Positions 1-64,000 of a stretch of DNA of 64,000 nt are shown here, piece after piece. Each line of letters begins with the position of its first letter. Within the stretch, counting starts at the first letter, position 1. This DNA is from Thermodesulfobacteriota bacterium (GTDB lineage Bacteria > Desulfobacterota > Desulfarculia > JACQYL01): NCBI GenBank assembly GCA_963675595.2, contig CAXXLZ010000001.1:384001-448000 (forward strand). Reading direction: 5' to 3'. Below the pieces are notes generated by a model that ran no database searches, was not told where the DNA came from, and worked only from the letters and a program-made list of their open reading frames with translations. The translations under genes and the position numbers were made by a program.

Positions 1-63
1 GACATCAAAGAAGGCGATGTGATCGAGAGTTTTGTCCTCGAAGAGATCAAGCCCGTTCTATGA
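1..63 (+). CDS. infB: Translation initiation factor IF-2, C-terminal end (partial)
   Basis: Frame 1 reads DIKEGDVIESFVLEEIKPVL*, the IF-2 C-terminus; lies directly upstream of DUF503-rbfA. Confidence 0.9.
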   Translation, partial: DIKEGDVIESFVLEEIKPVL

Positions 64-87
64 TGGAGAGTCCGAACAGGTCGATGA

Positions 88-375
88 ATGGTTGTGGGAG
101 TCTGCCGCTTCGAGTTGATGATTCCGGAGAACCACTCTCTGAAAGGGAAGAGGAAGGTCATTCGTAGCCTTATCCAGAGAGTTCGGAACAAGTTCAACGT
201 TTCCATCGCTGAGTTGGAGAGCCAGGACGCTTGGCAAAAAGCCGTGCTGGGATTCAGCATCGTGGGAAACGACCAGAGCTTTGTCAATTCGTGCGTTGAT
301 AAGGTCCTGGATTATATTGAATATATGCACCCCGGAGAAATGGCCGATTCCGAAATCGAGATGATTCATTTATGA
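88..375 (+). CDS. DUF503 (YlxP-like) protein
   Basis: MVVGV...SLKGKRKVIRSLIQRVRNKFNVSIAE signature; conserved position between infB and rbfA. Confidence 0.9.
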   Translation: MVVGVCRFELMIPENHSLKGKRKVIRSLIQRVRNKFNVSIAELESQDAWQKAVLGFSIVGNDQSFVNSCVDKVLDYIEYMHPGEMADSEIEMIHL

Positions 376-731
376 GCTTGAGATACAAACGTTCGGACCG
401 AGTAGCCGACCTGATTCATCGGGAAATCTCGGATCTTTTTATGAGAAAGATCAAAGATCCGCGTTTGACCGATGTAACGATTACCGGGGTCGAGTTGACG
501 GACGACCTTCGTATCGCAACGGTGTTTTTTACCCGGTTTTCAGGAGTGACCGAGGAAATCGAAAGGGGTTTGAGGAGCGCCGTAGGGATGATTCGGAAAG
601 AGATCGGTGCTCGTCTGGTGCTGAAATATGTTCCCGAAATTCGCTTTCGACACGATACGTCCTTCGAATACGCGGAACGGATCGAGAGTCTTTTGAGAAA
701 GGTCCAGGATGAACCCGGCGAAGGCGGTTGA
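372..731 (+). CDS. rbfA: Ribosome-binding factor A
   Basis: RSDRVADLIHREIS...KDPRL...LKYVPEIRFRHDTS motifs. Confidence 0.97.
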   Translation: MSLRYKRSDRVADLIHREISDLFMRKIKDPRLTDVTITGVELTDDLRIATVFFTRFSGVTEEIERGLRSAVGMIRKEIGARLVLKYVPEIRFRHDTSFEYAERIESLLRKVQDEPGEGG

Positions 732-1683
732 GCTTATCGAGAAGTCCGGGGATGTGTTTGTTGCGGCCCATGTTAATCCCGACGGGGATGCCGTGGGATC
801 TGTATTGGCAATGGGCCTCGCTCTCAAGAAGATGGGAAAGACTCCTTTCATGTATCTTGAGAGCGCCGTTCCGGATTTCTTGAAGTTTTTGCCGGAGGTG
901 GAAGGCGTTTCATCTCGGGTCGACGATTTCCATCGGTTCGATCTCGCGATTATTTTGGATTGCGGAGAGCTTTCTCGAATCGGTGCGGCGGCGGAGGGTG
1001 CTTCGACGATCGCCAATCTGATCAACGTGGACCATCACCAATTCAACCGGATGTTCGGGTCCGTGAATTTGGTGGATACCGCGAAATGCGCCACTTCGGC
1101 CATCCTCATGCATCTGATCAAGGCCTTGAGTGTACCCCTGGACCATGACATCGCCGAGTGTTTGTACACGGGGATTGTTACGGACACCGGGGGCTTCCGA
1201 TACGGTAACACGGACATGGAGGCCTTCGCGCTGGCGTCGGAGTTGATCGAGTACGGGGTGGCGCCGGATCGGGTGGCTCGGGAGCTCTATCTGTCCATGC
1301 CGTTACGACGTCTACATCTGCTGAGAAACGCGCTTGCATCCGTGGAATTTCTCAATGACGGCGAAATCGGGACCATGGCCCTGACTATAGAAGATTTCCG
1401 CCAATGCGGTGCGGTGGTCTCGGATTCGGAAGGTTTCATTGACTACGTACGTTCCGTTCCCGGAGTTCGGGTGGCCGCTTTGATGAAGGAGAGCCCCGAG
1501 TCTACGGTGACCAGCGTGAGCTTGAGATCATGGGGGGAAGTGGACGTGTCAGCGGTGGCACGCGATTTCGGAGGGGGCGGGCATACCAGCGCCTCCGGCT
1601 TCCGTCTGGAAGGCACCATAATTGAGAACCGGGAACGGGTGCTGTCGGTATTGGGCGAGAGCCTGAACCGCGTCCGGGGATAG
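709..1683 (+). CDS. nrnA: DHH/DHHA1 phosphoesterase (NrnA-like oligoribonuclease/pAp phosphatase)
   Basis: HVNPDGDAVGS, DHH, TDTGGF and GGGGH motifs; between rbfA and truB. Confidence 0.9.
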   Translation: MNPAKAVELIEKSGDVFVAAHVNPDGDAVGSVLAMGLALKKMGKTPFMYLESAVPDFLKFLPEVEGVSSRVDDFHRFDLAIILDCGELSRIGAAAEGASTIANLINVDHHQFNRMFGSVNLVDTAKCATSAILMHLIKALSVPLDHDIAECLYTGIVTDTGGFRYGNTDMEAFALASELIEYGVAPDRVARELYLSMPLRRLHLLRNALASVEFLNDGEIGTMALTIEDFRQCGAVVSDSEGFIDYVRSVPGVRVAALMKESPESTVTSVSLRSWGEVDVSAVARDFGGGGHTSASGFRLEGTIIENRERVLSVLGESLNRVRG

Positions 1684-1684
1684 G

Positions 1685-2638
1685 ATGACGGAAACCGGTT
1701 TTCCGGACGGTGACTTGGACGCCGTCGTAGTCATAGACAAGCCTGAAGGCAAGACTTCGCATCAGGTGGTCGGCATCGTCAAACGGATGCTGGGAGTTGC
1801 GAAGGCGGGGCACACGGGTACCCTTGATCCTTTCGCCACGGGGGTTCTGCCCGTTTGTTTGAATCAGGCGACCAAAACATCGCGTTTTTTTCTGGAAAGT
1901 GATAAGGCTTACGAGGCCGTAATGGTCCTGGGCGTGGAAACCGACACCCTGGACGTTACGGGGGAAATCGTATCGACCGGTCAAACGATCGGTGTCGATC
2001 GGGACAAAATAGAGACGGCGGGAAAAAGATTTTTAGGAACGATCGAGCAAAAGCCTCCCGCATATTCAGCCGTGAAGGTGAAGGGAGAACGGCTTTACCG
2101 GTTGGCGCGCAAGGGCATTTGCGTGGATGTCCCCACGCGTCGGATCGAGATACGCGACATCCGGGTGCTGGATGTTTCGCTGCCCAAGGTGCGGTTCCGG
2201 GTTGATTGTTCCGCCGGAACCTATGTCCGTGTTCTCGCCTCCGACTGGGGGCGCGCATTGGGATGCGGAGCACATCTGGCCGAGCTGAGAAGGCTCCGGT
2301 GCGGCAGGTTCGTCGTCGAACAAGCATTAGGACTGGAAGAACTGGAGCAATCCGTCAGGGCCCGGGATTTGCATCGCTGTCTGGTCCCGATGGTTGAAGC
2401 TTTGAATCACCTTCCGAGCATTCGTGTTGAACCGTCGGTAGCCCGGAAGATACGGCACGGATGGCATCCGGAAGTCCGTCAACTCGGATTGGACTCCGGC
2501 GTGACCTGCCGCCCCGGAGAAGATGTTTTCCGGGTGGTGTCCGAGGGAAACGACTTGGTGGCCGTCATGGCCCCGGTGCGTGAAGATGGAAACGGCCGGG
2601 TGGAGCGTCTCCGCCCGCTGCGAGTTTTTAACGTGTAA
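1685..2638 (+). CDS. truB: tRNA pseudouridine(55) synthase
   Basis: KAGHTGTLDPFATGVLP, PPAYSAVK and CSAGTYVR motifs. Confidence 0.97.
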   Translation: MTETGFPDGDLDAVVVIDKPEGKTSHQVVGIVKRMLGVAKAGHTGTLDPFATGVLPVCLNQATKTSRFFLESDKAYEAVMVLGVETDTLDVTGEIVSTGQTIGVDRDKIETAGKRFLGTIEQKPPAYSAVKVKGERLYRLARKGICVDVPTRRIEIRDIRVLDVSLPKVRFRVDCSAGTYVRVLASDWGRALGCGAHLAELRRLRCGRFVVEQALGLEELEQSVRARDLHRCLVPMVEALNHLPSIRVEPSVARKIRHGWHPEVRQLGLDSGVTCRPGEDVFRVVSEGNDLVAVMAPVREDGNGRVERLRPLRVFNV

Positions 2639-2660
2639 GAAGACGAGGAGGTAGAACAAG

Positions 2661-2930
2661 GTGGCTCATTCCGCTGATACCAAAAGGCAGGTCATAGACA
2701 AATTTAAATTACATGAACACGACACGGGCTCTCCCGAAGTCCAGATCGCTCTTTTGAGCGAGCGTATCGTTCACCTGAACGAGCATTTCAAGAAACACAA
2801 GAAGGATCATCATTCCAGACGTGGACTCTTGAAGCTCGTCGGGCAGAGAAGGAAGCTCCTCAACTACATTAAGCGGAAGAACGTAGAGAGATACCGTGAT
2901 CTTATCCAGGAACTGGGAATCCGTAAGTAA
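2661..2930 (+). CDS. rpsO: 30S ribosomal protein S15
   Basis: [12 protein letters not shown]...[20 protein letters not shown]; GTG start with GAGGAGG RBS. Confidence 0.98.
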
Positions 2931-2958
2931 GCCTGGAGTTAGAATGTGAGGAAAAAAG

Positions 2959-5067
2959 ATGCCCGAATGTGTTGAAGTTGATCTGGGATCCGGAAGGACC
3001 GTAACGATCGAAACAGGCAGAGTCGCCAAACAGGCGAGCGGCGCCGCAATCGTGAAGCTGGGGGATACCATTGTCCTGGTGACTGCGGTATCGGCTAAAG
3101 AGACCCGGGAAGGAATCGACTTCCTGCCCCTGACGGTGGATTACCAGGAGATGTCGTATGCTTCCGGCCGAATTCCAGGTAACTTCTTTCGCCGAGAAAT
3201 GGGGCGTCCGAGTGAAAAAGAGACGTTGACTTCTCGGCTGATCGACCGGCCGATTCGCCCCTTGTTTCCGAAAAAAGGCTATAGCAACGAGACTCAGATC
3301 ATCGCCACCGTCCTGAGCGTGGACCAGGTGAACGAGCCGGACGTGCTGGCTCTCGTGGGTGCTTCCACGGCCCTTTATCTTTCGGAAGCCCCTTTTATGA
3401 AGCCCATTGCCGGAGTCCGAGTGGGAAGATTTGAAGGACGGTTCGTTGCCAATCCGACGAGCCTCGAACTCGAATCCAGTGACATTGATATCGTGGTCGC
3501 CGGTACCCGCGATGCGGTCGTCATGGTGGAAGGCGGATGTTCTTTTGTGTCGGAAGCGGAACTTGTGGAAGCTATCGATTTCGGACACAAAGCAATGCAG
3601 CCGCTCATCGACGGACAAGAAGAGCTGCGAAGACTGGCGGGCAAGCCCAAGATGGAGATCAAGGTCCCTGACAAGGATCCGGAACTCATCCAAGCCGTAT
3701 CCGATTTCTGCATGGCGGACCTCAAAGAGGCCATTACCACGGTCCGGAAGATCGAACGACAAGACAAAGTCGCCGAGGCGAAGCAGAAGTTGCTGGAGGG
3801 GCTTGCCGAAAAGTACCCGGATCGGGGGAAGGAGATCGTGGAGGCCTTCGACGATCTGAAGAAGAAGTCCATGCGGGGCATGATCCTCGAGGAAAAGCGT
3901 AGAATCGACGGCCGTGCTTTCGACGAGGTCAGACCTATTACTTGTGAGGTCGGGGTGCTTCCCAGGACTCACGGCTCTGCCCTGTTTACGAGGGGGGAAA
4001 CCCAGGCTCTGGGTATTGCCACCCTCGGGACTACGTCCGACGAACAGAGAATCGAGTCGTTGGCCGGTGATTCGTTCAAGTCGTTCATACTGCACTACAA
4101 CTTCCCACCTTTCTGTGTCGGGGAGGCGAAGCAGTTGAGGGGACCGGGGCGTAGGGAAATCGGGCATGGCGCCCTTGCCGAAAGGTCTTTGTCCAAAGTG
4201 TTGCCGCCTGCGGATGGTTTTCCCTACACGATCCGAGTGGTTTCGGAGATTTTGGAATCCAACGGGTCTTCATCCATGGCTACGGTTTGCGCCGGTTCGC
4301 TGGCCCTGATGGACGCGGGTGTTCCCACGTCGGCCGCGGTGGGCGGTATTGCCATGGGGCTCGTGAAAGAGGGAGATCAGTTCGCTGTATTGAGTGACAT
4401 TATCGGCGATGAGGATCACCTGGGCGACATGGACTTTAAGGTAACCGGCACGCGAGAGGGCGTTGCGGCCATTCAGATGGACATCAAGATCTCGGGCCTC
4501 AGCAAAGAAATATTGACTCAGGCTTTGAATCAGGCCAAAGAAGGCCGCTTGTTCATACTCGATAAGATGGACGCGGTCATACCGGAGCCGCGAACCCGAG
4601 TTTCCGAATTCGCTCCCTGCATCGCCACTTTTCAGGTAAAACCTGAAAAAGTCAGAGAGGTCATCGGACCAGGCGGAAAGGTGATCAAGGGGATTACGGC
4701 GGAAGCGGGAGTGCTTCGCGTCGACATCGACGATGAGGGCATGGTGAAAATCGCCTCGCGAGACCAGGCATCCGCGGACAAAGCTATTGAACTGATCAAG
4801 GAAGTGGTCCGGGAAGCCCAGATCGGCGAATTCTACATAGGGACGGTCAAACGCATCACGGACTTCGGCGCGTTTGTGGAGTTGTTCCCGGGTGTGGAGG
4901 GACTGGTGCACATCAGCCAACTCGACGAGCAGAGAGTTCGGGAAGTGCGCGACGTGCTCAAGGAAGGTGACAAAACGCCGGTGAAGGTGATCAACATCGA
5001 TCCTCAAGGCAAGATTCGCCTGAGCCGAAAAGATGCATTGGCGGAGGAGAAGAGCAAGAGCTCATGA
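2959..5067 (+). CDS. pnp: Polyribonucleotide nucleotidyltransferase
   Basis: [27 protein letters not shown] and GDMDFKV motifs; C-terminal KH and S1 domains. Confidence 0.98.
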
Positions 5068-6323
5068 AGGAGGGCACGTGCCGTAAGACAATACTCGAAA
5101 ACGGCGTACGAGTGATCACCGAGGAAGTGTCCAATGTCAGGTCCGCCTCGGTGGGCTTTTGGGTGGAAGCCGGCTCCAGGGATGAGGAAGCGTCGGAACA
5201 AGGCATCTCACATCTGCTGGAGCACATGCTTTTTAAGGGCACGGAGCGGCGCACCGCACAAGACATCGCCCGGGATTTCGATTCCATAGGGGGTATCTCC
5301 AACGCCTTTACCGCCAAGGAGCACACTTGCTTCCACGCTAGGGTTCTGAACACCGATCTGAAGACGGCAAACGACCTTCTGCTCGATATGTTCCTGCATT
5401 CGAGATTCGATCCTGAGGACATCGAGTTGGAGAAGTCGGTCGTTCTCCAAGAAATCGGCATGGTGGAAGATACGCCCGACGAATACGTGCATGTGCTTTT
5501 CGGAGAAATGTTCTGGAACGGCAATCCTCTCGGCCGTTCCATTTTAGGGACTCGGGAGACCGTATCGAAAATGGATCGAGCGGAACTCCTGAGTTATGTC
5601 TTAAGGGCCTATATCCCTTCGAACGTTTTTGTCGCGGCCGCCGGGAACTTGAAGCACGAGGAGTTGCTGGACCACGTGGTGGAGGAGCTGTCGACTCTCA
5701 AGGTAGGACCGGGTACCAAGGAAAGCCGTAAGCCTCCCCAGCTTCACAAAGTGAGCGCGCATTTTCCCAAGGAGCTGGAACAGGTTCACATCTGTCTCGG
5801 AATGTCGGGTCCCACGGCGAGAGATGAAACACGTTTCATCGACACGATCCTGAACATCCTTTTGGGAGGGAACATGAGCTCCCGTTTGTTTCAGGAGATT
5901 CGGGAGAAGCGAGGCTTGACGTATTCCATTTACTCCTTTGCGAATACATATGTGGATACGGGGATGCTCGGCGTTTACATGGGCGTGGCTTCCGAATCGG
6001 TTGAGGAGGCTCTCGACCTTACCGCCGCAGAGTTCCGCAGATTTCGGGACGGCGACCTCACCGAGGAAGAACTCAAAGCCTCGAAGCGATACCTCAAAGG
6101 AAGTATTCTGCTGAGCTCGGAGAACATGGACAACCGAATGCTGCGGCTTGCCAAGAATGAGATTAATTTTGGCAGGTACATTGCCTGTGAAGAGGTGGAG
6201 CGGTTGATCGACGCCGTGACCTTGGAAGACGTGATCGAACATTCCAAACTTCGCTTGGACCCGGCCAACGTATCCATCACGACTTTGGGGCCTGTCGCCG
6301 GCAAAGCCGAATTTCCCTCCTGA
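5064..6323 (+). CDS. M16 family (pitrilysin-like) zinc peptidase
   Basis: [11 protein letters not shown] (HxxEH) and [14 protein letters not shown]; usual position after pnp. Confidence 0.93.
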
Positions 6324-6386
6324 ATCCAGGGGCGCTCCGAACTCCGACATCTCGAAGTGGGGGAACCCCGTCCGTAAAGGCCCCGG

Positions 6387-7160
6387 ATGATCCGATTTTG
6401 CGTACTGGCGAGTGGCAGCAGGGGCAACAGCATCTACATCGAATCTCCCGGATCGAGGATCCTGATCGATGCCGGGTTGTCCGGTAAGGAAACCCTATGC
6501 CGGTTGTCCGCCATCGGGGTTCCTCCCGAAAGCCTCGACGCCTTGGTGGTGTCTCACGAGCACACGGACCACGTTCGGGGCGTAGGCGTATTGGCCAGGC
6601 GTTTGGAGGTGCCCGTGTACATCACTCGGCCCACGCTCGACGCCGCGGCCGGCACCCTGAAAAAAATTCCCTCGTTCCAGCTGTTCCGTGACGGGACTTC
6701 TTTGCACATCGGGGACATGAGTCTCCGACCTTTCGCCGCCTCTCACGATGCCGCAGATCCGGTCAACTTCGTCGTCGGCCATGAAGAGAGTCAAGTCGGT
6801 ATCGTCACCGATTTGGGAGTGGTCACGTCTCTCGTTCGCAGCCGCCTCAAGGGCTGTGGAGCCCTGATTCTTGAAACCAACCATGATATGGAAATGTTGC
6901 GTAAGGGACCTTATCCTCCAAGTCTGAAACAGAGGATTCTCAGCCGGGTCGGACACTTGTCCAATGTCCAGGCGGCCCGACTTCTCGAAGAAATTCATCA
7001 CGATGGGATGCAATGCCTTTGTCTGGCTCACTTGAGTGAGGAAAACAACCACCCGGATTTGGCGACCGACGAAGTCGACCGGGTCCTCCGTCGATTTTCC
7101 GTGCGTCCTTCCGTTCACGTGCTCAGCCAGAACGAACCGAGTCCCGTCTTCAGCATATAA
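6387..7160 (+). CDS. MBL-fold metallo-hydrolase (YycJ/WalJ-like)
   Basis: LASGSRGN, SHEHTDH, GHLSN and AHLSEENN motifs. Confidence 0.9.
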   Translation: MIRFCVLASGSRGNSIYIESPGSRILIDAGLSGKETLCRLSAIGVPPESLDALVVSHEHTDHVRGVGVLARRLEVPVYITRPTLDAAAGTLKKIPSFQLFRDGTSLHIGDMSLRPFAASHDAADPVNFVVGHEESQVGIVTDLGVVTSLVRSRLKGCGALILETNHDMEMLRKGPYPPSLKQRILSRVGHLSNVQAARLLEEIHHDGMQCLCLAHLSEENNHPDLATDEVDRVLRRFSVRPSVHVLSQNEPSPVFSI

Positions 7161-7169
7161 CGGTTTGAT

Positions 7170-8546
7170 ATGCCTTTGATTTCACACAAAGAGCTTGGGG
7201 GTGTTCTTAAGGAGCCGGCATCGGAGTTCCCTTATTCCTTGATTGTTCTTTTTGGACAAGAATTCTTGGTAAACCGCTGTGCCGAAACGATCGTTCATTT
7301 TTTGCTGAATGAAGAGCAGAGAGCGCTCAACCTGAAGATCGTCGATGGAGACCGCGAAAACTTACCCGAGACGCTGCACGCATTGAACAGCTTTCCTTTG
7401 TTCTCCGGGAGGAAGGTGTTGTGGGTCAAGGGTTCACGGGTCTTCCTCTCGAAGACCTCGGCCAAAGATCTTTTCCAGTCGGCCAGGGATGCCTTTATGT
7501 CCGGAAGTCCCGGAGATGCCTACAGATTCGTTCAACGGATGTGTGCTGCGGCCGGCATGGAGGACTTGGGTTCGGACGGGAGCGGAATCACGGGTTTGGA
7601 TGAGCGGAGTTGGGAACGTCATTTCGGATTTGCGCGTTCTTCGGCGGATCAGGACCTGCTGGACAAGATTTTCACCGCGGGGCGCGAAATGGGAATCGTA
7701 TGGTCGGTATCCCAGGTGCGGGTGGATGCGCTTCAGGAGGCTCTGGACAGGGGATTCGCCGGAAGCAACGTTTTGATCCTTACGACGGCCGAAGCCGACC
7801 GACGTAAGAAGCTTTTCAAAGCACTCCAAGAAAAAGCTCTTATGGTGGACTGTTCCGTTGATTCCGGAAACTCCAGGAAGGCGAAAGAGCAGCGTCGCGC
7901 CCTTTCGGCGGGACAGCTCGAAGAACATCTGCGACAAGCGGACAAGGAAGCGACACCCCGCGCCCGTGGAAGGCTCCTGGATCTATCGGGTTCCGACCTC
8001 AGGCAGTTGGGAATGGAATTGGAGAAAGTCATCGCCTTCGTGGGCGACCGGAAGGAAATCACTCTGCAAGACGTGGAAGAAGTGGTTTTCATGGACCGTG
8101 AAGAGGCGGTGTACCAGATCATGGATACCATGGCCGGCAGAGACCTGGCGTCGGCATGTCGGGTGCTCGACAAACTGTGGGACCAGGGATTCTTTCCGTT
8201 GGCCGTGTTGAAAGTGATTGGAGACGAGTTGAGAAGGCTTCTCTGGGCTTCCTCTCGTTTCGGCAAAACACGCATGTCCTACGAGCAGTTTCAGCGGGAG
8301 AGTTATCCGCAACTGGACGAAACGGATCGGGAAGTGGTGGGGGGAATGGCTCCCTACGGCGTATACAAGCTGCTGGAATATGCGGGCCACTTCACTCGAG
8401 AGGGGTTGGTGAAGGCGCTTTCACGGACTCTGGAAGCCGATATCCGGCTTAAGACGGGAGCCGGTGATCCTAAGGGTGTGCTGGTCGATTTATTGGCCGA
8501 TGTCTGTCTCGATTCGAATACCGACAAGCAACTTACGATCCGATGA
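7170..8546 (+). CDS. holA: DNA polymerase III subunit delta
   Basis: LFGQEFLV, FPLFSGRKV, DLRQLGMELEKV and ADIRLKTG motifs; long form with a central insertion. Confidence 0.8.
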   Translation: MPLISHKELGGVLKEPASEFPYSLIVLFGQEFLVNRCAETIVHFLLNEEQRALNLKIVDGDRENLPETLHALNSFPLFSGRKVLWVKGSRVFLSKTSAKDLFQSARDAFMSGSPGDAYRFVQRMCAAAGMEDLGSDGSGITGLDERSWERHFGFARSSADQDLLDKIFTAGREMGIVWSVSQVRVDALQEALDRGFAGSNVLILTTAEADRRKKLFKALQEKALMVDCSVDSGNSRKAKEQRRALSAGQLEEHLRQADKEATPRARGRLLDLSGSDLRQLGMELEKVIAFVGDRKEITLQDVEEVVFMDREEAVYQIMDTMAGRDLASACRVLDKLWDQGFFPLAVLKVIGDELRRLLWASSRFGKTRMSYEQFQRESYPQLDETDREVVGGMAPYGVYKLLEYAGHFTREGLVKALSRTLEADIRLKTGAGDPKGVLVDLLADVCLDSNTDKQLTIR

Positions 8547-8573
8547 TCGTTTTTCGATTGGAGGAAACCTGGA

Positions 8574-9581
8574 ATGAAAGGTCTGCGGGGACTCGTTAAG
8601 GAGGTCCTGAGTTCGGGAATCTGCGTGGCCTGCGGAGCCTGTGCGGGCGTTTGTCCCCATCTGGTGTTCCGTGACGGCAGATTGATATGCCTCGACGACT
8701 GTAACCGAGAAGAGGGCCACTGCTACGACGTCTGTCCGAGGACGTCATCGGTGGAGCCCACCGGGGGACCGATCGGCGTTCACATCGGCGTATTTCGGGC
8801 CAAGTCCCGCAAGGAACCGTGGAGTCGCATCGGCCAATACGGGGGGACGGCTTCCGCCCTTGCGGCGTTCGCCGTTGAGGAGGGACTTGTTTCCCGGGCC
8901 GTTCTGACTTCCGGGCGAGAGGGAGAGCCTCCCGCCGGCACGGTGGTTTCATCGCCGGCGGAAGTGGAGAAGTGTGCCGGGTCACGATACGCGGGAGGTG
9001 GTTGCCTCTCCGTTTTCAATCAGGCTGCGGTCGAGGATTCTTCTCCCATGGCCCTCACCGTGCTCCCGTGCCAGGCACAGGCGCTTTGGAAAATGAAACA
9101 CGCCGGAGCGAACCGGCCGTCTCATGCCCAGGCCGTCGGACCGGTGATCGGTTTGTTCTGCACTTGGGCTCTGGACTATCGTTCGTTGCGCGACTTTCTG
9201 ACGAAGGAAGGAGTTTCGGAGGCGCGCTCGTACGATATTCCGCCTCCGCCTGCGGGCTTGTTTCAGGTGATGGGTCGCCAACAACAGTGGGACTTCCCCT
9301 TGGATCGAATTCGTCCCATGGTCATGAAGGGATGCGCTATGTGCGGCGATATGACGGCGGAATATGCCGATCTATCCGTGGGCGCCTATGAAGGAGACCC
9401 GGAATGGAATACCGTGATCGTTCGGACGGCCTTGGGACGGGAACTCGTGGAAAAGGCCGAGGCGAAAGGTTGGCTTGAATGTGATGCCGTGCCGGATGAG
9501 CGGCTTCGACACTTGGAAGAAGCTTCGGCGGCCAAAAGACGCCGGGCAATGGACGGATTCCATGGAAAAAGCGATGAGTAG
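8574..9581 (+). CDS. Coenzyme F420 hydrogenase/dehydrogenase beta-subunit-like (FrhB/FdhB) Fe-S flavoprotein
   Basis: N-terminal CxxCxxCxxxCP, GQYGGTASAL, IGLFC, GCAMCGD and ADLSVG motifs. Confidence 0.85.
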   Translation: MKGLRGLVKEVLSSGICVACGACAGVCPHLVFRDGRLICLDDCNREEGHCYDVCPRTSSVEPTGGPIGVHIGVFRAKSRKEPWSRIGQYGGTASALAAFAVEEGLVSRAVLTSGREGEPPAGTVVSSPAEVEKCAGSRYAGGGCLSVFNQAAVEDSSPMALTVLPCQAQALWKMKHAGANRPSHAQAVGPVIGLFCTWALDYRSLRDFLTKEGVSEARSYDIPPPPAGLFQVMGRQQQWDFPLDRIRPMVMKGCAMCGDMTAEYADLSVGAYEGDPEWNTVIVRTALGRELVEKAEAKGWLECDAVPDERLRHLEEASAAKRRRAMDGFHGKSDE

Positions 9582-9620
9582 CGGTCGAGGTCGGAAGGGC
9601 TCGGTGAAAGGAGTGGGTCG

Positions 9621-11540
9621 ATGAAGACCATAGCGCGTGACCAGCCGGGGGAACGGGTATTCATGTTGGGCAATGAGGCCATTGCCAGAGGACTCATCGA
9701 GGGGGGCGTCAGGTTCTGTGCGGCCTATCCCGGGAACCCGTCGTCGGAAATATTGGAAACTCTGGCTTCCGTGACGGACGAATTGGGAATTTGGGCGGAG
9801 TGGTCGGTAAACGAGAAGGTTGCCATGGAAGGGGCGGCGGCGGCCTCCTTTGCCGGAGTCCGAGCGGTGGCTTCCATGAAGCAGAACGGAGTGAACGTGG
9901 CTCTGGACTTCATCGCCGCCCTGGCCCTTTCCGGAGTGAAGGCGGGCACGGTGCTGATCACCTGTGACGATCCGGGAGCGGTCTCGAGCATTAACGAGGA
10001 AGACGCCCGTTTTGTGGCTCGGATCGCCGATTTGCCCCTCCTGGAACCTTCGTTTCCCGATGAAGCGCGCCTGATGGCGCATTACGCCCTTGAACTCTCC
10101 GAACGACTGGGGTCTCTGGTCGTCCTCAGGAGCGTGTCACGGCTTTCACACTGTCGTGAGGAGGTGGTGTTGGGAGAGGTCCCATCGTCGCACGACGTTC
10201 CCGGATTCGACCTTTCGTCGGTTTGGAAAACCTTTCCGGTGCCGCATTACCACCGGAAAATGCATGAAAACCTCGTTTCCGCCGCCGACGAATTCGAAAC
10301 GTCGCCCTTCAACCGATATGAGGGACCGGATGCTCCGGACCTCCTCGTTTTCGCTGCGGGGAGCTCCTACCTCTACTGTTGTGAGGTTTTGGGACTTCTA
10401 GGGTTGGAGGAACGAGTGGGAATCGCCAAGCTGAGCACGACTTGGCCGCTTCCCACGGCTTGGGTCGAGACGCAACTTGCCCGATGCGGGCGCATTCTGT
10501 TTACTGAAGAGGTGGATCCTTTCGTGGAGGATTCCATCAAGGCGCACTATGCTCAGGTCAACGATCGGCTCGGGCCGAAGCGGTTTTTCGGTCGTTCGAA
10601 CGGTTTCATCCCCAAGGAAGGCGAAATCACCCCGGACGCGATCGCGGCCGCAGTGGTGCGTGTCTTGGGGATCGAAGGTCCGGCCGTGGATGACGAATAT
10701 CGCAGCCGCGCAGCCAAGTGGGCGGACGAGATTCTACCGCCCAGGGCGGTGGGATTTTGTGCCGGGTGTCCTCATCGGGCTTCCTTTTGGAGCATTAAGA
10801 ACGCCCTGAAACTGGATGACCGCGACGGATTTGTCTCAGGAGACATCGGTTGCTACAGTCTTTCCCTTTTTCCCACGGGGTTCTCCCAATCCAAGGTGAT
10901 CCACTGCATGGGCTCAGGTTCCGGAGTCGCGGCGGGATTCGTGAAGCTCCGGGATCAAGGATTCAACCAACCCGTGGTCGCAGCGGTCGGGGATTCCACT
11001 TTCTTCCACGCGGGAATTCCTCCCCTCATCGATGCGGTGCATCACGGTGCGGACTACCTGCTGGTGATCCTGGACAACAGTGCTACGGCCATGACGGGTT
11101 TTCAGCCCCATCCCGGTTCTCCGCGAAACGCCCCCGGCGCCCCGGCACGAGAAGTGGATTTGGAAGCCTTATGTCGTGCCGTTGGAGCTTCCGTCACCGT
11201 AGAAGATCCCTACGATCTTCATGGAACCACGGAAACGTTGTATCGGCTGCTGAACGAGGAAGAAGGCGTCCGCGTTCTAATTTTGCGCCGGACTTGCGCA
11301 CTGGTGCAAAGAAAGCGGGGTGGGTTTCCCTACAAAGTCGAGGTGGATCCCGACAAGTGCCGGGGCGAGGAATGCGGATGCAATCGCTATTGCACGCGGG
11401 TGTTCCGCTGTCCCGGCCTTTTCTTCGACGACCGTTCCGGAAAAGCGGGAGTGGATGAGGTCATTTGCGTGGGTTGCGGTGTCTGCGCCGAGGTTTGTCC
11501 TCACAATGCCATCATCCGAAAGGAGATCAACCATGCGTGA
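9621..11540 (+). CDS. iorA: Indolepyruvate:ferredoxin oxidoreductase alpha subunit
   Basis: LGNEAIARG, YPGNPSSEI, NEKVA, FCAGCPHR, DIGC, GDSTFFH motifs; C-terminal ferredoxin domain. Confidence 0.92.
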   Translation: MKTIARDQPGERVFMLGNEAIARGLIEGGVRFCAAYPGNPSSEILETLASVTDELGIWAEWSVNEKVAMEGAAAASFAGVRAVASMKQNGVNVALDFIAALALSGVKAGTVLITCDDPGAVSSINEEDARFVARIADLPLLEPSFPDEARLMAHYALELSERLGSLVVLRSVSRLSHCREEVVLGEVPSSHDVPGFDLSSVWKTFPVPHYHRKMHENLVSAADEFETSPFNRYEGPDAPDLLVFAAGSSYLYCCEVLGLLGLEERVGIAKLSTTWPLPTAWVETQLARCGRILFTEEVDPFVEDSIKAHYAQVNDRLGPKRFFGRSNGFIPKEGEITPDAIAAAVVRVLGIEGPAVDDEYRSRAAKWADEILPPRAVGFCAGCPHRASFWSIKNALKLDDRDGFVSGDIGCYSLSLFPTGFSQSKVIHCMGSGSGVAAGFVKLRDQGFNQPVVAAVGDSTFFHAGIPPLIDAVHHGADYLLVILDNSATAMTGFQPHPGSPRNAPGAPAREVDLEALCRAVGASVTVEDPYDLHGTTETLYRLLNEEEGVRVLILRRTCALVQRKRGGFPYKVEVDPDKCRGEECGCNRYCTRVFRCPGLFFDDRSGKAGVDEVICVGCGVCAEVCPHNAIIRKEINHA

Positions 11541-12147
11541 TGAACCCTTGAATTTGGTTATCTCCGGTTCGGGCGGACAGGGGAACGTTCTGGCCGCGCA
11601 ATGGGTCGGCGAAGCACTGATAAGAGCCGGTCGCCGGATCACGGTGGGGGACACCTACGGCCTCAGCCAGCGGGGAGGCTCCGTAATGAGTCATATCCGC
11701 GTTTCCAAAGAGCGGCGATACGGTCCGTTGATCCCGGAAGGAAGGGCTCATGTGATCCTGGGGCTCGAGCCGGTGGAGACGCTGCGTGTCCTGATCGCCT
11801 ACGGCAATCGGTCGGTCGTTACGTTGACGAACACTCGGCCCGTTTACCCCCAGGGAGTCATAGCGGGAGAAAACGAGTATCCCTCCGAGGAACGACTGTT
11901 ATCGGCTTTGAACGAGTTGAGCGAACGAACCTATTGGGTGCCGGCCACGGAAATAGCTCGGGGTCTGGGAGACCCGATCATGGCCAACGTGGTCATGATC
12001 GGAGCCCTGTGGGGAAGCGGAGTTCTGCCCGCGGAACCGTCGACGATTTCGGCGGTGTTGGAGGACCGTCTGCCGGCATCCAAGCTGGAGGCGAATCGGC
12101 GGGCTTTCGACACGGGATTTCAATGGGCGGTGGATTCGAAGGGATGA
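11533..12147 (+). CDS. iorB: Indolepyruvate:ferredoxin oxidoreductase beta subunit
   Basis: ATG at 11533 after an AGGAG RBS, overlapping the iorA stop; GSGGQGNV and GLSQRGGSVMSH motifs. Confidence 0.92.
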   Translation: MRDEPLNLVISGSGGQGNVLAAQWVGEALIRAGRRITVGDTYGLSQRGGSVMSHIRVSKERRYGPLIPEGRAHVILGLEPVETLRVLIAYGNRSVVTLTNTRPVYPQGVIAGENEYPSEERLLSALNELSERTYWVPATEIARGLGDPIMANVVMIGALWGSGVLPAEPSTISAVLEDRLPASKLEANRRAFDTGFQWAVDSKG

Positions 12148-12267
12148 AAACCGCGCAAGCCGCCGGGATTCCAATTATGGAGAATCGAAAGCCGGTTCCT
12201 GCGCAATGTCGTTTGCCGAACGGCGCGTCGACTGTGAAACGACAATGAGGGTGAAGAGGGTGGGTCC

Positions 12268-12705
12268 ATGGCGAACCTGAAAGACTGCCCCTGTTCCGGA
12301 AAAAGCATGACCCTGCATACGGGGGCGTGGATTCTGCTGACCCTGTACCGGCATGAGGGCATCCACGGCTACGAGATCGCGAAACGTCTAAAGGCGGTGA
12401 TGGAGGAGTTGGGAGTATCTTTGAACATCACCGGACTTTATCGACACCTCAAAGCGCTGGAGGGGCGTGGTATGGTGGAGTCGTGGTGGGAACAGCCCTC
12501 CGGAGGAATGGCCAAGCGGAAATATGCGTTAACCGAAGAAGGCAAGCAGTGTCTTTGGGCTTGGATCAACACCATTCAGGTTGAATTCGCCTTGATTGTT
12601 CGCTTTTTCGAAGAATTGAAGCAGGCATTCCCGTCCCTTGATCTACCGGAAAGCGACCTCCTCAAGACTCATTTGCGGCCCGTTACGAAGACGCTCTCGG
12701 GTTGA
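12268..12705 (+). CDS. PadR-family transcriptional regulator
   Basis: HGYEI, LYRHLKALE, RKYALTEEG winged helix; N-terminal CPC. Confidence 0.88.
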   Translation: MANLKDCPCSGKSMTLHTGAWILLTLYRHEGIHGYEIAKRLKAVMEELGVSLNITGLYRHLKALEGRGMVESWWEQPSGGMAKRKYALTEEGKQCLWAWINTIQVEFALIVRFFEELKQAFPSLDLPESDLLKTHLRPVTKTLSG

Positions 12706-12815
12706 ATCGTATTCTCTCCATGAGAGTTTCCTGAACATTCGAATGATCATCCGATTCATTGCGACCCCGGCGATGAAGGGACGAAGGTCCCGGCGTCGCA
12801 TCGGGGGAGGAGCTT

Positions 12816-13265
12816 TCATAGCTTTCGGTCGATGGCCAGGTGGGAAAAGTAGCCCAGGAACGCGCTGACGTAGTACGGCCAGAGGACCGTCGGACTTTTC
12901 TCGAACAGGAGCCAGGGCAGAAGAAGGATCGGCGACGGGACGAGGATCATGGCCCACCAGGTGTGGGTCCAACCGCGGTGCCTTCCGAGGATCGGCAGCA
13001 TGGCGGCCAGGCCCAACAGAGCCGCATATCCATAGTTCTCCACGGCGATCAGGTAGACGTCCAACACGAAGAACAGCGAATAGAAGAGGGTTTGCCCTTT
13101 GCTGTTGGTATCGATGTCCGGAAAGAGGGCGGCCATAACGGCTATTGAGAAGAAAACCACGGCATTCTTGGGAGTAATCTCCATCACGGAAAAGAACACA
13201 AGGGCCGCCAAGAAGCCTGTAATTACCAGTACGGCTCCCAGGGTGTGCGTGCGGAATGATCCCAT
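12816..13265 (-). CDS. Membrane-bound metal-dependent hydrolase (YdjM/DUF457-like)
   Basis: FRTH, FPDIDT, HRGWTH and SHLAID motifs with TM segments; likely start is MGSFRTH at 13265. Confidence 0.8.
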   Translation of the reverse strand: MGSFRTHTLGAVLVITGFLAALVFFSVMEITPKNAVVFFSIAVMAALFPDIDTNSKGQTLFYSLFFVLDVYLIAVENYGYAALLGLAAMLPILGRHRGWTHTWWAMILVPSPILLLPWLLFEKSPTVLWPYYVSAFLGYFSHLAIDRKL

Positions 13266-13513
13266 AAGACCTCGATTTCGTGAACGTGCTGTTCGGGATT
13301 GTTCGCAAAGGGGTGTTCGGCTTTTCGTCGCGGAGGCCCGACGGACCGGAAAAGATTTTATCGCATTTGCGGCAGGGAACGCCACAAGAAGAGGTCGAGT
13401 CGAGAATCGGATTTTACTTTGGGGATTCGGGTGACGAGATGCGTAAAACGGGGGAGGCGGTAGGCGTGGAAGGGTTCCCTGCGAACGCGCCAAAAAAACT
13501 TCCCCGAAACCGG

Positions 13514-13541
13514 TTGACAGCCCCTAAATTGTGGTTACGGT
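13514..13541 (+). promoter_or_regulatory. Possible sigma-70 promoter for groESL
   Basis: TTGACA (13514-13519), 16-nt spacer, TACGGT; the -10 box is weak. Confidence 0.35.
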
Positions 13542-13754
13542 TTCCGAAAATACGAAAGCATAACAGCAAGAACAGGTTGCGGAACCAAGGACACCCGACC
13601 TGTGGTCGAGGACGGAGAATCGTTCGGTCATCGCCGAGACCGACCTTGGGGGTCCATGGTTGGGATTAAGCTTTTCGGGTGATGGTGGTTCTTCATTATA
13701 AGGTTTCTGCTTAGAGGTTCCTGCGGATATCACGTCTTCCAAGGAGGAAAAAGG

Positions 13755-14045
13755 ATGAAGGTAAAGCCGTTGAATGATCGAGTTCTGGTGTTGAGAACCG
13801 AACAGGAAGAAAAGACCTCGGGGGGGATTATCATTCCCGATACGGCAAAGGAAAAGCCCCAAGAGGGTAAAGTCGTCGCCGCCGGCCCCGGAAAGGTCAA
13901 CGACAAAGGGGAGCGTATTCCTTTGGGCGTGAAAGAGGGGGACAAGGTGCTGTTCGGAAAGTACGCCGGAACCGAGATCGGCATTGATGGTGTGGAACAT
14001 TCCATCATGCGCGAAGACGAGATTCTTGCGATAATCGAGAAATAA
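13755..14045 (+). CDS. groES: Co-chaperonin GroES
   Basis: [27 protein letters not shown] motifs. Confidence 0.98.
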
Positions 14046-14061
14046 TCAGGAGGTCGTTTAA

Positions 14062-15726
<1,665 letters not shown>

Positions 15727-15759
15727 TCCCAAGCCGACTCAGCAGGAATCGGAAAACGG

Positions 15760-15802
15760 AATCCCCCTCGGGAATATAATCCCAAGGGGGATTTTATTTT
15801 TT
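15760..15802 (+). terminator. Intrinsic terminator after groEL
   Basis: aatccccctcggga / tcccaagggggatt hairpin followed by ttatttttt. Confidence 0.85.
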
Positions 15803-15827
15803 GCGGCCGATTTGAGCGCGGTTGGAC

Positions 15828-17030
15828 TCAGACGTCGTCCGGGAGTGTGTGGAACCTCAGCAGCGGCAGCAGAAGGACCGAAGCGAGGATCATGACGCCG
15901 AAGACCACGAATCCGTAGCCGAAGGAACCGAGATCGCCGGCGAAGCCGATCCCTGTTGATACCCAGCCGCCGCCAGCGGTGAAGGCCATGGGTACGACCA
16001 ACGCCACGGCCGCGCCTCGGTTGTTGGGGGCGGTGAGCCTCGATAAGGAAGCGAATGCCGCGGGAAAGAAGGTGACCGCCACCATGGGGTGGAGAAATAC
16101 AAGAACGATCAACGGGAATCCGTGAGTGAGACCCAGGAGTACGGTCAATGTGCCGCTGCAGATGAAACAGCCTCCCAAGAACCGTTTGGCTCCCACGCGA
16201 TCCATCATCCAACCTGCGAAGAAAGCAGCTCCGATCCCGGATATTCTTGAAAGGGCCAGCAGATTGTTGGCGGTCTCTCTTGCCATGGCATGCTCGGAAA
16301 CGAGAAAGAGTGGGATCATGTTGTATACCGCCAGACTAGCGCCGATCCCCATGCTGAAAAAGAGCATCATGATCCAAATGGAAGGAGTGCGAAGAAGTTC
16401 TTTCATGGTTTGAAAGCGAAGCGCCCGCCCGGTGAATCTCCCCCCCTTGCCGAAGAGAGCGAAAAGCGATCCCAGGATCAATGAGGCGACTCCCAGAACG
16501 GCCAGAGTCCCTTTCCAGGAAATGCGTTCCAGTAAGGCCTCGACAAGAACCGGCGCGACCACGAAAGAAAGGTTTGGTGCGAGTTCATGGACCGCTAGAG
16601 CCTTACCCCAATCACGTGAGACAATCATGGTTGTGATGGTGGCCAAGCCGGATGGCAGGTACAGGCCGGCGGCGATGCCGAGGGCGAAAAGCCCGAAACC
16701 CAACCCCACGGCTCCTTCAGCGGCGAGAATGGACAACAGAGCGAGACCCACGGAAACCGCCGAGAGGATGATGGTGGAGCGGTGTGTGATTCTGGACGAC
16801 ACGAATGTCGAAGCGAGAAGCGCCAACCCATAGCCCACGGAAACGATGAAGATGAGGGTCCCCGCCGCACTGTGGGTTAGATCTAATTCTTTTTCCAGGG
16901 TGGGCAGCATTGGCCCGACGATAATTCGCGCCAGGAAATTCGCCAGGAAGACCCCGGTGATAAGCAGGACCGGGAATAGTTGCTTGGCAAAACGTTGGGA
17001 GAATGGTTCCGATGAAGCATGGGTGGACAT
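15828..17030 (-). CDS. MFS transporter
   Basis: About 12 hydrophobic segments and a GWMMDRVGAK motif A-like loop; start taken at MSTHASS. Confidence 0.88.
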   Translation of the reverse strand: MSTHASSEPFSQRFAKQLFPVLLITGVFLANFLARIIVGPMLPTLEKELDLTHSAAGTLIFIVSVGYGLALLASTFVSSRITHRSTIILSAVSVGLALLSILAAEGAVGLGFGLFALGIAAGLYLPSGLATITTMIVSRDWGKALAVHELAPNLSFVVAPVLVEALLERISWKGTLAVLGVASLILGSLFALFGKGGRFTGRALRFQTMKELLRTPSIWIMMLFFSMGIGASLAVYNMIPLFLVSEHAMARETANNLLALSRISGIGAAFFAGWMMDRVGAKRFLGGCFICSGTLTVLLGLTHGFPLIVLVFLHPMVAVTFFPAAFASLSRLTAPNNRGAAVALVVPMAFTAGGGWVSTGIGFAGDLGSFGYGFVVFGVMILASVLLLPLLRFHTLPDDV

Positions 17031-17437
17031 GGGGACCCCGATTGGAGCACGGCAAACCCGGCGGTGCAATGGGCGTCGGGATCCGACAGGTGTTGGTCGA
17101 ATGCGGTGAACCGAAGGAACATACTTTATTCATTGACGGGCTTCAACCACCTTGATACGGGATTTGAGAGAGTCCGGCCTCTCCTAAGCGCGACGACGAT
17201 AAGCCTGTATTTTCCGGCCCTTGAGCCTGATGATGCGCTCCTGAGCACGAGATACAGTATCAAGGGTATTCTTTTTTTTTTCTGTGTCTGGTCAAATTAA
17301 TCTAAATCTTTTGGGCCGGAGACTGTTCATAATCTAGTGAATGTGCCCCTGATTCCGGGAATCCAAAGCCTAAAAGAAAGAAACTAACAGGACAACGGTC
17401 TTTTCGGGAAGTCTGAGTATCGGCGGATGACGTCGTA

Positions 17438-18031
17438 ATGACGAGCGAGCATTCGGTCCCGAGCCTCATCAACACCGAGCATGGGATTCCATTTGAGTAT
17501 TCCGGTTCCGACGGTCGGCGGGCGCGATTTCGAGCAGCGAAGACTAGCTCTTCCTATTCCGACTTGAGGAGAAGACGCGTGAGGATCGTTATCGTCGACG
17601 AGTATGAGAAGGTGCGTCGATTCGTGGCGGATGAACTGACGAATTTGGGGCATACCGTAAACGACACCGGCGAACCTTCCGAGATTCTTGGCCTGATGAA
17701 CGAGTTTCCGCCGGATGTGGTCTTATTGGATTTGTTTCTTGAAAAGCGGCATCGATGGGACCTGTTGCACGAGATCAAGAAGCGAGTTCCCGGAGTCCCG
17801 GTCGTCCTTTTCACGGGTTATGAAGGATACAAACACGATCCGAGAGCCTCGGAAGCAGACGGCTTCGTACTGAAAAGCAGTTCTCTCGGCTCGTTGTTGG
17901 AATATCTGGACGGATACTTCCCGGACCTGCAACGGTCCTCCGACGCGCGAACGATGGGAAGGTTCGCCAAGAAAAACGTTTCCACGAGAAGCGTTCCTAA
18001 TCAAAGAACCAAAAGTGAGCCCTTTCGTTGA
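17438..18031 (+). CDS. Receiver-domain response regulator with N- and C-terminal extensions
   Basis: IVIVDE...PDVVLLDL...VVLFTG...FVLKS; start uncertain. Confidence 0.8.
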   Translation: MTSEHSVPSLINTEHGIPFEYSGSDGRRARFRAAKTSSSYSDLRRRRVRIVIVDEYEKVRRFVADELTNLGHTVNDTGEPSEILGLMNEFPPDVVLLDLFLEKRHRWDLLHEIKKRVPGVPVVLFTGYEGYKHDPRASEADGFVLKSSSLGSLLEYLDGYFPDLQRSSDARTMGRFAKKNVSTRSVPNQRTKSEPFR

Positions 18032-18161
18032 AGAAGAGTGCATTCTTGTATGAATTGAACAGACTAAAAAACGAAAAGGCCGCCGGCGGGGGTGCGGTAG
18101 TTTTTCCGTTCCTGATCTGCACGAGAACTGGGAGCCCGCATCAAGGGTTGTGAGGGACATA

Positions 18162-18452
18162 ATGGCTTCGAACTTCAAAATACTCGTCCACAAGAATGAA
18201 CAAAGCGCACATTTCAAGTTGTGGGGAGATTTCGACGGGACATCGGCGCATGAGCTGATCAGGAGTATGAATAAACACGGACTTGGAGTCGAGAGAATTT
18301 TCGTCCATACGGATGGGCTGAACAAGGTAATCCCTTTTGGAAGAGATATATTCCGCAATTCTCTTACGGTGTCCGACTGCAGGTCGGGCAAGCTGGTGTT
18401 TACCGGTTCCAAAGCGGATGAATTCGCACCGGAATCGGAGATTGTACCGTAA
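18162..18452 (+). CDS. Small hypothetical protein, STAS-like
   Basis: NFKILVHKN...KLWGDFDGTSAHELI...IFVHTDGL resembles an anti-anti-sigma (STAS) fold; GAGGG RBS. Confidence 0.55.
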   Translation: MASNFKILVHKNEQSAHFKLWGDFDGTSAHELIRSMNKHGLGVERIFVHTDGLNKVIPFGRDIFRNSLTVSDCRSGKLVFTGSKADEFAPESEIVP

Positions 18453-18511
18453 TATCGAGTTTTTCTCCTCCGACCCGTTGTACTGTCGGCAGAACAGATG
18501 GAGAGGTTGTT

Positions 18512-18805
18512 ATGATCAGGGAGTTGATTGAGCATATTGCGAAAGATCTGGTGGATTTTCCCGAGCAAGTGAGTGTTTCCGAAATAAAAGGGGGACATAC
18601 TTCGGTGATTGAGCTCAGGGTTGCGAAAGAGGACTTGGGCAAGGTCATCGGCAAGCAGGGCAGAATCGCCAATGCCATGCGGGTGCTCCTGAATGCGGCA
18701 TGCGCGAAACTTAAGCAGCATGCCGTTCTCGAAATTATCGATCCCGCCCGAGGACCGGTTGCGGAGGAGGATGCCGCGCGCTTCAAGCACCGTGCAAACT
18801 ACTGA
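18512..18805 (+). CDS. KH-domain RNA-binding protein (KhpA/YlqC-like)
   Basis: ELRVAKEDLGKVIGKQGR (GxxG) and LEIID. Confidence 0.92.
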   Translation: MIRELIEHIAKDLVDFPEQVSVSEIKGGHTSVIELRVAKEDLGKVIGKQGRIANAMRVLLNAACAKLKQHAVLEIIDPARGPVAEEDAARFKHRANY

Positions 18806-19008
18806 GTTCGGCGGGCGCTGGGAGAAGATATTGCCCGTTGTATTCGCCCGGCAAGTAAAATTGGGTAATACCGTGGTCTGGATGCTGTGAGTTCCCGAAA
18901 TTCGGGGAGAACCAAAGGGAACGAGTCAGGTAGGCTTGGTTTCCGGCGTGAATTTGAAGGGTTCTTGATGAGTGCTTCGATTGTGTTTTGTAATCTCAGA
19001 AGGAGGAT

Positions 19009-19296
19009 GTGATGGGCTATTCCAAAGAGGATCTGAAGAGCAAACTGCTGGATATGTACCCGGAAATCAAAAAGAATGATCTGTCGACGGACCTCGCGTT
19101 CGATGATGCGAAGAAAGCCTGGGTGGTCACTTTTTCCAAAGGCGAGCACAGCAGGCATGCCTTTTTGGACAAGAAAGACGCCGACGCATGCGTTGATGGA
19201 AATGTCTGTATTTATCTCGGCGTGCTGATCGAGCAGTATATCAAAGACATTGAAGAAGAGCTTTCCGGGAAGGATATGTTCAGAGAGAAGATCTGA
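19009..19296 (+). CDS. Small conserved hypothetical protein
   Basis: AGGAGG RBS, host-like codon use, followed by a strong terminator; C-x4-C near the C-terminus. Confidence 0.75.
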   Translation: MMGYSKEDLKSKLLDMYPEIKKNDLSTDLAFDDAKKAWVVTFSKGEHSRHAFLDKKDADACVDGNVCIYLGVLIEQYIKDIEEELSGKDMFREKI

Positions 19297-19344
19297 CCCC
19301 ATGTGGAAAAATATTTAGTCAGTTTTCAGCACCGACCCGGATTT

Positions 19345-19383
19345 AGCCGACACACCCTTCCATGAAGGGTGTGTCGGCTTTTT
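19345..19383 (+). terminator. Intrinsic terminator
   Basis: agccgacacacccttc-cat-gaagggtgtgtcggct perfect stem followed by T-run. Confidence 0.9.
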
Positions 19384-19903
19384 GATTCTTGAATCGGGCT
19401 TTCCTGCTCAAATCGCTAAAGGCTGTCGGCCGAGAGCAACCGGACGCAGCATCCGGCGTAATGAGCCGATAGAGCGGATCGCTCCTCTTCAATGAAGTGA
19501 AAGCTTGGCGAACGCGGCAAGGGTTGCAGTACTTTCATGTTCCCTGGTAATTTGAAATTTGTGTTTTCCAGACCCCCGATGGGGCGTTACCGGGAGGCGG
19601 GCTTTTTTCGTACGCCGGGCGTGCAGGCTCCGTACTTTTCGTGCTCGGTGTCTCCGGCGCTCCGTGTTCAACGGACTCCGGCGGTACATCGGCGCCTCTT
19701 TTCAAGTAGTCTGCTGCGTTGGGGGCCCGGCTTCGTTTTTGAGCCGAACGGGGGAGTGCGGAAAAACCCGGCGTCGTTGACTTTCGACTTCCACACGCCC
19801 GATGCAACAAGATCACTAAAGAACACGGCACCAGACTCCCCTTGCGCGTTGGACTTCCGGCATCGGACTTGTCCTTGGATTCCGGCAATAGGGGGGTGAA
19901 TCC

Positions 19904-22579
19904 TTGAGGGAGATCATGGAGCAGGAACGTCGTTTTAGATATAATCGCGAGGACTTCGGAGAGCTGCCCGTCAATCTGCGGCATTTGGATATTCATCTGA
20001 ATTTTTTTGGGGATAGCGTCGAGGTTTCCAACAGGCTGGAAATGATCGTCCTCCAAGACCTCGAGCAACTGACTCTGGACGCGGACGACTTGGAAATCCT
20101 TCGGATCTGCCTGCTTGAGGATTCCACGGACGACGCGGGCACGAACCTGAAGTATGAATACCACAGGCCCGAAAAACGGCTCGTGGTGACCTTTCCCCGC
20201 CTTTTTCGTTCGGGTGAGAATCTGCTCATCGCTACTTTGACTCGCTGCCGCCCTTCGGATTCCTTATTGGAGGGAATCTACAAGGATGTAACTCCGCCCG
20301 GCGCTCCTCAGCAATTCATCTCCCAGTGCCAGCAGTGGGGATTTCAAAGGATCATGCCCATCCTGGACGACTGCCGCGCCAAGTGCACCATGACCACCAC
20401 CATTGAGGCCGACGCGGCCTATACGCACTTGATCAGCAACGGCGATGTCGACCGGCGGCGGAATCCCGACGGCCGGCCCGTGCGCAAAGAGGACGACCCT
20501 CGGAGACAGATCGTTACCTACATCAACCGGGTTCCCATGGCGCCTTATCTGTTTCTGGTCGGAGTCGGCACCTGGGACGAGTTGGTGGACGAGGTCCAAT
20601 ATTCCAACGGAAAGAAGGTGCGTCTCGAATATCTTGTTCCCCCCGGCCGGACGGACGGCGCACGGGTTCCCATGGATATCCTCAAAGAAGCCGTGCTTTG
20701 GATCGGACGCACCCAAGAATATGTTTACCCTTTCGAGACATACCGCACCATTTGTATGAACCGATCCAACTTCGGAGGGATGGAAAACGTCGGGAATACC
20801 ACCATCGTGACGGACGCCGCACTGGTGGACGAGCACACTTTGGATGCCGGTCTTCTGTACGCACATTCCGTCGTCGTTCATGAGTTCGAGCACAATCAGT
20901 GCGGAAGTGAAACCACCATGGAGACTCCCTTTGACGTGTGGCTCAACGAGGCGTACACCGTGGACGTCGAGCGTCGGTTCACGGCCGACCTGTTCGATCC
21001 CACGTTCATCCGGCTCAGACAGGTGGACTCCATTCGTGATCCGCTCATGGGGCCTCTCGCCATTGAAGACGGAGGCCACGCCGGGAGGATCGTGCGGGAG
21101 GGATTTAATCATCCCGACGAGCTCATCGACGGAGTAACCTATGTTAAGGCCGCCGAGGTCGTACGCAGCCTCCGGCTCCTGTTGGGAGAGTCACGGTTTC
21201 TCGAAGGGAAGCGGCTCTATTTTTCCAGGTATCGAAACGGAAACGCGGATACGGACCAGTTCTTTCAATGTTTCGAAGAGGTATCCGGAGAAAGCCTGGA
21301 TGATTTCAAGAAACAGTGGCTCTACAGAATTGGTTATCCCCGGGTAACGGTGGAAACGATCTACTCTTCGGAAAGTGAAGAATATCGCATCAAGTTCCGC
21401 CAGGAAGAGACCGAAGAACGGCCCCCCTTTCATCTCCCCGTGTCGCTTGCCCTCGTCGGGAAAGCGGGAGGCGATCTCCCGGGATCCGCCATCGTGTATG
21501 CACTCAAGAAGGGGATAGGCGAGGTGGTGATTGAGGGAGTAAAGGAAGAGCCCGCTTTTGCATCGCTGAACCGGGACTATTCCTTTTATGGGACCCTCCT
21601 GCATGAGAATGCCTCGCGAGAGGAGCGAATTCTGCAGGCGAAGTCCGATCCCAACGGCTTCAACCGTGTGGAAGCAGTCAGGACTCTGACGGATGAACAA
21701 AGGGTGAGACTGCTGTTGAATCCCGAGGCCGATATTGATGAATGGTGGCTGGAACTCTATGGCGAGTTGTTGCGCCTTCCGGCTTCGGCCTCACTCAAAG
21801 CGTATTTGCTTCGTATAGACGAACAGCCCCTGGATCGGGCTTATGCCGTCTGGTATCCGGAACTTGCGGCCGCTCGAGACCGACTCGTGGCGTCGGTGAA
21901 TGAACGGTATCGAAGTGACCTGCTGGACGCTTTTGAAGGTTTGGATACGTATCGGTCTCTCAACTCTCCCAAAGACGGCATCGAAGATCGCCTGCTCAAG
22001 TCCGTGTTGCTGGAATTGGCTGTTTTTGATGATTCGTCGGACGGTCACCGGGTCATAAGGGATCACTTCCGCAGGGCGACCACGGCCAACGACCGCTTCT
22101 ACGCCCTCATGATGCTCAACAGGAGCTCGTCGCCGGATCGCTTGGCAATTTTGGAGGAAACCTACCACGCTTGGCATGACCATTTGAGCGGGTACGCCAA
22201 CTACCTGCGAGTGGTTGCTTCGGGAACTCGTGGAGACCTGTTTGAACAGATACAACGAGAGAAAGAAAGGTCGACTTTCGATATCAAACAGCCCACTTGG
22301 TGCCGGGCTCTGTTTCTGACCATGGCCGGCAACTCCCGCATGATCTGGACTGAAAAAGGGGTGACCAAACTCGCCGAAGGCATCATTGAGCTTGCCGGTA
22401 TCAACACCACCACCGCAGGTCGCATGCTTAACGGCTTTCAACACGTTAAGAGACTTAAGCCCGATCTTCGACAATGGGTGGTGCCGGCGCTGGAAGAAAT
22501 CATCCGGTCGGTTCCCGATACGGTCTCTCCGACCATTCACGGACAAGCGAAGTCCTATCTTGAAGGGGTTTCCGGGTAA
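19904..22579 (+). CDS. pepN: M1 family aminopeptidase N
   Basis: SQCQQWGFQRI, GGMEN, HEFEH...WLNEA, YVKAAEVVR; C-terminal DUF3458-like region. ATG at 19916 is an alternative start. Confidence 0.88.
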   Translation: MREIMEQERRFRYNREDFGELPVNLRHLDIHLNFFGDSVEVSNRLEMIVLQDLEQLTLDADDLEILRICLLEDSTDDAGTNLKYEYHRPEKRLVVTFPRLFRSGENLLIATLTRCRPSDSLLEGIYKDVTPPGAPQQFISQCQQWGFQRIMPILDDCRAKCTMTTTIEADAAYTHLISNGDVDRRRNPDGRPVRKEDDPRRQIVTYINRVPMAPYLFLVGVGTWDELVDEVQYSNGKKVRLEYLVPPGRTDGARVPMDILKEAVLWIGRTQEYVYPFETYRTICMNRSNFGGMENVGNTTIVTDAALVDEHTLDAGLLYAHSVVVHEFEHNQCGSETTMETPFDVWLNEAYTVDVERRFTADLFDPTFIRLRQVDSIRDPLMGPLAIEDGGHAGRIVREGFNHPDELIDGVTYVKAAEVVRSLRLLLGESRFLEGKRLYFSRYRNGNADTDQFFQCFEEVSGESLDDFKKQWLYRIGYPRVTVETIYSSESEEYRIKFRQEETEERPPFHLPVSLALVGKAGGDLPGSAIVYALKKGIGEVVIEGVKEEPAFASLNRDYSFYGTLLHENASREERILQAKSDPNGFNRVEAVRTLTDEQRVRLLLNPEADIDEWWLELYGELLRLPASASLKAYLLRIDEQPLDRAYAVWYPELAAARDRLVASVNERYRSDLLDAFEGLDTYRSLNSPKDGIEDRLLKSVLLELAVFDDSSDGHRVIRDHFRRATTANDRFYALMMLNRSSSPDRLAILEETYHAWHDHLSGYANYLRVVASGTRGDLFEQIQREKERSTFDIKQPTWCRALFLTMAGNSRMIWTEKGVTKLAEGIIELAGINTTTAGRMLNGFQHVKRLKPDLRQWVVPALEEIIRSVPDTVSPTIHGQAKSYLEGVSG

Positions 22580-22648
22580 CAGGACATACGGTTTACTTCA
22601 ACCGGTGCATTAAAGAGCGCTTGCCTGATTCGTTGAAGATAGGTTCCG

Positions 22649-23752
22649 GTGAACCTTCCTCACGAAAAGAGATTTCCGGAAACTGTTCGAATTGTCGTCG
22701 CCGGTCTGAGGCCGGAGGAGGAAGGTTTGTATATCAAAGGGAGGGTTACCCGCCGAGGAGTAGATTACAGTCTCAGGGAGTCCTATAGAGAAGAGAGTGC
22801 CTGGAAACATCGGGTGCTCGTTGAATTGGGGAACGACCCGAACCGTTATGTGGAGTACCCCGGCGGAAACGGGTTTTATATCAGTGAGGAAATCGAGGAA
22901 ATCCTCGACGCGAAAGCGGCGGCCTATTCCTACGACGAGCTCGAAGCGGTCTTTCTCCCCTTTGTGGATCCTCGTGTACGGCGGGTGGCCGAGCAGTTTC
23001 AACGCGAAGATCAAAGCGGAAAGAAGGCGTGGAGCCGCAGTCCGAAAGAAATGTGGGAAAGACAGAAGGGCCTGCCTTCCTTTGATAAACGAAGGCTTCA
23101 TTTCTTGCGTTGCGGAAGGGTGGATATCGGAAACCTTGATGCCCGGGGATGGAAGTTCCTGGACGTGCTTCTAGAGAAGAGCCGTGATGAGATCGAAAGC
23201 CTCTTCGACACCATGGAAAGAGACTTGAAGCCTCACGAAATCAGGTCTTATCTCTACACGGCACTGCACCTTCAGCGACGCTTCGCGGGGTATTACACGC
23301 GGAATCAGCCTTCGGTACTGGATCCGGAGAAGGTGGACGAGAGTTTTGTCGACGAATTGTGCCGTTTGAACCAAGACCGAGGTTTTTTCAGCGGTCTGGA
23401 AAGAAGCTCTTGGAACCTTCTGCATCCGTACCTTCGCAAGTATCTGATCCTCTACTTCGATAACGAGTTCGACCGGGGTGGGGCCTGGAGCGAGTATGTT
23501 CGGGACTTCCAGCGACGTCGTCAATTTTACCGGGGGCCCCGACTGCGAGTGGAACCATCGGTGTCCAAAACAGAGGCCCTGAAGTCTCTCGGCATAGGTG
23601 CCGCCGAATTCGAAGGCATGAGTCGGGCGGAACTGACCCGGTGCTACCGAAAACGCGCCATGGAGACTCATCCCGACCGCGGTGGGGACCAAAAGGAATT
23701 CGTGGGGATTCGCCGTGCGTTCGAGACTCTCCTGGCGGGCAAGTCTTCCTGA
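22649..23752 (+). CDS. Protein with a C-terminal J domain
   Basis: YRKRAMETHPDRGGD...F (HPD) at the C-terminus; N-terminal ~300 aa not recognised. Confidence 0.8.
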   Translation: MNLPHEKRFPETVRIVVAGLRPEEEGLYIKGRVTRRGVDYSLRESYREESAWKHRVLVELGNDPNRYVEYPGGNGFYISEEIEEILDAKAAAYSYDELEAVFLPFVDPRVRRVAEQFQREDQSGKKAWSRSPKEMWERQKGLPSFDKRRLHFLRCGRVDIGNLDARGWKFLDVLLEKSRDEIESLFDTMERDLKPHEIRSYLYTALHLQRRFAGYYTRNQPSVLDPEKVDESFVDELCRLNQDRGFFSGLERSSWNLLHPYLRKYLILYFDNEFDRGGAWSEYVRDFQRRRQFYRGPRLRVEPSVSKTEALKSLGIGAAEFEGMSRAELTRCYRKRAMETHPDRGGDQKEFVGIRRAFETLLAGKSS

Positions 23753-23843
23753 AACCGACTCGGATGGTCGAAATTCGCCAAGGCACGGTTCGAATTCGGA
23801 ACCCCGCCCCTCACTTCATTTCAACGGAATCGCGGAAAACATC

Positions 23844-25706
23844 ATGTCCTCCAGATTGAATTGTGGTTTCGGGCGGGTTTTGTTGGTTTCCACCCCATGG
23901 TCCCTGTTCGGTAGGCCGTCGATTCAACTCGGCGTTCTCAAAGCCTGCCTTGCGGAATCCATTCCGGACGTTCCAGTGGAGACGCGACCTCTGTATTTGC
24001 GGGTGGCGCAAAGGGTGGGATATCCGATCTATCGTGCGATTTCCGGCAAAACCTGGTTGGCCGAGTCGGTCTACGCCGCTCTTCTCTATCCGGACCTAAA
24101 GGATCGTGCGGAGTCGCTGTTTCACAAGGAGAGCCGGGGAGAGAAATCGCTACGCGGTCTTCGTTTTCACGAGTTGTGCGGTGAGATCGAAGAAGTATCC
24201 GCCGAACTGATTCATTCCGAGGATTGGGGGGAGGTCGGTCTGGTGGGGTTTTCGGCCTGCCTGTGTCAGCTCACGTCTTCCCTCTATTTCATACGAAAGA
24301 TCAAGCGGGACGTCCCTCAACTCCCCGTGGTTCTCGGAGGTTCACTGCTTATTCCCAAATCGGTTGACGGCTTCTTTCGGTGTTTTCCCGAGGTGGATTA
24401 CGTAATTCACGGTGAAGGTGAGATTCCTTTGACCCAACTGGTGCGGGCTTTGAAAGCAGGCGCCGGTCGTTCGGAATCCCTGAACATTCCCGGTGTGGTT
24501 TGCGGATCCCGTCCCAATGCTCCGGATCTCGGAGAGTTCGTTCAGGCGGAGGGGCTGGATCAGTTTCCGGCCCCGGATTATGATGATTATTTTGCCGTGT
24601 TGCGTTCTTTCCCCGCGTCCGCACGGTTCTTCCCCACGCTACCCGTGGAAGGCTCCAGGGGATGCTGGTGGCGTCGGAAGAATCAGGCTTTGGGACAGGG
24701 GTGCGCCTTCTGCAACCTGAATCTTCAGTGGAACGGATACCGGTCCAAGGGCGTTCAACGGTTCGTTTCGGAGATCGACCGCTTGACGGACCGCCACCAA
24801 TTACTGTCGGTGTCCGTAGTGGACAATGTGCTTCCTGCGAAGCAGAGTCGTGAAATTTTCTCGTCCCTTTCGGATCTGGACAAGGATCTGGGTATCTTCT
24901 GTGAAACCCGGGCCAACACTCCGCAAGAGCTTTTCCGGAAGATGGCGGAGGCCGGAGTAAAGGAGGTCCAGATCGGCATCGAATCTTTGAGCTCGAGCCT
25001 GCTCGGCAAAATGAACAAAGGGACGACCGCCGTGCGTAACCTCGAAGCCATGAAGTGGTGCGAAGAGTACGGCATCGAAAACAATTCCAACCTCATGGTG
25101 CATTTCCCCGGCAGTGAGGTGGAGGATGTGGAGGACACTTTGCGGGCTCTGGATTTCGCCGTTCCCTTCAAGCCGCTGAGAATCGTTCAATTCACTTTGG
25201 GATTCGGGAGCGCCGTCTGGTGCGATCCCGAGCGATTCGGCATCCGATCCGTGGGCAATCATCCCAATTACCGATGGTTGTTTCCGAAAGAAGTCTTCCG
25301 GTCCGTATGCTTCATCACACAGGGCTACCGGGGAGACTTGGGCTTGCAGAAGCGGATCTGGCGACCCGTGAAGGAAAAAGTGGCGGCCTGGGGGAAAGAT
25401 TACGAAAGGGCGAGGCGGGAGAACGGCGGACGATCCTGTTTGAGCTACAGGGACGGCGGAACCTTTCTGATCATACGCCGGAAGCGCGCCGGTGAAGAAC
25501 CCGTACTTCACCGACTCACGGGAAAATCCAGAGAAGTGTACCTGCTTTGCCGGAACAGCCGTTCATTGAAGCGTATCCTAACGACGACATCCCTGGCGGA
25601 GGATCGATTGCTTCCTTTCCTTCGAATGATGGTGGACAAGCGATTGATGTTCGAGGAGGGCGGGAGATATCTGAGCCTGGCGGTGTCCGGCGGAGCGAAA
25701 CGGTAG
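23844..25706 (+). CDS. B12-binding radical SAM protein, RiPP-maturation C-methyltransferase type (TIGR03975/PoyC-like)
   Basis: LVSTPW...PSIQLGVLKA, VVLGGS, GEGE, PDYDDYF, EGSRGCWW...CAFCNLN, QIGIESLS, MNKG; start taken at ATG 23844. Confidence 0.85.
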   Translation: MSSRLNCGFGRVLLVSTPWSLFGRPSIQLGVLKACLAESIPDVPVETRPLYLRVAQRVGYPIYRAISGKTWLAESVYAALLYPDLKDRAESLFHKESRGEKSLRGLRFHELCGEIEEVSAELIHSEDWGEVGLVGFSACLCQLTSSLYFIRKIKRDVPQLPVVLGGSLLIPKSVDGFFRCFPEVDYVIHGEGEIPLTQLVRALKAGAGRSESLNIPGVVCGSRPNAPDLGEFVQAEGLDQFPAPDYDDYFAVLRSFPASARFFPTLPVEGSRGCWWRRKNQALGQGCAFCNLNLQWNGYRSKGVQRFVSEIDRLTDRHQLLSVSVVDNVLPAKQSREIFSSLSDLDKDLGIFCETRANTPQELFRKMAEAGVKEVQIGIESLSSSLLGKMNKGTTAVRNLEAMKWCEEYGIENNSNLMVHFPGSEVEDVEDTLRALDFAVPFKPLRIVQFTLGFGSAVWCDPERFGIRSVGNHPNYRWLFPKEVFRSVCFITQGYRGDLGLQKRIWRPVKEKVAAWGKDYERARRENGGRSCLSYRDGGTFLIIRRKRAGEEPVLHRLTGKSREVYLLCRNSRSLKRILTTTSLAEDRLLPFLRMMVDKRLMFEEGGRYLSLAVSGGAKR

Positions 25707-25786
25707 CCGGTGCTCCGAACGGAAAAGAAACAGGTTTTGGGATCGGTACGCTTAGAACAAAGCACTTCGAATCCGGATCGTCCCGG

Positions 25787-28528
25787 TCATTGCGATGGGC
25801 GCTTTCCGAATCCTCGCCGGAGGGTGCCGGCGCGAAACAGCGCCGGCAGGAAGAAGACGGCGGCCGCAAGGGTGCTGATGCTGCCGACTGTGGCCAGAAG
25901 CCCGAGACTGAAGATTCCGGAGTGATGGGAGATCATCAGGCTTCCGAAACCCACCGTAGTGGTGAGTCCCGCCAAAACGACGCCTTTCGCCGTGCTGAAA
26001 GGTACTGAGAATCTTTCGGTGTTTGTATCCTGAGCCCTGAGTCTCTGCACCATGATAATGCCGTATTCCACTCCGGCCCCAACGACCAACGGAAGAAATA
26101 TGGTGTTGGCCAGGTTGAGATGCACGTCGAAAACGGACATGAGGCCCAGAGTCCAGATCGTCCCCACGAGAAGAGGGCTGATGGCCAGCCCCACCATGTA
26201 GAGGTTCCTGAAGACCACAAGCAACAACAGGAAAATGAAGGCAACCGCGTATACGCCCCCGCGAATGCAGGCGTCACGAAATTTCCTTGTGAAGCTGTCC
26301 AGGATGATGGGGTCGCCCACCACGTCCGGATCCACTGTTTGGATCTCTTTGACGAACCGGCTCATGAAGTCCGGTTGCCAGATGTTTCCGTCCGGAAAGA
26401 TTCGTATCAGGTATAGGCCTTGGGGGTCTACGAAAGACTCTCTGAGAAAGACGGGGAGGTCCCGGGGCTGCATGGGGGGCGCTTGGACATTCTCGCGCAG
26501 TAGCTCGAACCGGTCTTTCATCTCGTTAACCAAGGCCGTTTGATAGCCGGTCAGAATCTTGATCGCCCGGGAGGGTTCCACATCCGAAAGTTGCTCTCGT
26601 AATCGATCCAGCAGGTCCCTTGCCTCTTCCATGCGACGTCGCAGGGAGTCCGAGACATCGTCAATATCCGTGTCCGCGAGCTTGAAGCGAATCTTGCTCA
26701 AGATCGATTCCAGTTCCGAGAGACGGAGTGGTTGTTCCGGCTCGGAGATTCGGCCCGGGCCGGGAAGGGCGGCCTTGAGTTTCGCCATCAAAGGCACCTT
26801 GGCTTCCCTGTCTTGAGGAAGAAACGTCTCAACGCTCTGGACCTCGGAAACGGTGGGTAGTGACTCGAATCGTCGGGTACGCTCCTTGATCTCTTTTTTT
26901 GAGTGAGCCAAAGAAGAGGCGTACATGGTGGCTCGATTGGAATCGTTCAGCAGGCGATTGGCCCAGACAACGGACTCCGCCTCCCTGGACTGGAGATTCA
27001 AGAGATTGAGATCAAAGGAGACCTTTCGTGCGCCGATTAGGGAGGCTACGACAAGCAGGCCTCCGACGGCCAGGAAGAGCCCGGTTCTTTTGGGCGTCAG
27101 GATGTAGAAAACGGTGCGGGTGCCGGCGGTGCTTTGGATCGACGTCCTGCGGGGTGAACGGTCGAACAGCAGGGTGAGGGTAGGCAATACGCACAGGGTG
27201 GTCATGGTGGTCATGACCATGCCCATCGCGGTGATCACGCCCAACTCGGCCAGTCCTTTGAAACCGGTGAACGCCAGCGGAAGGAAGGACAGCGCGGCGG
27301 TTACTCCGGCGATGAGGATCCCGGGGCCGAGTTGAAGCATGACGGCTTCAACGATCTCTTTGCGTGGTTGACCGGGATTGATTCTCTCTTCTTCCTGGTA
27401 TCTGGCAAACCAGTGTATTCCGTAGTCGATACCCAACCCGAGGAGCAAAGGAGCAAAGGTCACCGAAAGAATGTTCAGGTGTCCGATGAACAAGGTTGTC
27501 AGGCCGAATGTGTAGGAAAGGGCCAGGATCAGTTCCGTGAGCTCGAGCATGGGCCTCCGCACGGAACGCCAGAAGGCGATGAGGAGAATTCCCAAGCCCG
27601 CCAAAGAAACCAGGGTGGCCGTGGTCATATCGTTTACCGCCACGGACATTTCGTCCATGTTGAGGGCTTCCTGACCCGTGACTCCGGCCCGAATGTCCGG
27701 AAAATCCTTCCGGACGAGTCCGATGTCATCCCTCAGTGCGGTGAGTGCGTGCTGGGCCTTGGTGAAACCGGACACCAGGGTGGGCGTCACGAATACGAGG
27801 AAGTAATCCCCTCCCGGTGTTCGGAAGTATCCCTCTAGTCCATCCTCGTTGAGCTCCTCCACCTGGAAGAAAGCGTTCCACGGTCGGACCGGGACGTTTT
27901 CTCCTTCCAGGCGCCGACTCATCTCTCCGAACAGCTCTATGAGGAACGAGATGTCTTCGTCTCGACCGCGGTTTCCTTGATCTTTCTCGGTATCCTCGTC
28001 CAGGAAGCCCGTGAACAGCTCGCCCACCATACCGACGGTGATTTCGCGGTTTACTTCGCGGAGAAGGCCTGGGAGCGAGGGGGAGTCAATGAGCCGAGCC
28101 ATCATGTCGGCTCGTTCTTCGATGCTTTGCACCAGATTTCCGAGTTCCGGCGTTCCCAGGAACCAGAGAGCCCACGAACGAAAATCATCCGGGTCGATTC
28201 GATAATCCACTTGTGCGTAATTCCGCGTATCCGATTCAAGTCGCGATGCGAGGGCACGGATGAATTCAACGGCGCGGTCGGCGTCCCGATTTTCCACCGC
28301 CACCACGAAACTGTCCATATCGTGGAAACGACGAGCCTCTTCGCCCAGGCGGACTATGCGTTCATCCGAGGATACCAGGTCTTTCCTGCTGGTCTGGAAT
28401 TCAAGATGAAGAAAGGTGTATCCCACGCTAACCAGGGCCAGGATAAGGGCCAGGGCAAGAGTGACCAAGGGGTATGCGGTAGTGATTCGAACGGACCGCC
28501 CCAGTGCTCTCTGGATTCCGGTCACCAT
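25787..28528 (-). CDS. MMPL/RND family transporter (HpnN-like)
   Basis: Two TM bundles with GLGIDYGIH and GAGVEYGI, TTTVGFGSL, and large periplasmic loops. Confidence 0.88.
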   Translation of the reverse strand: MVTGIQRALGRSVRITTAYPLVTLALALILALVSVGYTFLHLEFQTSRKDLVSSDERIVRLGEEARRFHDMDSFVVAVENRDADRAVEFIRALASRLESDTRNYAQVDYRIDPDDFRSWALWFLGTPELGNLVQSIEERADMMARLIDSPSLPGLLREVNREITVGMVGELFTGFLDEDTEKDQGNRGRDEDISFLIELFGEMSRRLEGENVPVRPWNAFFQVEELNEDGLEGYFRTPGGDYFLVFVTPTLVSGFTKAQHALTALRDDIGLVRKDFPDIRAGVTGQEALNMDEMSVAVNDMTTATLVSLAGLGILLIAFWRSVRRPMLELTELILALSYTFGLTTLFIGHLNILSVTFAPLLLGLGIDYGIHWFARYQEEERINPGQPRKEIVEAVMLQLGPGILIAGVTAALSFLPLAFTGFKGLAELGVITAMGMVMTTMTTLCVLPTLTLLFDRSPRRTSIQSTAGTRTVFYILTPKRTGLFLAVGGLLVVASLIGARKVSFDLNLLNLQSREAESVVWANRLLNDSNRATMYASSLAHSKKEIKERTRRFESLPTVSEVQSVETFLPQDREAKVPLMAKLKAALPGPGRISEPEQPLRLSELESILSKIRFKLADTDIDDVSDSLRRRMEEARDLLDRLREQLSDVEPSRAIKILTGYQTALVNEMKDRFELLRENVQAPPMQPRDLPVFLRESFVDPQGLYLIRIFPDGNIWQPDFMSRFVKEIQTVDPDVVGDPIILDSFTRKFRDACIRGGVYAVAFIFLLLLVVFRNLYMVGLAISPLLVGTIWTLGLMSVFDVHLNLANTIFLPLVVGAGVEYGIIMVQRLRAQDTNTERFSVPFSTAKGVVLAGLTTTVGFGSLMISHHSGIFSLGLLATVGSISTLAAAVFFLPALFRAGTLRRGFGKRPSQ

Positions 28529-28570
28529 CCGGGTCTCCGTATACGATGAATCAATGAGGATTGTTCAAGA

Positions 28571-29596
28571 TCAGGAGGGGTCACCGGCCGTGCCACCTTC
28601 CTTATCGACGGCGACCGTCGGTTTCGTGCGCTGCAACGAAAGGCTACCGACCGCGTAAAAGGCGAGCCCCATGAAGGCCCGAGCCAGTTGCTCCATCCTC
28701 AGGGCCACTCCGTAGGTGAGCCCGAGGGAATGGGGGAGGCCGAGGAGTCTGAACGACAACATCCGGGCGCCCTCCAATACCCCGATGTTCATGGGGATGG
28801 CGAAAGCCAGCAGATCGAACCAACTGCCCAGGAACCAGACCCAGGCCGCTAAGGCGATCGAGGATTCCCGCATCATGACGAGGAGAAATATCCAGCTCTG
28901 GACAATTCCACAGGCGAAACCCACGACGTGCCAGCCGAGAGACCGGAAGAAATCACCGCTGCGATGCCGGTAAAAGGATGCGAGTTCCTCGTCGACGGCG
29001 GTCAGGTGTCGAGCCAGCGTTTCCATGCGACGTCCGCCTAAACGGAGGACAAGCGGTCTTCGGAATACGGCGCCGAGTTTGCCCTTCTTCTGGAGATACA
29101 GAAAACCGAAGATTCCGCAGACCAATAGAAGGCTACCCGCAATCAGGGCGGGGCCCAACCCGGAGGGAAGGTCCACAAATCCGAGAAGGGTTAGGGACCC
29201 CGCCACCACGAACAATACCTGTGAAAGGGAATAGGTCAGCTTGTCGATAAGTACCGCGCCGGCCGCATGGGCGCCCGATTCATTCACGGACAAGAGACTT
29301 CCCCTGATTACCTCGCCCCCCAAGGAAGCGGTGGGCGTGAGATATCCGATGGCGTATCCGGACATGCGTATGCGAAACAAGGCGGTGAAAGGCAAGCGCC
29401 GGTGGCTTCCGGAAAGGCAGTAACGCCATGCCAAAGTGTGGAACCCGTCCGCGACGACCTCCACGGCGATGAACGGCAGCAGCGTCCATCCAAGGAGAGT
29501 GAAGTCGCCCAGGAGCTTTCCGGGGCCCACGTCCAGAATCAAAACGATCAGCAATGCGATGCCGAGGATCGCACTCCAGAGGTGGAATTGCTTCAT
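28571..29596 (-). CDS. Lysylphosphatidylglycerol synthase TM domain / flippase-like membrane protein (HpnL/AglD2-like)
   Basis: LAWRY, LTPTASLGGEVIR, IDK and PMNIGVLEG motifs; multiple TM segments. Confidence 0.82.
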   Translation of the reverse strand: MKQFHLWSAILGIALLIVLILDVGPGKLLGDFTLLGWTLLPFIAVEVVADGFHTLAWRYCLSGSHRRLPFTALFRIRMSGYAIGYLTPTASLGGEVIRGSLLSVNESGAHAAGAVLIDKLTYSLSQVLFVVAGSLTLLGFVDLPSGLGPALIAGSLLLVCGIFGFLYLQKKGKLGAVFRRPLVLRLGGRRMETLARHLTAVDEELASFYRHRSGDFFRSLGWHVVGFACGIVQSWIFLLVMMRESSIALAAWVWFLGSWFDLLAFAIPMNIGVLEGARMLSFRLLGLPHSLGLTYGVALRMEQLARAFMGLAFYAVGSLSLQRTKPTVAVDKEGGTAGDPS

Positions 29597-29618
29597 GGGC
29601 GGCTCGAAAAGAAGGTTG

Positions 29619-30686
29619 TCAGGGCGCGGCCGTCTTGACGGAGGCGGGTTGGTCTAAAGGCAGCGTTCGAGATCCTTCCTGATGAGATTGGTACGCGAGC
29701 TGCGTGATGCGTGCGCAAAGCAGGGCTTCCTGAAAATTTCCTCCGCGCGCCTCGGGATCCGTCAATTCTCGGTGAAAGGATTCGACGACGGCGTCCATCC
29801 ATTCAGGGTGATGGGAACTTCCGGATAAGGACTCGGAAAAACTCAAACGGCCGGGTGATGCGTCGGGGCACGAGAGGAGAATATGGTCGTCCAACATTTG
29901 GATCGATCCTTCGCTCCCCAGCACTTCTCCCAGGTTGCCTCTTGTTTCGGCGCGCCACGTCATGAAAATATGCGCTTGGGCCTTTTCAAACTCCAGGAAC
30001 AGGTTGACGGTTTCCTCCATTCTGGAACCGTCTTCCGGAAGGTGCTTCATGGAAGCCTGCACTCCCAAAGGCGCCTGGGACAGGAGGGCACAGGTCAGAT
30101 ACAGGTTGTGCCAACCGTGGTCCAGCAGGATGCCCCCCCCGGCGATGGTCGCCCGCCTTCGCCAATCCGTCGCGCCTCCGCCGGACGTGGGTGTACGCAA
30201 CACGTTGATTTTGACGGACTCCACGCGTCCGATCCGGCCCTCTGTAACGGCACGAATGGTTTCCTGCCATAGCGGCGCGTACTTCCAGTTGTTCACGGTG
30301 AAAACGATGGAGGGAGCGTCCACTAAAGCATGAACGACTCTTTCCATGTCCTCGATGGAGGTTACGAGGGGTTTTTCGCAGAAGACATGGCATCCCGCCT
30401 TGCATGCCTTCAGGATCAGCTCTCCGTGAAAACACGGCGGGGTGCAGATATCCACGAAATCTACGGTATCCCGGTCAAAGAGTTCTTCCGGAGACGAGAA
30501 TACCCGAACGTCCGGCAACAAATGCTTTGCGGCTCGGGCCCTTTCAGGGTCCGGCTCCACCACCGCCCGGATGCGGAATCTCGGGTCCTTTTGAAACGCA
30601 GGTACATGGGCGCGGGCCGCAACGTTTCCGAACCCGATGATCGCTCCGCTGAAAGGTCTCTCCTTTTCCGAGACGTTGGGCGACAC
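29619..30686 (-). CDS. Gfo/Idh/MocA NAD(P)-dependent oxidoreductase (inositol dehydrogenase family)
   Basis: IIGFGNVA, ICTPP..H, HVFCEKP and GGGILLDHGWH; GTG start at 30686 after AAGGAG. Confidence 0.9.
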   Translation of the reverse strand: MSPNVSEKERPFSGAIIGFGNVAARAHVPAFQKDPRFRIRAVVEPDPERARAAKHLLPDVRVFSSPEELFDRDTVDFVDICTPPCFHGELILKACKAGCHVFCEKPLVTSIEDMERVVHALVDAPSIVFTVNNWKYAPLWQETIRAVTEGRIGRVESVKINVLRTPTSGGGATDWRRRATIAGGGILLDHGWHNLYLTCALLSQAPLGVQASMKHLPEDGSRMEETVNLFLEFEKAQAHIFMTWRAETRGNLGEVLGSEGSIQMLDDHILLSCPDASPGRLSFSESLSGSSHHPEWMDAVVESFHRELTDPEARGGNFQEALLCARITQLAYQSHQEGSRTLPLDQPASVKTAAP

Positions 30687-30699
30687 GTCAGGCTCTCCT

Positions 30700-32043
30700 T
30701 TAAGAAGCGTAGGGCAAATTCTTTTCGACGAAATCAAAGACTTCTTCCAGGATTCCCAGAGCGGTTTCCGCCTCAGCCGTCGAAAGAATCAGCGGAGGAT
30801 TGATCCGGAAATTGGCCTTGTAGTTCATGCAGAGCAAACCTCTGTGCAAAGTCTCAAGGAAAATTCGCCGGGTATGGTCTTTGCTCATGGGCTCTTTGGT
30901 CTTTCGATCCTTGACCAGTTCGACGCCGATCAAGAGCCCCCGTCCGTCCACCTTGCCGATGAATTCGAATTTGTCTTGGAGCTTCTTCAAACCTTGGAGC
31001 AGAAATTCGCCCACTCGTCGGGAATTCTCCACCAAATCGTCATCCAGGATGGTGCGGATGGTGGCCAATGCCGCGGCGCTCGCCAGGGGATTCCCCCCGT
31101 AGCTGCTGGAAGATGAACTCGGTTTCGAAAACGGCTTACTGGAAGAGATTTCCGTGGTGGAAACCAAGCCGCTGATGGGAAAACCGTTTCCCATGCCTTT
31201 GCCGATGGTCATGATGTCCGGGACGATTCCGGTATGGTTGCTCCCGAACAGAGCACCGGTACGGCCGAAGCCGGTGATCATCTCGTCCGCGATAAGAAGC
31301 GCGTTGTTTTCCTTGGCGATTTCCGTGAGCCCGATGAGAAACTCTTTTGGAGGAATCACGTTGCCCGCCGTGCCCTGGATCGGCTCGACCAGAATGGCGG
31401 CCAAGCTGCCCGCGGTGTTGCGCTGTATGAATTCCCTGCAGAAATCCAGGCAGAAGATTCCGCAGGACGGATATTCCATTCTGAAGGGGCAACGGTAGCA
31501 GTCTGCATAAGGAGCCAGATGATAGCCGGGATGCAGCACACCCCAGTTCTGCTTGAAGGGGTCGCCCAGCAGGCCCAATACGCCGCCGCTCTTGCCGTGG
31601 AAACCTCCCCAAAACGAGAGGACCTCGAATTTGTTGGTGTGAGCTTTGGCAAGACGCAGAGCGGCTTCCACCGCCTCCGCACCTCCGCTGTACAGCATGG
31701 TTCGATTCAGATCGCCGGGAGTGATTGAAGCTATGGTCCGCAGCAGTTCAAACCTGCTTTCCGAGGTGAAGCTTCCCACGGTGATTGTGTCCAATTGCTC
31801 TTTGATCGCTGCGATGTATCGGGGATGAGAATGTCCAAGGCTGCAGACAGCGATACCGGCCATGAAATCCAGGTATTCCCTTCCATCCAAATCTTCCAGC
31901 CGACAACCGTTTCCCCTCTTGAGCGTCAAACGGGCAAGCTGCGCCACTTCCTGCAGTCCCGGGGCAATGTATTTTTGTTCCTCGTCACAAAGTTTGCCGG
32001 AGAGCGTGTCGAAAGAACGTGAAGCATTGGCGTACTCTGTCAT
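30700..32043 (-). CDS. Class III PLP-dependent aminotransferase
   Basis: YLDFMAGIAVCSLGH, SGGAEAVE, FHG, EPIQG, DEMITGFGRTG, GKGMGNG. Confidence 0.93.
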   Translation of the reverse strand: MTEYANASRSFDTLSGKLCDEEQKYIAPGLQEVAQLARLTLKRGNGCRLEDLDGREYLDFMAGIAVCSLGHSHPRYIAAIKEQLDTITVGSFTSESRFELLRTIASITPGDLNRTMLYSGGAEAVEAALRLAKAHTNKFEVLSFWGGFHGKSGGVLGLLGDPFKQNWGVLHPGYHLAPYADCYRCPFRMEYPSCGIFCLDFCREFIQRNTAGSLAAILVEPIQGTAGNVIPPKEFLIGLTEIAKENNALLIADEMITGFGRTGALFGSNHTGIVPDIMTIGKGMGNGFPISGLVSTTEISSSKPFSKPSSSSSSYGGNPLASAAALATIRTILDDDLVENSRRVGEFLLQGLKKLQDKFEFIGKVDGRGLLIGVELVKDRKTKEPMSKDHTRRIFLETLHRGLLCMNYKANFRINPPLILSTAEAETALGILEEVFDFVEKNLPYAS

Positions 32044-32864
32044 GAATTAGGTCCATTTAATTGTTTTGCGACATAAGAGGCGATTCCCCCTGCGGCGGAG
32101 TTGCAGCATCGGGAAAAGCTGGGCCAGTCGTTGAGATCGACGAGCAATACCCCGCCCGAAGGGGTCAGGATAAGGTCCCCGCCGTATATTTCCAGTCCGG
32201 CGGCATCGGCCGCGCGACGAACGCAGTCCACGAGGGCGGAAGAAGGGGAGTCGATCAGGGTGCCGTCCGGGATACGGTAGGCACGGAAGTAGGCGCCCTT
32301 ACCTACGCCGTAAAATTTCACTTCTTCTCCCCGCACGTGCTCTTGAAGCAGAATTTCACGGATGTCCGACTCTCGATAATGGCGCAACGCGATTTCCAGG
32401 TCTTCGTCCGATTCGACCAGAACCACGTCTCCTTTCCTGACGGCATGCACGTCCCCTCGTTTCAGCCAGAAGGGAAACGGAAAAATGGAGGAAGGCTCCT
32501 TCCTTTCCAACTCTTCCGTGGAAACGATTCGGCTGGAGGGCATGGGAACGCGGGCATCCTCGAGGGCTCGAATAAGAGATGCGCGAAAGCAGGTGCGAAC
32601 CGATCGCACGGAATTGACGATGCGGACTCCGTTCGTGCCCACTCGCTCCAACTCGGCAAGGGCCTCACGAGATTGAGCCATACTGAGCACGAGAGCCCGA
32701 TCGCCTTTGAGCATCGCGATCTCGTCGAGTCGCAGCGTACGAGTGCGAAAACCGAGGCGTGACAGCTCTGCAAGACTTTTCTGCAGAATCGCGGCGTCCT
32801 CCGAAACCTTGCCCGGAGAGAAGACCGATTCTCTGAGCACGCCGTAAATCATTGTCGGATTCAA
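32040..32864 (-). CDS. ATP-grasp fold protein (RimK/GSH-synthase-like ligase)
   Basis: FPFWLKRGD, LLQEHVRG, KFYGV, YGGD and DLNDWPSF motifs. Confidence 0.75.
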   Translation of the reverse strand: MNPTMIYGVLRESVFSPGKVSEDAAILQKSLAELSRLGFRTRTLRLDEIAMLKGDRALVLSMAQSREALAELERVGTNGVRIVNSVRSVRTCFRASLIRALEDARVPMPSSRIVSTEELERKEPSSIFPFPFWLKRGDVHAVRKGDVVLVESDEDLEIALRHYRESDIREILLQEHVRGEEVKFYGVGKGAYFRAYRIPDGTLIDSPSSALVDCVRRAADAAGLEIYGGDLILTPSGGVLLVDLNDWPSFSRCCNSAAGGIASYVAKQLNGPNS

Positions 32865-33571
32865 TGGCCGCCCGTTTCTCTGAGGTAGTCCTCAGCTTTC
32901 TGGATGTCCGCCGGGTGATCCACGTCAATGGTCTTCGGGATCGGCACACCATACAGGGGAAAGCCGGACTCCGTCAATAGCGCGAGAAACTCTCTGAGAG
33001 CTCCGAGATTGCGCCGTCGAGCCTCCGGGATCAGAGTAAAAATATCGGGACCGAAATGGTACAAACCCGCCGTCACAAAAGGAGTGGGGCGCGCTTCGGG
33101 ACCCAAACGCATTATTCGGCCCGAAGAATCGTCCATTTTGGCCCAAAGAGGTTTTTCGTCGTCGACATAGTCGGTCAGGGCCAAGACGGCCCCCGCATCC
33201 GAAAAAGTCAGTGCCTTGGACAAGAAAAGCGATGGAACCTCGGGGCGAAACACCGCATCCACCGTGAAGAGCAGAAAGGGTTCTCCTCCAAGTAACGGTT
33301 GAAGTCCAAAAAGACTTTCCATGGAACTAGGCGTCGTCCGAACCACCAGATCGACCGGGAGCGGCCAGGGACCACGCTCCAAATACGTCTTCACTTCGAC
33401 ATTCACTTCGTTGATGATGCACGCCACCGATTCGGCGCCTGCGGAGTGCGCGGCTTTGATGACCCTGGCAATCAAGGCGTCGCCCAAGATGGGGACCAAG
33501 GGTTTGGACACGGGAATTCCGCCTTTTGTCATTCTTTCTCCCATGCCCGCCGCAATAATTCCCGCTTTCAT
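32861..33571 (-). CDS. NTP-transferase (nucleotidyltransferase)
   Basis: IIAAGMGERM...SKPLV, TVD and IDVDHPAD motifs. Confidence 0.9.
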   Translation of the reverse strand: MKAGIIAAGMGERMTKGGIPVSKPLVPILGDALIARVIKAAHSAGAESVACIINEVNVEVKTYLERGPWPLPVDLVVRTTPSSMESLFGLQPLLGGEPFLLFTVDAVFRPEVPSLFLSKALTFSDAGAVLALTDYVDDEKPLWAKMDDSSGRIMRLGPEARPTPFVTAGLYHFGPDIFTLIPEARRRNLGALREFLALLTESGFPLYGVPIPKTIDVDHPADIQKAEDYLRETGGH

Positions 33572-34260
33572 GACAGTAACGCCTCCAATTGATCCAGCGC
33601 CGTGATGCAGGCGTCGATCGCCCCGGGTGCCTCAGGCAATCTGGGATTCGGCCCTTTCATCCAAATCGTGACCATTCCCAGCTCTCGGGCCGGTACCATA
33701 TCTCGTTCGAAGGAATCTCCTACGAAGGCCACTTGCTCCGGGGAAAGCCCCAGGGAAGCGATCGCCGTTCGGAATAATCGAGGATCGGGTTTGGCTAATC
33801 CGACTCGGGTAGAGTCCAGAATCACGTCGAGAGACGAGGCGAGGCCTGCCTCGCCGCAAAGCACCTCTACGTTGCCGTAGAAATTGGACACTACCCCCAT
33901 GCGGAATCTGGGACGGAGTCCCGCTAGTATGACGGCGTTTCGGGAAAGGAAAGACTCCGTTTTCTTGCAGAAACTTCCGACGATTTCGGCTTCTCCGGCC
34001 GGATCATCGATTCCCAGCTCAAGAAACTGGAGATGAACGTGGTGGGTCATCAGTGGGCGAAGGCCCAAAATATTCACACTCGGGTCTTCATCGCAACGGC
34101 GATCCGCCTGGTAAAAAACTCGCTTAATCTCCTCGAAGGGAATATCCGGAAGGCTCTCGCGGTAGTGTTCTACGAACCTGTCGAGCCAGTGTTCGCCGTC
34201 GGAGTCCAGCGTCCCGCCGAAATCGAAAAGGATCCCCCGACAACCGGAGATCCTTTTCAT
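33568..34260 (-). CDS. HAD-superfamily hydrolase
   Basis: FDFGGTLD, VVSN, KPDPRLF and VGDSFERD motifs; start uncertain (34260 or 34287). Confidence 0.9.
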   Translation of the reverse strand: MKRISGCRGILFDFGGTLDSDGEHWLDRFVEHYRESLPDIPFEEIKRVFYQADRRCDEDPSVNILGLRPLMTHHVHLQFLELGIDDPAGEAEIVGSFCKKTESFLSRNAVILAGLRPRFRMGVVSNFYGNVEVLCGEAGLASSLDVILDSTRVGLAKPDPRLFRTAIASLGLSPEQVAFVGDSFERDMVPARELGMVTIWMKGPNPRLPEAPGAIDACITALDQLEALLS

Positions 34261-34329
34261 ATTGTTACATATTTCCGGAACAATCACGTGACTAATTTAT
34301 CCTGAAGGATTGGAACCCCACATCGATCT

Positions 34330-35505
34330 TTAGATTTCAGTGGCTTTCCTCACGGGAACCTGCTCGTCGGGGGTGGATCGAGGTTCATTGGACGACGCGG
34401 CTCGGACCCCCCAACTTCCTTGAATAAAGGCCTCCGTCATGCGGAACGCCTCGTCGTCGCTGTACTGTCGGGGAGGATGTTTCATGAAATAAGAGGAGGG
34501 TGCGTATAAGACGCCGCCTTCTCCCCGGATCAGCGCCAGTTTGCAGCAACGGATCGCATCAATGACCACTCCGGCGGAGTTGGGCGAGTCCTCCACGGAA
34601 AGGCGCAGTTCCAGGTTCATGGGAACGTCGCCGAAGAGCTTGCCTTCCATTCGGATGAAACACAGCTTGTTGTCTTTCTGCCAAGCTACATAATCACTGG
34701 GACCGATGTGGATATTCTCGTCCTCCAGCCGACGCGCGGCCACGGATTGGACCGCCTCGGTCTTGGATTCCTTTTTCGAAAGCAGACGAGAGCGGTTGAG
34801 CATATTCAGAAAATCGGTATTTCCGCCGGTGTTCAACTGGTAAGTGCGCTCCAGTTTGGCTCCTCGTTTCTTGAACAGATCGGTCAGGGTGCGATGAACG
34901 ATGGTCGCCCCGAACTGAGACTTGATGTCGTCTCCGATGATGGGCAGTTTCTTCTCGGCGAATCGAGCGGCCCATTCCGGATCACTGGCGATGAACACCG
35001 GAATGTTGTTGACGAACGCGGTTCCCGCTTCGAGAGCGCATTCGGCGTAAAACCGGGCGGCCTGCTCGGACCCCACCGGTAGATAGTTCAACAGCACTTC
35101 GGCGCCCGACTCTTTCAACACGGACACCACTTCTTCTTTGGTCGGCTGCGGTTTATCGGCGGGGACAAAGGTGTATGAATCCGGATAATCCTTCATGTGG
35201 TCCGAAAAGCCGTCCAGAATTCGCCCCATTCTCACGGAAACGCCCGTTCGTTGAATATTTTCACAGAAAACTTGGGTGCAATTGGGCGCTTGGAATATGG
35301 CCTCCGACAGGTCTTTGCCGACTTTCCGACTGTCGATGTCGAACGCCGCCACCACTTCTATGTTGTGCGGTTTGTAGCCGGCGATGTCCAAATGCATCAA
35401 ACCGATGGCTTCATCGCCCGTCCTGTTCAGATAGAAATGGATCCCCTGTACCAGAGAGCTTGCGCAGTTCCCAACTCCGATAATGGCGATCTTGATGTTC
35501 TCCAT
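34330..35505 (-). CDS. ino1: myo-inositol-1(3)-phosphate synthase
   Basis: GVGNCASSLVQG, NYLPVGSE, GDDIKSQ, QLNTGGNTDFLNM, DSPNSAG and FMKHPP motifs. Confidence 0.96.
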   Translation of the reverse strand: MENIKIAIIGVGNCASSLVQGIHFYLNRTGDEAIGLMHLDIAGYKPHNIEVVAAFDIDSRKVGKDLSEAIFQAPNCTQVFCENIQRTGVSVRMGRILDGFSDHMKDYPDSYTFVPADKPQPTKEEVVSVLKESGAEVLLNYLPVGSEQAARFYAECALEAGTAFVNNIPVFIASDPEWAARFAEKKLPIIGDDIKSQFGATIVHRTLTDLFKKRGAKLERTYQLNTGGNTDFLNMLNRSRLLSKKESKTEAVQSVAARRLEDENIHIGPSDYVAWQKDNKLCFIRMEGKLFGDVPMNLELRLSVEDSPNSAGVVIDAIRCCKLALIRGEGGVLYAPSSYFMKHPPRQYSDDEAFRMTEAFIQGSWGVRAASSNEPRSTPDEQVPVRKATEI

Positions 35506-35619
35506 CAGTGGTTCATCTCCTTCCTCGGTCTCCTAAAAGGCGGGTACGTCAAAGCTGATAACCCGCAGCCCCCTTGGGTTTCCGACAGGTGATCGTATGG
35601 AGGTCCAGCTGTGTGATGA

Positions 35620-35736
35620 AAAAAGGCGAAAACCAAAGGCACGATGTTCGTGCCTGCATCAGGTTTCGGCAGGCACGACGGTTTCAACTCGTACGCGGGA
35701 TGCCGAAGCCGTTCGAGGACAATTTGGGTTTTCGCC
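35620..35736 (-). promoter_or_regulatory. Structured leader upstream of ino1 with competing hairpins and a U-tract
   Basis: 10-bp outer stem 35625-35634/35727-35736; segment 35648-35657 can pair with either 35637-35644 or 35669-35678; T-run follows on the minus strand. Confidence 0.5.
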
Positions 35737-36016
35737 GATTCGTATTCCGAGTCGTCAGAGCAAGATCGACGGGGACACGGACCCTCCCTTGTTGCATCAA
35801 TATGACCTAAAAAGAGCGTATCCCCTGCTTAAAGCCGCCTGACGCTTTTTGTCAATGACTTGTTAGCATTTTGCCGTAATTGTGTAAAGCACTGTCTCGT
35901 GCCGGGGCCTCTCTTAACGTAAGCGTCACGGGACGAGGAGCGGTTTTTTCCCCCTCCACGACGACTGAAACGGCGAAAGCGCGTGAGTAAGGCTTCATCG
36001 GGCGAGAAACGTCCAA

Positions 36017-37054
36017 GTGGTCTCGCAAGCAGGGAGTCTTGGAAACACAGGGGGGTGGGATATGCTTTGTCTCCGAATTGTCACAAACGGATGGAAGCCG
36101 CTCATGGATTGCGATCGTCTATCACGCGCCGTCTTTGTCTTTCAGGGTCAGCCATGACAATATCAGGAAAAAGGCCGGCGAGCCCAAGGCGCTCAGTATG
36201 AGGAACCATTCCAGTTTGCCCCACAGTGCCAGGATCACCACCAGATAGATAAAATCTCGTCGGGTCAGGGCGTCCGCCACCCTGCCGAGGCGGCCGGGGG
36301 CGGCGGTGGTTTGAACGGAGGTGAACAACGGGCCGTCTCCGCTTTTACGGCGCATGGTGCGCCAATACACCAGTCCCGCGGAACCGATGGTCCCCAATAC
36401 CGCGGACGCGGAAAGGACGAGTGGAACCTGGGAAGTGATCCGGTCGCTCCAAGATAGGCCGATGCAGAAGAACACGGCACAGTGGACCACGTTATCTCCC
36501 CAGAAGTCCAGAAGCCCTCCGAAACGACTTTCCTGGTGGTCTCGCAAGCAGGGAGTCTTGGAAACACAGGGGGGTGGGATATGCTTTGTCTCCGAATTGT
36601 CACAAACGGATGGAAGCCGCTCATGGATTGCGATCGTCTATCACGCGCCGTCTTTGTCTTTCAGGGTCAGCCATGACAATATCAGGAAAAAGGCCGGCGA
36701 GCCCAAGGCGCTCAGTATGAGGAACCATTCCAGTTTGCCCCACAGTGCCAGGATCACCACCAGATAGATAAAATCTCGTCGGGTCAGGGCGTCCGCCACC
36801 CTGCCGAGGCGGCCGGGGGCGGCGGTGGTTTGAACGGAGGTGAACAACGGGCCGTCTCCGCTTTTACGGCGCATGGTGCGCCAATACACCAGTCCCGCGG
36901 AACCGATGGTCCCCAATACCGCGGACGCGGAAAGGACGAGTGGAACCTGGGAAGTGATCCGGTCGCTCCAAGATAGGCCGATGCAGAAGAACACGGCACA
37001 GTGGACCACGTTATCTCCCCAGAAGTCCAGAAGCCCTCCGAAACGACTTTCCTG
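36017..37054. repeat. Exact 519-bp direct tandem duplication (36017-36535 and 36536-37054)
   Basis: Both copies start gtggtctcgcaagc and end gaaacgactttcctg; the ORF track gives identical translations offset by 519. Confidence 0.97.
36122..36535 (-). pseudogene. Duplicated 3' fragment of the CDP-alcohol phosphotransferase gene
   Basis: QESRFGGLLDFWGD...KDKDGA* is identical to the C-terminus of 36641-37816. Confidence 0.85.
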
Positions 37055-37816
37055 AAACTTGATCCGGGCGATTTCCCCGTCACAGCCGTCCAGGATCGAA
37101 TGGCCCAGAAACAACAGAGCCCCAGCCACTTGTACGGCGAGGACGTCCGGGACCATGAGCAGGGCTCCCAGCAGGCCCACGGTCAGGCTGATCAGAGTCA
37201 TCTGGTTGGGAGTGATGGAGGTGTTCACCAAACGCCGACTCAAAGCCAGAGAAATCCTGCGTTCGAAATGCCTGGACATGAAGCCTTCAGTGTCTTTGAT
37301 GAGAGACCTGAACAAATTTCGTTCAGCCTTTTCCAGTTTCCGTCTATCCCGAACATCATAGATCGTTCCCGAAACGGTTCGCGGTGACGGGTTCTCTCGC
37401 TCCACGGCGTGACGGATTTCGGAGAAACTTCTCTCGACCCACACGACACGCAATAATTCAACTGCGGTGTCGCCCGGCAGACCCAACACTTCGGGGCTTC
37501 CCGCCACGGTGAAAGGTACATCGTTCGGCGAAGTTTCCTGAATGCTCTCCAAGAATTCCATATCCGGGAGGTAACCGTTTTCAAGAAGGATGTACAAACT
37601 GCCGGGCCGATCGCCCACTTCTTGAGCACTCGATGCGAACACCGCGCCGCATTCCGCCACTTCACGAGGCACGGGTCGCTCACAAAGCACGACGACTTCC
37701 CGTATTCCAGCCTTCTTCGACGCCGACACCAGACGTTGAAGAAGTGGGAGTCCGGCTACACGCACGGCCGTGTTCGGCTCGGTTCCGAGAGCCGATATCA
37801 CCAAGACGGTCTTCAA
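36641..37816 (-). CDS. CDP-alcohol phosphotransferase (DIPPS/PIP-synthase-like) with a degenerate N-terminal NTP-transferase-like domain
   Basis: ITPNQMT and DGCDGEIAR...GGLLDFWGD signature; N-terminal VAGLPLLQRLV...AGIREV; TTG start at 37816 after GAAGGA (37870 possible). Confidence 0.9.
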   Translation of the reverse strand: MKTVLVISALGTEPNTAVRVAGLPLLQRLVSASKKAGIREVVVLCERPVPREVAECGAVFASSAQEVGDRPGSLYILLENGYLPDMEFLESIQETSPNDVPFTVAGSPEVLGLPGDTAVELLRVVWVERSFSEIRHAVERENPSPRTVSGTIYDVRDRRKLEKAERNLFRSLIKDTEGFMSRHFERRISLALSRRLVNTSITPNQMTLISLTVGLLGALLMVPDVLAVQVAGALLFLGHSILDGCDGEIARIKFQESRFGGLLDFWGDNVVHCAVFFCIGLSWSDRITSQVPLVLSASAVLGTIGSAGLVYWRTMRRKSGDGPLFTSVQTTAAPGRLGRVADALTRRDFIYLVVILALWGKLEWFLILSALGSPAFFLILSWLTLKDKDGA

Positions 37817-38036
37817 AACGAATCCTTCGATCTTTTTTACATGGGTGCGTCGCAAACCCGCACGAAGCACGACCGGGAAGAAGAGCTTCTCGCCGGCGAA
37901 GTCCTCAACGCAGGAAAATCAATGAACCGGGAAGCCTGGAATTTCTCACAACGGGAGGCCGACTTCAAGAGCTTCAAAGAAGCCGAGCGCTCCCGGCCGA
38001 GACCGATTGAGGGCGGTTCGGTCTCGGGTCCCTCCG

Positions 38037-39098
38037 TTATCGAATCGGCGGGACTCCTGCGGAGGTGGTGGGACTCTTGCGGAGACGGAGTTGATTCCAT
38101 AGGTGTATCGCATAGAACAGGGGCACGTGGTCGCGCAGGGAAGGGAGAGAACCCAATAGTTCGGAGTTCTCGTCCGTTTGAGGGATTTCTTCGTGAATCT
38201 CACCTTGGGCATCAATATATTTCAACTTTCCCACATGAACATAAGGCGGGAAAGGGGGAAGCTCGGTCACCACGTCGTTGTGGTGCACAAAACGGTAAGC
38301 GGTGACGGGAAATCGATTCCGAAATTCTTCGTCGCCCACCTTGGGGGAACCGAAGGTGTAAAGACCCTGGATATAGGGATAACGGGAAGCCGCCACGGTG
38401 GCCAGCGCCGCTCCCAGGCTGTGGCCCGTGAGCCAGATTTTCGATCCTTCGGCTCTAAGGGCGTCCAGATAAGCTCTTAATCCCTCCTTTTCCCAGACTT
38501 CGTCCAACGCCTCGTTGAAACCATGGTGGACTTTGCCTCCTGCCGGGATTTCATCCATCCAAAGGGAGAAGTCGGTCCTTAAGTCGTTAATAATGTTTAG
38601 GATGTCGTACCATTGCCCCTCGGAGCGGACTTCGGTTCCGCGAAAGGCCACCACGGTGAAGTTTCCCTTACGGGCCGTGAAGCACTGGGTGCTGCGGCCG
38701 CTGAAAAACCGCACGTCGGAAAAACCGGCTTTTTCAAACTCTCTCGTTACAAACCCTGGTGAAGCGAAGACCAGGGTGGACGCTTCAATAAGCCACCACG
38801 CATTGACGAGGTCGAACCTTTCCGCGTAGGGGTTGAAGGGAAAGGATCGATGATCCTTGAAATACTCGTAATCCGGATAGGGGGGGCGCAGGTTTTTCAG
38901 AGTGATCTCAGGAAGGGGCCTCTTTTCAGGGCGTTGACTGTCGAGGACGGAATTGTCGTCCCGATCGGAAGGCTCGGCGGCAACCCCCCAGGCCGGCTCC
39001 CGCAGGTTCGGCAGGTCGGTCGAGAGCGCATATGAAGAAACCTGAGATACAAAAATTAGAGCGACGAAAATGAGGATCCCGGTCTGTAAGTGTTTCAT
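38037..39098 (-). CDS. Secreted lipase, class 3
   Basis: Signal peptide, VAFRGT, VHHGF, TGHSLGAALA, TFGSPKVG and NDVV motifs; ATG 39098 with AGGAG RBS. Confidence 0.9.
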   Translation of the reverse strand: MKHLQTGILIFVALIFVSQVSSYALSTDLPNLREPAWGVAAEPSDRDDNSVLDSQRPEKRPLPEITLKNLRPPYPDYEYFKDHRSFPFNPYAERFDLVNAWWLIEASTLVFASPGFVTREFEKAGFSDVRFFSGRSTQCFTARKGNFTVVAFRGTEVRSEGQWYDILNIINDLRTDFSLWMDEIPAGGKVHHGFNEALDEVWEKEGLRAYLDALRAEGSKIWLTGHSLGAALATVAASRYPYIQGLYTFGSPKVGDEEFRNRFPVTAYRFVHHNDVVTELPPFPPYVHVGKLKYIDAQGEIHEEIPQTDENSELLGSLPSLRDHVPLFYAIHLWNQLRLRKSPTTSAGVPPIR

Positions 39099-39379
39099 CA
39101 GGGTTCTCCTTTCGTGCGGCCGTTCCATTGAGCGGCGGAGTTGATTCCGTGGGAGCGCCGCCGTGAGAAGGGCGAAGTCGGCCAGTCCTTTGAATGCGGC
39201 TTGTTTCCTTTGACACCGAGGAACAACATCGGCTTAATCGATCTCAACGACGGTGGAACAATCTCCGACGGAAGGCCCGTCGTCGGAACCTCGGGGGTTG
39301 ATATTCACGAAGAGGTCTGTTCAGGGATTCCCCCCTCGTCCGGTTATGGACTACTATTCCCTATGGGGGGCAACGAGCT

Positions 39380-40056
39380 TGGGGTTCGAGTGTATCCAGC
39401 TGATATAACAAGAAACGGTTGGAGTAAGCCCGTTGTCGATCGGTTGTTCCTTACCGGACTATGACGACGGTCTTCATCCCTTTCCACAGAGGGTTTTCGG
39501 GCGGCCGGTCCAGGTCCGAAGTGATCCGGTAGCGTTAGGTTTCGATGCGGCCATAGTTTTCGCCCGCTGTTTCAGATAATCATAACTCATGTCCCGGTAT
39601 TCGGACCGGAGTCAATCAGGAGCAAAAAAGCCGAGGTCCTCAGGAAAGCGTCCCAGGTTGCCTTTGAGGGCCGAAATGGATTCGATTTTCCCCGGAACCA
39701 CGACCGTGAGGTCGACTCAGGGCCTTGCAGCCAATAGTTCCAGTCTCTTTTTGAGACAAAGTCCGGATGACTCGAAGCCAACTCACGAAAGCTCCCTGAG
39801 ACTCCACCGGATCGATGCCGCTGGAAATCCGGGAAAAAGACACATGCGAGGGAATGCCGTGGGACAAACCCAAGAACATCCGGAACCGGTCTTCTTTGCA
39901 ACGGCCAAAGCCTGCATCCGTCACACCCGCCGCAGATGCAAATGACCGCGCAAAGGGCAATGGCAACCGTATCTTTGAGTTTACGGCTCTTGTTCGATAC
40001 ATCGGCTCCGTCAGATCGGAGAAATGTTCTTCAAAGGTCGTCTTGGCATCGCCCAA
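39380..40056 (-). mobile_element. Decayed ISAs1-family transposase remnant
   Basis: FEEHFSDLTEP, GIPSHVSFSRI..IDP, FVSW, then in other frames ALKGN and YGRIET*RY...WKGMKTV; frameshifts, stops and an internal deletion; left boundary approximate. Confidence 0.8.
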
Positions 40057-40407
40057 GTCCAGCCTCTTGATGACATTGATGTTATCAAGTACATAAAACG
40101 TGTAGCCTTACCCGCCGATGTTCATTTGTTCTTCCCAAATGAGGATTCCCTGGTTTCATACCGAAACGGACTGGTTTCCAAAATGATTCGCTTGAAAAAC
40201 GCCCATAATCGAAGCTAGACAAATCCGATAGGCGTGAATGCCCGGAGTCCCGCCTTGAAGAACGAAAATAGGCCCCGTCAAGAGCCGCTCCTTTCTCACT
40301 TCACTCGAGCCGACATGACCGACAGCGTTCTTGGCGGGGGCCCGGCGGAAGACCCCGGTGCGAGGAATCGGGCAACTCCACGTACCTTTTTCCGCTGGGA
40401 CCTTCCG

Positions 40408-43400
40408 CTATTTCGGAATCCTGATGCGGATATGGGTATCCCCTTCAATCACCAGAGATTCCTCACATTCCCGAAAAGTGTAGAAATCCGTAATGTAGGG
40501 AGTCACGGCAGCCCCCTCCGCTCCGTATTCCCGGTAATCGGTTCCCTCGGAAGTCAAAGGCAATCCCTCCATCCGCAGCCGGACAGGGAACACATAGGTT
40601 TCATACTCGAAGAACAGCAGGGCCGACCGGTCCTCCGAGACTTCACCCTCGATCCCTGCCGCGGCTTCGCCTTCCATGATATAGGTTCCGGAAAAGCGGT
40701 TTTCATTCCAGGTGAGGGGAATCGGCGTCTCACCGTCCGAATTGAAGATCAGCCTTGGAATACACTCAAGATCGGGATCGTCGCTTTCGAACACGAGTCT
40801 CAACCAAACCCGTATGCCCGGATCCGGAAGCTCAAGCGCCACCTTCACGGTCTTGTCCTCCACGTAACCGTTCATGATCAGAATGGTCAACGTGGGTACG
40901 TCTTGGCTCACCGAAACCTCGACCGGTTTGGAAATATCCGTGAGGTACATTTCCCCTCCGGAGGAAAGCATGACCCCCTGGTCGTTCTCCCGGAAGATCA
41001 CCATGCGGACGGCCTCCGCTCCAAGTTCTCCTCCCGTCAGGGAGAAAGACAGGGGCAGTTTGCTCTCCGTCTCCGTCTTGTAGCTCTCAGGCACCACCAC
41101 CTTCACCGCGTAGCAGGACAGCGGCTCCACCGCGTCGAACTCCACTCGCTTGTTGGTCTCGTCCAGGGTCTGGTAGCCCGTGTCGGCCGTGAACAGACTT
41201 GCGGCCAGCTTGTTGGGAACAAAGGCCTCGCTTTCCCGGAAAACGGCCTCCGCCGGGTGTTTGTACGTCCGGTCCACGGCGTAGTTACAGTACACTTCGG
41301 ACAGGCTCCTGGAGGTCCAGAAGGAAACCCACTCGCTGAGAGCCGCTCGGTACAACTTCCGATACGTCGCCATGGTGCGCCCGAACTTGTTCAGTGTCGC
41401 CGTGTACAGGTCCTGGAACAGGGACCCCAGGTAGGACCAGTCGTTGTGGTTGTACATGCGGGTCACGTACACGAAGAAGTCCTGCTTGGAGTAGTAGTCC
41501 TTGTTTTCCCCCCGGTGGGTGTAGTCGTCCACGGCACGGTTCAGGAATGCGAATTCGTCTCCGCCCCCCGTCATCTTTCGCACAGAAGCCGACGGCCCGG
41601 AAATGGACCCGTTGTTGTCCTGGTAGGACTGGCCCACGGGAACGGCCGTACCTTCCCAGTAGGGCTTCAACGAGTGGGTCGTGGAGTCCCAGCCCACCCG
41701 AACGTCGTACCCGGCCTGCACCGCGTGAAGCATTTCGTGAATTACCACGTGCCCCAGGGTGATCCCTTTGGCGGCCAAAGAGGTCTTGATGGCGTTGTAA
41801 TCCAGGTACAGCCGGCCCAGGGCCAACATTTCCTGCTCGGTCCTGCTCACCAAGCTGAAGTTCGCACTCTCCTCCGTTCCCGGTTGGTTGAAGCATACTT
41901 TTCCCGCCACATTGTGTATCAGGCGGGCATGAGGTTCCGTCGTCGTCGAAACCCACAGCTTGGGTCCACGAAACAGGGCGTTGGAGAGTGTTTGAGCCAC
42001 CGCCTTGGCTGCCGACTGGATTTCCCGGACGTTGACTTCCGTCAATGCGTTAGAGGAGTCCACCACGTGCCACGCAAAGGTCTTCCAGTCATACTCCGTC
42101 TGCCATGCCGCTTCGGAAAGGCTCCCCGTGTCCGGATAAAGTACCTGGTCGGGTTGAATCACCACCCCGAACACCCAGCCGTCATACAGCCCCGCCAGCT
42201 CCGCCGTGTACGTCTTGGAGACCGCATCGTATTCCCCGTGCACCGGCAACACCAGCCCGGTGCTCAGCCTGGTCTTCAGGGTCAGGTGAGCCGCATTGCT
42301 CACCGGCCCCGTCACCGGGAGGGAAACCTTGAAGAATCCATCCCCCGAAAGGGGTCCCTCATCCCCACCCACGGAAACCCGAACCACTCCGGATACCGAT
42401 GTCTCCCCCGCCTCTAATATCTCCGACGGGTCTGCCGAGGAAAGGGTCACCGGCTTCCCCGGAATCACGTCGTCGGTCAATTCGATGGAACTCCCCCCCG
42501 GTCCCGTGATCACCTTGGGATTGGGGTTCGGACCCATGCCCGTGAGACTGCACGAAGCCGCCGGAGTCCCCCCGCCGGCGTTCTGCGGTGCGGCGAAGCA
42601 ACGAGCCATGGCCGTTCCCTGCCCGCCGCTCAAAGACAAGGTCAGATGGGCCCCCGCACCCGCCAGGTCCCCCACATCCATTCCGTTTGACAGGTCCGGG
42701 TCCAGAAACACGTAAAGCGTGGACAGGTCCGCCGTGGCGATGACGATGCCCGCTCCCGTATCGTAGGACTGAACGTAGTAGTTCAGGGTCCCGGCCTGGC
42801 AGTCGGGGGACTTCCAGATGCCGTCGTGGGTCGTGACGGACGGGGTGCCGAAATGCTTGGTAATCGGATAGCTCTGCGGCCCGGACCCCGAAGGGGTCAG
42901 CACCGCGGAAGCCTGGCTCGAGGACGAAAAACTCAACGTCAGGTGATGCCCGCCGCCCGCCAGGTCCCCCACGTCGATGCCGTTGGAAAAGTCCGGGTCC
43001 AGAAACACGTGGAAGGTCTGAAGGTCCGCTGTGGCGATGACCAGGGCCGACCCCGCGACATAGGTCTGGATGTAGAAGTTCATGGTCTGGGCCGCGTTCT
43101 TCCATATCCCGTCATACTCCCCCGCAGGAGGAGGCGTTGTTCCCGGAACGTCCGCGCACACGTTGTCGAAACGGGCCTGGGTTCCCGTTCCCTGGGCCAT
43201 GAGCCACAACGTATCCACCACCCAGGGGGCGAAGGAGAAGGTCCCCTGGAAAACGGCCGCGGTGTTCTGCCGGTTGACACGCAGCACCGCCTGACTGTCG
43301 TAGAGCGCGAATCCTACGGAAGTGATGGGGCCGGCAATCGAAACCACGTTGGACTCGTACCATTTTCCTTCGAGCACGTCCCAGGCCATGAGGGAAGCCG

Positions 43401-43788
43401 CACCCTTACCAGGATACACCATGGCCGCGATTCCGTCGCTAAAGCTGCCTCCCACGTCCAGCACGGCGTCTCCCCGGGTGAAGGTGTAAATCCCGAAGCC
43501 GGCGTCCGTCCCGGCATCGAGAACCTCGAGGTCCACGTCGATCTGATACAACGCATCGGTGTAGAAGACGGTTTCCGCCGTGCCGAACCAGCCCGCCTGG
43601 ATCTGCGAAACGGAAAGCTTTCCGCTTTGTTCCATCCAGGTTGCATCATAATAGGACCAGGAATGGGGTGAACTCTCTGAAAAGTCCTCGTAAAAGAATG
43701 CACAATCTTCCGCCTGGACCCCCGCCGCGAACAACAGCGCCAAGCCAAGCCTGCACGTCGCCATAATCCACAACGCTCTTTTGCTCAT
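40408..43788 (-). CDS. Large secreted multidomain protein (1126 aa) with an HEXXH zinc-metalloprotease-like motif and an internal repeat
   Basis: GGAGG RBS, signal peptide ending VQA/E, HEMLH (41725-41739) followed by WEGTA, two DGIWK repeats, strong G/C third-position bias. Confidence 0.8.
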   Translation of the reverse strand: MSKRALWIMATCRLGLALLFAAGVQAEDCAFFYEDFSESSPHSWSYYDATWMEQSGKLSVSQIQAGWFGTAETVFYTDALYQIDVDLEVLDAGTDAGFGIYTFTRGDAVLDVGGSFSDGIAAMVYPGKGAASLMAWDVLEGKWYESNVVSIAGPITSVGFALYDSQAVLRVNRQNTAAVFQGTFSFAPWVVDTLWLMAQGTGTQARFDNVCADVPGTTPPPAGEYDGIWKNAAQTMNFYIQTYVAGSALVIATADLQTFHVFLDPDFSNGIDVGDLAGGGHHLTLSFSSSSQASAVLTPSGSGPQSYPITKHFGTPSVTTHDGIWKSPDCQAGTLNYYVQSYDTGAGIVIATADLSTLYVFLDPDLSNGMDVGDLAGAGAHLTLSLSGGQGTAMARCFAAPQNAGGGTPAASCSLTGMGPNPNPKVITGPGGSSIELTDDVIPGKPVTLSSADPSEILEAGETSVSGVVRVSVGGDEGPLSGDGFFKVSLPVTGPVSNAAHLTLKTRLSTGLVLPVHGEYDAVSKTYTAELAGLYDGWVFGVVIQPDQVLYPDTGSLSEAAWQTEYDWKTFAWHVVDSSNALTEVNVREIQSAAKAVAQTLSNALFRGPKLWVSTTTEPHARLIHNVAGKVCFNQPGTEESANFSLVSRTEQEMLALGRLYLDYNAIKTSLAAKGITLGHVVIHEMLHAVQAGYDVRVGWDSTTHSLKPYWEGTAVPVGQSYQDNNGSISGPSASVRKMTGGGDEFAFLNRAVDDYTHRGENKDYYSKQDFFVYVTRMYNHNDWSYLGSLFQDLYTATLNKFGRTMATYRKLYRAALSEWVSFWTSRSLSEVYCNYAVDRTYKHPAEAVFRESEAFVPNKLAASLFTADTGYQTLDETNKRVEFDAVEPLSCYAVKVVVPESYKTETESKLPLSFSLTGGELGAEAVRMVIFRENDQGVMLSSGGEMYLTDISKPVEVSVSQDVPTLTILIMNGYVEDKTVKVALELPDPGIRVWLRLVFESDDPDLECIPRLIFNSDGETPIPLTWNENRFSGTYIMEGEAAAGIEGEVSEDRSALLFFEYETYVFPVRLRMEGLPLTSEGTDYREYGAEGAAVTPYITDFYTFRECEESLVIEGDTHIRIRIPK
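42630..43116 (-). repeat. Two-copy protein domain repeat inside the secreted protein
   Basis: DGIWK...NFYIQTY...VIATADL...VFLDPDFSNGIDVGDLAG versus DGIWK...NYYVQSY...VIATADL...VFLDPDLSNGMDVGDLAG. Confidence 0.9.
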
Positions 43789-44402
43789 AATTGTCCTCCA
43801 GTGAAGGGCAATGCTCGTCCCGGCGGACTGCCCATGACCACGTTTTCCCTCACCGAGTCGCCCGGCTTGAACGTGCCCGTCCCCAGGAGCATCCCGGTGC
43901 AAAGTCGGGAAGCTGCGCGCGGAACCGTCGGCGTGGGGAGTGGATTCTTGCTGGTGGAGACTTGGAGAAACTCTTGTGCTTGTATGAGGTGCCGCATAGG
44001 ACTGGACCCCATGACGGGCGTCTGAATCAAGACGACCTCGGCTGCATGAACACATGCGGATCGGTCGTTATTTTCCCGGCATAGGGGTGTCGTGTGTTGT
44101 ACCCGGAAGAAGATGGTGGTTTTGTAGGCCAAGCCGGTGACGCCCAAAATCTTCCTGACACCGTTTGAACCTCGTGGGAACCGGAAGCATGGCCCCTATC
44201 ATATCCCGATGGTATGTCTTCCTAAATACCAAGTGGAGTCGGGGGTGTCAACAGGGCAAGCTTATTTGGGGTTAAGGAAAACGGGTTTTGGGCAAATCAG
44301 TTGTCCCCTCCTGCCTTGATCCTTTAGGCTCCGATGCTGTGATTATTGGAGCACACTTCTGTTCTTTCCAAGAGGGACACCTGCCGCGCTCCACCTGCCG
44401 TG

Positions 44403-44620
44403 TCAACTTCTGCCTTGGCTGTGCCATATAACCACCCCCCGGAAAGGCCCGAACAGAATTCCGCCGACAAAGGCAATCGGCAGCCCGTGAAGACGCAGCG
44501 CCGGCGCAACGGCGTAAATGAGCGAGCAGACTGCGGGAGCAAAGGCCCCATAGCTCTCGATCACTTCACGCAGGGTTTCCTGATCCGGGTATCGGGTTGC
44601 GCCGGTGGTCCGCATGACTC
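44403..44620 (-). pseudogene. Truncated, frameshifted TVP38/TMEM64 (VTT/DedA-like) domain fragment
   Basis: QETLREVIESYGAFAP...YAVAPAL..GLPIAFVGGILFGPFRGVV matches the N-terminal part of VTT proteins and then stops. Confidence 0.7.
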
Positions 44621-45966
44621 TATGGCGCCCACAACCGCAGCAAGGCCGGCAATCGTTCGAGCAGGCCCTTCTTCTTCGGAGCCTCGGGGACGTTGAAGGC
44701 TCGTTCACGGGTCACAGCGGAATCGACGGCCTTTTTGAAACGCTTCTTGAGACGGATTCGGTTCAGGTAGGTAAACGGGGCTTTCGCGACTTTGCTTTTC
44801 CCCCGCATAACGGCTTCAGGATCGAAAATGAGATCGAGAACGTGGTCGGTGGGCGTTCGGCGGTTCAGGAACCCGGCGCACCCGGCGCAGTAGGTGACGA
44901 TGCGTCTGTTCCCGGCTTCCTCTTCTCTGATCGTGCCCCATCGGCCGGGGAACTCAGGAGCCAGACAGGCCACCGATCCTCCTTCCCCGCAGCAAACAGT
45001 CTTTACGCCGCTGTGGGTCATCTCTTTCACTTCAAGGCCCTGCTTCCGGATCAGGCGGCGAACGGCGTCGTGAACCGTTTTTTCCGTGCGCACGCTGCAA
45101 GGGTCATGAACCGTCACCATGCCGGATACCGTGCTCAGCGGAATCCATCCATTGCCGGCCAATACCTCGTAAACGGTCTTGACCTTCAGGTCTCCGCCAT
45201 ACCGGGCAAAGACTTTGTGGCAATTGGGGCAAGCCACAAGAACCTCTCCAACGCCGTGATCCGTTAAAAAATTCTTCATCTCGCCGAACATAACGGCGAA
45301 ATAGTCCTCCCGACCCAGGTCGTGGGATATCTTGGTGCAGCAGTCCAGTACGATGCCCAAAGAAGGGACGCTTCTCCTCAATTGTTCAAAAATGGAGAAT
45401 GTCTTGTCCGGTCTTGTGCCGGGCAACGTACAACCCGGGAAGAACACGGTTTCGCATCCTTTCGGCAGGCCGTAGTAGCTGTAACGCCTGGAGGTACCCC
45501 GTCGCTCGTAGCCGAGCAACATCCCGTGTTCGGGATAGACGCCGTGGCCTCGTGCCACGGTTTCGTTACGCATTTGCAGAAACATTTCCGCGGGGTTCGC
45601 TCCCACCGGACACACGATGCCGCACAGACCGCATAGGCTGCACTCGAAGCACATGGCACGCTGTTTTTCTTCAAGGGGATCGTAGCCGTCGGCGATCTGT
45701 TTTGGGCTCCCGTACTTGCGGAGAAACGCACATTCCTTCGCGCAGAAGCCGCAATCGACGCACGTTGATGAGATTTGCTCGAGCTCCCGCCGTAAGGCCT
45801 CCCGCACCGGCAGGCGAGAAAAGTCATGGAGCTTGGGCTTTGCCTTTGCCACGGCGGCTTGCTTCTCTCTTCGATGTTGGTGGATTGCATCCATATTGAG
45901 GAGGATACCTGAAGAGTCGTTCCGCCCAGGTGATTGAAAGACGCGGTCTGCAACGTTGCGCTTCAT
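44620..45966 (-). CDS. Fe-S oxidoreductase with 4Fe-4S motifs and two CCG domains (HdrB/GlpC-like)
   Basis: CVDCGFC...C, CSLCGLCGIVCP, FFPGC, DCC, ACPNC, HDPC, CCGEGG and TYCAGC; real start may be downstream (45893). Confidence 0.85.
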   Translation of the reverse strand: MKRNVADRVFQSPGRNDSSGILLNMDAIHQHRREKQAAVAKAKPKLHDFSRLPVREALRRELEQISSTCVDCGFCAKECAFLRKYGSPKQIADGYDPLEEKQRAMCFECSLCGLCGIVCPVGANPAEMFLQMRNETVARGHGVYPEHGMLLGYERRGTSRRYSYYGLPKGCETVFFPGCTLPGTRPDKTFSIFEQLRRSVPSLGIVLDCCTKISHDLGREDYFAVMFGEMKNFLTDHGVGEVLVACPNCHKVFARYGGDLKVKTVYEVLAGNGWIPLSTVSGMVTVHDPCSVRTEKTVHDAVRRLIRKQGLEVKEMTHSGVKTVCCGEGGSVACLAPEFPGRWGTIREEEAGNRRIVTYCAGCAGFLNRRTPTDHVLDLIFDPEAVMRGKSKVAKAPFTYLNRIRLKKRFKKAVDSAVTRERAFNVPEAPKKKGLLERLPALLRLWAP

Positions 45967-46670
45967 CCCTCGTCACGGGGATGTTCACTATGGGTGCTTC
46001 TCCGGCCTTGAGACTTACGCTCCTTGCATATTGTCATTTTCCAGCGGCCCCATCCCGGCCTTTTTATATGGGCTGAATGCTTGGGCACGTGGATTCCGAG
46101 AGCTGCGGCTCTTACTTCGTGAAAAGACGTGAAGGGTGCCGATGCGATTCATGGGCTCTTACGGGGAGATTCTTATATTTGGATGGGTAATAAGTCAAAT
46201 TGCATCAGTCGATGGATCGGTGAACGATTCATTGGCTCATCCGATGTCCACGTGCCGGCCGTTGAGATCGCGAGAGGGGAAACATCGGAAGACGGCCAGA
46301 TTTCTAGCAGATGCGGTGTCTCTTGAACGGAATGCGCCATGGGAGGAATTCCGGCCGACGGCCGAGGCGCTTGTCTGCAATTGGAAGTGTCCCTCGTCGG
46401 GATTCACTCCACCAAAGATTCGGGCGCCGGACATGGGGTGAAAAGTTCACCGGGGAGTGTCTCTTTTACTATTGCTACGCGGCCGTTGATACGGTATTTT
46501 CAAAATACAGAGAAGGGTTTCGGGTTTCCCGCGGAAAAAGCCGTTGCATGCATCCGCAAGTTTGGGAGAAGGAACGGACCCCTTTTTGCGCCATGGGGAT
46601 TGTTCGAAGCCTCGTTCATTGCTATGATCTATTTGCGTTTGTTTGTCCCCATATACAAGGAGGGCTGGAC

Positions 46671-46982
46671 ATGAAAAGCTGGAGAGAAAGGATTGAGGGA
46701 GTATTTTCGGCCGTTGCTTTCGCGGAGGCGGGCGACAGTGGGACCTCCCTGGAACTGGCCCAATGGAATGCTTGGGATTTTAAGGTTGCAAGATTTCTCC
46801 GTCGCGCGAGCGATTATATGACTGCGGCGGCCTACGCGGAAGCGGGGATGCCGGAAACCGCGCTGTCGATTGTCGAAGTCCCGAAACCCAAGCCGGTCTT
46901 GAAGCTGCGAGCCCGCAATCCGTTTTTGCAAAGTGTGGGTCTTTCCGATGCTCAGGTTCATTTCGGGTTGGCACGGCTTTAG
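46671..46982 (+). CDS. Small hypothetical protein with two AxxF/YAEAG motifs
   Basis: AAGGAGG RBS, then MKSWRE...SAVAFAEAGD...AAAYAEAGM. Confidence 0.75.
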   Translation: MKSWRERIEGVFSAVAFAEAGDSGTSLELAQWNAWDFKVARFLRRASDYMTAAAYAEAGMPETALSIVEVPKPKPVLKLRARNPFLQSVGLSDAQVHFGLARL

Positions 46983-47260
46983 AGCGGCAAGTAGAGGTCT
47001 GGGCACCTTTCCTCGGAGGAGCCTCGGAGGAGGGGTGCGCTTTGCCGGTGGGTTGATGGTTTGGTCCGACTTTCCAAGGGAATGCGCAAGGCGGTTTCGG
47101 TCGATGGTTGCCCAATCAATGGAATGAAACGGATTAATGTGAGTTCTCACGGGTACTGGAAATTTCAGGAGTCTCGAAGACACCAACAAGCGCTTTCCGG
47201 CCGAGCGACCGCTGCGACCCATCTGCCGCCTGGAAAGCCTGATGCCGAAGGAGACGGGTC

Positions 47261-47719
47261 ATGAAGGAGATGAAAGTTCTTTTGGTGGACGACGAGGAAG
47301 ATTTCGTCAAAACTCTTGCTGAGCGAATCAAGATGCGCGATTTGGGGTCGGAGGTGGCCCTCGACGGCGAACAGGCACTGCAGAGCGTGGACACCGATGT
47401 GCCCGACGTAATGGTTTTGGACCTCAAGATGCCCGGAATCGACGGGATGGAAGTCCTGCGTCGCGTGAAGAAGGCCTACCCTGAGGTTCAAGTGATCATT
47501 TTGACGGGCCATGGCTCCGAGAAGGATGAAGAGGAAGCGCGGAGGCTGGGAGTTTTTGAGTATCTTAAGAAGCCCGTGGATCTGGATGTATTGATCAAAA
47601 CCATGAAGAAGGCGTACCGCGAGAAGATGGAGAACACCATGGTTGCGGCGACCTTCGCTCAGGCCGGGGACTTTGATACGGCAAGAAACGTTATTAACGA
47701 AGAAAAAAAGAAATCCTAG
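47261..47719 (+). CDS. Single-domain response regulator with a C-terminal AATFAQAG tail
   Basis: LLVDDE, VLDLKMPG, LTGHG and KPVD motifs. Confidence 0.93.
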   Translation: MKEMKVLLVDDEEDFVKTLAERIKMRDLGSEVALDGEQALQSVDTDVPDVMVLDLKMPGIDGMEVLRRVKKAYPEVQVIILTGHGSEKDEEEARRLGVFEYLKKPVDLDVLIKTMKKAYREKMENTMVAATFAQAGDFDTARNVINEEKKKS

Positions 47720-47786
47720 GATTCTTCGAAGGGCATCTTCTGAAAGGCTTCTTCCACGATGAGGGAGCCCGACGGTTTTTTTGGGG

Positions 47787-47824
47787 CCGTGGGTGGGACC
47801 AGGGGTCCTTCCCACGGTTTTTTT
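47787..47824 (+). terminator. Intrinsic terminator
   Basis: ccgtggg...cccacgg stem followed by a long T-run. Confidence 0.7.
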
Positions 47825-48165
47825 GGTTTTTTTGACGCGCATATGGGGTTTGGACGGCCCTTTTCCCGATGCCCCGGGTTCCGTTTACCTGATCTCCTCG
47901 TTTCACCGTCGTTCGGGCACGTCATTGCCGAAGACTTGATTCCCGCATCTTCAGCTCTCCCGATCATGGTCGAAGTCCGGTGCCGACAAGCCGGACCCTG
48001 TTGGAGGAAGGGGTTCCCCCGGGATCGTGTGAAAGGTTTCTCGGCTGCCGGGCATTGACAGCACGGCCGGCCGTGACCAAACATGAGTTATCGGCTTATA
48101 CTTTTGGGTCGATGGATTCTTCAGAAAAGCGGCGAAGCGGTTTCACGGCGAGGAAAGGGGCGGAC

Positions 48166-48603
48166 ATGAATACACGAGACGGCGATGCAGAGCAAGCGTC
48201 GGCCCAACAACCGCCGAGGATAAATGAGAATCTACGGCGTCATCCAAGAATGATGCCCGAGAGTGATACCTATGTGGGATTGGGCCCGTCGTTTGAGAAA
48301 TATGGAAAGGTCCTGGATGTCGGGTTGGGGGGGCTCGCCTTCGAGTATTTGGTGGGGGCGAGGCATTTCCCGGACGAGGAGGCCACCGAGGTGGACTTCT
48401 GCATCCGAGAGAGAGATTTCACACTTCGGGCGGTCCCTTGTCACATTGTCTATGATCGGGCCGTCCAGTCCGCGGGGAAATCGGATTCCCACATGAGAAG
48501 GTGCGGGGTGGCATTCGGGAGGCTCTCCACGGAGCAGCGCGAAGGGCTCAACGAGTTTCTCACCCGTCACGTCGTACCCATGTCGGGACAGGCAGCGGCG
48601 TAA
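48166..48603 (+). CDS. PilZ-domain (c-di-GMP receptor) protein
   Basis: RRHPR (RxxxR) and DVGLGG (DxxxxG), with CGVAF near the C-terminus. Confidence 0.82.
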   Translation: MNTRDGDAEQASAQQPPRINENLRRHPRMMPESDTYVGLGPSFEKYGKVLDVGLGGLAFEYLVGARHFPDEEATEVDFCIRERDFTLRAVPCHIVYDRAVQSAGKSDSHMRRCGVAFGRLSTEQREGLNEFLTRHVVPMSGQAAA

Positions 48604-48679
48604 CGACCTTCATTCAAGAGGGGGAGCGCCGGCTGTGCCGGCCTGGTCTGCGACCCTTCGGTCCGGCGTGGATCCCCTT

Positions 48680-48865
48680 TTAATAGAGATAGCTCCAGGT
48701 ATAGGTCAAGGGCCCGAAATCGCGTGCAAGATGGTCCCCGAAAGAGGCGGTTACGGGCCGATGATACGTGGGCACCGGGTAGTAGTAGCCCGAAATTCGG
48801 GGAGCGCACCCCAGTGCCGAAATGAGCAGCCAACCGATGATCAACGCCTTGGCGACAATCTTCAT
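48680..48865 (-). CDS. Putative small lipoprotein (61 aa)
   Basis: GAGGAGG RBS, MKIVAK plus hydrophobic core and lipobox ALG-C. Confidence 0.55.
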   Translation of the reverse strand: MKIVAKALIIGWLLISALGCAPRISGYYYPVPTYHRPVTASFGDHLARDFGPLTYTWSYLY

Positions 48866-49182
48866 TTCAATCCCTCCTCAACTGCCGTAGGATTTTCTTT
48901 CCCTCTGGTACGGGGGTCGGATCGAACCGACGGTATCTCCGCAGCCTTCCTGAATATCGGTCGAATCCCGTCAAATCTTTACATATACGCTTGCGGTCGG
49001 GCAACCAAACTTATAGAAAGTCGAGGAAGGAAGGTCGCCGAAGCGATTGGGCCTCGATCGGCATACGGCACGAAGGTTGTTTTGTCGCTTGATTTATGAT
49101 TAATGGGACCTTTTGAAAAAAGAGTCGTCCCAGTGGCCTGCGGGGTAAAGGATATCGTTGTGGAAAGCGGAGGATTCTTCCG

Positions 49183-50655
49183 GTGTTCGTCAATATGAGT
49201 CTGCGCGTTAAGATCGCGCTGCTGCTTTTCTTGTTGATAACGGTGACCCTTTCGGGCGCTTTTGTCACCATCTGGTATGCGGACCGAACGGACGAACTTT
49301 TCGGATCGGTGGCCGATCGGGACGTCAACGCCCTCAGAGCCGCGGAGGAACTTCAGCTCTCCTTGGCCATGCAAAAAGGGTATGTGACGTATTTCTACCT
49401 TTACGGTGAGCCTAAGTGGCTCGATGCTTTGAACGAATTTCATCATCGTTTCAAAGACCTCCTGACCACCGCGAGATCCACGGCGCGGTTGGACAGTGAA
49501 ATCGACATCTTGAACCGAATCGAATCCGGCTATGTTCGATATACGTTCTTCAGAAACCAAGTGATCAAGCTGTATGAGGAAGGGAATCGTGACAAAGGAG
49601 CGTTGCTGCACGAAGATGTGCGAGCACGCTTCCACGAGATCTACGGACTCTGCGATGAGTACAAGTCTCGATTTATCCGCAGCATCAGTGAGGCCAGGAA
49701 GCAGAGCAGCAAGAGGGTGGGCGCCATTACCAGCCTGGCCGTGGGGGCCAGTTTGGGGGTCTGCTTCCTGGGAGCGATTCTCGGCTATATTCTGTTTCAT
49801 CAGATTTTGTCCCCCATTCGCAGGCTGGCACTGGAGAGCAAACCGGAAACGCCTCGTAAAAGGGGCATCGACGACGAAGTGAAAGCGCTGAGTGAACGAG
49901 TCCACGGTCTCATGGAGGATGTGGACGCTACCAAGAACCGCCTTGAGGCGAGCCAGGAACACCTGATGCAGTCGGAGAAATGGGCGGTGGTGGGCAAACT
50001 CGCGGCCGGCATGGCACACAGCGTTAGGAACCCCCTCACATCGGTCAAGATGCGGCTTTTCTCCATCGGACGAAGTATGAACATGTCCGAAACGGAAAAG
50101 GAGGATTTCGAGGTTATTTACGAGGAAATTCGCCATATTGATACAATTGTCCAGAATTTTCTCGAATTCTCCCGACCGCCGAAGTTGAAGATGCAGGATG
50201 TGCACTTGTCGGAAGTGGTGGAGACAACGCTTCAATTACTGCGGCATCGCATGGAATCCTACGGCATCACGGTGGAGGTCAAAAAGGCGGAAGCGTCTCC
50301 CATGGTTCACGCAGATCCGGAACAGCTGAAGGAAGCCATGGTGAACTTACTGGTCAACGCCTGTGACGCCATGCGCGAGGGCGGGAAGATCATCATCGAG
50401 GAAGAGGCCCATAAGGGGGATGGGGAGGGCGCAGATGCCGTTATTCGGATTTCCGATACGGGTCCCGGTATTCCCGAGTCCGTGAGAGAAAAGGTTTTTC
50501 AGCCGTTCTTCAGCACCAAAGAGGAAGGAACCGGACTGGGACTCTGCATTTCGGCGAGAATCATAGAGAGCCATGGAGGTGCCCTGGATTTCACATCGGA
50601 AGAAGGAGTGGGAACAACCTTCATTATCAAGCTGAAAAGCAGCGCCCGCGGATAG
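49183..50655 (+). CDS. Membrane sensor histidine kinase with a four-helix-bundle periplasmic domain
   Basis: Two TM helices, AHSVRNPL H-box, NLLVNA, DTGPGI and GTGLGL. Confidence 0.93.
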   Translation: MFVNMSLRVKIALLLFLLITVTLSGAFVTIWYADRTDELFGSVADRDVNALRAAEELQLSLAMQKGYVTYFYLYGEPKWLDALNEFHHRFKDLLTTARSTARLDSEIDILNRIESGYVRYTFFRNQVIKLYEEGNRDKGALLHEDVRARFHEIYGLCDEYKSRFIRSISEARKQSSKRVGAITSLAVGASLGVCFLGAILGYILFHQILSPIRRLALESKPETPRKRGIDDEVKALSERVHGLMEDVDATKNRLEASQEHLMQSEKWAVVGKLAAGMAHSVRNPLTSVKMRLFSIGRSMNMSETEKEDFEVIYEEIRHIDTIVQNFLEFSRPPKLKMQDVHLSEVVETTLQLLRHRMESYGITVEVKKAEASPMVHADPEQLKEAMVNLLVNACDAMREGGKIIIEEEAHKGDGEGADAVIRISDTGPGIPESVREKVFQPFFSTKEEGTGLGLCISARIIESHGGALDFTSEEGVGTTFIIKLKSSARG

Positions 50656-50848
50656 TTTCGGGAATCGCCGTCGGTCGGGTTTTCTGTTCGGCCTCTGAGT
50701 CCGACCTCTCGGTGAGGCGGTGCGGCGCGCAGATCGCTCGCATGCGCCCGGTCCAAGCCCTGCGGCCGGGATCTTGAGGCCGTCGCTTGCCGTGGGAGGG
50801 CATATCCGGGCGGCTTGCGGACCATTGAATCGGGGAAGGGAGAACACG

Positions 50849-52282
50849 TTGTCGAAAATTCTGATCGTGGACGACGATGCTCAACTAAGGCAGAGCTTCA
50901 ACAAACTGCTTTGCCGGGAAGGTTATGACGTGGCCATGGCCGCGACGGGAGAGGCTGCGGTTTCCATGGTCCGCGAGTCTTCGCCCGATCTCGTCATTCT
51001 GGACGTCCGATTGCCGGGAATGGACGGTTTGGAGACATTGGAGGAGTTGCTGCAAATCGATTCCAGACTCCCCGTCATTATCATGACCGCGTACACCACT
51101 ACGGACACGGCAATCAAGGCGACCCAGAGGGGAGCCTTCGACTACGTTATCAAGCCCTTCGATATTCCGGATATTCTCAAGCTGATTCTTGAGGCCTTGG
51201 AAGTCAACAAGGCGATGCGGGCGCAGGGAGAGTCGGAATCTCAATTTGAGCCGGGTTCCATGGAAGGGCTGATCGGCACGAGCAAAGCCATGCAGGACGT
51301 CTACAAAGCCATCGGCCGAACGGCTTCATCGGACGCCACGGTTTTGATTCGAGGTGAGTCCGGCACGGGCAAGGAATTGGTGGCCCGGGCCATCTATCAA
51401 TACAGCAGACGATCGGACAAACCTTTTGTGGTCATCAATTGCGTTGCCATCCCCGACACCCTCCTGGAAAGCGAGCTTTTCGGGTACGAGAAGGGAGCGT
51501 TCACAGGAGCCCACAACCGCCATCTAGGCAAGATCGAATTGGGCCAACGCGGAACCGTTTTCTTCGACGAAATCGGGGACATGCCCATGGGAATTCAGGC
51601 TAAGGTCCTGAGGTTGCTGCAAGAGAAGAAAATCGAGCGCTTGGGCGGTGGAGGAGAAGTCATCCCGGTGGACGTTCGGATCATCGCGGCAACAAAGACC
51701 GATCTGGAGGCCGCCATAGAGCAGGGGAAATTCAGGGAGGATCTTTATTACCGGCTCAAAGTCGTCACCATTCAGCTTCCTCCTTTGCGGGAGCGGCCGG
51801 AAGACATTCCTCTGCTTGCGGATTTCTTTCTTTCTCGGTTCTCCACGGAACTGGGCTTTGAGAACCCCGGCGTCTCCGAAGAGGCCAAGAAGCTGCTCGG
51901 CGGATTGCCATGGCCCGGCAATGTGCGAGAGTTGGCCAACACCATGCAAAAGGCCTTGATCTTCAACAGAGGATGCCCCATTCGACCGGAGGACATCTCT
52001 CCGGTGATGAACGGCAGGGAACCTCAGTCGGGACTCAAAGAGAGCGAAGTGGAGGAAGTGCTTCGAAAATGGGTCCGGCAAAGGTTGGTCACAGGTTTCG
52101 AAGACAATCTCTTCGATGTTCTCATGGACGGTTTCGGCAGCGCTCTCGTGGGTGAAGCCTTGGAGCTGTCCGGGGGCAACCGGAGCCGTGCCGCCAAAAT
52201 GCTGGGCATTTCGCGCCCCACTCTTCAGTCGAAAATCGAAAAGTATCATTTGAGGATCGACGCTTCCATCAAGCAGGAGTGA
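50849..52282 (+). CDS. NtrC-family sigma-54-dependent response regulator
   Basis: Receiver domain, [22 protein letters not shown] and Fis HTH; TTG start at 50849 after GGGAG. Confidence 0.95.
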
Positions 52283-52710
52283 CTCGAACCGCCGCCCCTG
52301 CCACATCCTTTTCCACAACCCCTCCCTCCCCTGTTTCCGGCGGACGCCGGCCGATGATTCACCGCTTGGTTCATCACTGCTTCGACGCCGCGCCGTCCAT
52401 CGCGCTCCATCCTTTATGACGGGGTAACAACCCAACGATACTACGTCAATCGCGCCGGCCCGGGGACCACTCTCAGCGCCGCGACGATATCCAAACGAAG
52501 CGTTCTTGAGTCGGCCGGCATGGGGCTCACCCGCGCATTTCGGAAGGCCGATCTCGCAGTGTCCTTACCGCTTCCCACCGACACAGAATCTTTGCAATCT
52601 GTAAAAGAACTTGTCGCCGCAAATATTTCCCTCACCGTTTCATCCTGCCGATATTCGATAAAAGACCCGTTAAGTCAGATAGTTACGGATTTCCCGAGGG
52701 GATGGGGTTC

Positions 52711-52726
52711 TGGCACGAGGCTTGCT
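52711..52726 (+). promoter_or_regulatory. Sigma-54 (-24/-12) promoter
   Basis: TGGCACG-AGGC-TTGCT, exact consensus, about 35 bp upstream of the next gene. Confidence 0.85.
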
Positions 52727-52759
52727 CAAAATGCCGTAAACCCTAAAGAGGTCCGTGCG

Positions 52760-53185
52760 TTGGCTCAAGTTCCCTTAATTATGGTCGCAGACCGAAATCG
52801 CCACGTTCGCGAGCTGTTGCGGCGGGAGCTTTCTTCCCGCGGGTACGGGGTGTGCATCGCCAAGGACGATCGCGAGGTCTTTGAAAGCATTTCAGAGAAA
52901 ACGCCCGACCTGCTGGTTTTGGACCTGGAATTACCCTTTGACGGCGGGATGGCGATTTTGTCCAAGCTCAAAGCCATGGGTTCCGCGATCCAAGTCGTGG
53001 TTTACTCCTATGCCAATGATTTCATGCCGGACCCATCGATTTGTGATGTCTCGGCATTTGTGGAAAAGACGGAAAATACCGACAGGCTGCTCTCGGTGGT
53101 ATCGGAACTGATCCAAAAAAGAGAAGACGGAGGCGTTGTACAAGACTCCTTATGCCAACAAGAAACCGGTACAAAAGTTCGGTGA
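52760..53185 (+). CDS. Atypical single-domain response regulator
   Basis: MVADRN...PDLLVLDLELP...FVEK; TTG start at 52760 (ATG 52781 possible). Confidence 0.8.
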   Translation: MAQVPLIMVADRNRHVRELLRRELSSRGYGVCIAKDDREVFESISEKTPDLLVLDLELPFDGGMAILSKLKAMGSAIQVVVYSYANDFMPDPSICDVSAFVEKTENTDRLLSVVSELIQKREDGGVVQDSLCQQETGTKVR

Positions 53186-53189
53186 TCAA

Positions 53190-54908
53190 ATGAAAGAAGA
53201 TAATAACATACATCATTCCACGCGCTATTATAATTCAATCAAGAGAAATATGCTGGTAATGCTTTTGGTTGTTTCGCTTGGACCATTGGCTTCAGTAAGC
53301 GCAATCATATTATACCAGTTCCAGAAATCGTATTATGAAAAATCTACAGCTTTTCTAGAATTGTTGGTTCTTAAACATAAGCTCCAAATAGACAATTTTC
53401 TTTATGATAGGCTGTCCGATATTAAACTCCTGCTCGATATGACTAGCTTCGAGCAACTAACGGATGAAAGGTTCCTTGAGAAAACTCTTTTTGGATTACA
53501 GAAAAACTATGGCGGTGTGTTTGTCGATTTGGGGGTGATTGATCAGAACGGGCTCCAGGTGGCCTATGCGGGTCCCTTCAAGCTCGGCATGGTTGTCTAC
53601 TCCGACTCCACTTGGTTCCGTGAGGCGGTCAACAGCGACTCATTTGTCAGTGACGTGTTTATGGGATTTCGTGGCCTGCCGCACTTCATCGTGGCTGTTC
53701 GGAGACAATGGGAGGGGGAAACCTGGATTGTTCGAGCGACCATCGACTTTGTGGCGTTCAACTCGCTGGTTGAGCGCATCCAGATCGGCCGGACGGGTCA
53801 GGCTTACATCCTTAACAAAAAAGGGGAGTTCCAGACCCAGGTGCGTTCCAAAGCCATTTCAGCTAGCCTGTTGAGCCGGGAGTTTTCGGACAAGGAATTG
53901 AACGCGGGAGAGGTTCTGGTCGCCAGAAGGCATAACGATGCCGGGAAGGAGTTCATTTACGTCGTCACGGATTTGAAGAACGGCGATTGGATTCTGGTGT
54001 ACCAGCAGACGATCTCGGACTTCCTGGCGGGTTTTGAAACGGCCAGGGCGCTGTCCGTCCTGATCTTTATCATAGGCGGCTTATGTATTGTCGCTACCGC
54101 TTTCATTGTCTCCACCACCATGGTCAACCGGATCATCAAAACGGATCGAGAAAAGGAAATGATGAACGAGCAGGTGATTGAGGCGGGAAAGCTTGCGTCC
54201 GTGGGCGAATTGGCTGCGGGCATCGCTCACGAGATCAACAATCCTGTGGCGATCATGGTGGAGGAAGCGGGATGGATGGAAGACCTTCTCGAGGAAGAGG
54301 AACTGGCGGAGACGAAGAACGTCGAAGAGTTCAGAGCTTCTCTACTGCAAATCAGGAATCAAGGCAAACGTTGTAAGAACATAACCCACAAACTCTTGAG
54401 TTTTGCCCGCAAGACGGATCCCGAGGCCCGGGATATCGATGTGAATGAGTCTCTGGAAGAAGTGATCAATCTTTCGCGACAGCGGGCCAAGTACGGCAAT
54501 GTGGAAATCAGGATGAACCTGACCCCCGGATTGCCCAAGATCAAAGTATCGCCGTCGGAGTTTCAGCAAGTCTTGCTGAACCTGATCAATAACGCCTTGG
54601 ACGCCATGGACGGTAAAGGCGGCCGGCTCGAGCTCACTACCCGACTCGATGGGCGTTTTGTGGCGGTGGACGTATCGGATACGGGTCACGGGATTCCCAA
54701 AGCGGACCTGTCCAGAATCTTCAATCCTTTTTACACGACCAAACCCGTGGGTAAGGGAACGGGCCTGGGGCTCTCCATATGCTTTGGAATCATCAACAAA
54801 GTTGGCGGAGAGATCAAGGTGAGCAGTGCGGTGGGGGTCGGGACCACCTTCCACATAATGGTTCCCTTGTCCGTTAGGTTGGAAGAGGAAGCCGATTCGG
54901 CTTCCTAA
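53190..54908 (+). CDS. Sensor histidine kinase with a Cache-like periplasmic domain
   Basis: Two TM helices, AHEINNP, NLINNA, DTGHGI and GKGTGLGL. Confidence 0.93.
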   Translation: MKEDNNIHHSTRYYNSIKRNMLVMLLVVSLGPLASVSAIILYQFQKSYYEKSTAFLELLVLKHKLQIDNFLYDRLSDIKLLLDMTSFEQLTDERFLEKTLFGLQKNYGGVFVDLGVIDQNGLQVAYAGPFKLGMVVYSDSTWFREAVNSDSFVSDVFMGFRGLPHFIVAVRRQWEGETWIVRATIDFVAFNSLVERIQIGRTGQAYILNKKGEFQTQVRSKAISASLLSREFSDKELNAGEVLVARRHNDAGKEFIYVVTDLKNGDWILVYQQTISDFLAGFETARALSVLIFIIGGLCIVATAFIVSTTMVNRIIKTDREKEMMNEQVIEAGKLASVGELAAGIAHEINNPVAIMVEEAGWMEDLLEEEELAETKNVEEFRASLLQIRNQGKRCKNITHKLLSFARKTDPEARDIDVNESLEEVINLSRQRAKYGNVEIRMNLTPGLPKIKVSPSEFQQVLLNLINNALDAMDGKGGRLELTTRLDGRFVAVDVSDTGHGIPKADLSRIFNPFYTTKPVGKGTGLGLSICFGIINKVGGEIKVSSAVGVGTTFHIMVPLSVRLEEEADSAS

Positions 54909-54967
54909 TGAGCGCTGTGAACACCGGCGCTTGCCGGGAAGACATCGAGAACACGATAGGGGGTATC

Positions 54968-55399
54968 ATGGAGTCGACAAAAGTGATGTTGGTGGATGAC
55001 GAAGAGGCCTTCGTGCAGACCATGGAGAAAAGGATCACCCGGCGGGGACTTTCAGTGGTTACCGCGTCTAGTGGAAGGAAAGCCCTCGAGGTGATCAAAG
55101 GAAACAAAGACCTCGACGTTGTCATATTGGACGTCAAGATGCCGGAAATGGACGGCTTAGAGACGCTGAAGAGAATCAAGAGCGACTATCCTCTTGTGGA
55201 GGTCGTTATGCTCACCGGGCATGCCACCGTGGAGTCGGCCATAGAAGGGATGAAATTGGGGGCCTTCGATTACCTCATGAAGCCCTCCGACCTGGACCTG
55301 CTTCTCGCCAAGGTGAAGGAAGCCCACGACAAAAAGAAAGCTCACGAGCAGAAGATCATCGAAGCTCAACTCAAGGAGATCACCTCTCGTCGAGCTTGA
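54968..55399 (+). CDS. Single-domain response regulator
   Basis: LVDDE, ILDVKMP, LTGHA and YLMKP motifs. Confidence 0.93.
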   Translation: MESTKVMLVDDEEAFVQTMEKRITRRGLSVVTASSGRKALEVIKGNKDLDVVILDVKMPEMDGLETLKRIKSDYPLVEVVMLTGHATVESAIEGMKLGAFDYLMKPSDLDLLLAKVKEAHDKKKAHEQKIIEAQLKEITSRRA

Positions 55400-55815
55400 T
55401 GGGGAATCCGAGAATGGTTGGTACGCCCGAGAAATTCGACCGCCGAATCAGGGTCCTGCTCGTGGACGACGAGGAAGGGTACGTGCGGGTCCTCTCCAAA
55501 CGGATGCGGAAACGAAATATTGAAGTCACCTCGGCTCTCAGTGGTGAAGCGGCGATACGGGCCGTACGACGAGAAGACTTCGATGTGGCGGTCCTGGATC
55601 TGAAGATGGAGGACATGGACGGCATGGAAGTCCTCAAGATACTAAAAAAGATGGACCCTGATCTGGTGGTTGTCATGCTCACGGGACACGGTTCGGAGAC
55701 GGCGGCCAGGGAGGGAATCGCCATGGGAGCATCCGATTACCTGACCAAACCCTGTGACTTGGACGAACTACTGGCAAAAATCCGCAAAGCGCGCGGGAAC
55801 GTTCGTAACTGCTGA
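55396..55815 (+). CDS. Single-domain response regulator
   Basis: LLVDDE, VLDLKM, LTGHG and YLTKP motifs. Confidence 0.92.
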   Translation: MMGNPRMVGTPEKFDRRIRVLLVDDEEGYVRVLSKRMRKRNIEVTSALSGEAAIRAVRREDFDVAVLDLKMEDMDGMEVLKILKKMDPDLVVVMLTGHGSETAAREGIAMGASDYLTKPCDLDELLAKIRKARGNVRNC

Positions 55816-55851
55816 AGAGGATAAGGAATTCCGGATCGAGAGGGAGATGAC

Positions 55852-57438
55852 ATGAAGAAAATCTTGACCAATAAAGCCTTCCAGCTCTGTTTTGCAGTGA
55901 GTTTGGGGGTCATTGTCCTGTTGCTGCCCAGGCCGGAAGGAACCCGGTTCAAAATTGTCGGCGACGTGGACAAGAGTTTGGCAACGCAGGTAAGTTCGCA
56001 CTTCGAGTTGTTCTCGGAGGGCAAGAAAAAAGGGGACGGATATGTCCTGAAAGTCAAAGAACCCATCGGCCCTGAGTCTAATGCGCGGTACCTTGTGAAT
56101 CAGGCGGCCGCGTTGGACCTTCAGGGAGTTCAGGTCGATTACGTGGACGGCCTGTCTCCGAGAAGCAAGCGGTTTCTGGCCGTACTGGTTTTCTTGATTT
56201 TCTTGTTCGTGGTGGAAACCATTCCCCTCGAAATCACGGCGGCGCTCATCGGCGTCTTCCTGGTCGTCATGGGGGTCACGGACACCAAAGGAGCGTGGGC
56301 GCCGTATATGCACCCGGTGGTGGTGTTCATCATGTGTTGTCTGATCTTCGCCATCGCCTTGGACAAATCGGGACTGACCAAACGCCTGGGCTATTATATC
56401 GTGAAAAAAGCGGGCGATAGTGTGATCCGTTTTACTTTCATTCTCAGTATGGGGCTGGGAATCGCCTCAGCGGTGATGCACGACGCCGCGGCCACGGCCA
56501 TCGGGATCGTGACCATGCTGCCCATGATGCGTGCCGCGGGAATAGAACCTCAGTCCAACACGGCCAAATTTATGATGCTTTCTCTTCCCTTCGCCTGCTC
56601 TTGCGGAGGTATGGGCACCTTGATCGGAGGCGGTCGATGCATGGTGGCCGCCGCCTTTCTCAAGGAGTTCACGGGAATCGAGATTACCTTTCTGGACTGG
56701 ATTCTCTATGCCATGCCGGCGGCGATCATTACCGTTCCTCTGGCGGTTCTGATTGTCTATTTCGTATTCCGGCCCAATCCCAAGTACAGACTGCCTCAGT
56801 TCGATGAGGAGTTGGGGCCCCTGACTCCGCTGGAAAAGAAAACCTTGATCATCTCCGCCATTGTGTTTGCGCTCTGGTTGACCAAGAGCCTGCACGGTCT
56901 CCACTACTCCATCACGGGTATTCTGGCGGTGGCGGCGTTGGTGCTTTCCGGTGTCCTGAAATGGGAGGATATCCACACTCATCTGGAATGGGGTACGGCG
57001 CTGTTCATCTTCGGCGGGGGCATTTCCCTCGGTTTGGCCATGGGTGAATCCGGAGCCGCAGACTACTTCGCCAATCTGTTCTTCCCCTTGGTCAAAGGCG
57101 GCGGTTGGCTGTTGCTTTTCATCGGTATGGGAGTTTTCGGGGCCTTGGTGACCAACGCCATGGCCAATGTAGCTGCGGCGGCCTTGATTCTGCCCATCGT
57201 GATTCCCATGGCTCAGCTCGAGGGCGTAGACCCGAGGGTTCTGGCCATGGGGCTGGGAATGGCCACCTCGTTCGCCATGCTGCTGGTGATCGGTTGTCCG
57301 CCCAACGCCATCGCTTATAGCTACAGGTATTTCAAGGCTTCCGACTTGACCAAGGTGGGAGCCGTTGCGACTCCCATTCTGCTGGCGGCATTGGTTCTGG
57401 TGGCCGCGCTTTGGTGGCACATTCTTGGATTGGTGTAA
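55852..57438 (+). CDS. SLC13/DASS family anion (di/tricarboxylate or sulfate) transporter
   Basis: ETIPLEITA, GGMGTLIG, WGTALFIFGGGISLG, ANVAAA and GCPPNAIAY motifs. Confidence 0.9.
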   Translation: MKKILTNKAFQLCFAVSLGVIVLLLPRPEGTRFKIVGDVDKSLATQVSSHFELFSEGKKKGDGYVLKVKEPIGPESNARYLVNQAAALDLQGVQVDYVDGLSPRSKRFLAVLVFLIFLFVVETIPLEITAALIGVFLVVMGVTDTKGAWAPYMHPVVVFIMCCLIFAIALDKSGLTKRLGYYIVKKAGDSVIRFTFILSMGLGIASAVMHDAAATAIGIVTMLPMMRAAGIEPQSNTAKFMMLSLPFACSCGGMGTLIGGGRCMVAAAFLKEFTGIEITFLDWILYAMPAAIITVPLAVLIVYFVFRPNPKYRLPQFDEELGPLTPLEKKTLIISAIVFALWLTKSLHGLHYSITGILAVAALVLSGVLKWEDIHTHLEWGTALFIFGGGISLGLAMGESGAADYFANLFFPLVKGGGWLLLFIGMGVFGALVTNAMANVAAAALILPIVIPMAQLEGVDPRVLAMGLGMATSFAMLLVIGCPPNAIAYSYRYFKASDLTKVGAVATPILLAALVLVAALWWHILGLV

Positions 57439-57454
57439 TAGCCCGAAGGGTTTG

Positions 57455-57503
57455 GCTCGAACCCGAATGTTGCGCTCTTGCGAGGACACTTTCGGGTTCG
57501 AGC
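57455..57503 (+). other. Intercistronic hairpin with a 13-bp perfect stem
   Basis: gctcgaacccgaa ... ttcgggttcgagc, no U-tract, immediately before the next RBS. Confidence 0.7.
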
Positions 57504-57526
57504 TTCACGGTTGAGGAGATCGAATT

Positions 57527-57967
57527 ATGGTGCGAATTCCGACGAAGGTATTGGTCGTCGATGACGAAAAGGACTTTGTGGAAATGTTCACCATGCGCCT
57601 GGAAGACGCGGGTGAACGGGTCCGGAAGGCATACAGCGGCGAAGAGGGCCTGGAGGTTCTCGCCAAATCCGACATCGATGTGGTGATTCTGGATATCAAG
57701 ATGCCCGGAATGGACGGCATCGAAACGTTGAGGGAAATCAAACGGAGGTTTCCACTGGTGGAAGTGATCCTGCTCACGGGTCACGGAGCCGTGGACACGG
57801 CGGTGGAAGGAATGAAATTGGGGGCGTTCGATTATCTGAATAAGCCCGCCGAGTTCAAGGAGCTACTGGAGAAACTCACCGGAGCGCGCAAGCGTAAGGA
57901 TGAGCAGGAAGAAAGGATCCGGAAGGCGGAAGAACGTGGTCTTCTGAGGAGAACCGGAGAATTCTAA
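57527..57967 (+). CDS. Single-domain response regulator
   Basis: VVDDE, ILDIKMPG, LTGHG and YLNKP motifs. Confidence 0.93.
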   Translation: MVRIPTKVLVVDDEKDFVEMFTMRLEDAGERVRKAYSGEEGLEVLAKSDIDVVILDIKMPGMDGIETLREIKRRFPLVEVILLTGHGAVDTAVEGMKLGAFDYLNKPAEFKELLEKLTGARKRKDEQEERIRKAEERGLLRRTGEF

Positions 57968-58000
57968 GAAGGGTCGGTATGGGAACGGTCCAATTTTGAT

Positions 58001-58035
58001 CGGAGGGCGGGCCTATGGCCCGCCCTCCGCTTTTT
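58001..58035 (+). terminator. Intrinsic terminator
   Basis: cggagggcgggcc-tat-ggcccgccctccg followed by cttttt. Confidence 0.9.
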
Positions 58036-58083
58036 CTGATTGAACATAGTGTCGCGGCCTAATCCCATTGGGGAAGTCGGAAA

Positions 58084-59397
58084 TTGACAAAACTCCAACA
58101 GTCTGCGATTGTCATTTCCTTAATAGAAGGGGCTTCTGTGGCACGTTCGGAAAACTACATCTCGATCCCACTGGACGAAGACGGTCTCAGGATGAGAAAC
58201 CGTGTGTTGTCCGTGCTTCTGGACATGAGCAGCTTTTTGTCCGGCGACTGGAGCCTCCAGGAATTGTTGAACGGGGCGCTTTCGCGGCTGATGGAGGTGC
58301 TTCGTTTCGACGGCGGACGCATTTACCGTGTCGAGCGAGAGAGTGGATCCCTTCGTCTGGTCGCGTTTAAGGGACTGGAGCCCACCGGCCTGGAAAACAT
58401 GGCGATGGGAGAGGGATTTTCCGGGAGATCGGCCGAGAGTCGCTCGTTTCTCGCCCAACGCGTGGATGAGTTGGAGGATTGGGAGCGTGCCAACCTTCTA
58501 TCGCAAAAGGGCTTCAAAATCATTGTCTGTGTTCCCATGCTGGTGGGACACGATGTCGTGGGGGTGATGAACCTCGCATCACGCCGCGAGATCGGATTAA
58601 ATCAAGAAGATGTCGATCTGATGGTCGCCATGGCAAACCAGATCGCCGTAGCGGCGAGCCGGGTGGAGACCTACCAGGGGTTGCTCGCCGGACTTGAGGA
58701 GATCAAACAGAAGAATGAGACCATCAAGTTCATGACCTATTCGGCGTCTCACGATCTGAAGAGCCCGGCCACGGCGGTACTCGGCCTCGCCAGATTGCTT
58801 CGGAAACGGTATGCGGAGACACTGGCCGAAGCCGACAGGCAGATTTGCCTGCAGATCGAGAAGGCCGCCGAGCAGATGATTCGCCTTCTGGATGACTTGA
58901 ACGCTTATGCTAAGTCCAAAGAGTCCACCCTGAAGTACGAAGTGTGCCCCATGACCGAGGTTTTTGAAACCATCGCTCAGGAATTCGATTCGGTCTTGAA
59001 GGGAAAAAAGGTTCGATTTGAAGTTCCCGCCGAGCTTCCGGCCATTGTGGCCGATAAGATCGCGGTTTTGAGAATTTTTAGGAACCTGACGGACAATGCA
59101 CTCAAGTACGGAGGGCCTGATTTGCGGAACGTGGTCGTCCGCTATAATGAAGATAAGGACGCCCATATTTTTTCGGTTGTGGACGATGGTGTGGGCCTGT
59201 CCAGGGAGGGCATGGAACTTATTTTTGAACCGTTCCGTCGGTATGAAACTTCAAAAGGGACCGAAGGAACCGGTCTGGGGCTCGCCATCGTCCAGGAACT
59301 CGCCAAACGCCACCAAGGTACCCTGGCCGTCAGTTCGGACCCCGGTAAAGGGGCCACATTCAGGGTGACTTTCTCCAAGACTCTGATACCTTCTTGA
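58084..59397 (+). CDS. Cytoplasmic GAF-domain sensor histidine kinase
   Basis: GAF region (CVPMLVG..VVGVMNL), SHDLKSP, NLTDNALKY and GTGLGL; start uncertain. Confidence 0.9.
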   Translation: MTKLQQSAIVISLIEGASVARSENYISIPLDEDGLRMRNRVLSVLLDMSSFLSGDWSLQELLNGALSRLMEVLRFDGGRIYRVERESGSLRLVAFKGLEPTGLENMAMGEGFSGRSAESRSFLAQRVDELEDWERANLLSQKGFKIIVCVPMLVGHDVVGVMNLASRREIGLNQEDVDLMVAMANQIAVAASRVETYQGLLAGLEEIKQKNETIKFMTYSASHDLKSPATAVLGLARLLRKRYAETLAEADRQICLQIEKAAEQMIRLLDDLNAYAKSKESTLKYEVCPMTEVFETIAQEFDSVLKGKKVRFEVPAELPAIVADKIAVLRIFRNLTDNALKYGGPDLRNVVVRYNEDKDAHIFSVVDDGVGLSREGMELIFEPFRRYETSKGTEGTGLGLAIVQELAKRHQGTLAVSSDPGKGATFRVTFSKTLIPS

Positions 59398-59490
59398 ACC
59401 ATCGGTTCACGGCGCATTCGAAAGAAAATCGCGGCGGAGGTACGGAGAGGCAATCGCCGGCACCTACCCCCTTAGAAAGAAGGAATCCCG

Positions 59491-60144
59491 ATGAGTATTC
59501 GGATTCTGCTTGCGGAAGACCAGTTTCTTATCCGGGAAGCACTCAAGGACCTCATTGAACGGGAGCCCGATTTTGAGGTGGTCGCCGAAGCGGACGACGG
59601 CAGAGACGCCGTGCAACTGGCGGGTGAAACGCTCCCTGATGTCGTAATCATGGATATCTCCATGCCCCATTTGAACGGCGTGGAAGCCACTCGCCGAATC
59701 CGGAACAAAGTTCCCGGAGTGAAGGTAATCGCGCTTACCATGCATACCGATCGACTTTTCGTCAGCGAGATGTTGCGGTCGGGAGCCTCCGGTTTCCTGG
59801 TGAAGCACGGATCATTTGAAGAGCTGGTGACCGCGGTCCGGTCGGTGATTTCCGGAAGAACATATCTCAGTCCTTCCGTGGCCAATGTGGTGGTCGAGGG
59901 ATTCCTGAACGAAAATGAAAGAAAGGATCCTTCGCCCTTCAACGTCCTTTCCCACCGTGAAAGAGAGGTGCTGCAACTGCTGGCGGATGGAAAGACGGCG
60001 AGAGAGATTGCGAATCAGCTCAGCATCAGTAGGAGCACGGTGGAATCCCACCGTCGGCAACTGAAGATCAAACTTAAAGTGGACACCATGGCGGGTCTGA
60101 TCAAATACGCCATTCGTCACGGTCTTACCAATCTGGATTCCTGA
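59491..60144 (+). CDS. NarL/LuxR-family response regulator
   Basis: Receiver domain plus LSHREREVLQLLADG...TVESHR HTH. Confidence 0.95.
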   Translation: MSIRILLAEDQFLIREALKDLIEREPDFEVVAEADDGRDAVQLAGETLPDVVIMDISMPHLNGVEATRRIRNKVPGVKVIALTMHTDRLFVSEMLRSGASGFLVKHGSFEELVTAVRSVISGRTYLSPSVANVVVEGFLNENERKDPSPFNVLSHREREVLQLLADGKTAREIANQLSISRSTVESHRRQLKIKLKVDTMAGLIKYAIRHGLTNLDS

Positions 60145-60387
60145 ACGGCGTCGGGCCTTCGAACTCAATTCCTCGTCCCTCTCTTCCGCCTCCTTATGAA
60201 TGTTTTTTAGACCGGTCTCGAATCGAATTCCCGTGCGCTGAACGGGCCGGCCCTGTTTTCGGGGTCTCGGAGTATACGTGGCCGAAGGCTCGTTTCGGCC
60301 TTTTCCGAAAGCTGGAACGGCATTCGCCATCGTGGACCTCGCAGTACCGGCTCCGAAACCTTGTCCAACGCGGGTTTCAGGAATTAG

Positions 60388-60470
60388 TGCTCAAAAAATG
60401 AGCAGCTAACCCTGCTTATTTTGATTTCTAATGCAATTTCAATAAGATCTGCCGGCTCAAATTTTGAGCA
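60388..60470. promoter_or_regulatory. Pair of palindromic operator/enhancer sites (T/G)GCTCA-N5-TGAGCA
   Basis: TGCTCA-AAAAA-TGAGCA at 60388-60404 and GGCTCA-AATTT-TGAGCA at 60454-60470. Confidence 0.7.
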
Positions 60471-60552
60471 GGAATGTTTGAGAATTGTTCAGTTATTGGG
60501 CAGATATCGGCGGTGCTCCAAATAAATAGCGTGAATTCAATCGATTAGCATG

Positions 60553-60568
60553 TGGCATAGGCCTTGCT
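60553..60568 (+). promoter_or_regulatory. Sigma-54 (-24/-12) promoter
   Basis: TGGCATA-GGCC-TTGCT with GG-N10-GC spacing, upstream of the second NarL regulator. Confidence 0.75.
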
Positions 60569-60674
60569 ATCGGAGAGCGGGAGAAAGAACCTGATTATTT
60601 CCGGACGTCCGTCCGTTTGCTCCGTCCCGCCGGCTCGTGCTCCGAAGGCTGGAGACGGGAGAAAGGAAAGCCGC

Positions 60675-61328
60675 ATGGCCATTCGGATCCTATTGGTGGA
60701 GGACCACATCATTGTACGTGAAGCGCTTCGGCGAATGATGGAAAAACATCGCCACCTGGAAGTCGTGGGAGAAGCCGATAACGGCCGGGACGCCGTGCTC
60801 CTTACGGGAGAGTTGTTTCCCGACGTCGTCGTGATGGATTTGAGCTTACCCAAACTTAACGGGGTGGAGGCCACCCGTCAGATCGTATCCGAACATCCCG
60901 ATGTTCGCATCGTCGCACTTTCGATGCATGTGGAAAGGGTATTCGTCGCCGAAATGTTGCGCGCGGGAGCTGCGGCCTATGTGGTCAAAAGCGGCCCCTT
61001 TTCCGAAGTGCTCGACGCGGTTGAAGCGGTTTCTCGAGGCCGTAAGTATTTGAGTCCCGCCGTAGCGGGCATCGTGGTGGAAGGCTTTCTGGGGAGGGAT
61101 CAGGAGGCGAAGACTTCGGCGTTCATGGTTTTGACGGATCGGGAAAGAGAAGTTCTTCAACTCATCGCCGAGGGGCAGTCCACCAAAGAGATCGCCACCC
61201 AACTTCAGGTGAGTCCCAGCACGGTGGATTCTCATCGCAGGCAGTTGAAGTTGAAGCTCAGCATCCACAACATCGCGGATCTGGTCAAGTACGCCATTCG
61301 ACAGGGATTGACCGGCCTTGAGGCATGA
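60675..61328 (+). CDS. NarL/LuxR-family response regulator (paralogue of 59491-60144)
   Basis: ATG 60675 after AAGGA; receiver domain plus LTDREREVLQLIAEG HTH. Confidence 0.95.
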   Translation: MAIRILLVEDHIIVREALRRMMEKHRHLEVVGEADNGRDAVLLTGELFPDVVVMDLSLPKLNGVEATRQIVSEHPDVRIVALSMHVERVFVAEMLRAGAAAYVVKSGPFSEVLDAVEAVSRGRKYLSPAVAGIVVEGFLGRDQEAKTSAFMVLTDREREVLQLIAEGQSTKEIATQLQVSPSTVDSHRRQLKLKLSIHNIADLVKYAIRQGLTGLEA

Positions 61329-61331
61329 GGT

Positions 61332-62063
61332 TCACGGTCTGTGAACGAGTTCTTTGAGCTGTACCGCCAACAGCATTTTAAGGGCGTCTTCGATTCTCCG
61401 GTCCAGCCGTTTATCCTGCTCGGAGAGCGCGGTTTCGAATTCGGCGCTTTCTCGAGTCAGCGTCGGAAAACCGCGACCCGGACCTCGTCCTACGAGCTGC
61501 AACCCCACCACGCCCCAGGACGGCTCCCACAGGGATATCCATAGTCCGGTGCCTTCATTGCATAGGCAAAGGTAGAAGCTCTCCGGACGGCTGCAGGCCG
61601 CGGCGTCCAGTTCTTGGATTCGTTTGGGCGTTCCAAGGAGTTCTGAAAGGCGTTCTTCCAGCGATAGGAAGCGCCGCCGCCCTACGTCGCCGTCGGCGTC
61701 TCCAAGGATCTCGGCTCCTTTCCAAACGGTTTTCACCAATCCATAGTCACGGTCCATGATGAGCAGGAACAGGTCGGTGGCGGGCAGATATTCAGGCGCA
61801 TAGTCCATTCGATAGATGGAAAAGCGTCCGATTTCTCTTTCCAGGGTAACCTCTTTTCCCTTCTTTTCGATATCTTGAACCTGCATTCCCCATTGGAATT
61901 CGGGGGCGTCGCCCGCCCTCGCGGAGGGAACCGACAGCAAGACGGCTAAAGCCGTCAGCAGACTGAAAAAGAGGGATTCGGCCGAGAAAAGGGTAGGGCG
62001 GTGCGAGAATCTCAGGGACGACTTTGAGAGGTCGCACATGGTGGATCGAGTCATTTCAACCAT
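61332..62063 (-). CDS. Hypothetical exported protein
   Basis: Signal-like segment ending SARA/G, then PEFQWGM; overlaps the upstream stop codon; start uncertain. Confidence 0.6.
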   Translation of the reverse strand: MVEMTRSTMCDLSKSSLRFSHRPTLFSAESLFFSLLTALAVLLSVPSARAGDAPEFQWGMQVQDIEKKGKEVTLEREIGRFSIYRMDYAPEYLPATDLFLLIMDRDYGLVKTVWKGAEILGDADGDVGRRRFLSLEERLSELLGTPKRIQELDAAACSRPESFYLCLCNEGTGLWISLWEPSWGVVGLQLVGRGPGRGFPTLTRESAEFETALSEQDKRLDRRIEDALKMLLAVQLKELVHRP

Positions 62064-63043
62064 GAAATGCCCCCGTGTGGGTTGGCCCAGTTCAACGGGG
62101 CTTCTCCCGACATGACTCGGCGTATGTTTTCAGCCACTCCTGAGCCGATGCCATGGTAAGAAACATCGGTTACGCCTCCGATGTGCGGTGTGACCAGAAG
62201 ATTTGAACACTGGAAGAGTGCATCTTCGGGGTCCGGCGGTTCGCTCCAATACACATCCAGGGCCGCTCCTCCGATTCGGCCGCGGTTCAACGCCGCCTGG
62301 AGCGCCTCCTTGCCGATAATGGGGCCACGCGACGCGTTGATGAGAAAGGCGCCGTCGGGCATGAGGTCGAACTCCTTTTCACCGATGAGTTCGAAGGTTT
62401 CAGGCTTCAGCGGCAAACAGATGAAGAGGTAATCCGACATCGCGATGAGTTGGGGAAGGGAGTCCATGTCTCCCAACCAGACTAGATGGAATCGCTCTTT
62501 CAGATCGTGGTCGGGACTCCGCTTGACCGCCGCGAGGTGCATTCCGAACGGACGCAGTCGGGATGCCAGGGCTCTGCCGATGCCGCCGAAACCAACGAAT
62601 CCCGCGGTCCGACCGATGAGGGACCGCCCGGCGGGAGCCCCCCAGGGGCCTTTTTCACGAACAGTCGCTTCGACGGCGGGATAGCTGCGGCTGAGGCAAA
62701 TGGCGGCCATAACGCACCATTCGGCCACGGACTCCGCGTTTCCGGTGTTCTCCGTGGGCACGTTGGCCACGGCCACCTTGTATCGGCGGGCCATTTCCTG
62801 GTCCACACCATCCAGACCGGATCCCCACTGCTGGATCAGACGAAGTCTGTCGGCGGCTCGGAACACGGACTCGTTAATCCTGGTCATGGCCGGTATCAAC
62901 ACGTCCGCCTCTTTCACGGCGTTTTCCAGGTGTTCGACCTCCGATGCCTCCACGGTGCTCGCGGGCAGCAACGCTCTCAGGTGATGCACCAAGGGTTCGA
63001 AATGCTTTCCGGCGACAACGATGTGAGCTTTGATTTCAGGCAT
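62051..63043 (-). CDS. D-isomer-specific 2-hydroxyacid dehydrogenase
   Basis: NAESVAE, VGFGGIG, INASRG, ALDVYWSEP and TPHIGG motifs. Confidence 0.93.
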   Translation of the reverse strand: MPEIKAHIVVAGKHFEPLVHHLRALLPASTVEASEVEHLENAVKEADVLIPAMTRINESVFRAADRLRLIQQWGSGLDGVDQEMARRYKVAVANVPTENTGNAESVAEWCVMAAICLSRSYPAVEATVREKGPWGAPAGRSLIGRTAGFVGFGGIGRALASRLRPFGMHLAAVKRSPDHDLKERFHLVWLGDMDSLPQLIAMSDYLFICLPLKPETFELIGEKEFDLMPDGAFLINASRGPIIGKEALQAALNRGRIGGAALDVYWSEPPDPEDALFQCSNLLVTPHIGGVTDVSYHGIGSGVAENIRRVMSGEAPLNWANPHGGISWLK

Positions 63044-63299
63044 GATCCAAATATTCTCCGAATAGGTTCGTCGGGTTGCGTATGGTCGTACTGAAACGCG
63101 GCCGCGAGGGATTGTGAACGACTGAATAGGGTTGCGCAGAGGCGTCGTTTCGTCAGCCGCTCTGTTGACTCTCCCCGCGTGCAAACCATCCTTAAACCCT
63201 TAGGCTCCGAGCCACCAGAGGCGAAACGACTGTGCTCGAAAAGGTTCGCCTCCCCGTTGGCTGGTTGCAGGTTAGGAGACGACCTTCGGCACGGCAAGC

Positions 63300-64000
63300 T
63301 CAACAGTCCGGGCGTCGTTCGGTATTTCTTTCTTCTACCTCCCCGGATGCGCGGGCTCGTTTGATCCAGACCTGCAGAATGCTGATGGCGGCCGGTGTAA
63401 TGCCCGAGATGCGAGACGCCTGCCCCAGGGAACGGGGCCGGATTCGGCCGAGTTTCTCCTTCACCTCGTTGGACAAGCCGGGAATCCCGCTGAATTCCAG
63501 AGCGTCAGGGATGGTTTCCGACTCCGCCTGACGGAAGCGGGCCACTTCATCCTCTTGCCGCCTGATGTAGCCGTCGTACTTCACCTGAATCTCCACCTGT
63601 TCGGCGGCAACGGCGGAAAGGTGCGACAGGCCCTCGTCAAAGCGGGCCAAGCCCTTCAGGCGGATTTCCGGGCGTCGCAACAGGTCTTCCAGGGTGGCCG
63701 GATTAATCAAAGGTGCGGAACCCAGTTCGCGTAATTGATCGTTGACCGCCGCGGACGGCATCAGTCGTTGAGCCCGGATGCGCTCAAGCAGGCTTTCGAC
63801 GGCTCGTTTTTTTTCCTGAAAAGCCTGATATTCCGCATCCTTCAGAAGCCCGATGGATCGCCCTCGTTCACAGAGTCGCAAGTCCGCGTTGTCCTCACGA
63901 AGCAACAAACGATACTCCGCCCGACTGGTGAACATTCGGTATGGTTCCTGCGTTCCGCGAGTGACCAGATCGTCGATCAGCACTCCAATGTAGGCATCGG
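63300..64000 (-). CDS. mnmG: tRNA uridine-5-carboxymethylaminomethyl synthesis enzyme MnmG, C-terminal part (partial)
   Basis: AYIGVLIDDLVTRGTQEPYRMFTSRAEYRLLLREDNADLRL and ASRISGITPAAI. Confidence 0.97.
   Translation of the reverse strand, partial: DAYIGVLIDDLVTRGTQEPYRMFTSRAEYRLLLREDNADLRLCERGRSIGLLKDAEYQAFQEKKRAVESLLERIRAQRLMPSAAVNDQLRELGSAPLINPATLEDLLRRPEIRLKGLARFDEGLSHLSAVAAEQVEIQVKYDGYIRRQEDEVARFRQAESETIPDALEFSGIPGLSNEVKEKLGRIRPRSLGQASRISGITPAAISILQVWIKRARASGEVEERNTERRPDC

Follow-up and report, generated by a model that had tools for sequence, protein, structure and literature searches.

The closest described relative of the locus analyzed here is the putative "alternative" inositol-lipid cluster of Bacteroides vulgatus and Prevotella. 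In the available part of Heaver et al. 2022 (PMC9246714), a cluster of genes for MIPS, an NTP transferase, a CDP-alcohol phosphatidyltransferase, and a HAD protein, with an LPG-synthase-like neighbor, is tied to inositol phosphoceramide in B. vulgatus and Prevotella veroralis. Both organisms are reported there to make plain inositol phosphoceramide, the phosphatidyltransferase and HAD of P. veroralis are reported to be fused, and the pathway is stated by its authors to be unconfirmed. The core of the cluster in the window (the whole 64,000-nucleotide stretch of Thermodesulfobacteriota DNA that was analyzed) matches this alternative cluster as described in that part of the paper: the two share Ino1/MIPS, the NTP transferase, the CDP-alcohol phosphatidyltransferase, the HAD, and the LPG-synthase-like protein. 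The nucleotidyltransferase of the window aligns over its entire length, at 33% identity, with the N-terminal half of a Prevotella fusion of NTP transferase and ATP-grasp, and one Bacteroidales genome (L080) combines the gene set of Heaver et al. with an ATP-grasp relative. The window differs from the published cluster in its additional dehydrogenase, class III aminotransferase, and RND exporter; ATP-grasp is not mentioned in the available main text of PMC9246714.

IPCT/DIPPS and AF2299 of Archaeoglobus fulgidus belong to the same phosphotransferase subfamily as the enzyme of the window, judging by its best solved relatives (4o6m and 4mnd), and the di-myo-inositol phosphate pathway likewise includes Ino1, a cytidylyltransferase, and a phosphatase. 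However, against a cutoff of 580, the phosphotransferase scores 116.6 bits with the NCBIfam IPCT/DIPPS model (NF041135) and the nucleotidyltransferase gives a weak IPCT match of 42.7 bits. The N-terminal cytoplasmic domain of the phosphotransferase (~170 to 200 aa) contains no nucleotidyltransferase motif or match recognizable in Pfam or in the comparison with solved relatives, and the lipid-transport context of the window is foreign to a solute pathway.

In the streptidine and rhizopine routes to scyllo-inosamine, as in the pathway proposed below, an inositol ring hydroxyl is oxidized and the ketone transaminated. These routes use a DegT/StsC-type aminotransferase, and what they yield is no lipid but a secondary metabolite or signal. 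The aminotransferase of the window is of class III, so the analogy with scyllo-inosamine synthesis drawn in the first-pass annotation holds for the logic and not for the protein family; the best NCBIfam match of the dehydrogenase is iolG, at 81 bits (cutoff, 355). The hopanoid genes hpnJ, hpnL, hpnM, and hpnN offer another likeness: the pump and the membrane protein of the window best match HpnN and HpnL, respectively, and related loci add a true HpnJ and an MlaC-like (HpnM-like) protein. However, both scores fall short of the cutoff, and HpnJ is missing from the window as well as from many carriers of the core. Finally, the membrane protein matches the family of the transmembrane (flippase) domain of MprF. 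The synthase domain of MprF is absent from it; a different enzyme would have to carry out any acylation.

Organization of the gene cluster

Nine co-oriented genes are all present on the minus strand of 25787-37870, where the first-pass annotation had placed them. They are not contiguous, with ~1.1 kb separating Ino1 from the CDP-alcohol phosphotransferase gene. The features are as follows.

36641-37870, minus strand: CDP-alcohol phosphotransferase, DIPPS/AF2299-like (start, GTG 37870 or TTG 37816)
36017-36535: second copy of a perfect 519-bp tandem duplication (first copy, 36536-37054)
35506-36016: presumed promoter or leader region, ~510 bp upstream of Ino1
34330-35505, minus strand: Ino1, myo-inositol-3-phosphate synthase, short bacterial/archaeal type (Pfam Inos-1-P_synth)
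33568-34287, minus strand: HAD-IA small-molecule phosphatase (Pfam Hydrolase, HAD_2, and Hydrolase_like)
32861-33571, minus strand: sugar/cyclitol-phosphate nucleotidyltransferase, probable cytidylyltransferase (Pfam NTP_transf_3 and NTP_transferase)
32040-32864, minus strand: ATP-grasp enzyme of an unnamed family, by predicted structure (start, TTG 32864 or ATG 32852)
30700-32043, minus strand: class III (omega-type) PLP aminotransferase (Pfam Aminotran_3, E 8e-100)
29619-30737, minus strand: Gfo/Idh/MocA NAD(P) dehydrogenase (three Pfam GFO_IDH_MocA domains)
28571-29596, minus strand: LPG_synthase_TM/HpnL-like membrane protein (Pfam LPG_synthase_TM)
25787-28528, minus strand: MMPL/HAE3-type RND transporter, HpnN-like (Pfam MMPL)

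The cluster end given earlier, 37816, is a TTG start of the phosphotransferase gene, the other candidate start being GTG 37870. Two of the reported stop/start overlaps are indeed ATGA (33568-71 and 32040-43); the third (32861-64) is TTGA and exists only if TTG is the start of the ATP-grasp gene. A database protein 98% identical to the ATP-grasp product starts at the ATG 12 nt downstream of this TTG. The likelier start of the dehydrogenase gene is GTG 30686, downstream of an AAGGAG-like site. None of the enzymes of the cluster reaches the curated cutoff of a function-specific NCBIfam model.

Residues 220 to 356 of the phosphotransferase match Pfam CDP-OH_P_transf, and the motif D-x2-D-G-x2-A-R-x8-G-x3-D-x3-D is readable in the translation. 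The matches to AF2299 (E 3.8e-21) and to A. fulgidus IPCT/DIPPS (4mnd; E 2.9e-17) cover the membrane domain only. An offset-519 comparison shows 519 consecutive identical bases in 36017-36535 and 36536-37054; the duplicated unit comprises the 3'-terminal 414 bp of the phosphotransferase gene and 105 bp downstream of it, and leaves a 141-codon remnant ORF (36122-36547), the ORF translations being identical between the copies. The presumed promoter or leader region contains short overlapping ORFs, none of them convincing, and no Rfam family; promoter and terminator scans of it remained at chance level.

Conservation across genomes

Relatives of the ATP-grasp protein are encoded in 561 of 580 candidate stretches of species genomes. 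The cluster is real, and clusters much like it occur across several phyla, in hundreds of bacterial species; Syntrophobacter fumaroxidans and Desulfoferrobacter suflitae are cultured carriers. In the best 80 loci and, after the comma, the 52 well-flanked loci (≥5 kb on both sides), its components are represented as follows: HAD (71, 49), NTP transferase (74, 49), aminotransferase (64, 44), dehydrogenase (57, 44), CDP-alcohol phosphotransferase (56, 45), HpnL-like protein (43, 31), and Ino1 (26, 18). Of the best 80 loci, 6 contain all nine families and 16 the full set of seven biosynthetic ones. Wherever the aminotransferase gene is present (64 of 64 related loci), it lies immediately after the ATP-grasp gene on the same strand, and in 65 of 74 loci the NTP-transferase gene lies immediately before the ATP-grasp gene, an arrangement far beyond chance. 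Conservation of the inositol and CDP-alcohol genes thus extends, across phyla, to those for the dehydrogenase, aminotransferase, and ATP-grasp, the opposite of the non-conservation that the first-pass annotation had named as grounds for abandoning its reading.

The HAD, nucleotidyltransferase, and ATP-grasp core

The ATP-grasp protein has no Pfam match at E≤1e-3, and its NCBIfam matches, to RimK/LysX, reach only E~1e-3. The fold is shown by a confident AlphaFold2 model (pLDDT, 89), which in Foldseek comparisons resembles ArgX, LysX, RimK, PsnB, and Ddl (TM, 0.72 to 0.75). Pfam ATPgrasp_ST is weakly matched by 22 of 30 members of the family, with weak matches to RimK as well, and the Pfam inositol-trisphosphate kinase family by none of the 30; C-terminal profile matches to ITPK chains are weak (E 0.28 and 0.84).

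Of the 120 long relatives listed, 116, Prevotella proteins among them, carry this enzyme as a fusion with the nucleotidyltransferase. Other fusions are NTP-GRASP-HAD, GRASP-CDP-OH, and GRASP-aminotransferase, the last in a single protein (P0244), and L045 and P0262 have a fusion of the HAD with the NTP transferase. Moreover, ATP-grasp is present without the aminotransferase and dehydrogenase in 8 of the 52 well-flanked loci (L036 to L039 and L080 among them) and also in L027, L031, L040, L042, and L047; such clusters have at least three origins on the ATP-grasp tree. Because it is retained in these clusters and fused to the nucleotidyltransferase, ATP-grasp belongs with the HAD/nucleotidyltransferase core and not with the amination module.

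Ino1 and the amination module

Ino1 matches Pfam Inos-1-P_synth (E 7.8e-35) and scores 437 bits with TIGR03450 (cutoff, 638). In the window, 42 bp separate its end from the start of the HAD gene, and related loci of Desulfobacterota have orthologues with 69 to 80% identity in the position immediately upstream of the HAD gene. A divergent long Ino1 (25 to 27% identity; Pfam NAD_binding_5) is found in clusters of Ignavibacteriota/Bacteroidota. One or the other type lies within 10 kb in 18 of the 52 well-flanked loci and is absent from 34; none was found in the 13 Verrucomicrobiota loci, and Ino1 and the aminotransferase are both present in 22 loci. The recruitment of two divergent types in different phyla bears out the earlier view that inositol genes are part of the cluster.

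The dehydrogenase and the aminotransferase are found together in 44 of the 52 well-flanked loci and never one alone. The aminotransferase is below every NCBIfam equivalog cutoff; the identity of its orthologues in the clusters is 69 to 74% for most Desulfobacterota loci, drops to 49% for L010 and L023, and ranges from 49 to 64% in other phyla. Homology alone does not assign either enzyme to inositol, and it is the context that suggests placement of the amine on this ring.

Membrane proteins

The only Pfam match of the 341-aa membrane protein is the flippase-like LPG_synthase_TM (residues 10 to 301), with no synthase domain; it scores 103 bits with TIGR03476 HpnL (cutoff, 196). The RND transporter scores 515 bits with TIGR03480 HpnN (cutoff, 752) and 287 bits with BstA, and OEP and MlaC-like genes flank its counterparts in relatives. 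HpnL-like, MMPL, OEP, MlaC, or MlaE/MlaD genes are found in 33 of the 52 well-flanked loci, and MlaFED is embedded within the Ignavibacteriota clusters; the OEP, MlaC, and HpnJ genes of relatives are absent from the window. This recurrence of lipid-transport genes favors a membrane lipid over a solute, as the first-pass annotation had argued. In L016, the gene immediately upstream of that for the HAD is a radical SAM gene encoding a true HpnJ (TIGR03471, 739 bits; cutoff, 578), and HpnJ orthologues with 48 to 83% identity lie beside the cluster in 24 of the best 80 loci. In neither L016 nor L018 was HpnI or HpnK seen next to HpnJ.

Proposed pathway and alternatives

The cluster most likely serves to synthesize and export a membrane lipid whose head group derives from inositol and is probably amino-substituted. 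Gene families, order, fusions, and the lipid-transport association are direct observations, from which we infer the steps of the mechanism, including the amination substrate and the ATP-grasp reaction. Ino1 would convert glucose-6-phosphate to inositol-3-phosphate. The HAD, nucleotidyltransferase, and ATP-grasp, as an inseparable core, would then bring the cyclitol into a CDP-activated form by a Kennedy-type route, a logic proposed, and not proven, for the alternative cluster of B. vulgatus and Prevotella. In the optional two-gene module, the dehydrogenase would oxidize a ring hydroxyl and the class III aminotransferase would replace it by an amine, giving an inosamine-type head group. The DIPPS/AF2299-like phosphotransferase would act at the cytoplasmic face, linking the activated head group with a lipid alcohol, the LPG-synthase-TM-like protein would flip the lipid, and the HpnN-like RND pump, with OEP and MlaC-like partners in relatives, would move it towards the outer membrane. 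ATP-grasp might use ATP to rephosphorylate the cyclitol (inositol or inosamine) that the HAD sets free, yielding the substrate of the nucleotidyltransferase; this role is preferred, but the enzyme may instead carry out an ATP-dependent ligation on the head group. The nearest ATP-grasp structures, which are amide or ester ligases, speak against a kinase, as does the absence of matches to the inositol-trisphosphate kinase family among the 30 members.

We give even odds to the reading as a whole: a widespread conserved cluster, a membrane lipid with an inositol-phosphate-derived head group as its product, and synthesis and export by the mechanism just outlined. The presence of Ino1 in only 18 of 52 loci and the different aminotransferase family of the inosamine routes count against it, as does the HpnJ orthologue beside 24 of the best 80 loci, which points towards hopanoid chemistry. 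The subthreshold scores of all the enzymes with function-specific NCBIfam models and the absence of the OEP, MlaC, and HpnJ genes from the window also weigh on that side. The phosphatidyltransferase-HAD fusion of P. veroralis, as reported in the available part of PMC9246714, fits a HAD acting after, not before, the membrane step and counts against the proposed order.

Spelled out, the reading of the first-pass annotation would have CDP-inositol made directly from the Ino1 product and passed to lipid, amination of the ring, and aminoacylation of the amine by ATP-grasp to an N-aminoacyl-inosamine lipid, with the HAD only removing leftover phosphate. The likeness of the ATP-grasp model to the amide-forming ArgX, LysX, and RimK, the weak ATPgrasp_ST and RimK matches, the invariable aminotransferase neighbor, the one fusion of the two enzymes, and the MprF flippase-domain type of the partner membrane protein all agree with this reading. 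It nonetheless seems unlikely, given that ATP-grasp repeatedly persists where the amination module is missing, that its commonest fusion partner is the nucleotidyltransferase, and that plain inositol phosphoceramide is reported for P. veroralis and B. vulgatus (PMC9246714, available part). A sugar phosphate could instead be the substrate of the dehydrogenase, aminotransferase, and HAD, making the head group an amino sugar phosphate and Ino1 a neighbor serving a second, plain inositol lipid. The kanosamine route (NtdC/NtdA/NtdB) has just this composition: a Gfo/Idh/MocA dehydrogenase, an aminotransferase, and a HAD phosphatase. The 34 well-flanked loci without Ino1 agree with it, and two different CDP-alcohol phosphotransferases in 14 of the 52, and two nucleotidyltransferases in L045 and L080, leave room for two head groups. 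However, the recruitment of two divergent Ino1 types in different phyla, the closeness of Ino1 to the HAD gene in the window, and the DegT type of NtdA, as opposed to class III, make this reading quite improbable.

Little probability is also left for modification and transport of a hopanoid or other polycyclic lipid, in which the HpnN-like, HpnL-like, MlaC (HpnM-like), and HpnJ proteins would act on an extended hopanoid and an amino-cyclitol or amino-sugar unit from the soluble enzymes would go into a composite bacteriohopanepolyol. To our knowledge, Ino1, CDP-alcohol phosphotransferases, and ATP-grasp are in no known hopanoid pathway. The available part of a preprint (PMC12324291) restricts HpnJ domains to genomes with SHC and HpnH, which, with the true HpnJ of L016, its orthologues, and the best NCBIfam models of the two membrane proteins, favors hopanoids; the preprint also gives the function of HpnL as unknown. 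However, no cyclase was seen among the annotated ORFs of the window, its HpnN and HpnL scores are subthreshold, HpnI and HpnK were not seen with HpnJ in the two loci named above, and the core occurs without HpnJ in Ignavibacteriota, Verrucomicrobiota, Binatia, and Bacteroidales loci. A soluble phosphodiester of the di-myo-inositol-phosphate kind, perhaps aminated, with the membrane proteins as unrelated neighbors or solute exporters, would agree with the archaeal relatives of the phosphotransferase. A cytidylyltransferase and a phosphatase complete the known pathway to that solute. This reading is very improbable in view of the low DIPPS score, the recurrence of LPG_synthase_TM, HpnN-like RND, OEP, MlaC, and MlaFED genes within clusters of several phyla, and the link of the related Bacteroidetes cluster to an inositol sphingolipid (PMC9246714, available part).

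No amino-cyclitol lipid of this kind was found in the literature searched. If the cluster works as proposed, its product would be a membrane lipid of a kind not yet described.

Gene Content of the Cluster

Nine co-oriented genes, transcribed from the CDP-alcohol phosphotransferase gene towards the MMPL gene, make up the cluster. Eight of them match Pfam and NCBIfam families under the names that the first-pass annotation had given them from the sequence alone; the ninth encodes the ATP-grasp protein.

Features of the cluster and its surroundings
25787-37870, minus strand: nine-gene cluster; products with profile names are an MMPL/RND transporter, an LPG_synthase_TM protein, a Gfo/Idh/MocA dehydrogenase, a class III aminotransferase, an NTP transferase, a HAD-IA hydrolase, Ino1 and a CDP-alcohol phosphotransferase
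34330-35505, minus strand: Ino1 gene, ending 42 bp before the start of the HAD gene
36017-37054: perfect two-copy tandem duplication of 519 bp
36122-36547: 141-codon remnant ORF downstream of the intact phosphotransferase gene
23682-25706, plus strand: B12-binding radical SAM protein of 674 aa, convergent with the last gene of the cluster
38037-39128, minus strand: class 3 lipase (lipase_3)
40408-44055, minus strand: 1215-codon ORF
40234-42417, plus strand: 727-codon ORF, overlapping the preceding one on the opposite strand

Three stop/start overlaps had been listed in the first-pass annotation. Those at 33568-71 and 32040-43 are real and read ATGA; the third is TTGA and holds only if translation starts at TTG. 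The dehydrogenase probably starts at GTG 30686, which has a ribosome-binding site upstream. A gap of ~1.1 kb, absent from that annotation, separates Ino1 from the phosphotransferase gene. The tandem duplication consists of the last 414 bp of the phosphotransferase gene and 105 bp downstream, and could be a very recent event or an assembly artefact. The ~510 bp beyond it contain no ORF and no Rfam family, and their predicted promoter and terminator sites do not exceed the shuffle count. Scans of the whole window returned no Rfam family and no tRNA, and thus no RNA element to account for the gap. Promoter and terminator scans gave counts at the shuffle level and are hence uninformative on operon boundaries.

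The flanking genes (lipase_3, the radical SAM gene, a DnaJ-like ORF, an M1 peptidase and the 1215-codon ORF) were compared with 80 related loci and excluded as cluster members: none is conserved there, apart from weak domain-level matches to radical SAM proteins. The lipase gene, which shares the strand of the phosphotransferase gene and is separated from it by 166 bp on the upstream side, fits a lipid theme; it is absent from all 80 loci. The score of the 674-aa radical SAM protein exceeds the TIGR03975 cutoff (RiPP maturation C-methyltransferase), and the protein is not kept beside the cluster in these loci. The overlapping 1215- and 727-codon ORFs coincide with the G+C maximum of the window (0.62), and the longer one matches neither Pfam nor NCBIfam and lacks relatives in the loci.

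Conservation in Other Genomes

The ATP-grasp protein was chosen as the search probe because its gene is central in the cluster and no named family includes it. Of 8000 scored candidates, more than 1269 are relatives at E<=1e-3, one of them from Syntrophobacter fumaroxidans, and a search with a Bacteroidales ATP-grasp as the query returned at least 4484 protein clusters. When one genome per species was scanned, 580 candidate stretches emerged, 561 of which encode an ATP-grasp relative. The best 80 of these (loci with L numbers below) were retrieved together with flanks of up to 10 kb, many being cut by contig ends; the 52 loci whose two flanks both reach 5 kb or more form the well-flanked set. 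Gene orders come from tblastn searches with the window proteins and proteins from the loci, and eight loci were also annotated with Pfam. By record titles and the taxonomy labels in the tree, the fetched loci belong to Desulfobacterota, Verrucomicrobiota, Ignavibacteriota, Bacteroidota and Binatota. The Desulfobacterota loci, which the records label Thermodesulfobacteriota or Myxococcota, come from Syntrophobacteraceae, Syntrophorhabdales, Desulfarculales and the isolate Desulfoferrobacter suflitae.

Occurrence of gene families at loci encoding an ATP-grasp relative (all fetched loci; well-flanked loci)
HAD: 71 of 80; 49 of 52
NTP transferase: 74 of 80; 49 of 52
Aminotransferase: 64 of 80; 44 of 52
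Dehydrogenase: 57 of 80; 44 of 52
CDP-alcohol phosphotransferase: 56 of 80; 45 of 52, with at least two copies in 14
HpnL-like (LPG_synthase_TM) protein: 43 of 80; 31 of 52
Ino1: 26 of 80; 18 of 52
HpnJ-like radical SAM protein: 24 of 80; 17 of 52
MMPL transporter: 21 of 80; 14 of 52

All nine families co-occur in 6 of the 80 loci; in 16 of the 80, the complete biosynthetic set of seven is present. The aminotransferase gene immediately follows the ATP-grasp gene in every locus that has it (64/64), the NTP-transferase gene immediately precedes it in 65 of 74, and neither aminotransferase nor dehydrogenase is ever found without the other among the 52 well-flanked loci. Identity to the window aminotransferase is 69 to 74% in most Desulfobacterota loci, 49% in two of the loci (L010 and L023) and 49 to 64% in other phyla; the best solved relative of this enzyme scores only 257 bits. 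The neighbourhood counts in the 80 loci thus show the aminotransferase, dehydrogenase and ATP-grasp genes to be conserved together with the inositol genes in other genomes, contrary to the first of the outcomes that, according to the first-pass annotation, would refute its reading.

The ATP-Grasp Protein

At E<=1e-3, Pfam gives no match to the window protein, and in NCBIfam it matches only RimK/LysX, at E~1e-3. An AlphaFold2 model built with 30 family members is predicted with confidence (pLDDT 89, pTM 0.86), and Foldseek searches with it retrieve ArgX, LysX, RimK, PsnB and the D-Ala-D-Ala ligases (Ddl) at E values of 1e-16 to 1e-13 and TM scores of 0.64 to 0.75. Because a confident model matches these ligases, the initial assignment to the ATP-grasp fold was correct. 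Among the 30 family members, 22 have a weak match to Pfam ATPgrasp_ST (best E 5.7e-7), 9 match RimK, and none matches the inositol-trisphosphate kinase family (Ins134_P3_kin); the window protein itself falls in none of these three families. Profile searches against solved structures are marginal both for RimK-type ligases (E 0.05 to 0.1) and for inositol phosphate kinases (E 0.28 and 0.84, over the C-terminal stretch only).

A search for longer relatives yielded, from 7999 candidates, 189 proteins with E<=1e-10. Among the 120 that were listed, an NTP-transferase domain is present in 116, in one of them together with a HAD domain; the others are fused with a class III aminotransferase (one), a CDP-alcohol phosphotransferase (one) or a PAS/histidine-kinase unit (two). 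The usual long form, of ~542 aa, carries the ATP-grasp domain behind the NTP-transferase domain (P0349, P0297, P0253 and ~113 more), and two such 542-residue proteins are named [quoted passage not shown]. In P0349, one of these two, the full-length window NTP transferase aligns with residues 1 to 236 (33% identity) and the window ATP-grasp with residues 252 to 514 (28% identity). Pfam detects only the NTP-transferase half of the fusions, so annotations hide the other half. This may explain why only an NTP transferase is named in the published description of the Bacteroides and Prevotella cluster.

The first-pass annotation suggested that the ATP-grasp might N-aminoacylate the amine. This role is not supported, as the protein is kept in clusters without the aminotransferase and dehydrogenase (L027, L031, L036 to L040, L042, L047 and L080), where it still sits between the NTP-transferase and HpnL-like genes. 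In a quick tree of 78 ATP-grasp sequences, from which L003 and L008 (in-frame stop in the matched stretch) and L047 (length) were left out, these clusters require at least three changes and are nested inside clades that have the two genes. With the NTP-transferase fusions, this makes the ATP-grasp a core enzyme, not an accessory of amination. A separate clade of four sequences (L024, L028, L030 and L035; quick-tree support 100) stands alone, with no cluster genes; in L028 the ATP-grasp gene adjoins a response regulator, a methyltransferase and a DUF1614 gene.

Inositol as the Proposed Substrate

The Desulfobacterota relatives encode an Ino1 that is 69 to 80% identical to that of the window and occupies the same place beside the HAD gene. 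The Ignavibacteriota and Bacteroidota clusters encode, at the opposite end, a divergent longer Ino1 (Pfam NAD_binding_5) with 25 to 27% identity to the window protein. The best argument for inositol is that different phyla have recruited two types of Ino1. Ino1 and the aminotransferase are both present in 22 loci. Against inositol, 34 of the 52 well-flanked loci have no Ino1 within 10 kb, nor has any locus from Verrucomicrobiota.

For the dehydrogenase, the best NCBIfam model is iolG (81 bits against a cutoff of 355) and the best solved relatives are glucose-fructose oxidoreductases. The aminotransferase is a class III enzyme (Pfam PF00202, E 8e-100), whose nearest solved relatives are GABA/omega-type transaminases and racemases. 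Judged by homology, the substrates of both enzymes are not settled. The scyllo-inosamine route combines an inositol 2-dehydrogenase with an inosose aminotransferase of the DegT/DnrJ/EryC1/StsC type, whereas the window enzyme is of class III and does not belong to that type.

Membrane Lipid or Solute

The phosphotransferase is a DIPPS/AF2299-type enzyme, which taken alone would suit a solute. It differs from IPCT/DIPPS of di-myo-inositol phosphate synthesis: against the NF041135 cutoff of 580, the window phosphotransferase scores 116.6 bits and the nucleotidyltransferase 42.7 bits. IPCT/DIPPS has an active N-terminal cytidylyltransferase domain joined to its membrane domain, whereas residues 1 to 145 of the window protein have no nucleotidyltransferase match in Pfam or NCBIfam, and a phmmer comparison with 4mnd aligns only residues 149 to 284.

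The neighbours in Desulfobacterota loci are LPG_synthase_TM, OEP, HpnN-like MMPL and MlaC genes; in Ignavibacteriota, MlaE-MlaF-MlaD genes are inserted between the NTP-transferase and ATP-grasp genes. AsmA/YhdP-like and Kdo-transferase genes lie near the cluster in some of the loci. At least one of HpnL-like, MMPL, OEP, MlaC, MlaE and MlaD is encoded in 33 of the 52 well-flanked loci. The earlier preference for a membrane lipid over a solute is strengthened by this recurrence of lipid-handling neighbours in phylum after phylum, and the closest published system likewise concerns a lipid. Unlike MprF-type systems, which have a C-terminal aminoacyl-PG synthase domain, the window protein has only LPG_synthase_TM (residues 10 to 301 of 341).

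Between two CDP-alcohol phosphotransferase genes, L045 (13064-14218, minus strand) and 10 further Verrucomicrobiota loci encode a 384-aa GNAT-domain protein, and three Desulfobacterota loci, L017 (3206-4549), L020 and L022, encode a sulfotransferase. These genes suggest further decoration of the head group in relatives.

Hopanoid-Related Genes

In the Desulfoferrobacter suflitae locus L016, a B12-binding radical SAM protein (7106-8566) scores 739 bits on the HpnJ model, above the cutoff of 578, and is encoded directly upstream of the HAD, NTP-transferase, ATP-grasp, aminotransferase and dehydrogenase genes, an arrangement of Syntrophobacteraceae. Its orthologues (48 to 83% identity) are found in 24 of the 80 loci, all from Desulfobacterota and sometimes with Ino1. 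In the two HpnJ loci with Pfam annotation (L016 and L018), neither HpnI nor HpnK was seen next to it. According to a preprint (PMC12324291), HpnJ was detected only in genomes with SHC and HpnH, and HpnL has no known function.

A role in hopanoid modification and transport is a minor rival explanation for the window cluster. The best models for its pump and membrane protein are HpnN and HpnL, both below the cutoffs (515 bits against 752 and 103 against 196, respectively), HpnJ is encoded at related loci, and the MlaC-like genes of the relatives recall HpnM of the hopanoid cluster. Against this, the 64-kb window encodes no HpnJ, OEP or MlaC, and there is no cyclase among the ORFs scanned. Either HpnJ works on a head group made here (amino-cyclitol or amino-sugar), or part of the cluster family feeds composite hopanoids.

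Relation to the Bacteroides and Prevotella Cluster

The main text of Heaver et al. 2022 (PMC9246714) describes an "alternate cluster" adjoining MIPS in B. vulgatus and Prevotella, which encodes an NTP-transferase-domain protein, a CDP-alcohol phosphatidyltransferase (fused to HAD in P. veroralis) and a HAD hydrolase, with LPG-synthase-like and carboxypeptidase-regulatory-like genes nearby. According to this text, B. vulgatus and P. veroralis make inositol phosphoceramide without the B. thetaiotaomicron genes, and the authors propose, as unconfirmed, a Kennedy-type route via CDP-inositol. The term "ATP-grasp" appears neither in the main text nor in four supplementary files.

The alternate-cluster genes described there have counterparts in the window by Pfam match and readable motif, including the NTP transferase that resembles the N-terminal half of P0349. 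As MIPS is clustered with the other genes there, so is the window Ino1, 42 bp upstream of the HAD gene. The Bacteroidales locus L080, with the order NTP transferase, TetR, ATP-grasp, CDP-alcohol phosphotransferase, LPG_synthase_TM, HAD, MIPS and DUF5686/CarbopepD_reg protein, has the gene set of the alternate cluster as the main text gives it. No Bacteroides or Phocaeicola record is among the best 120 matches to the Bacteroidales ATP-grasp. The window adds the dehydrogenase and aminotransferase to this set, and these two argue for a modified product in place of plain PI-DHC or PI-DAG.

Proposed Pathway

The gene families, their conserved order, the fusions and the transport context can be read directly from the loci, and the fusions link the HAD, nucleotidyltransferase, ATP-grasp, aminotransferase and phosphotransferase as members of a single pathway. 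We infer the order of reactions; the preferred scheme uses every soluble enzyme once. Ino1 would make inositol-3-phosphate, which the HAD hydrolase would convert to free inositol, the dehydrogenase to inosose and the aminotransferase to inosamine. The ATP-grasp would then re-phosphorylate the inosamine, the nucleotidyltransferase would form a CDP-cyclitol, and the phosphotransferase would place its head group on a lipid alcohol. Where the dehydrogenase and aminotransferase are missing, the core of HAD, NTP transferase and ATP-grasp would convert inositol-3-phosphate to a differently phosphorylated inositol ahead of activation, which, speculatively, might set the stereochemistry of the phosphodiester or permit salvage of free inositol.

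ATP-grasp inositol-phosphate kinases do exist, namely the ITPK family. However, the structures nearest to the model are ligases, and no family member falls in the kinase Pfam family, so that ATP-dependent ligation on the head group is the alternative to the preferred cyclitol kinase. The HAD hydrolase might also act after the membrane step instead of early in the pathway, which would fit the phosphatidyltransferase-HAD fusion of P. veroralis described in the main text of PMC9246714.

Taken together, and only as a tentative, rather unlikely reading when all its parts are combined, at least five phyla (Desulfobacterota, Ignavibacteriota, Bacteroidota, Verrucomicrobiota and Binatota among the fetched loci) may share a pathway to an undescribed class of envelope lipid of the phospho-aminocyclitol (inosamine) type. 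The enzyme that defines it would be the unnamed ATP-grasp in the role of cyclitol kinase, and together with the HAD phosphatase and cytidylyltransferase it would give bacteria a Kennedy-type route whose product is CDP-inositol or CDP-inosamine. The core alone would provide the enzymes still missing from the synthesis of inositol sphingolipids in gut Prevotella and Bacteroides vulgatus, and HpnJ of Syntrophobacteraceae would carry out a further rearrangement of the amino-cyclitol head group.

Implications

A search of mainly open-access literature found no amino-inositol lipid, no description of such a gene set and no relevant lipid report for carriers of the cluster. A link to the aminopentanetetrol lipids of thermophiles was dropped as unsupported, as titles and opening lines of abstracts pointed to no paper on their biosynthesis. 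Inositol lipids are regarded as rare in bacteria, and to our knowledge the sole published model of a CDP-inositol route is the unconfirmed one for gut Bacteroidetes. We read the cluster as a putative CDP-cyclitol-type inositol-lipid pathway with an amination module, a dedicated exporter and an unrecognised core enzyme.

The cluster family is widespread and carries its own export machinery. It also points to an enzyme domain that is missing from a pathway of relevance in the human gut. Since most members have the amination module, a zwitterionic or cationic cyclitol head group is predicted, which would alter envelope charge, resistance to antimicrobial peptides and the interpretation of lipid biomarkers in anoxic sediments and soils.
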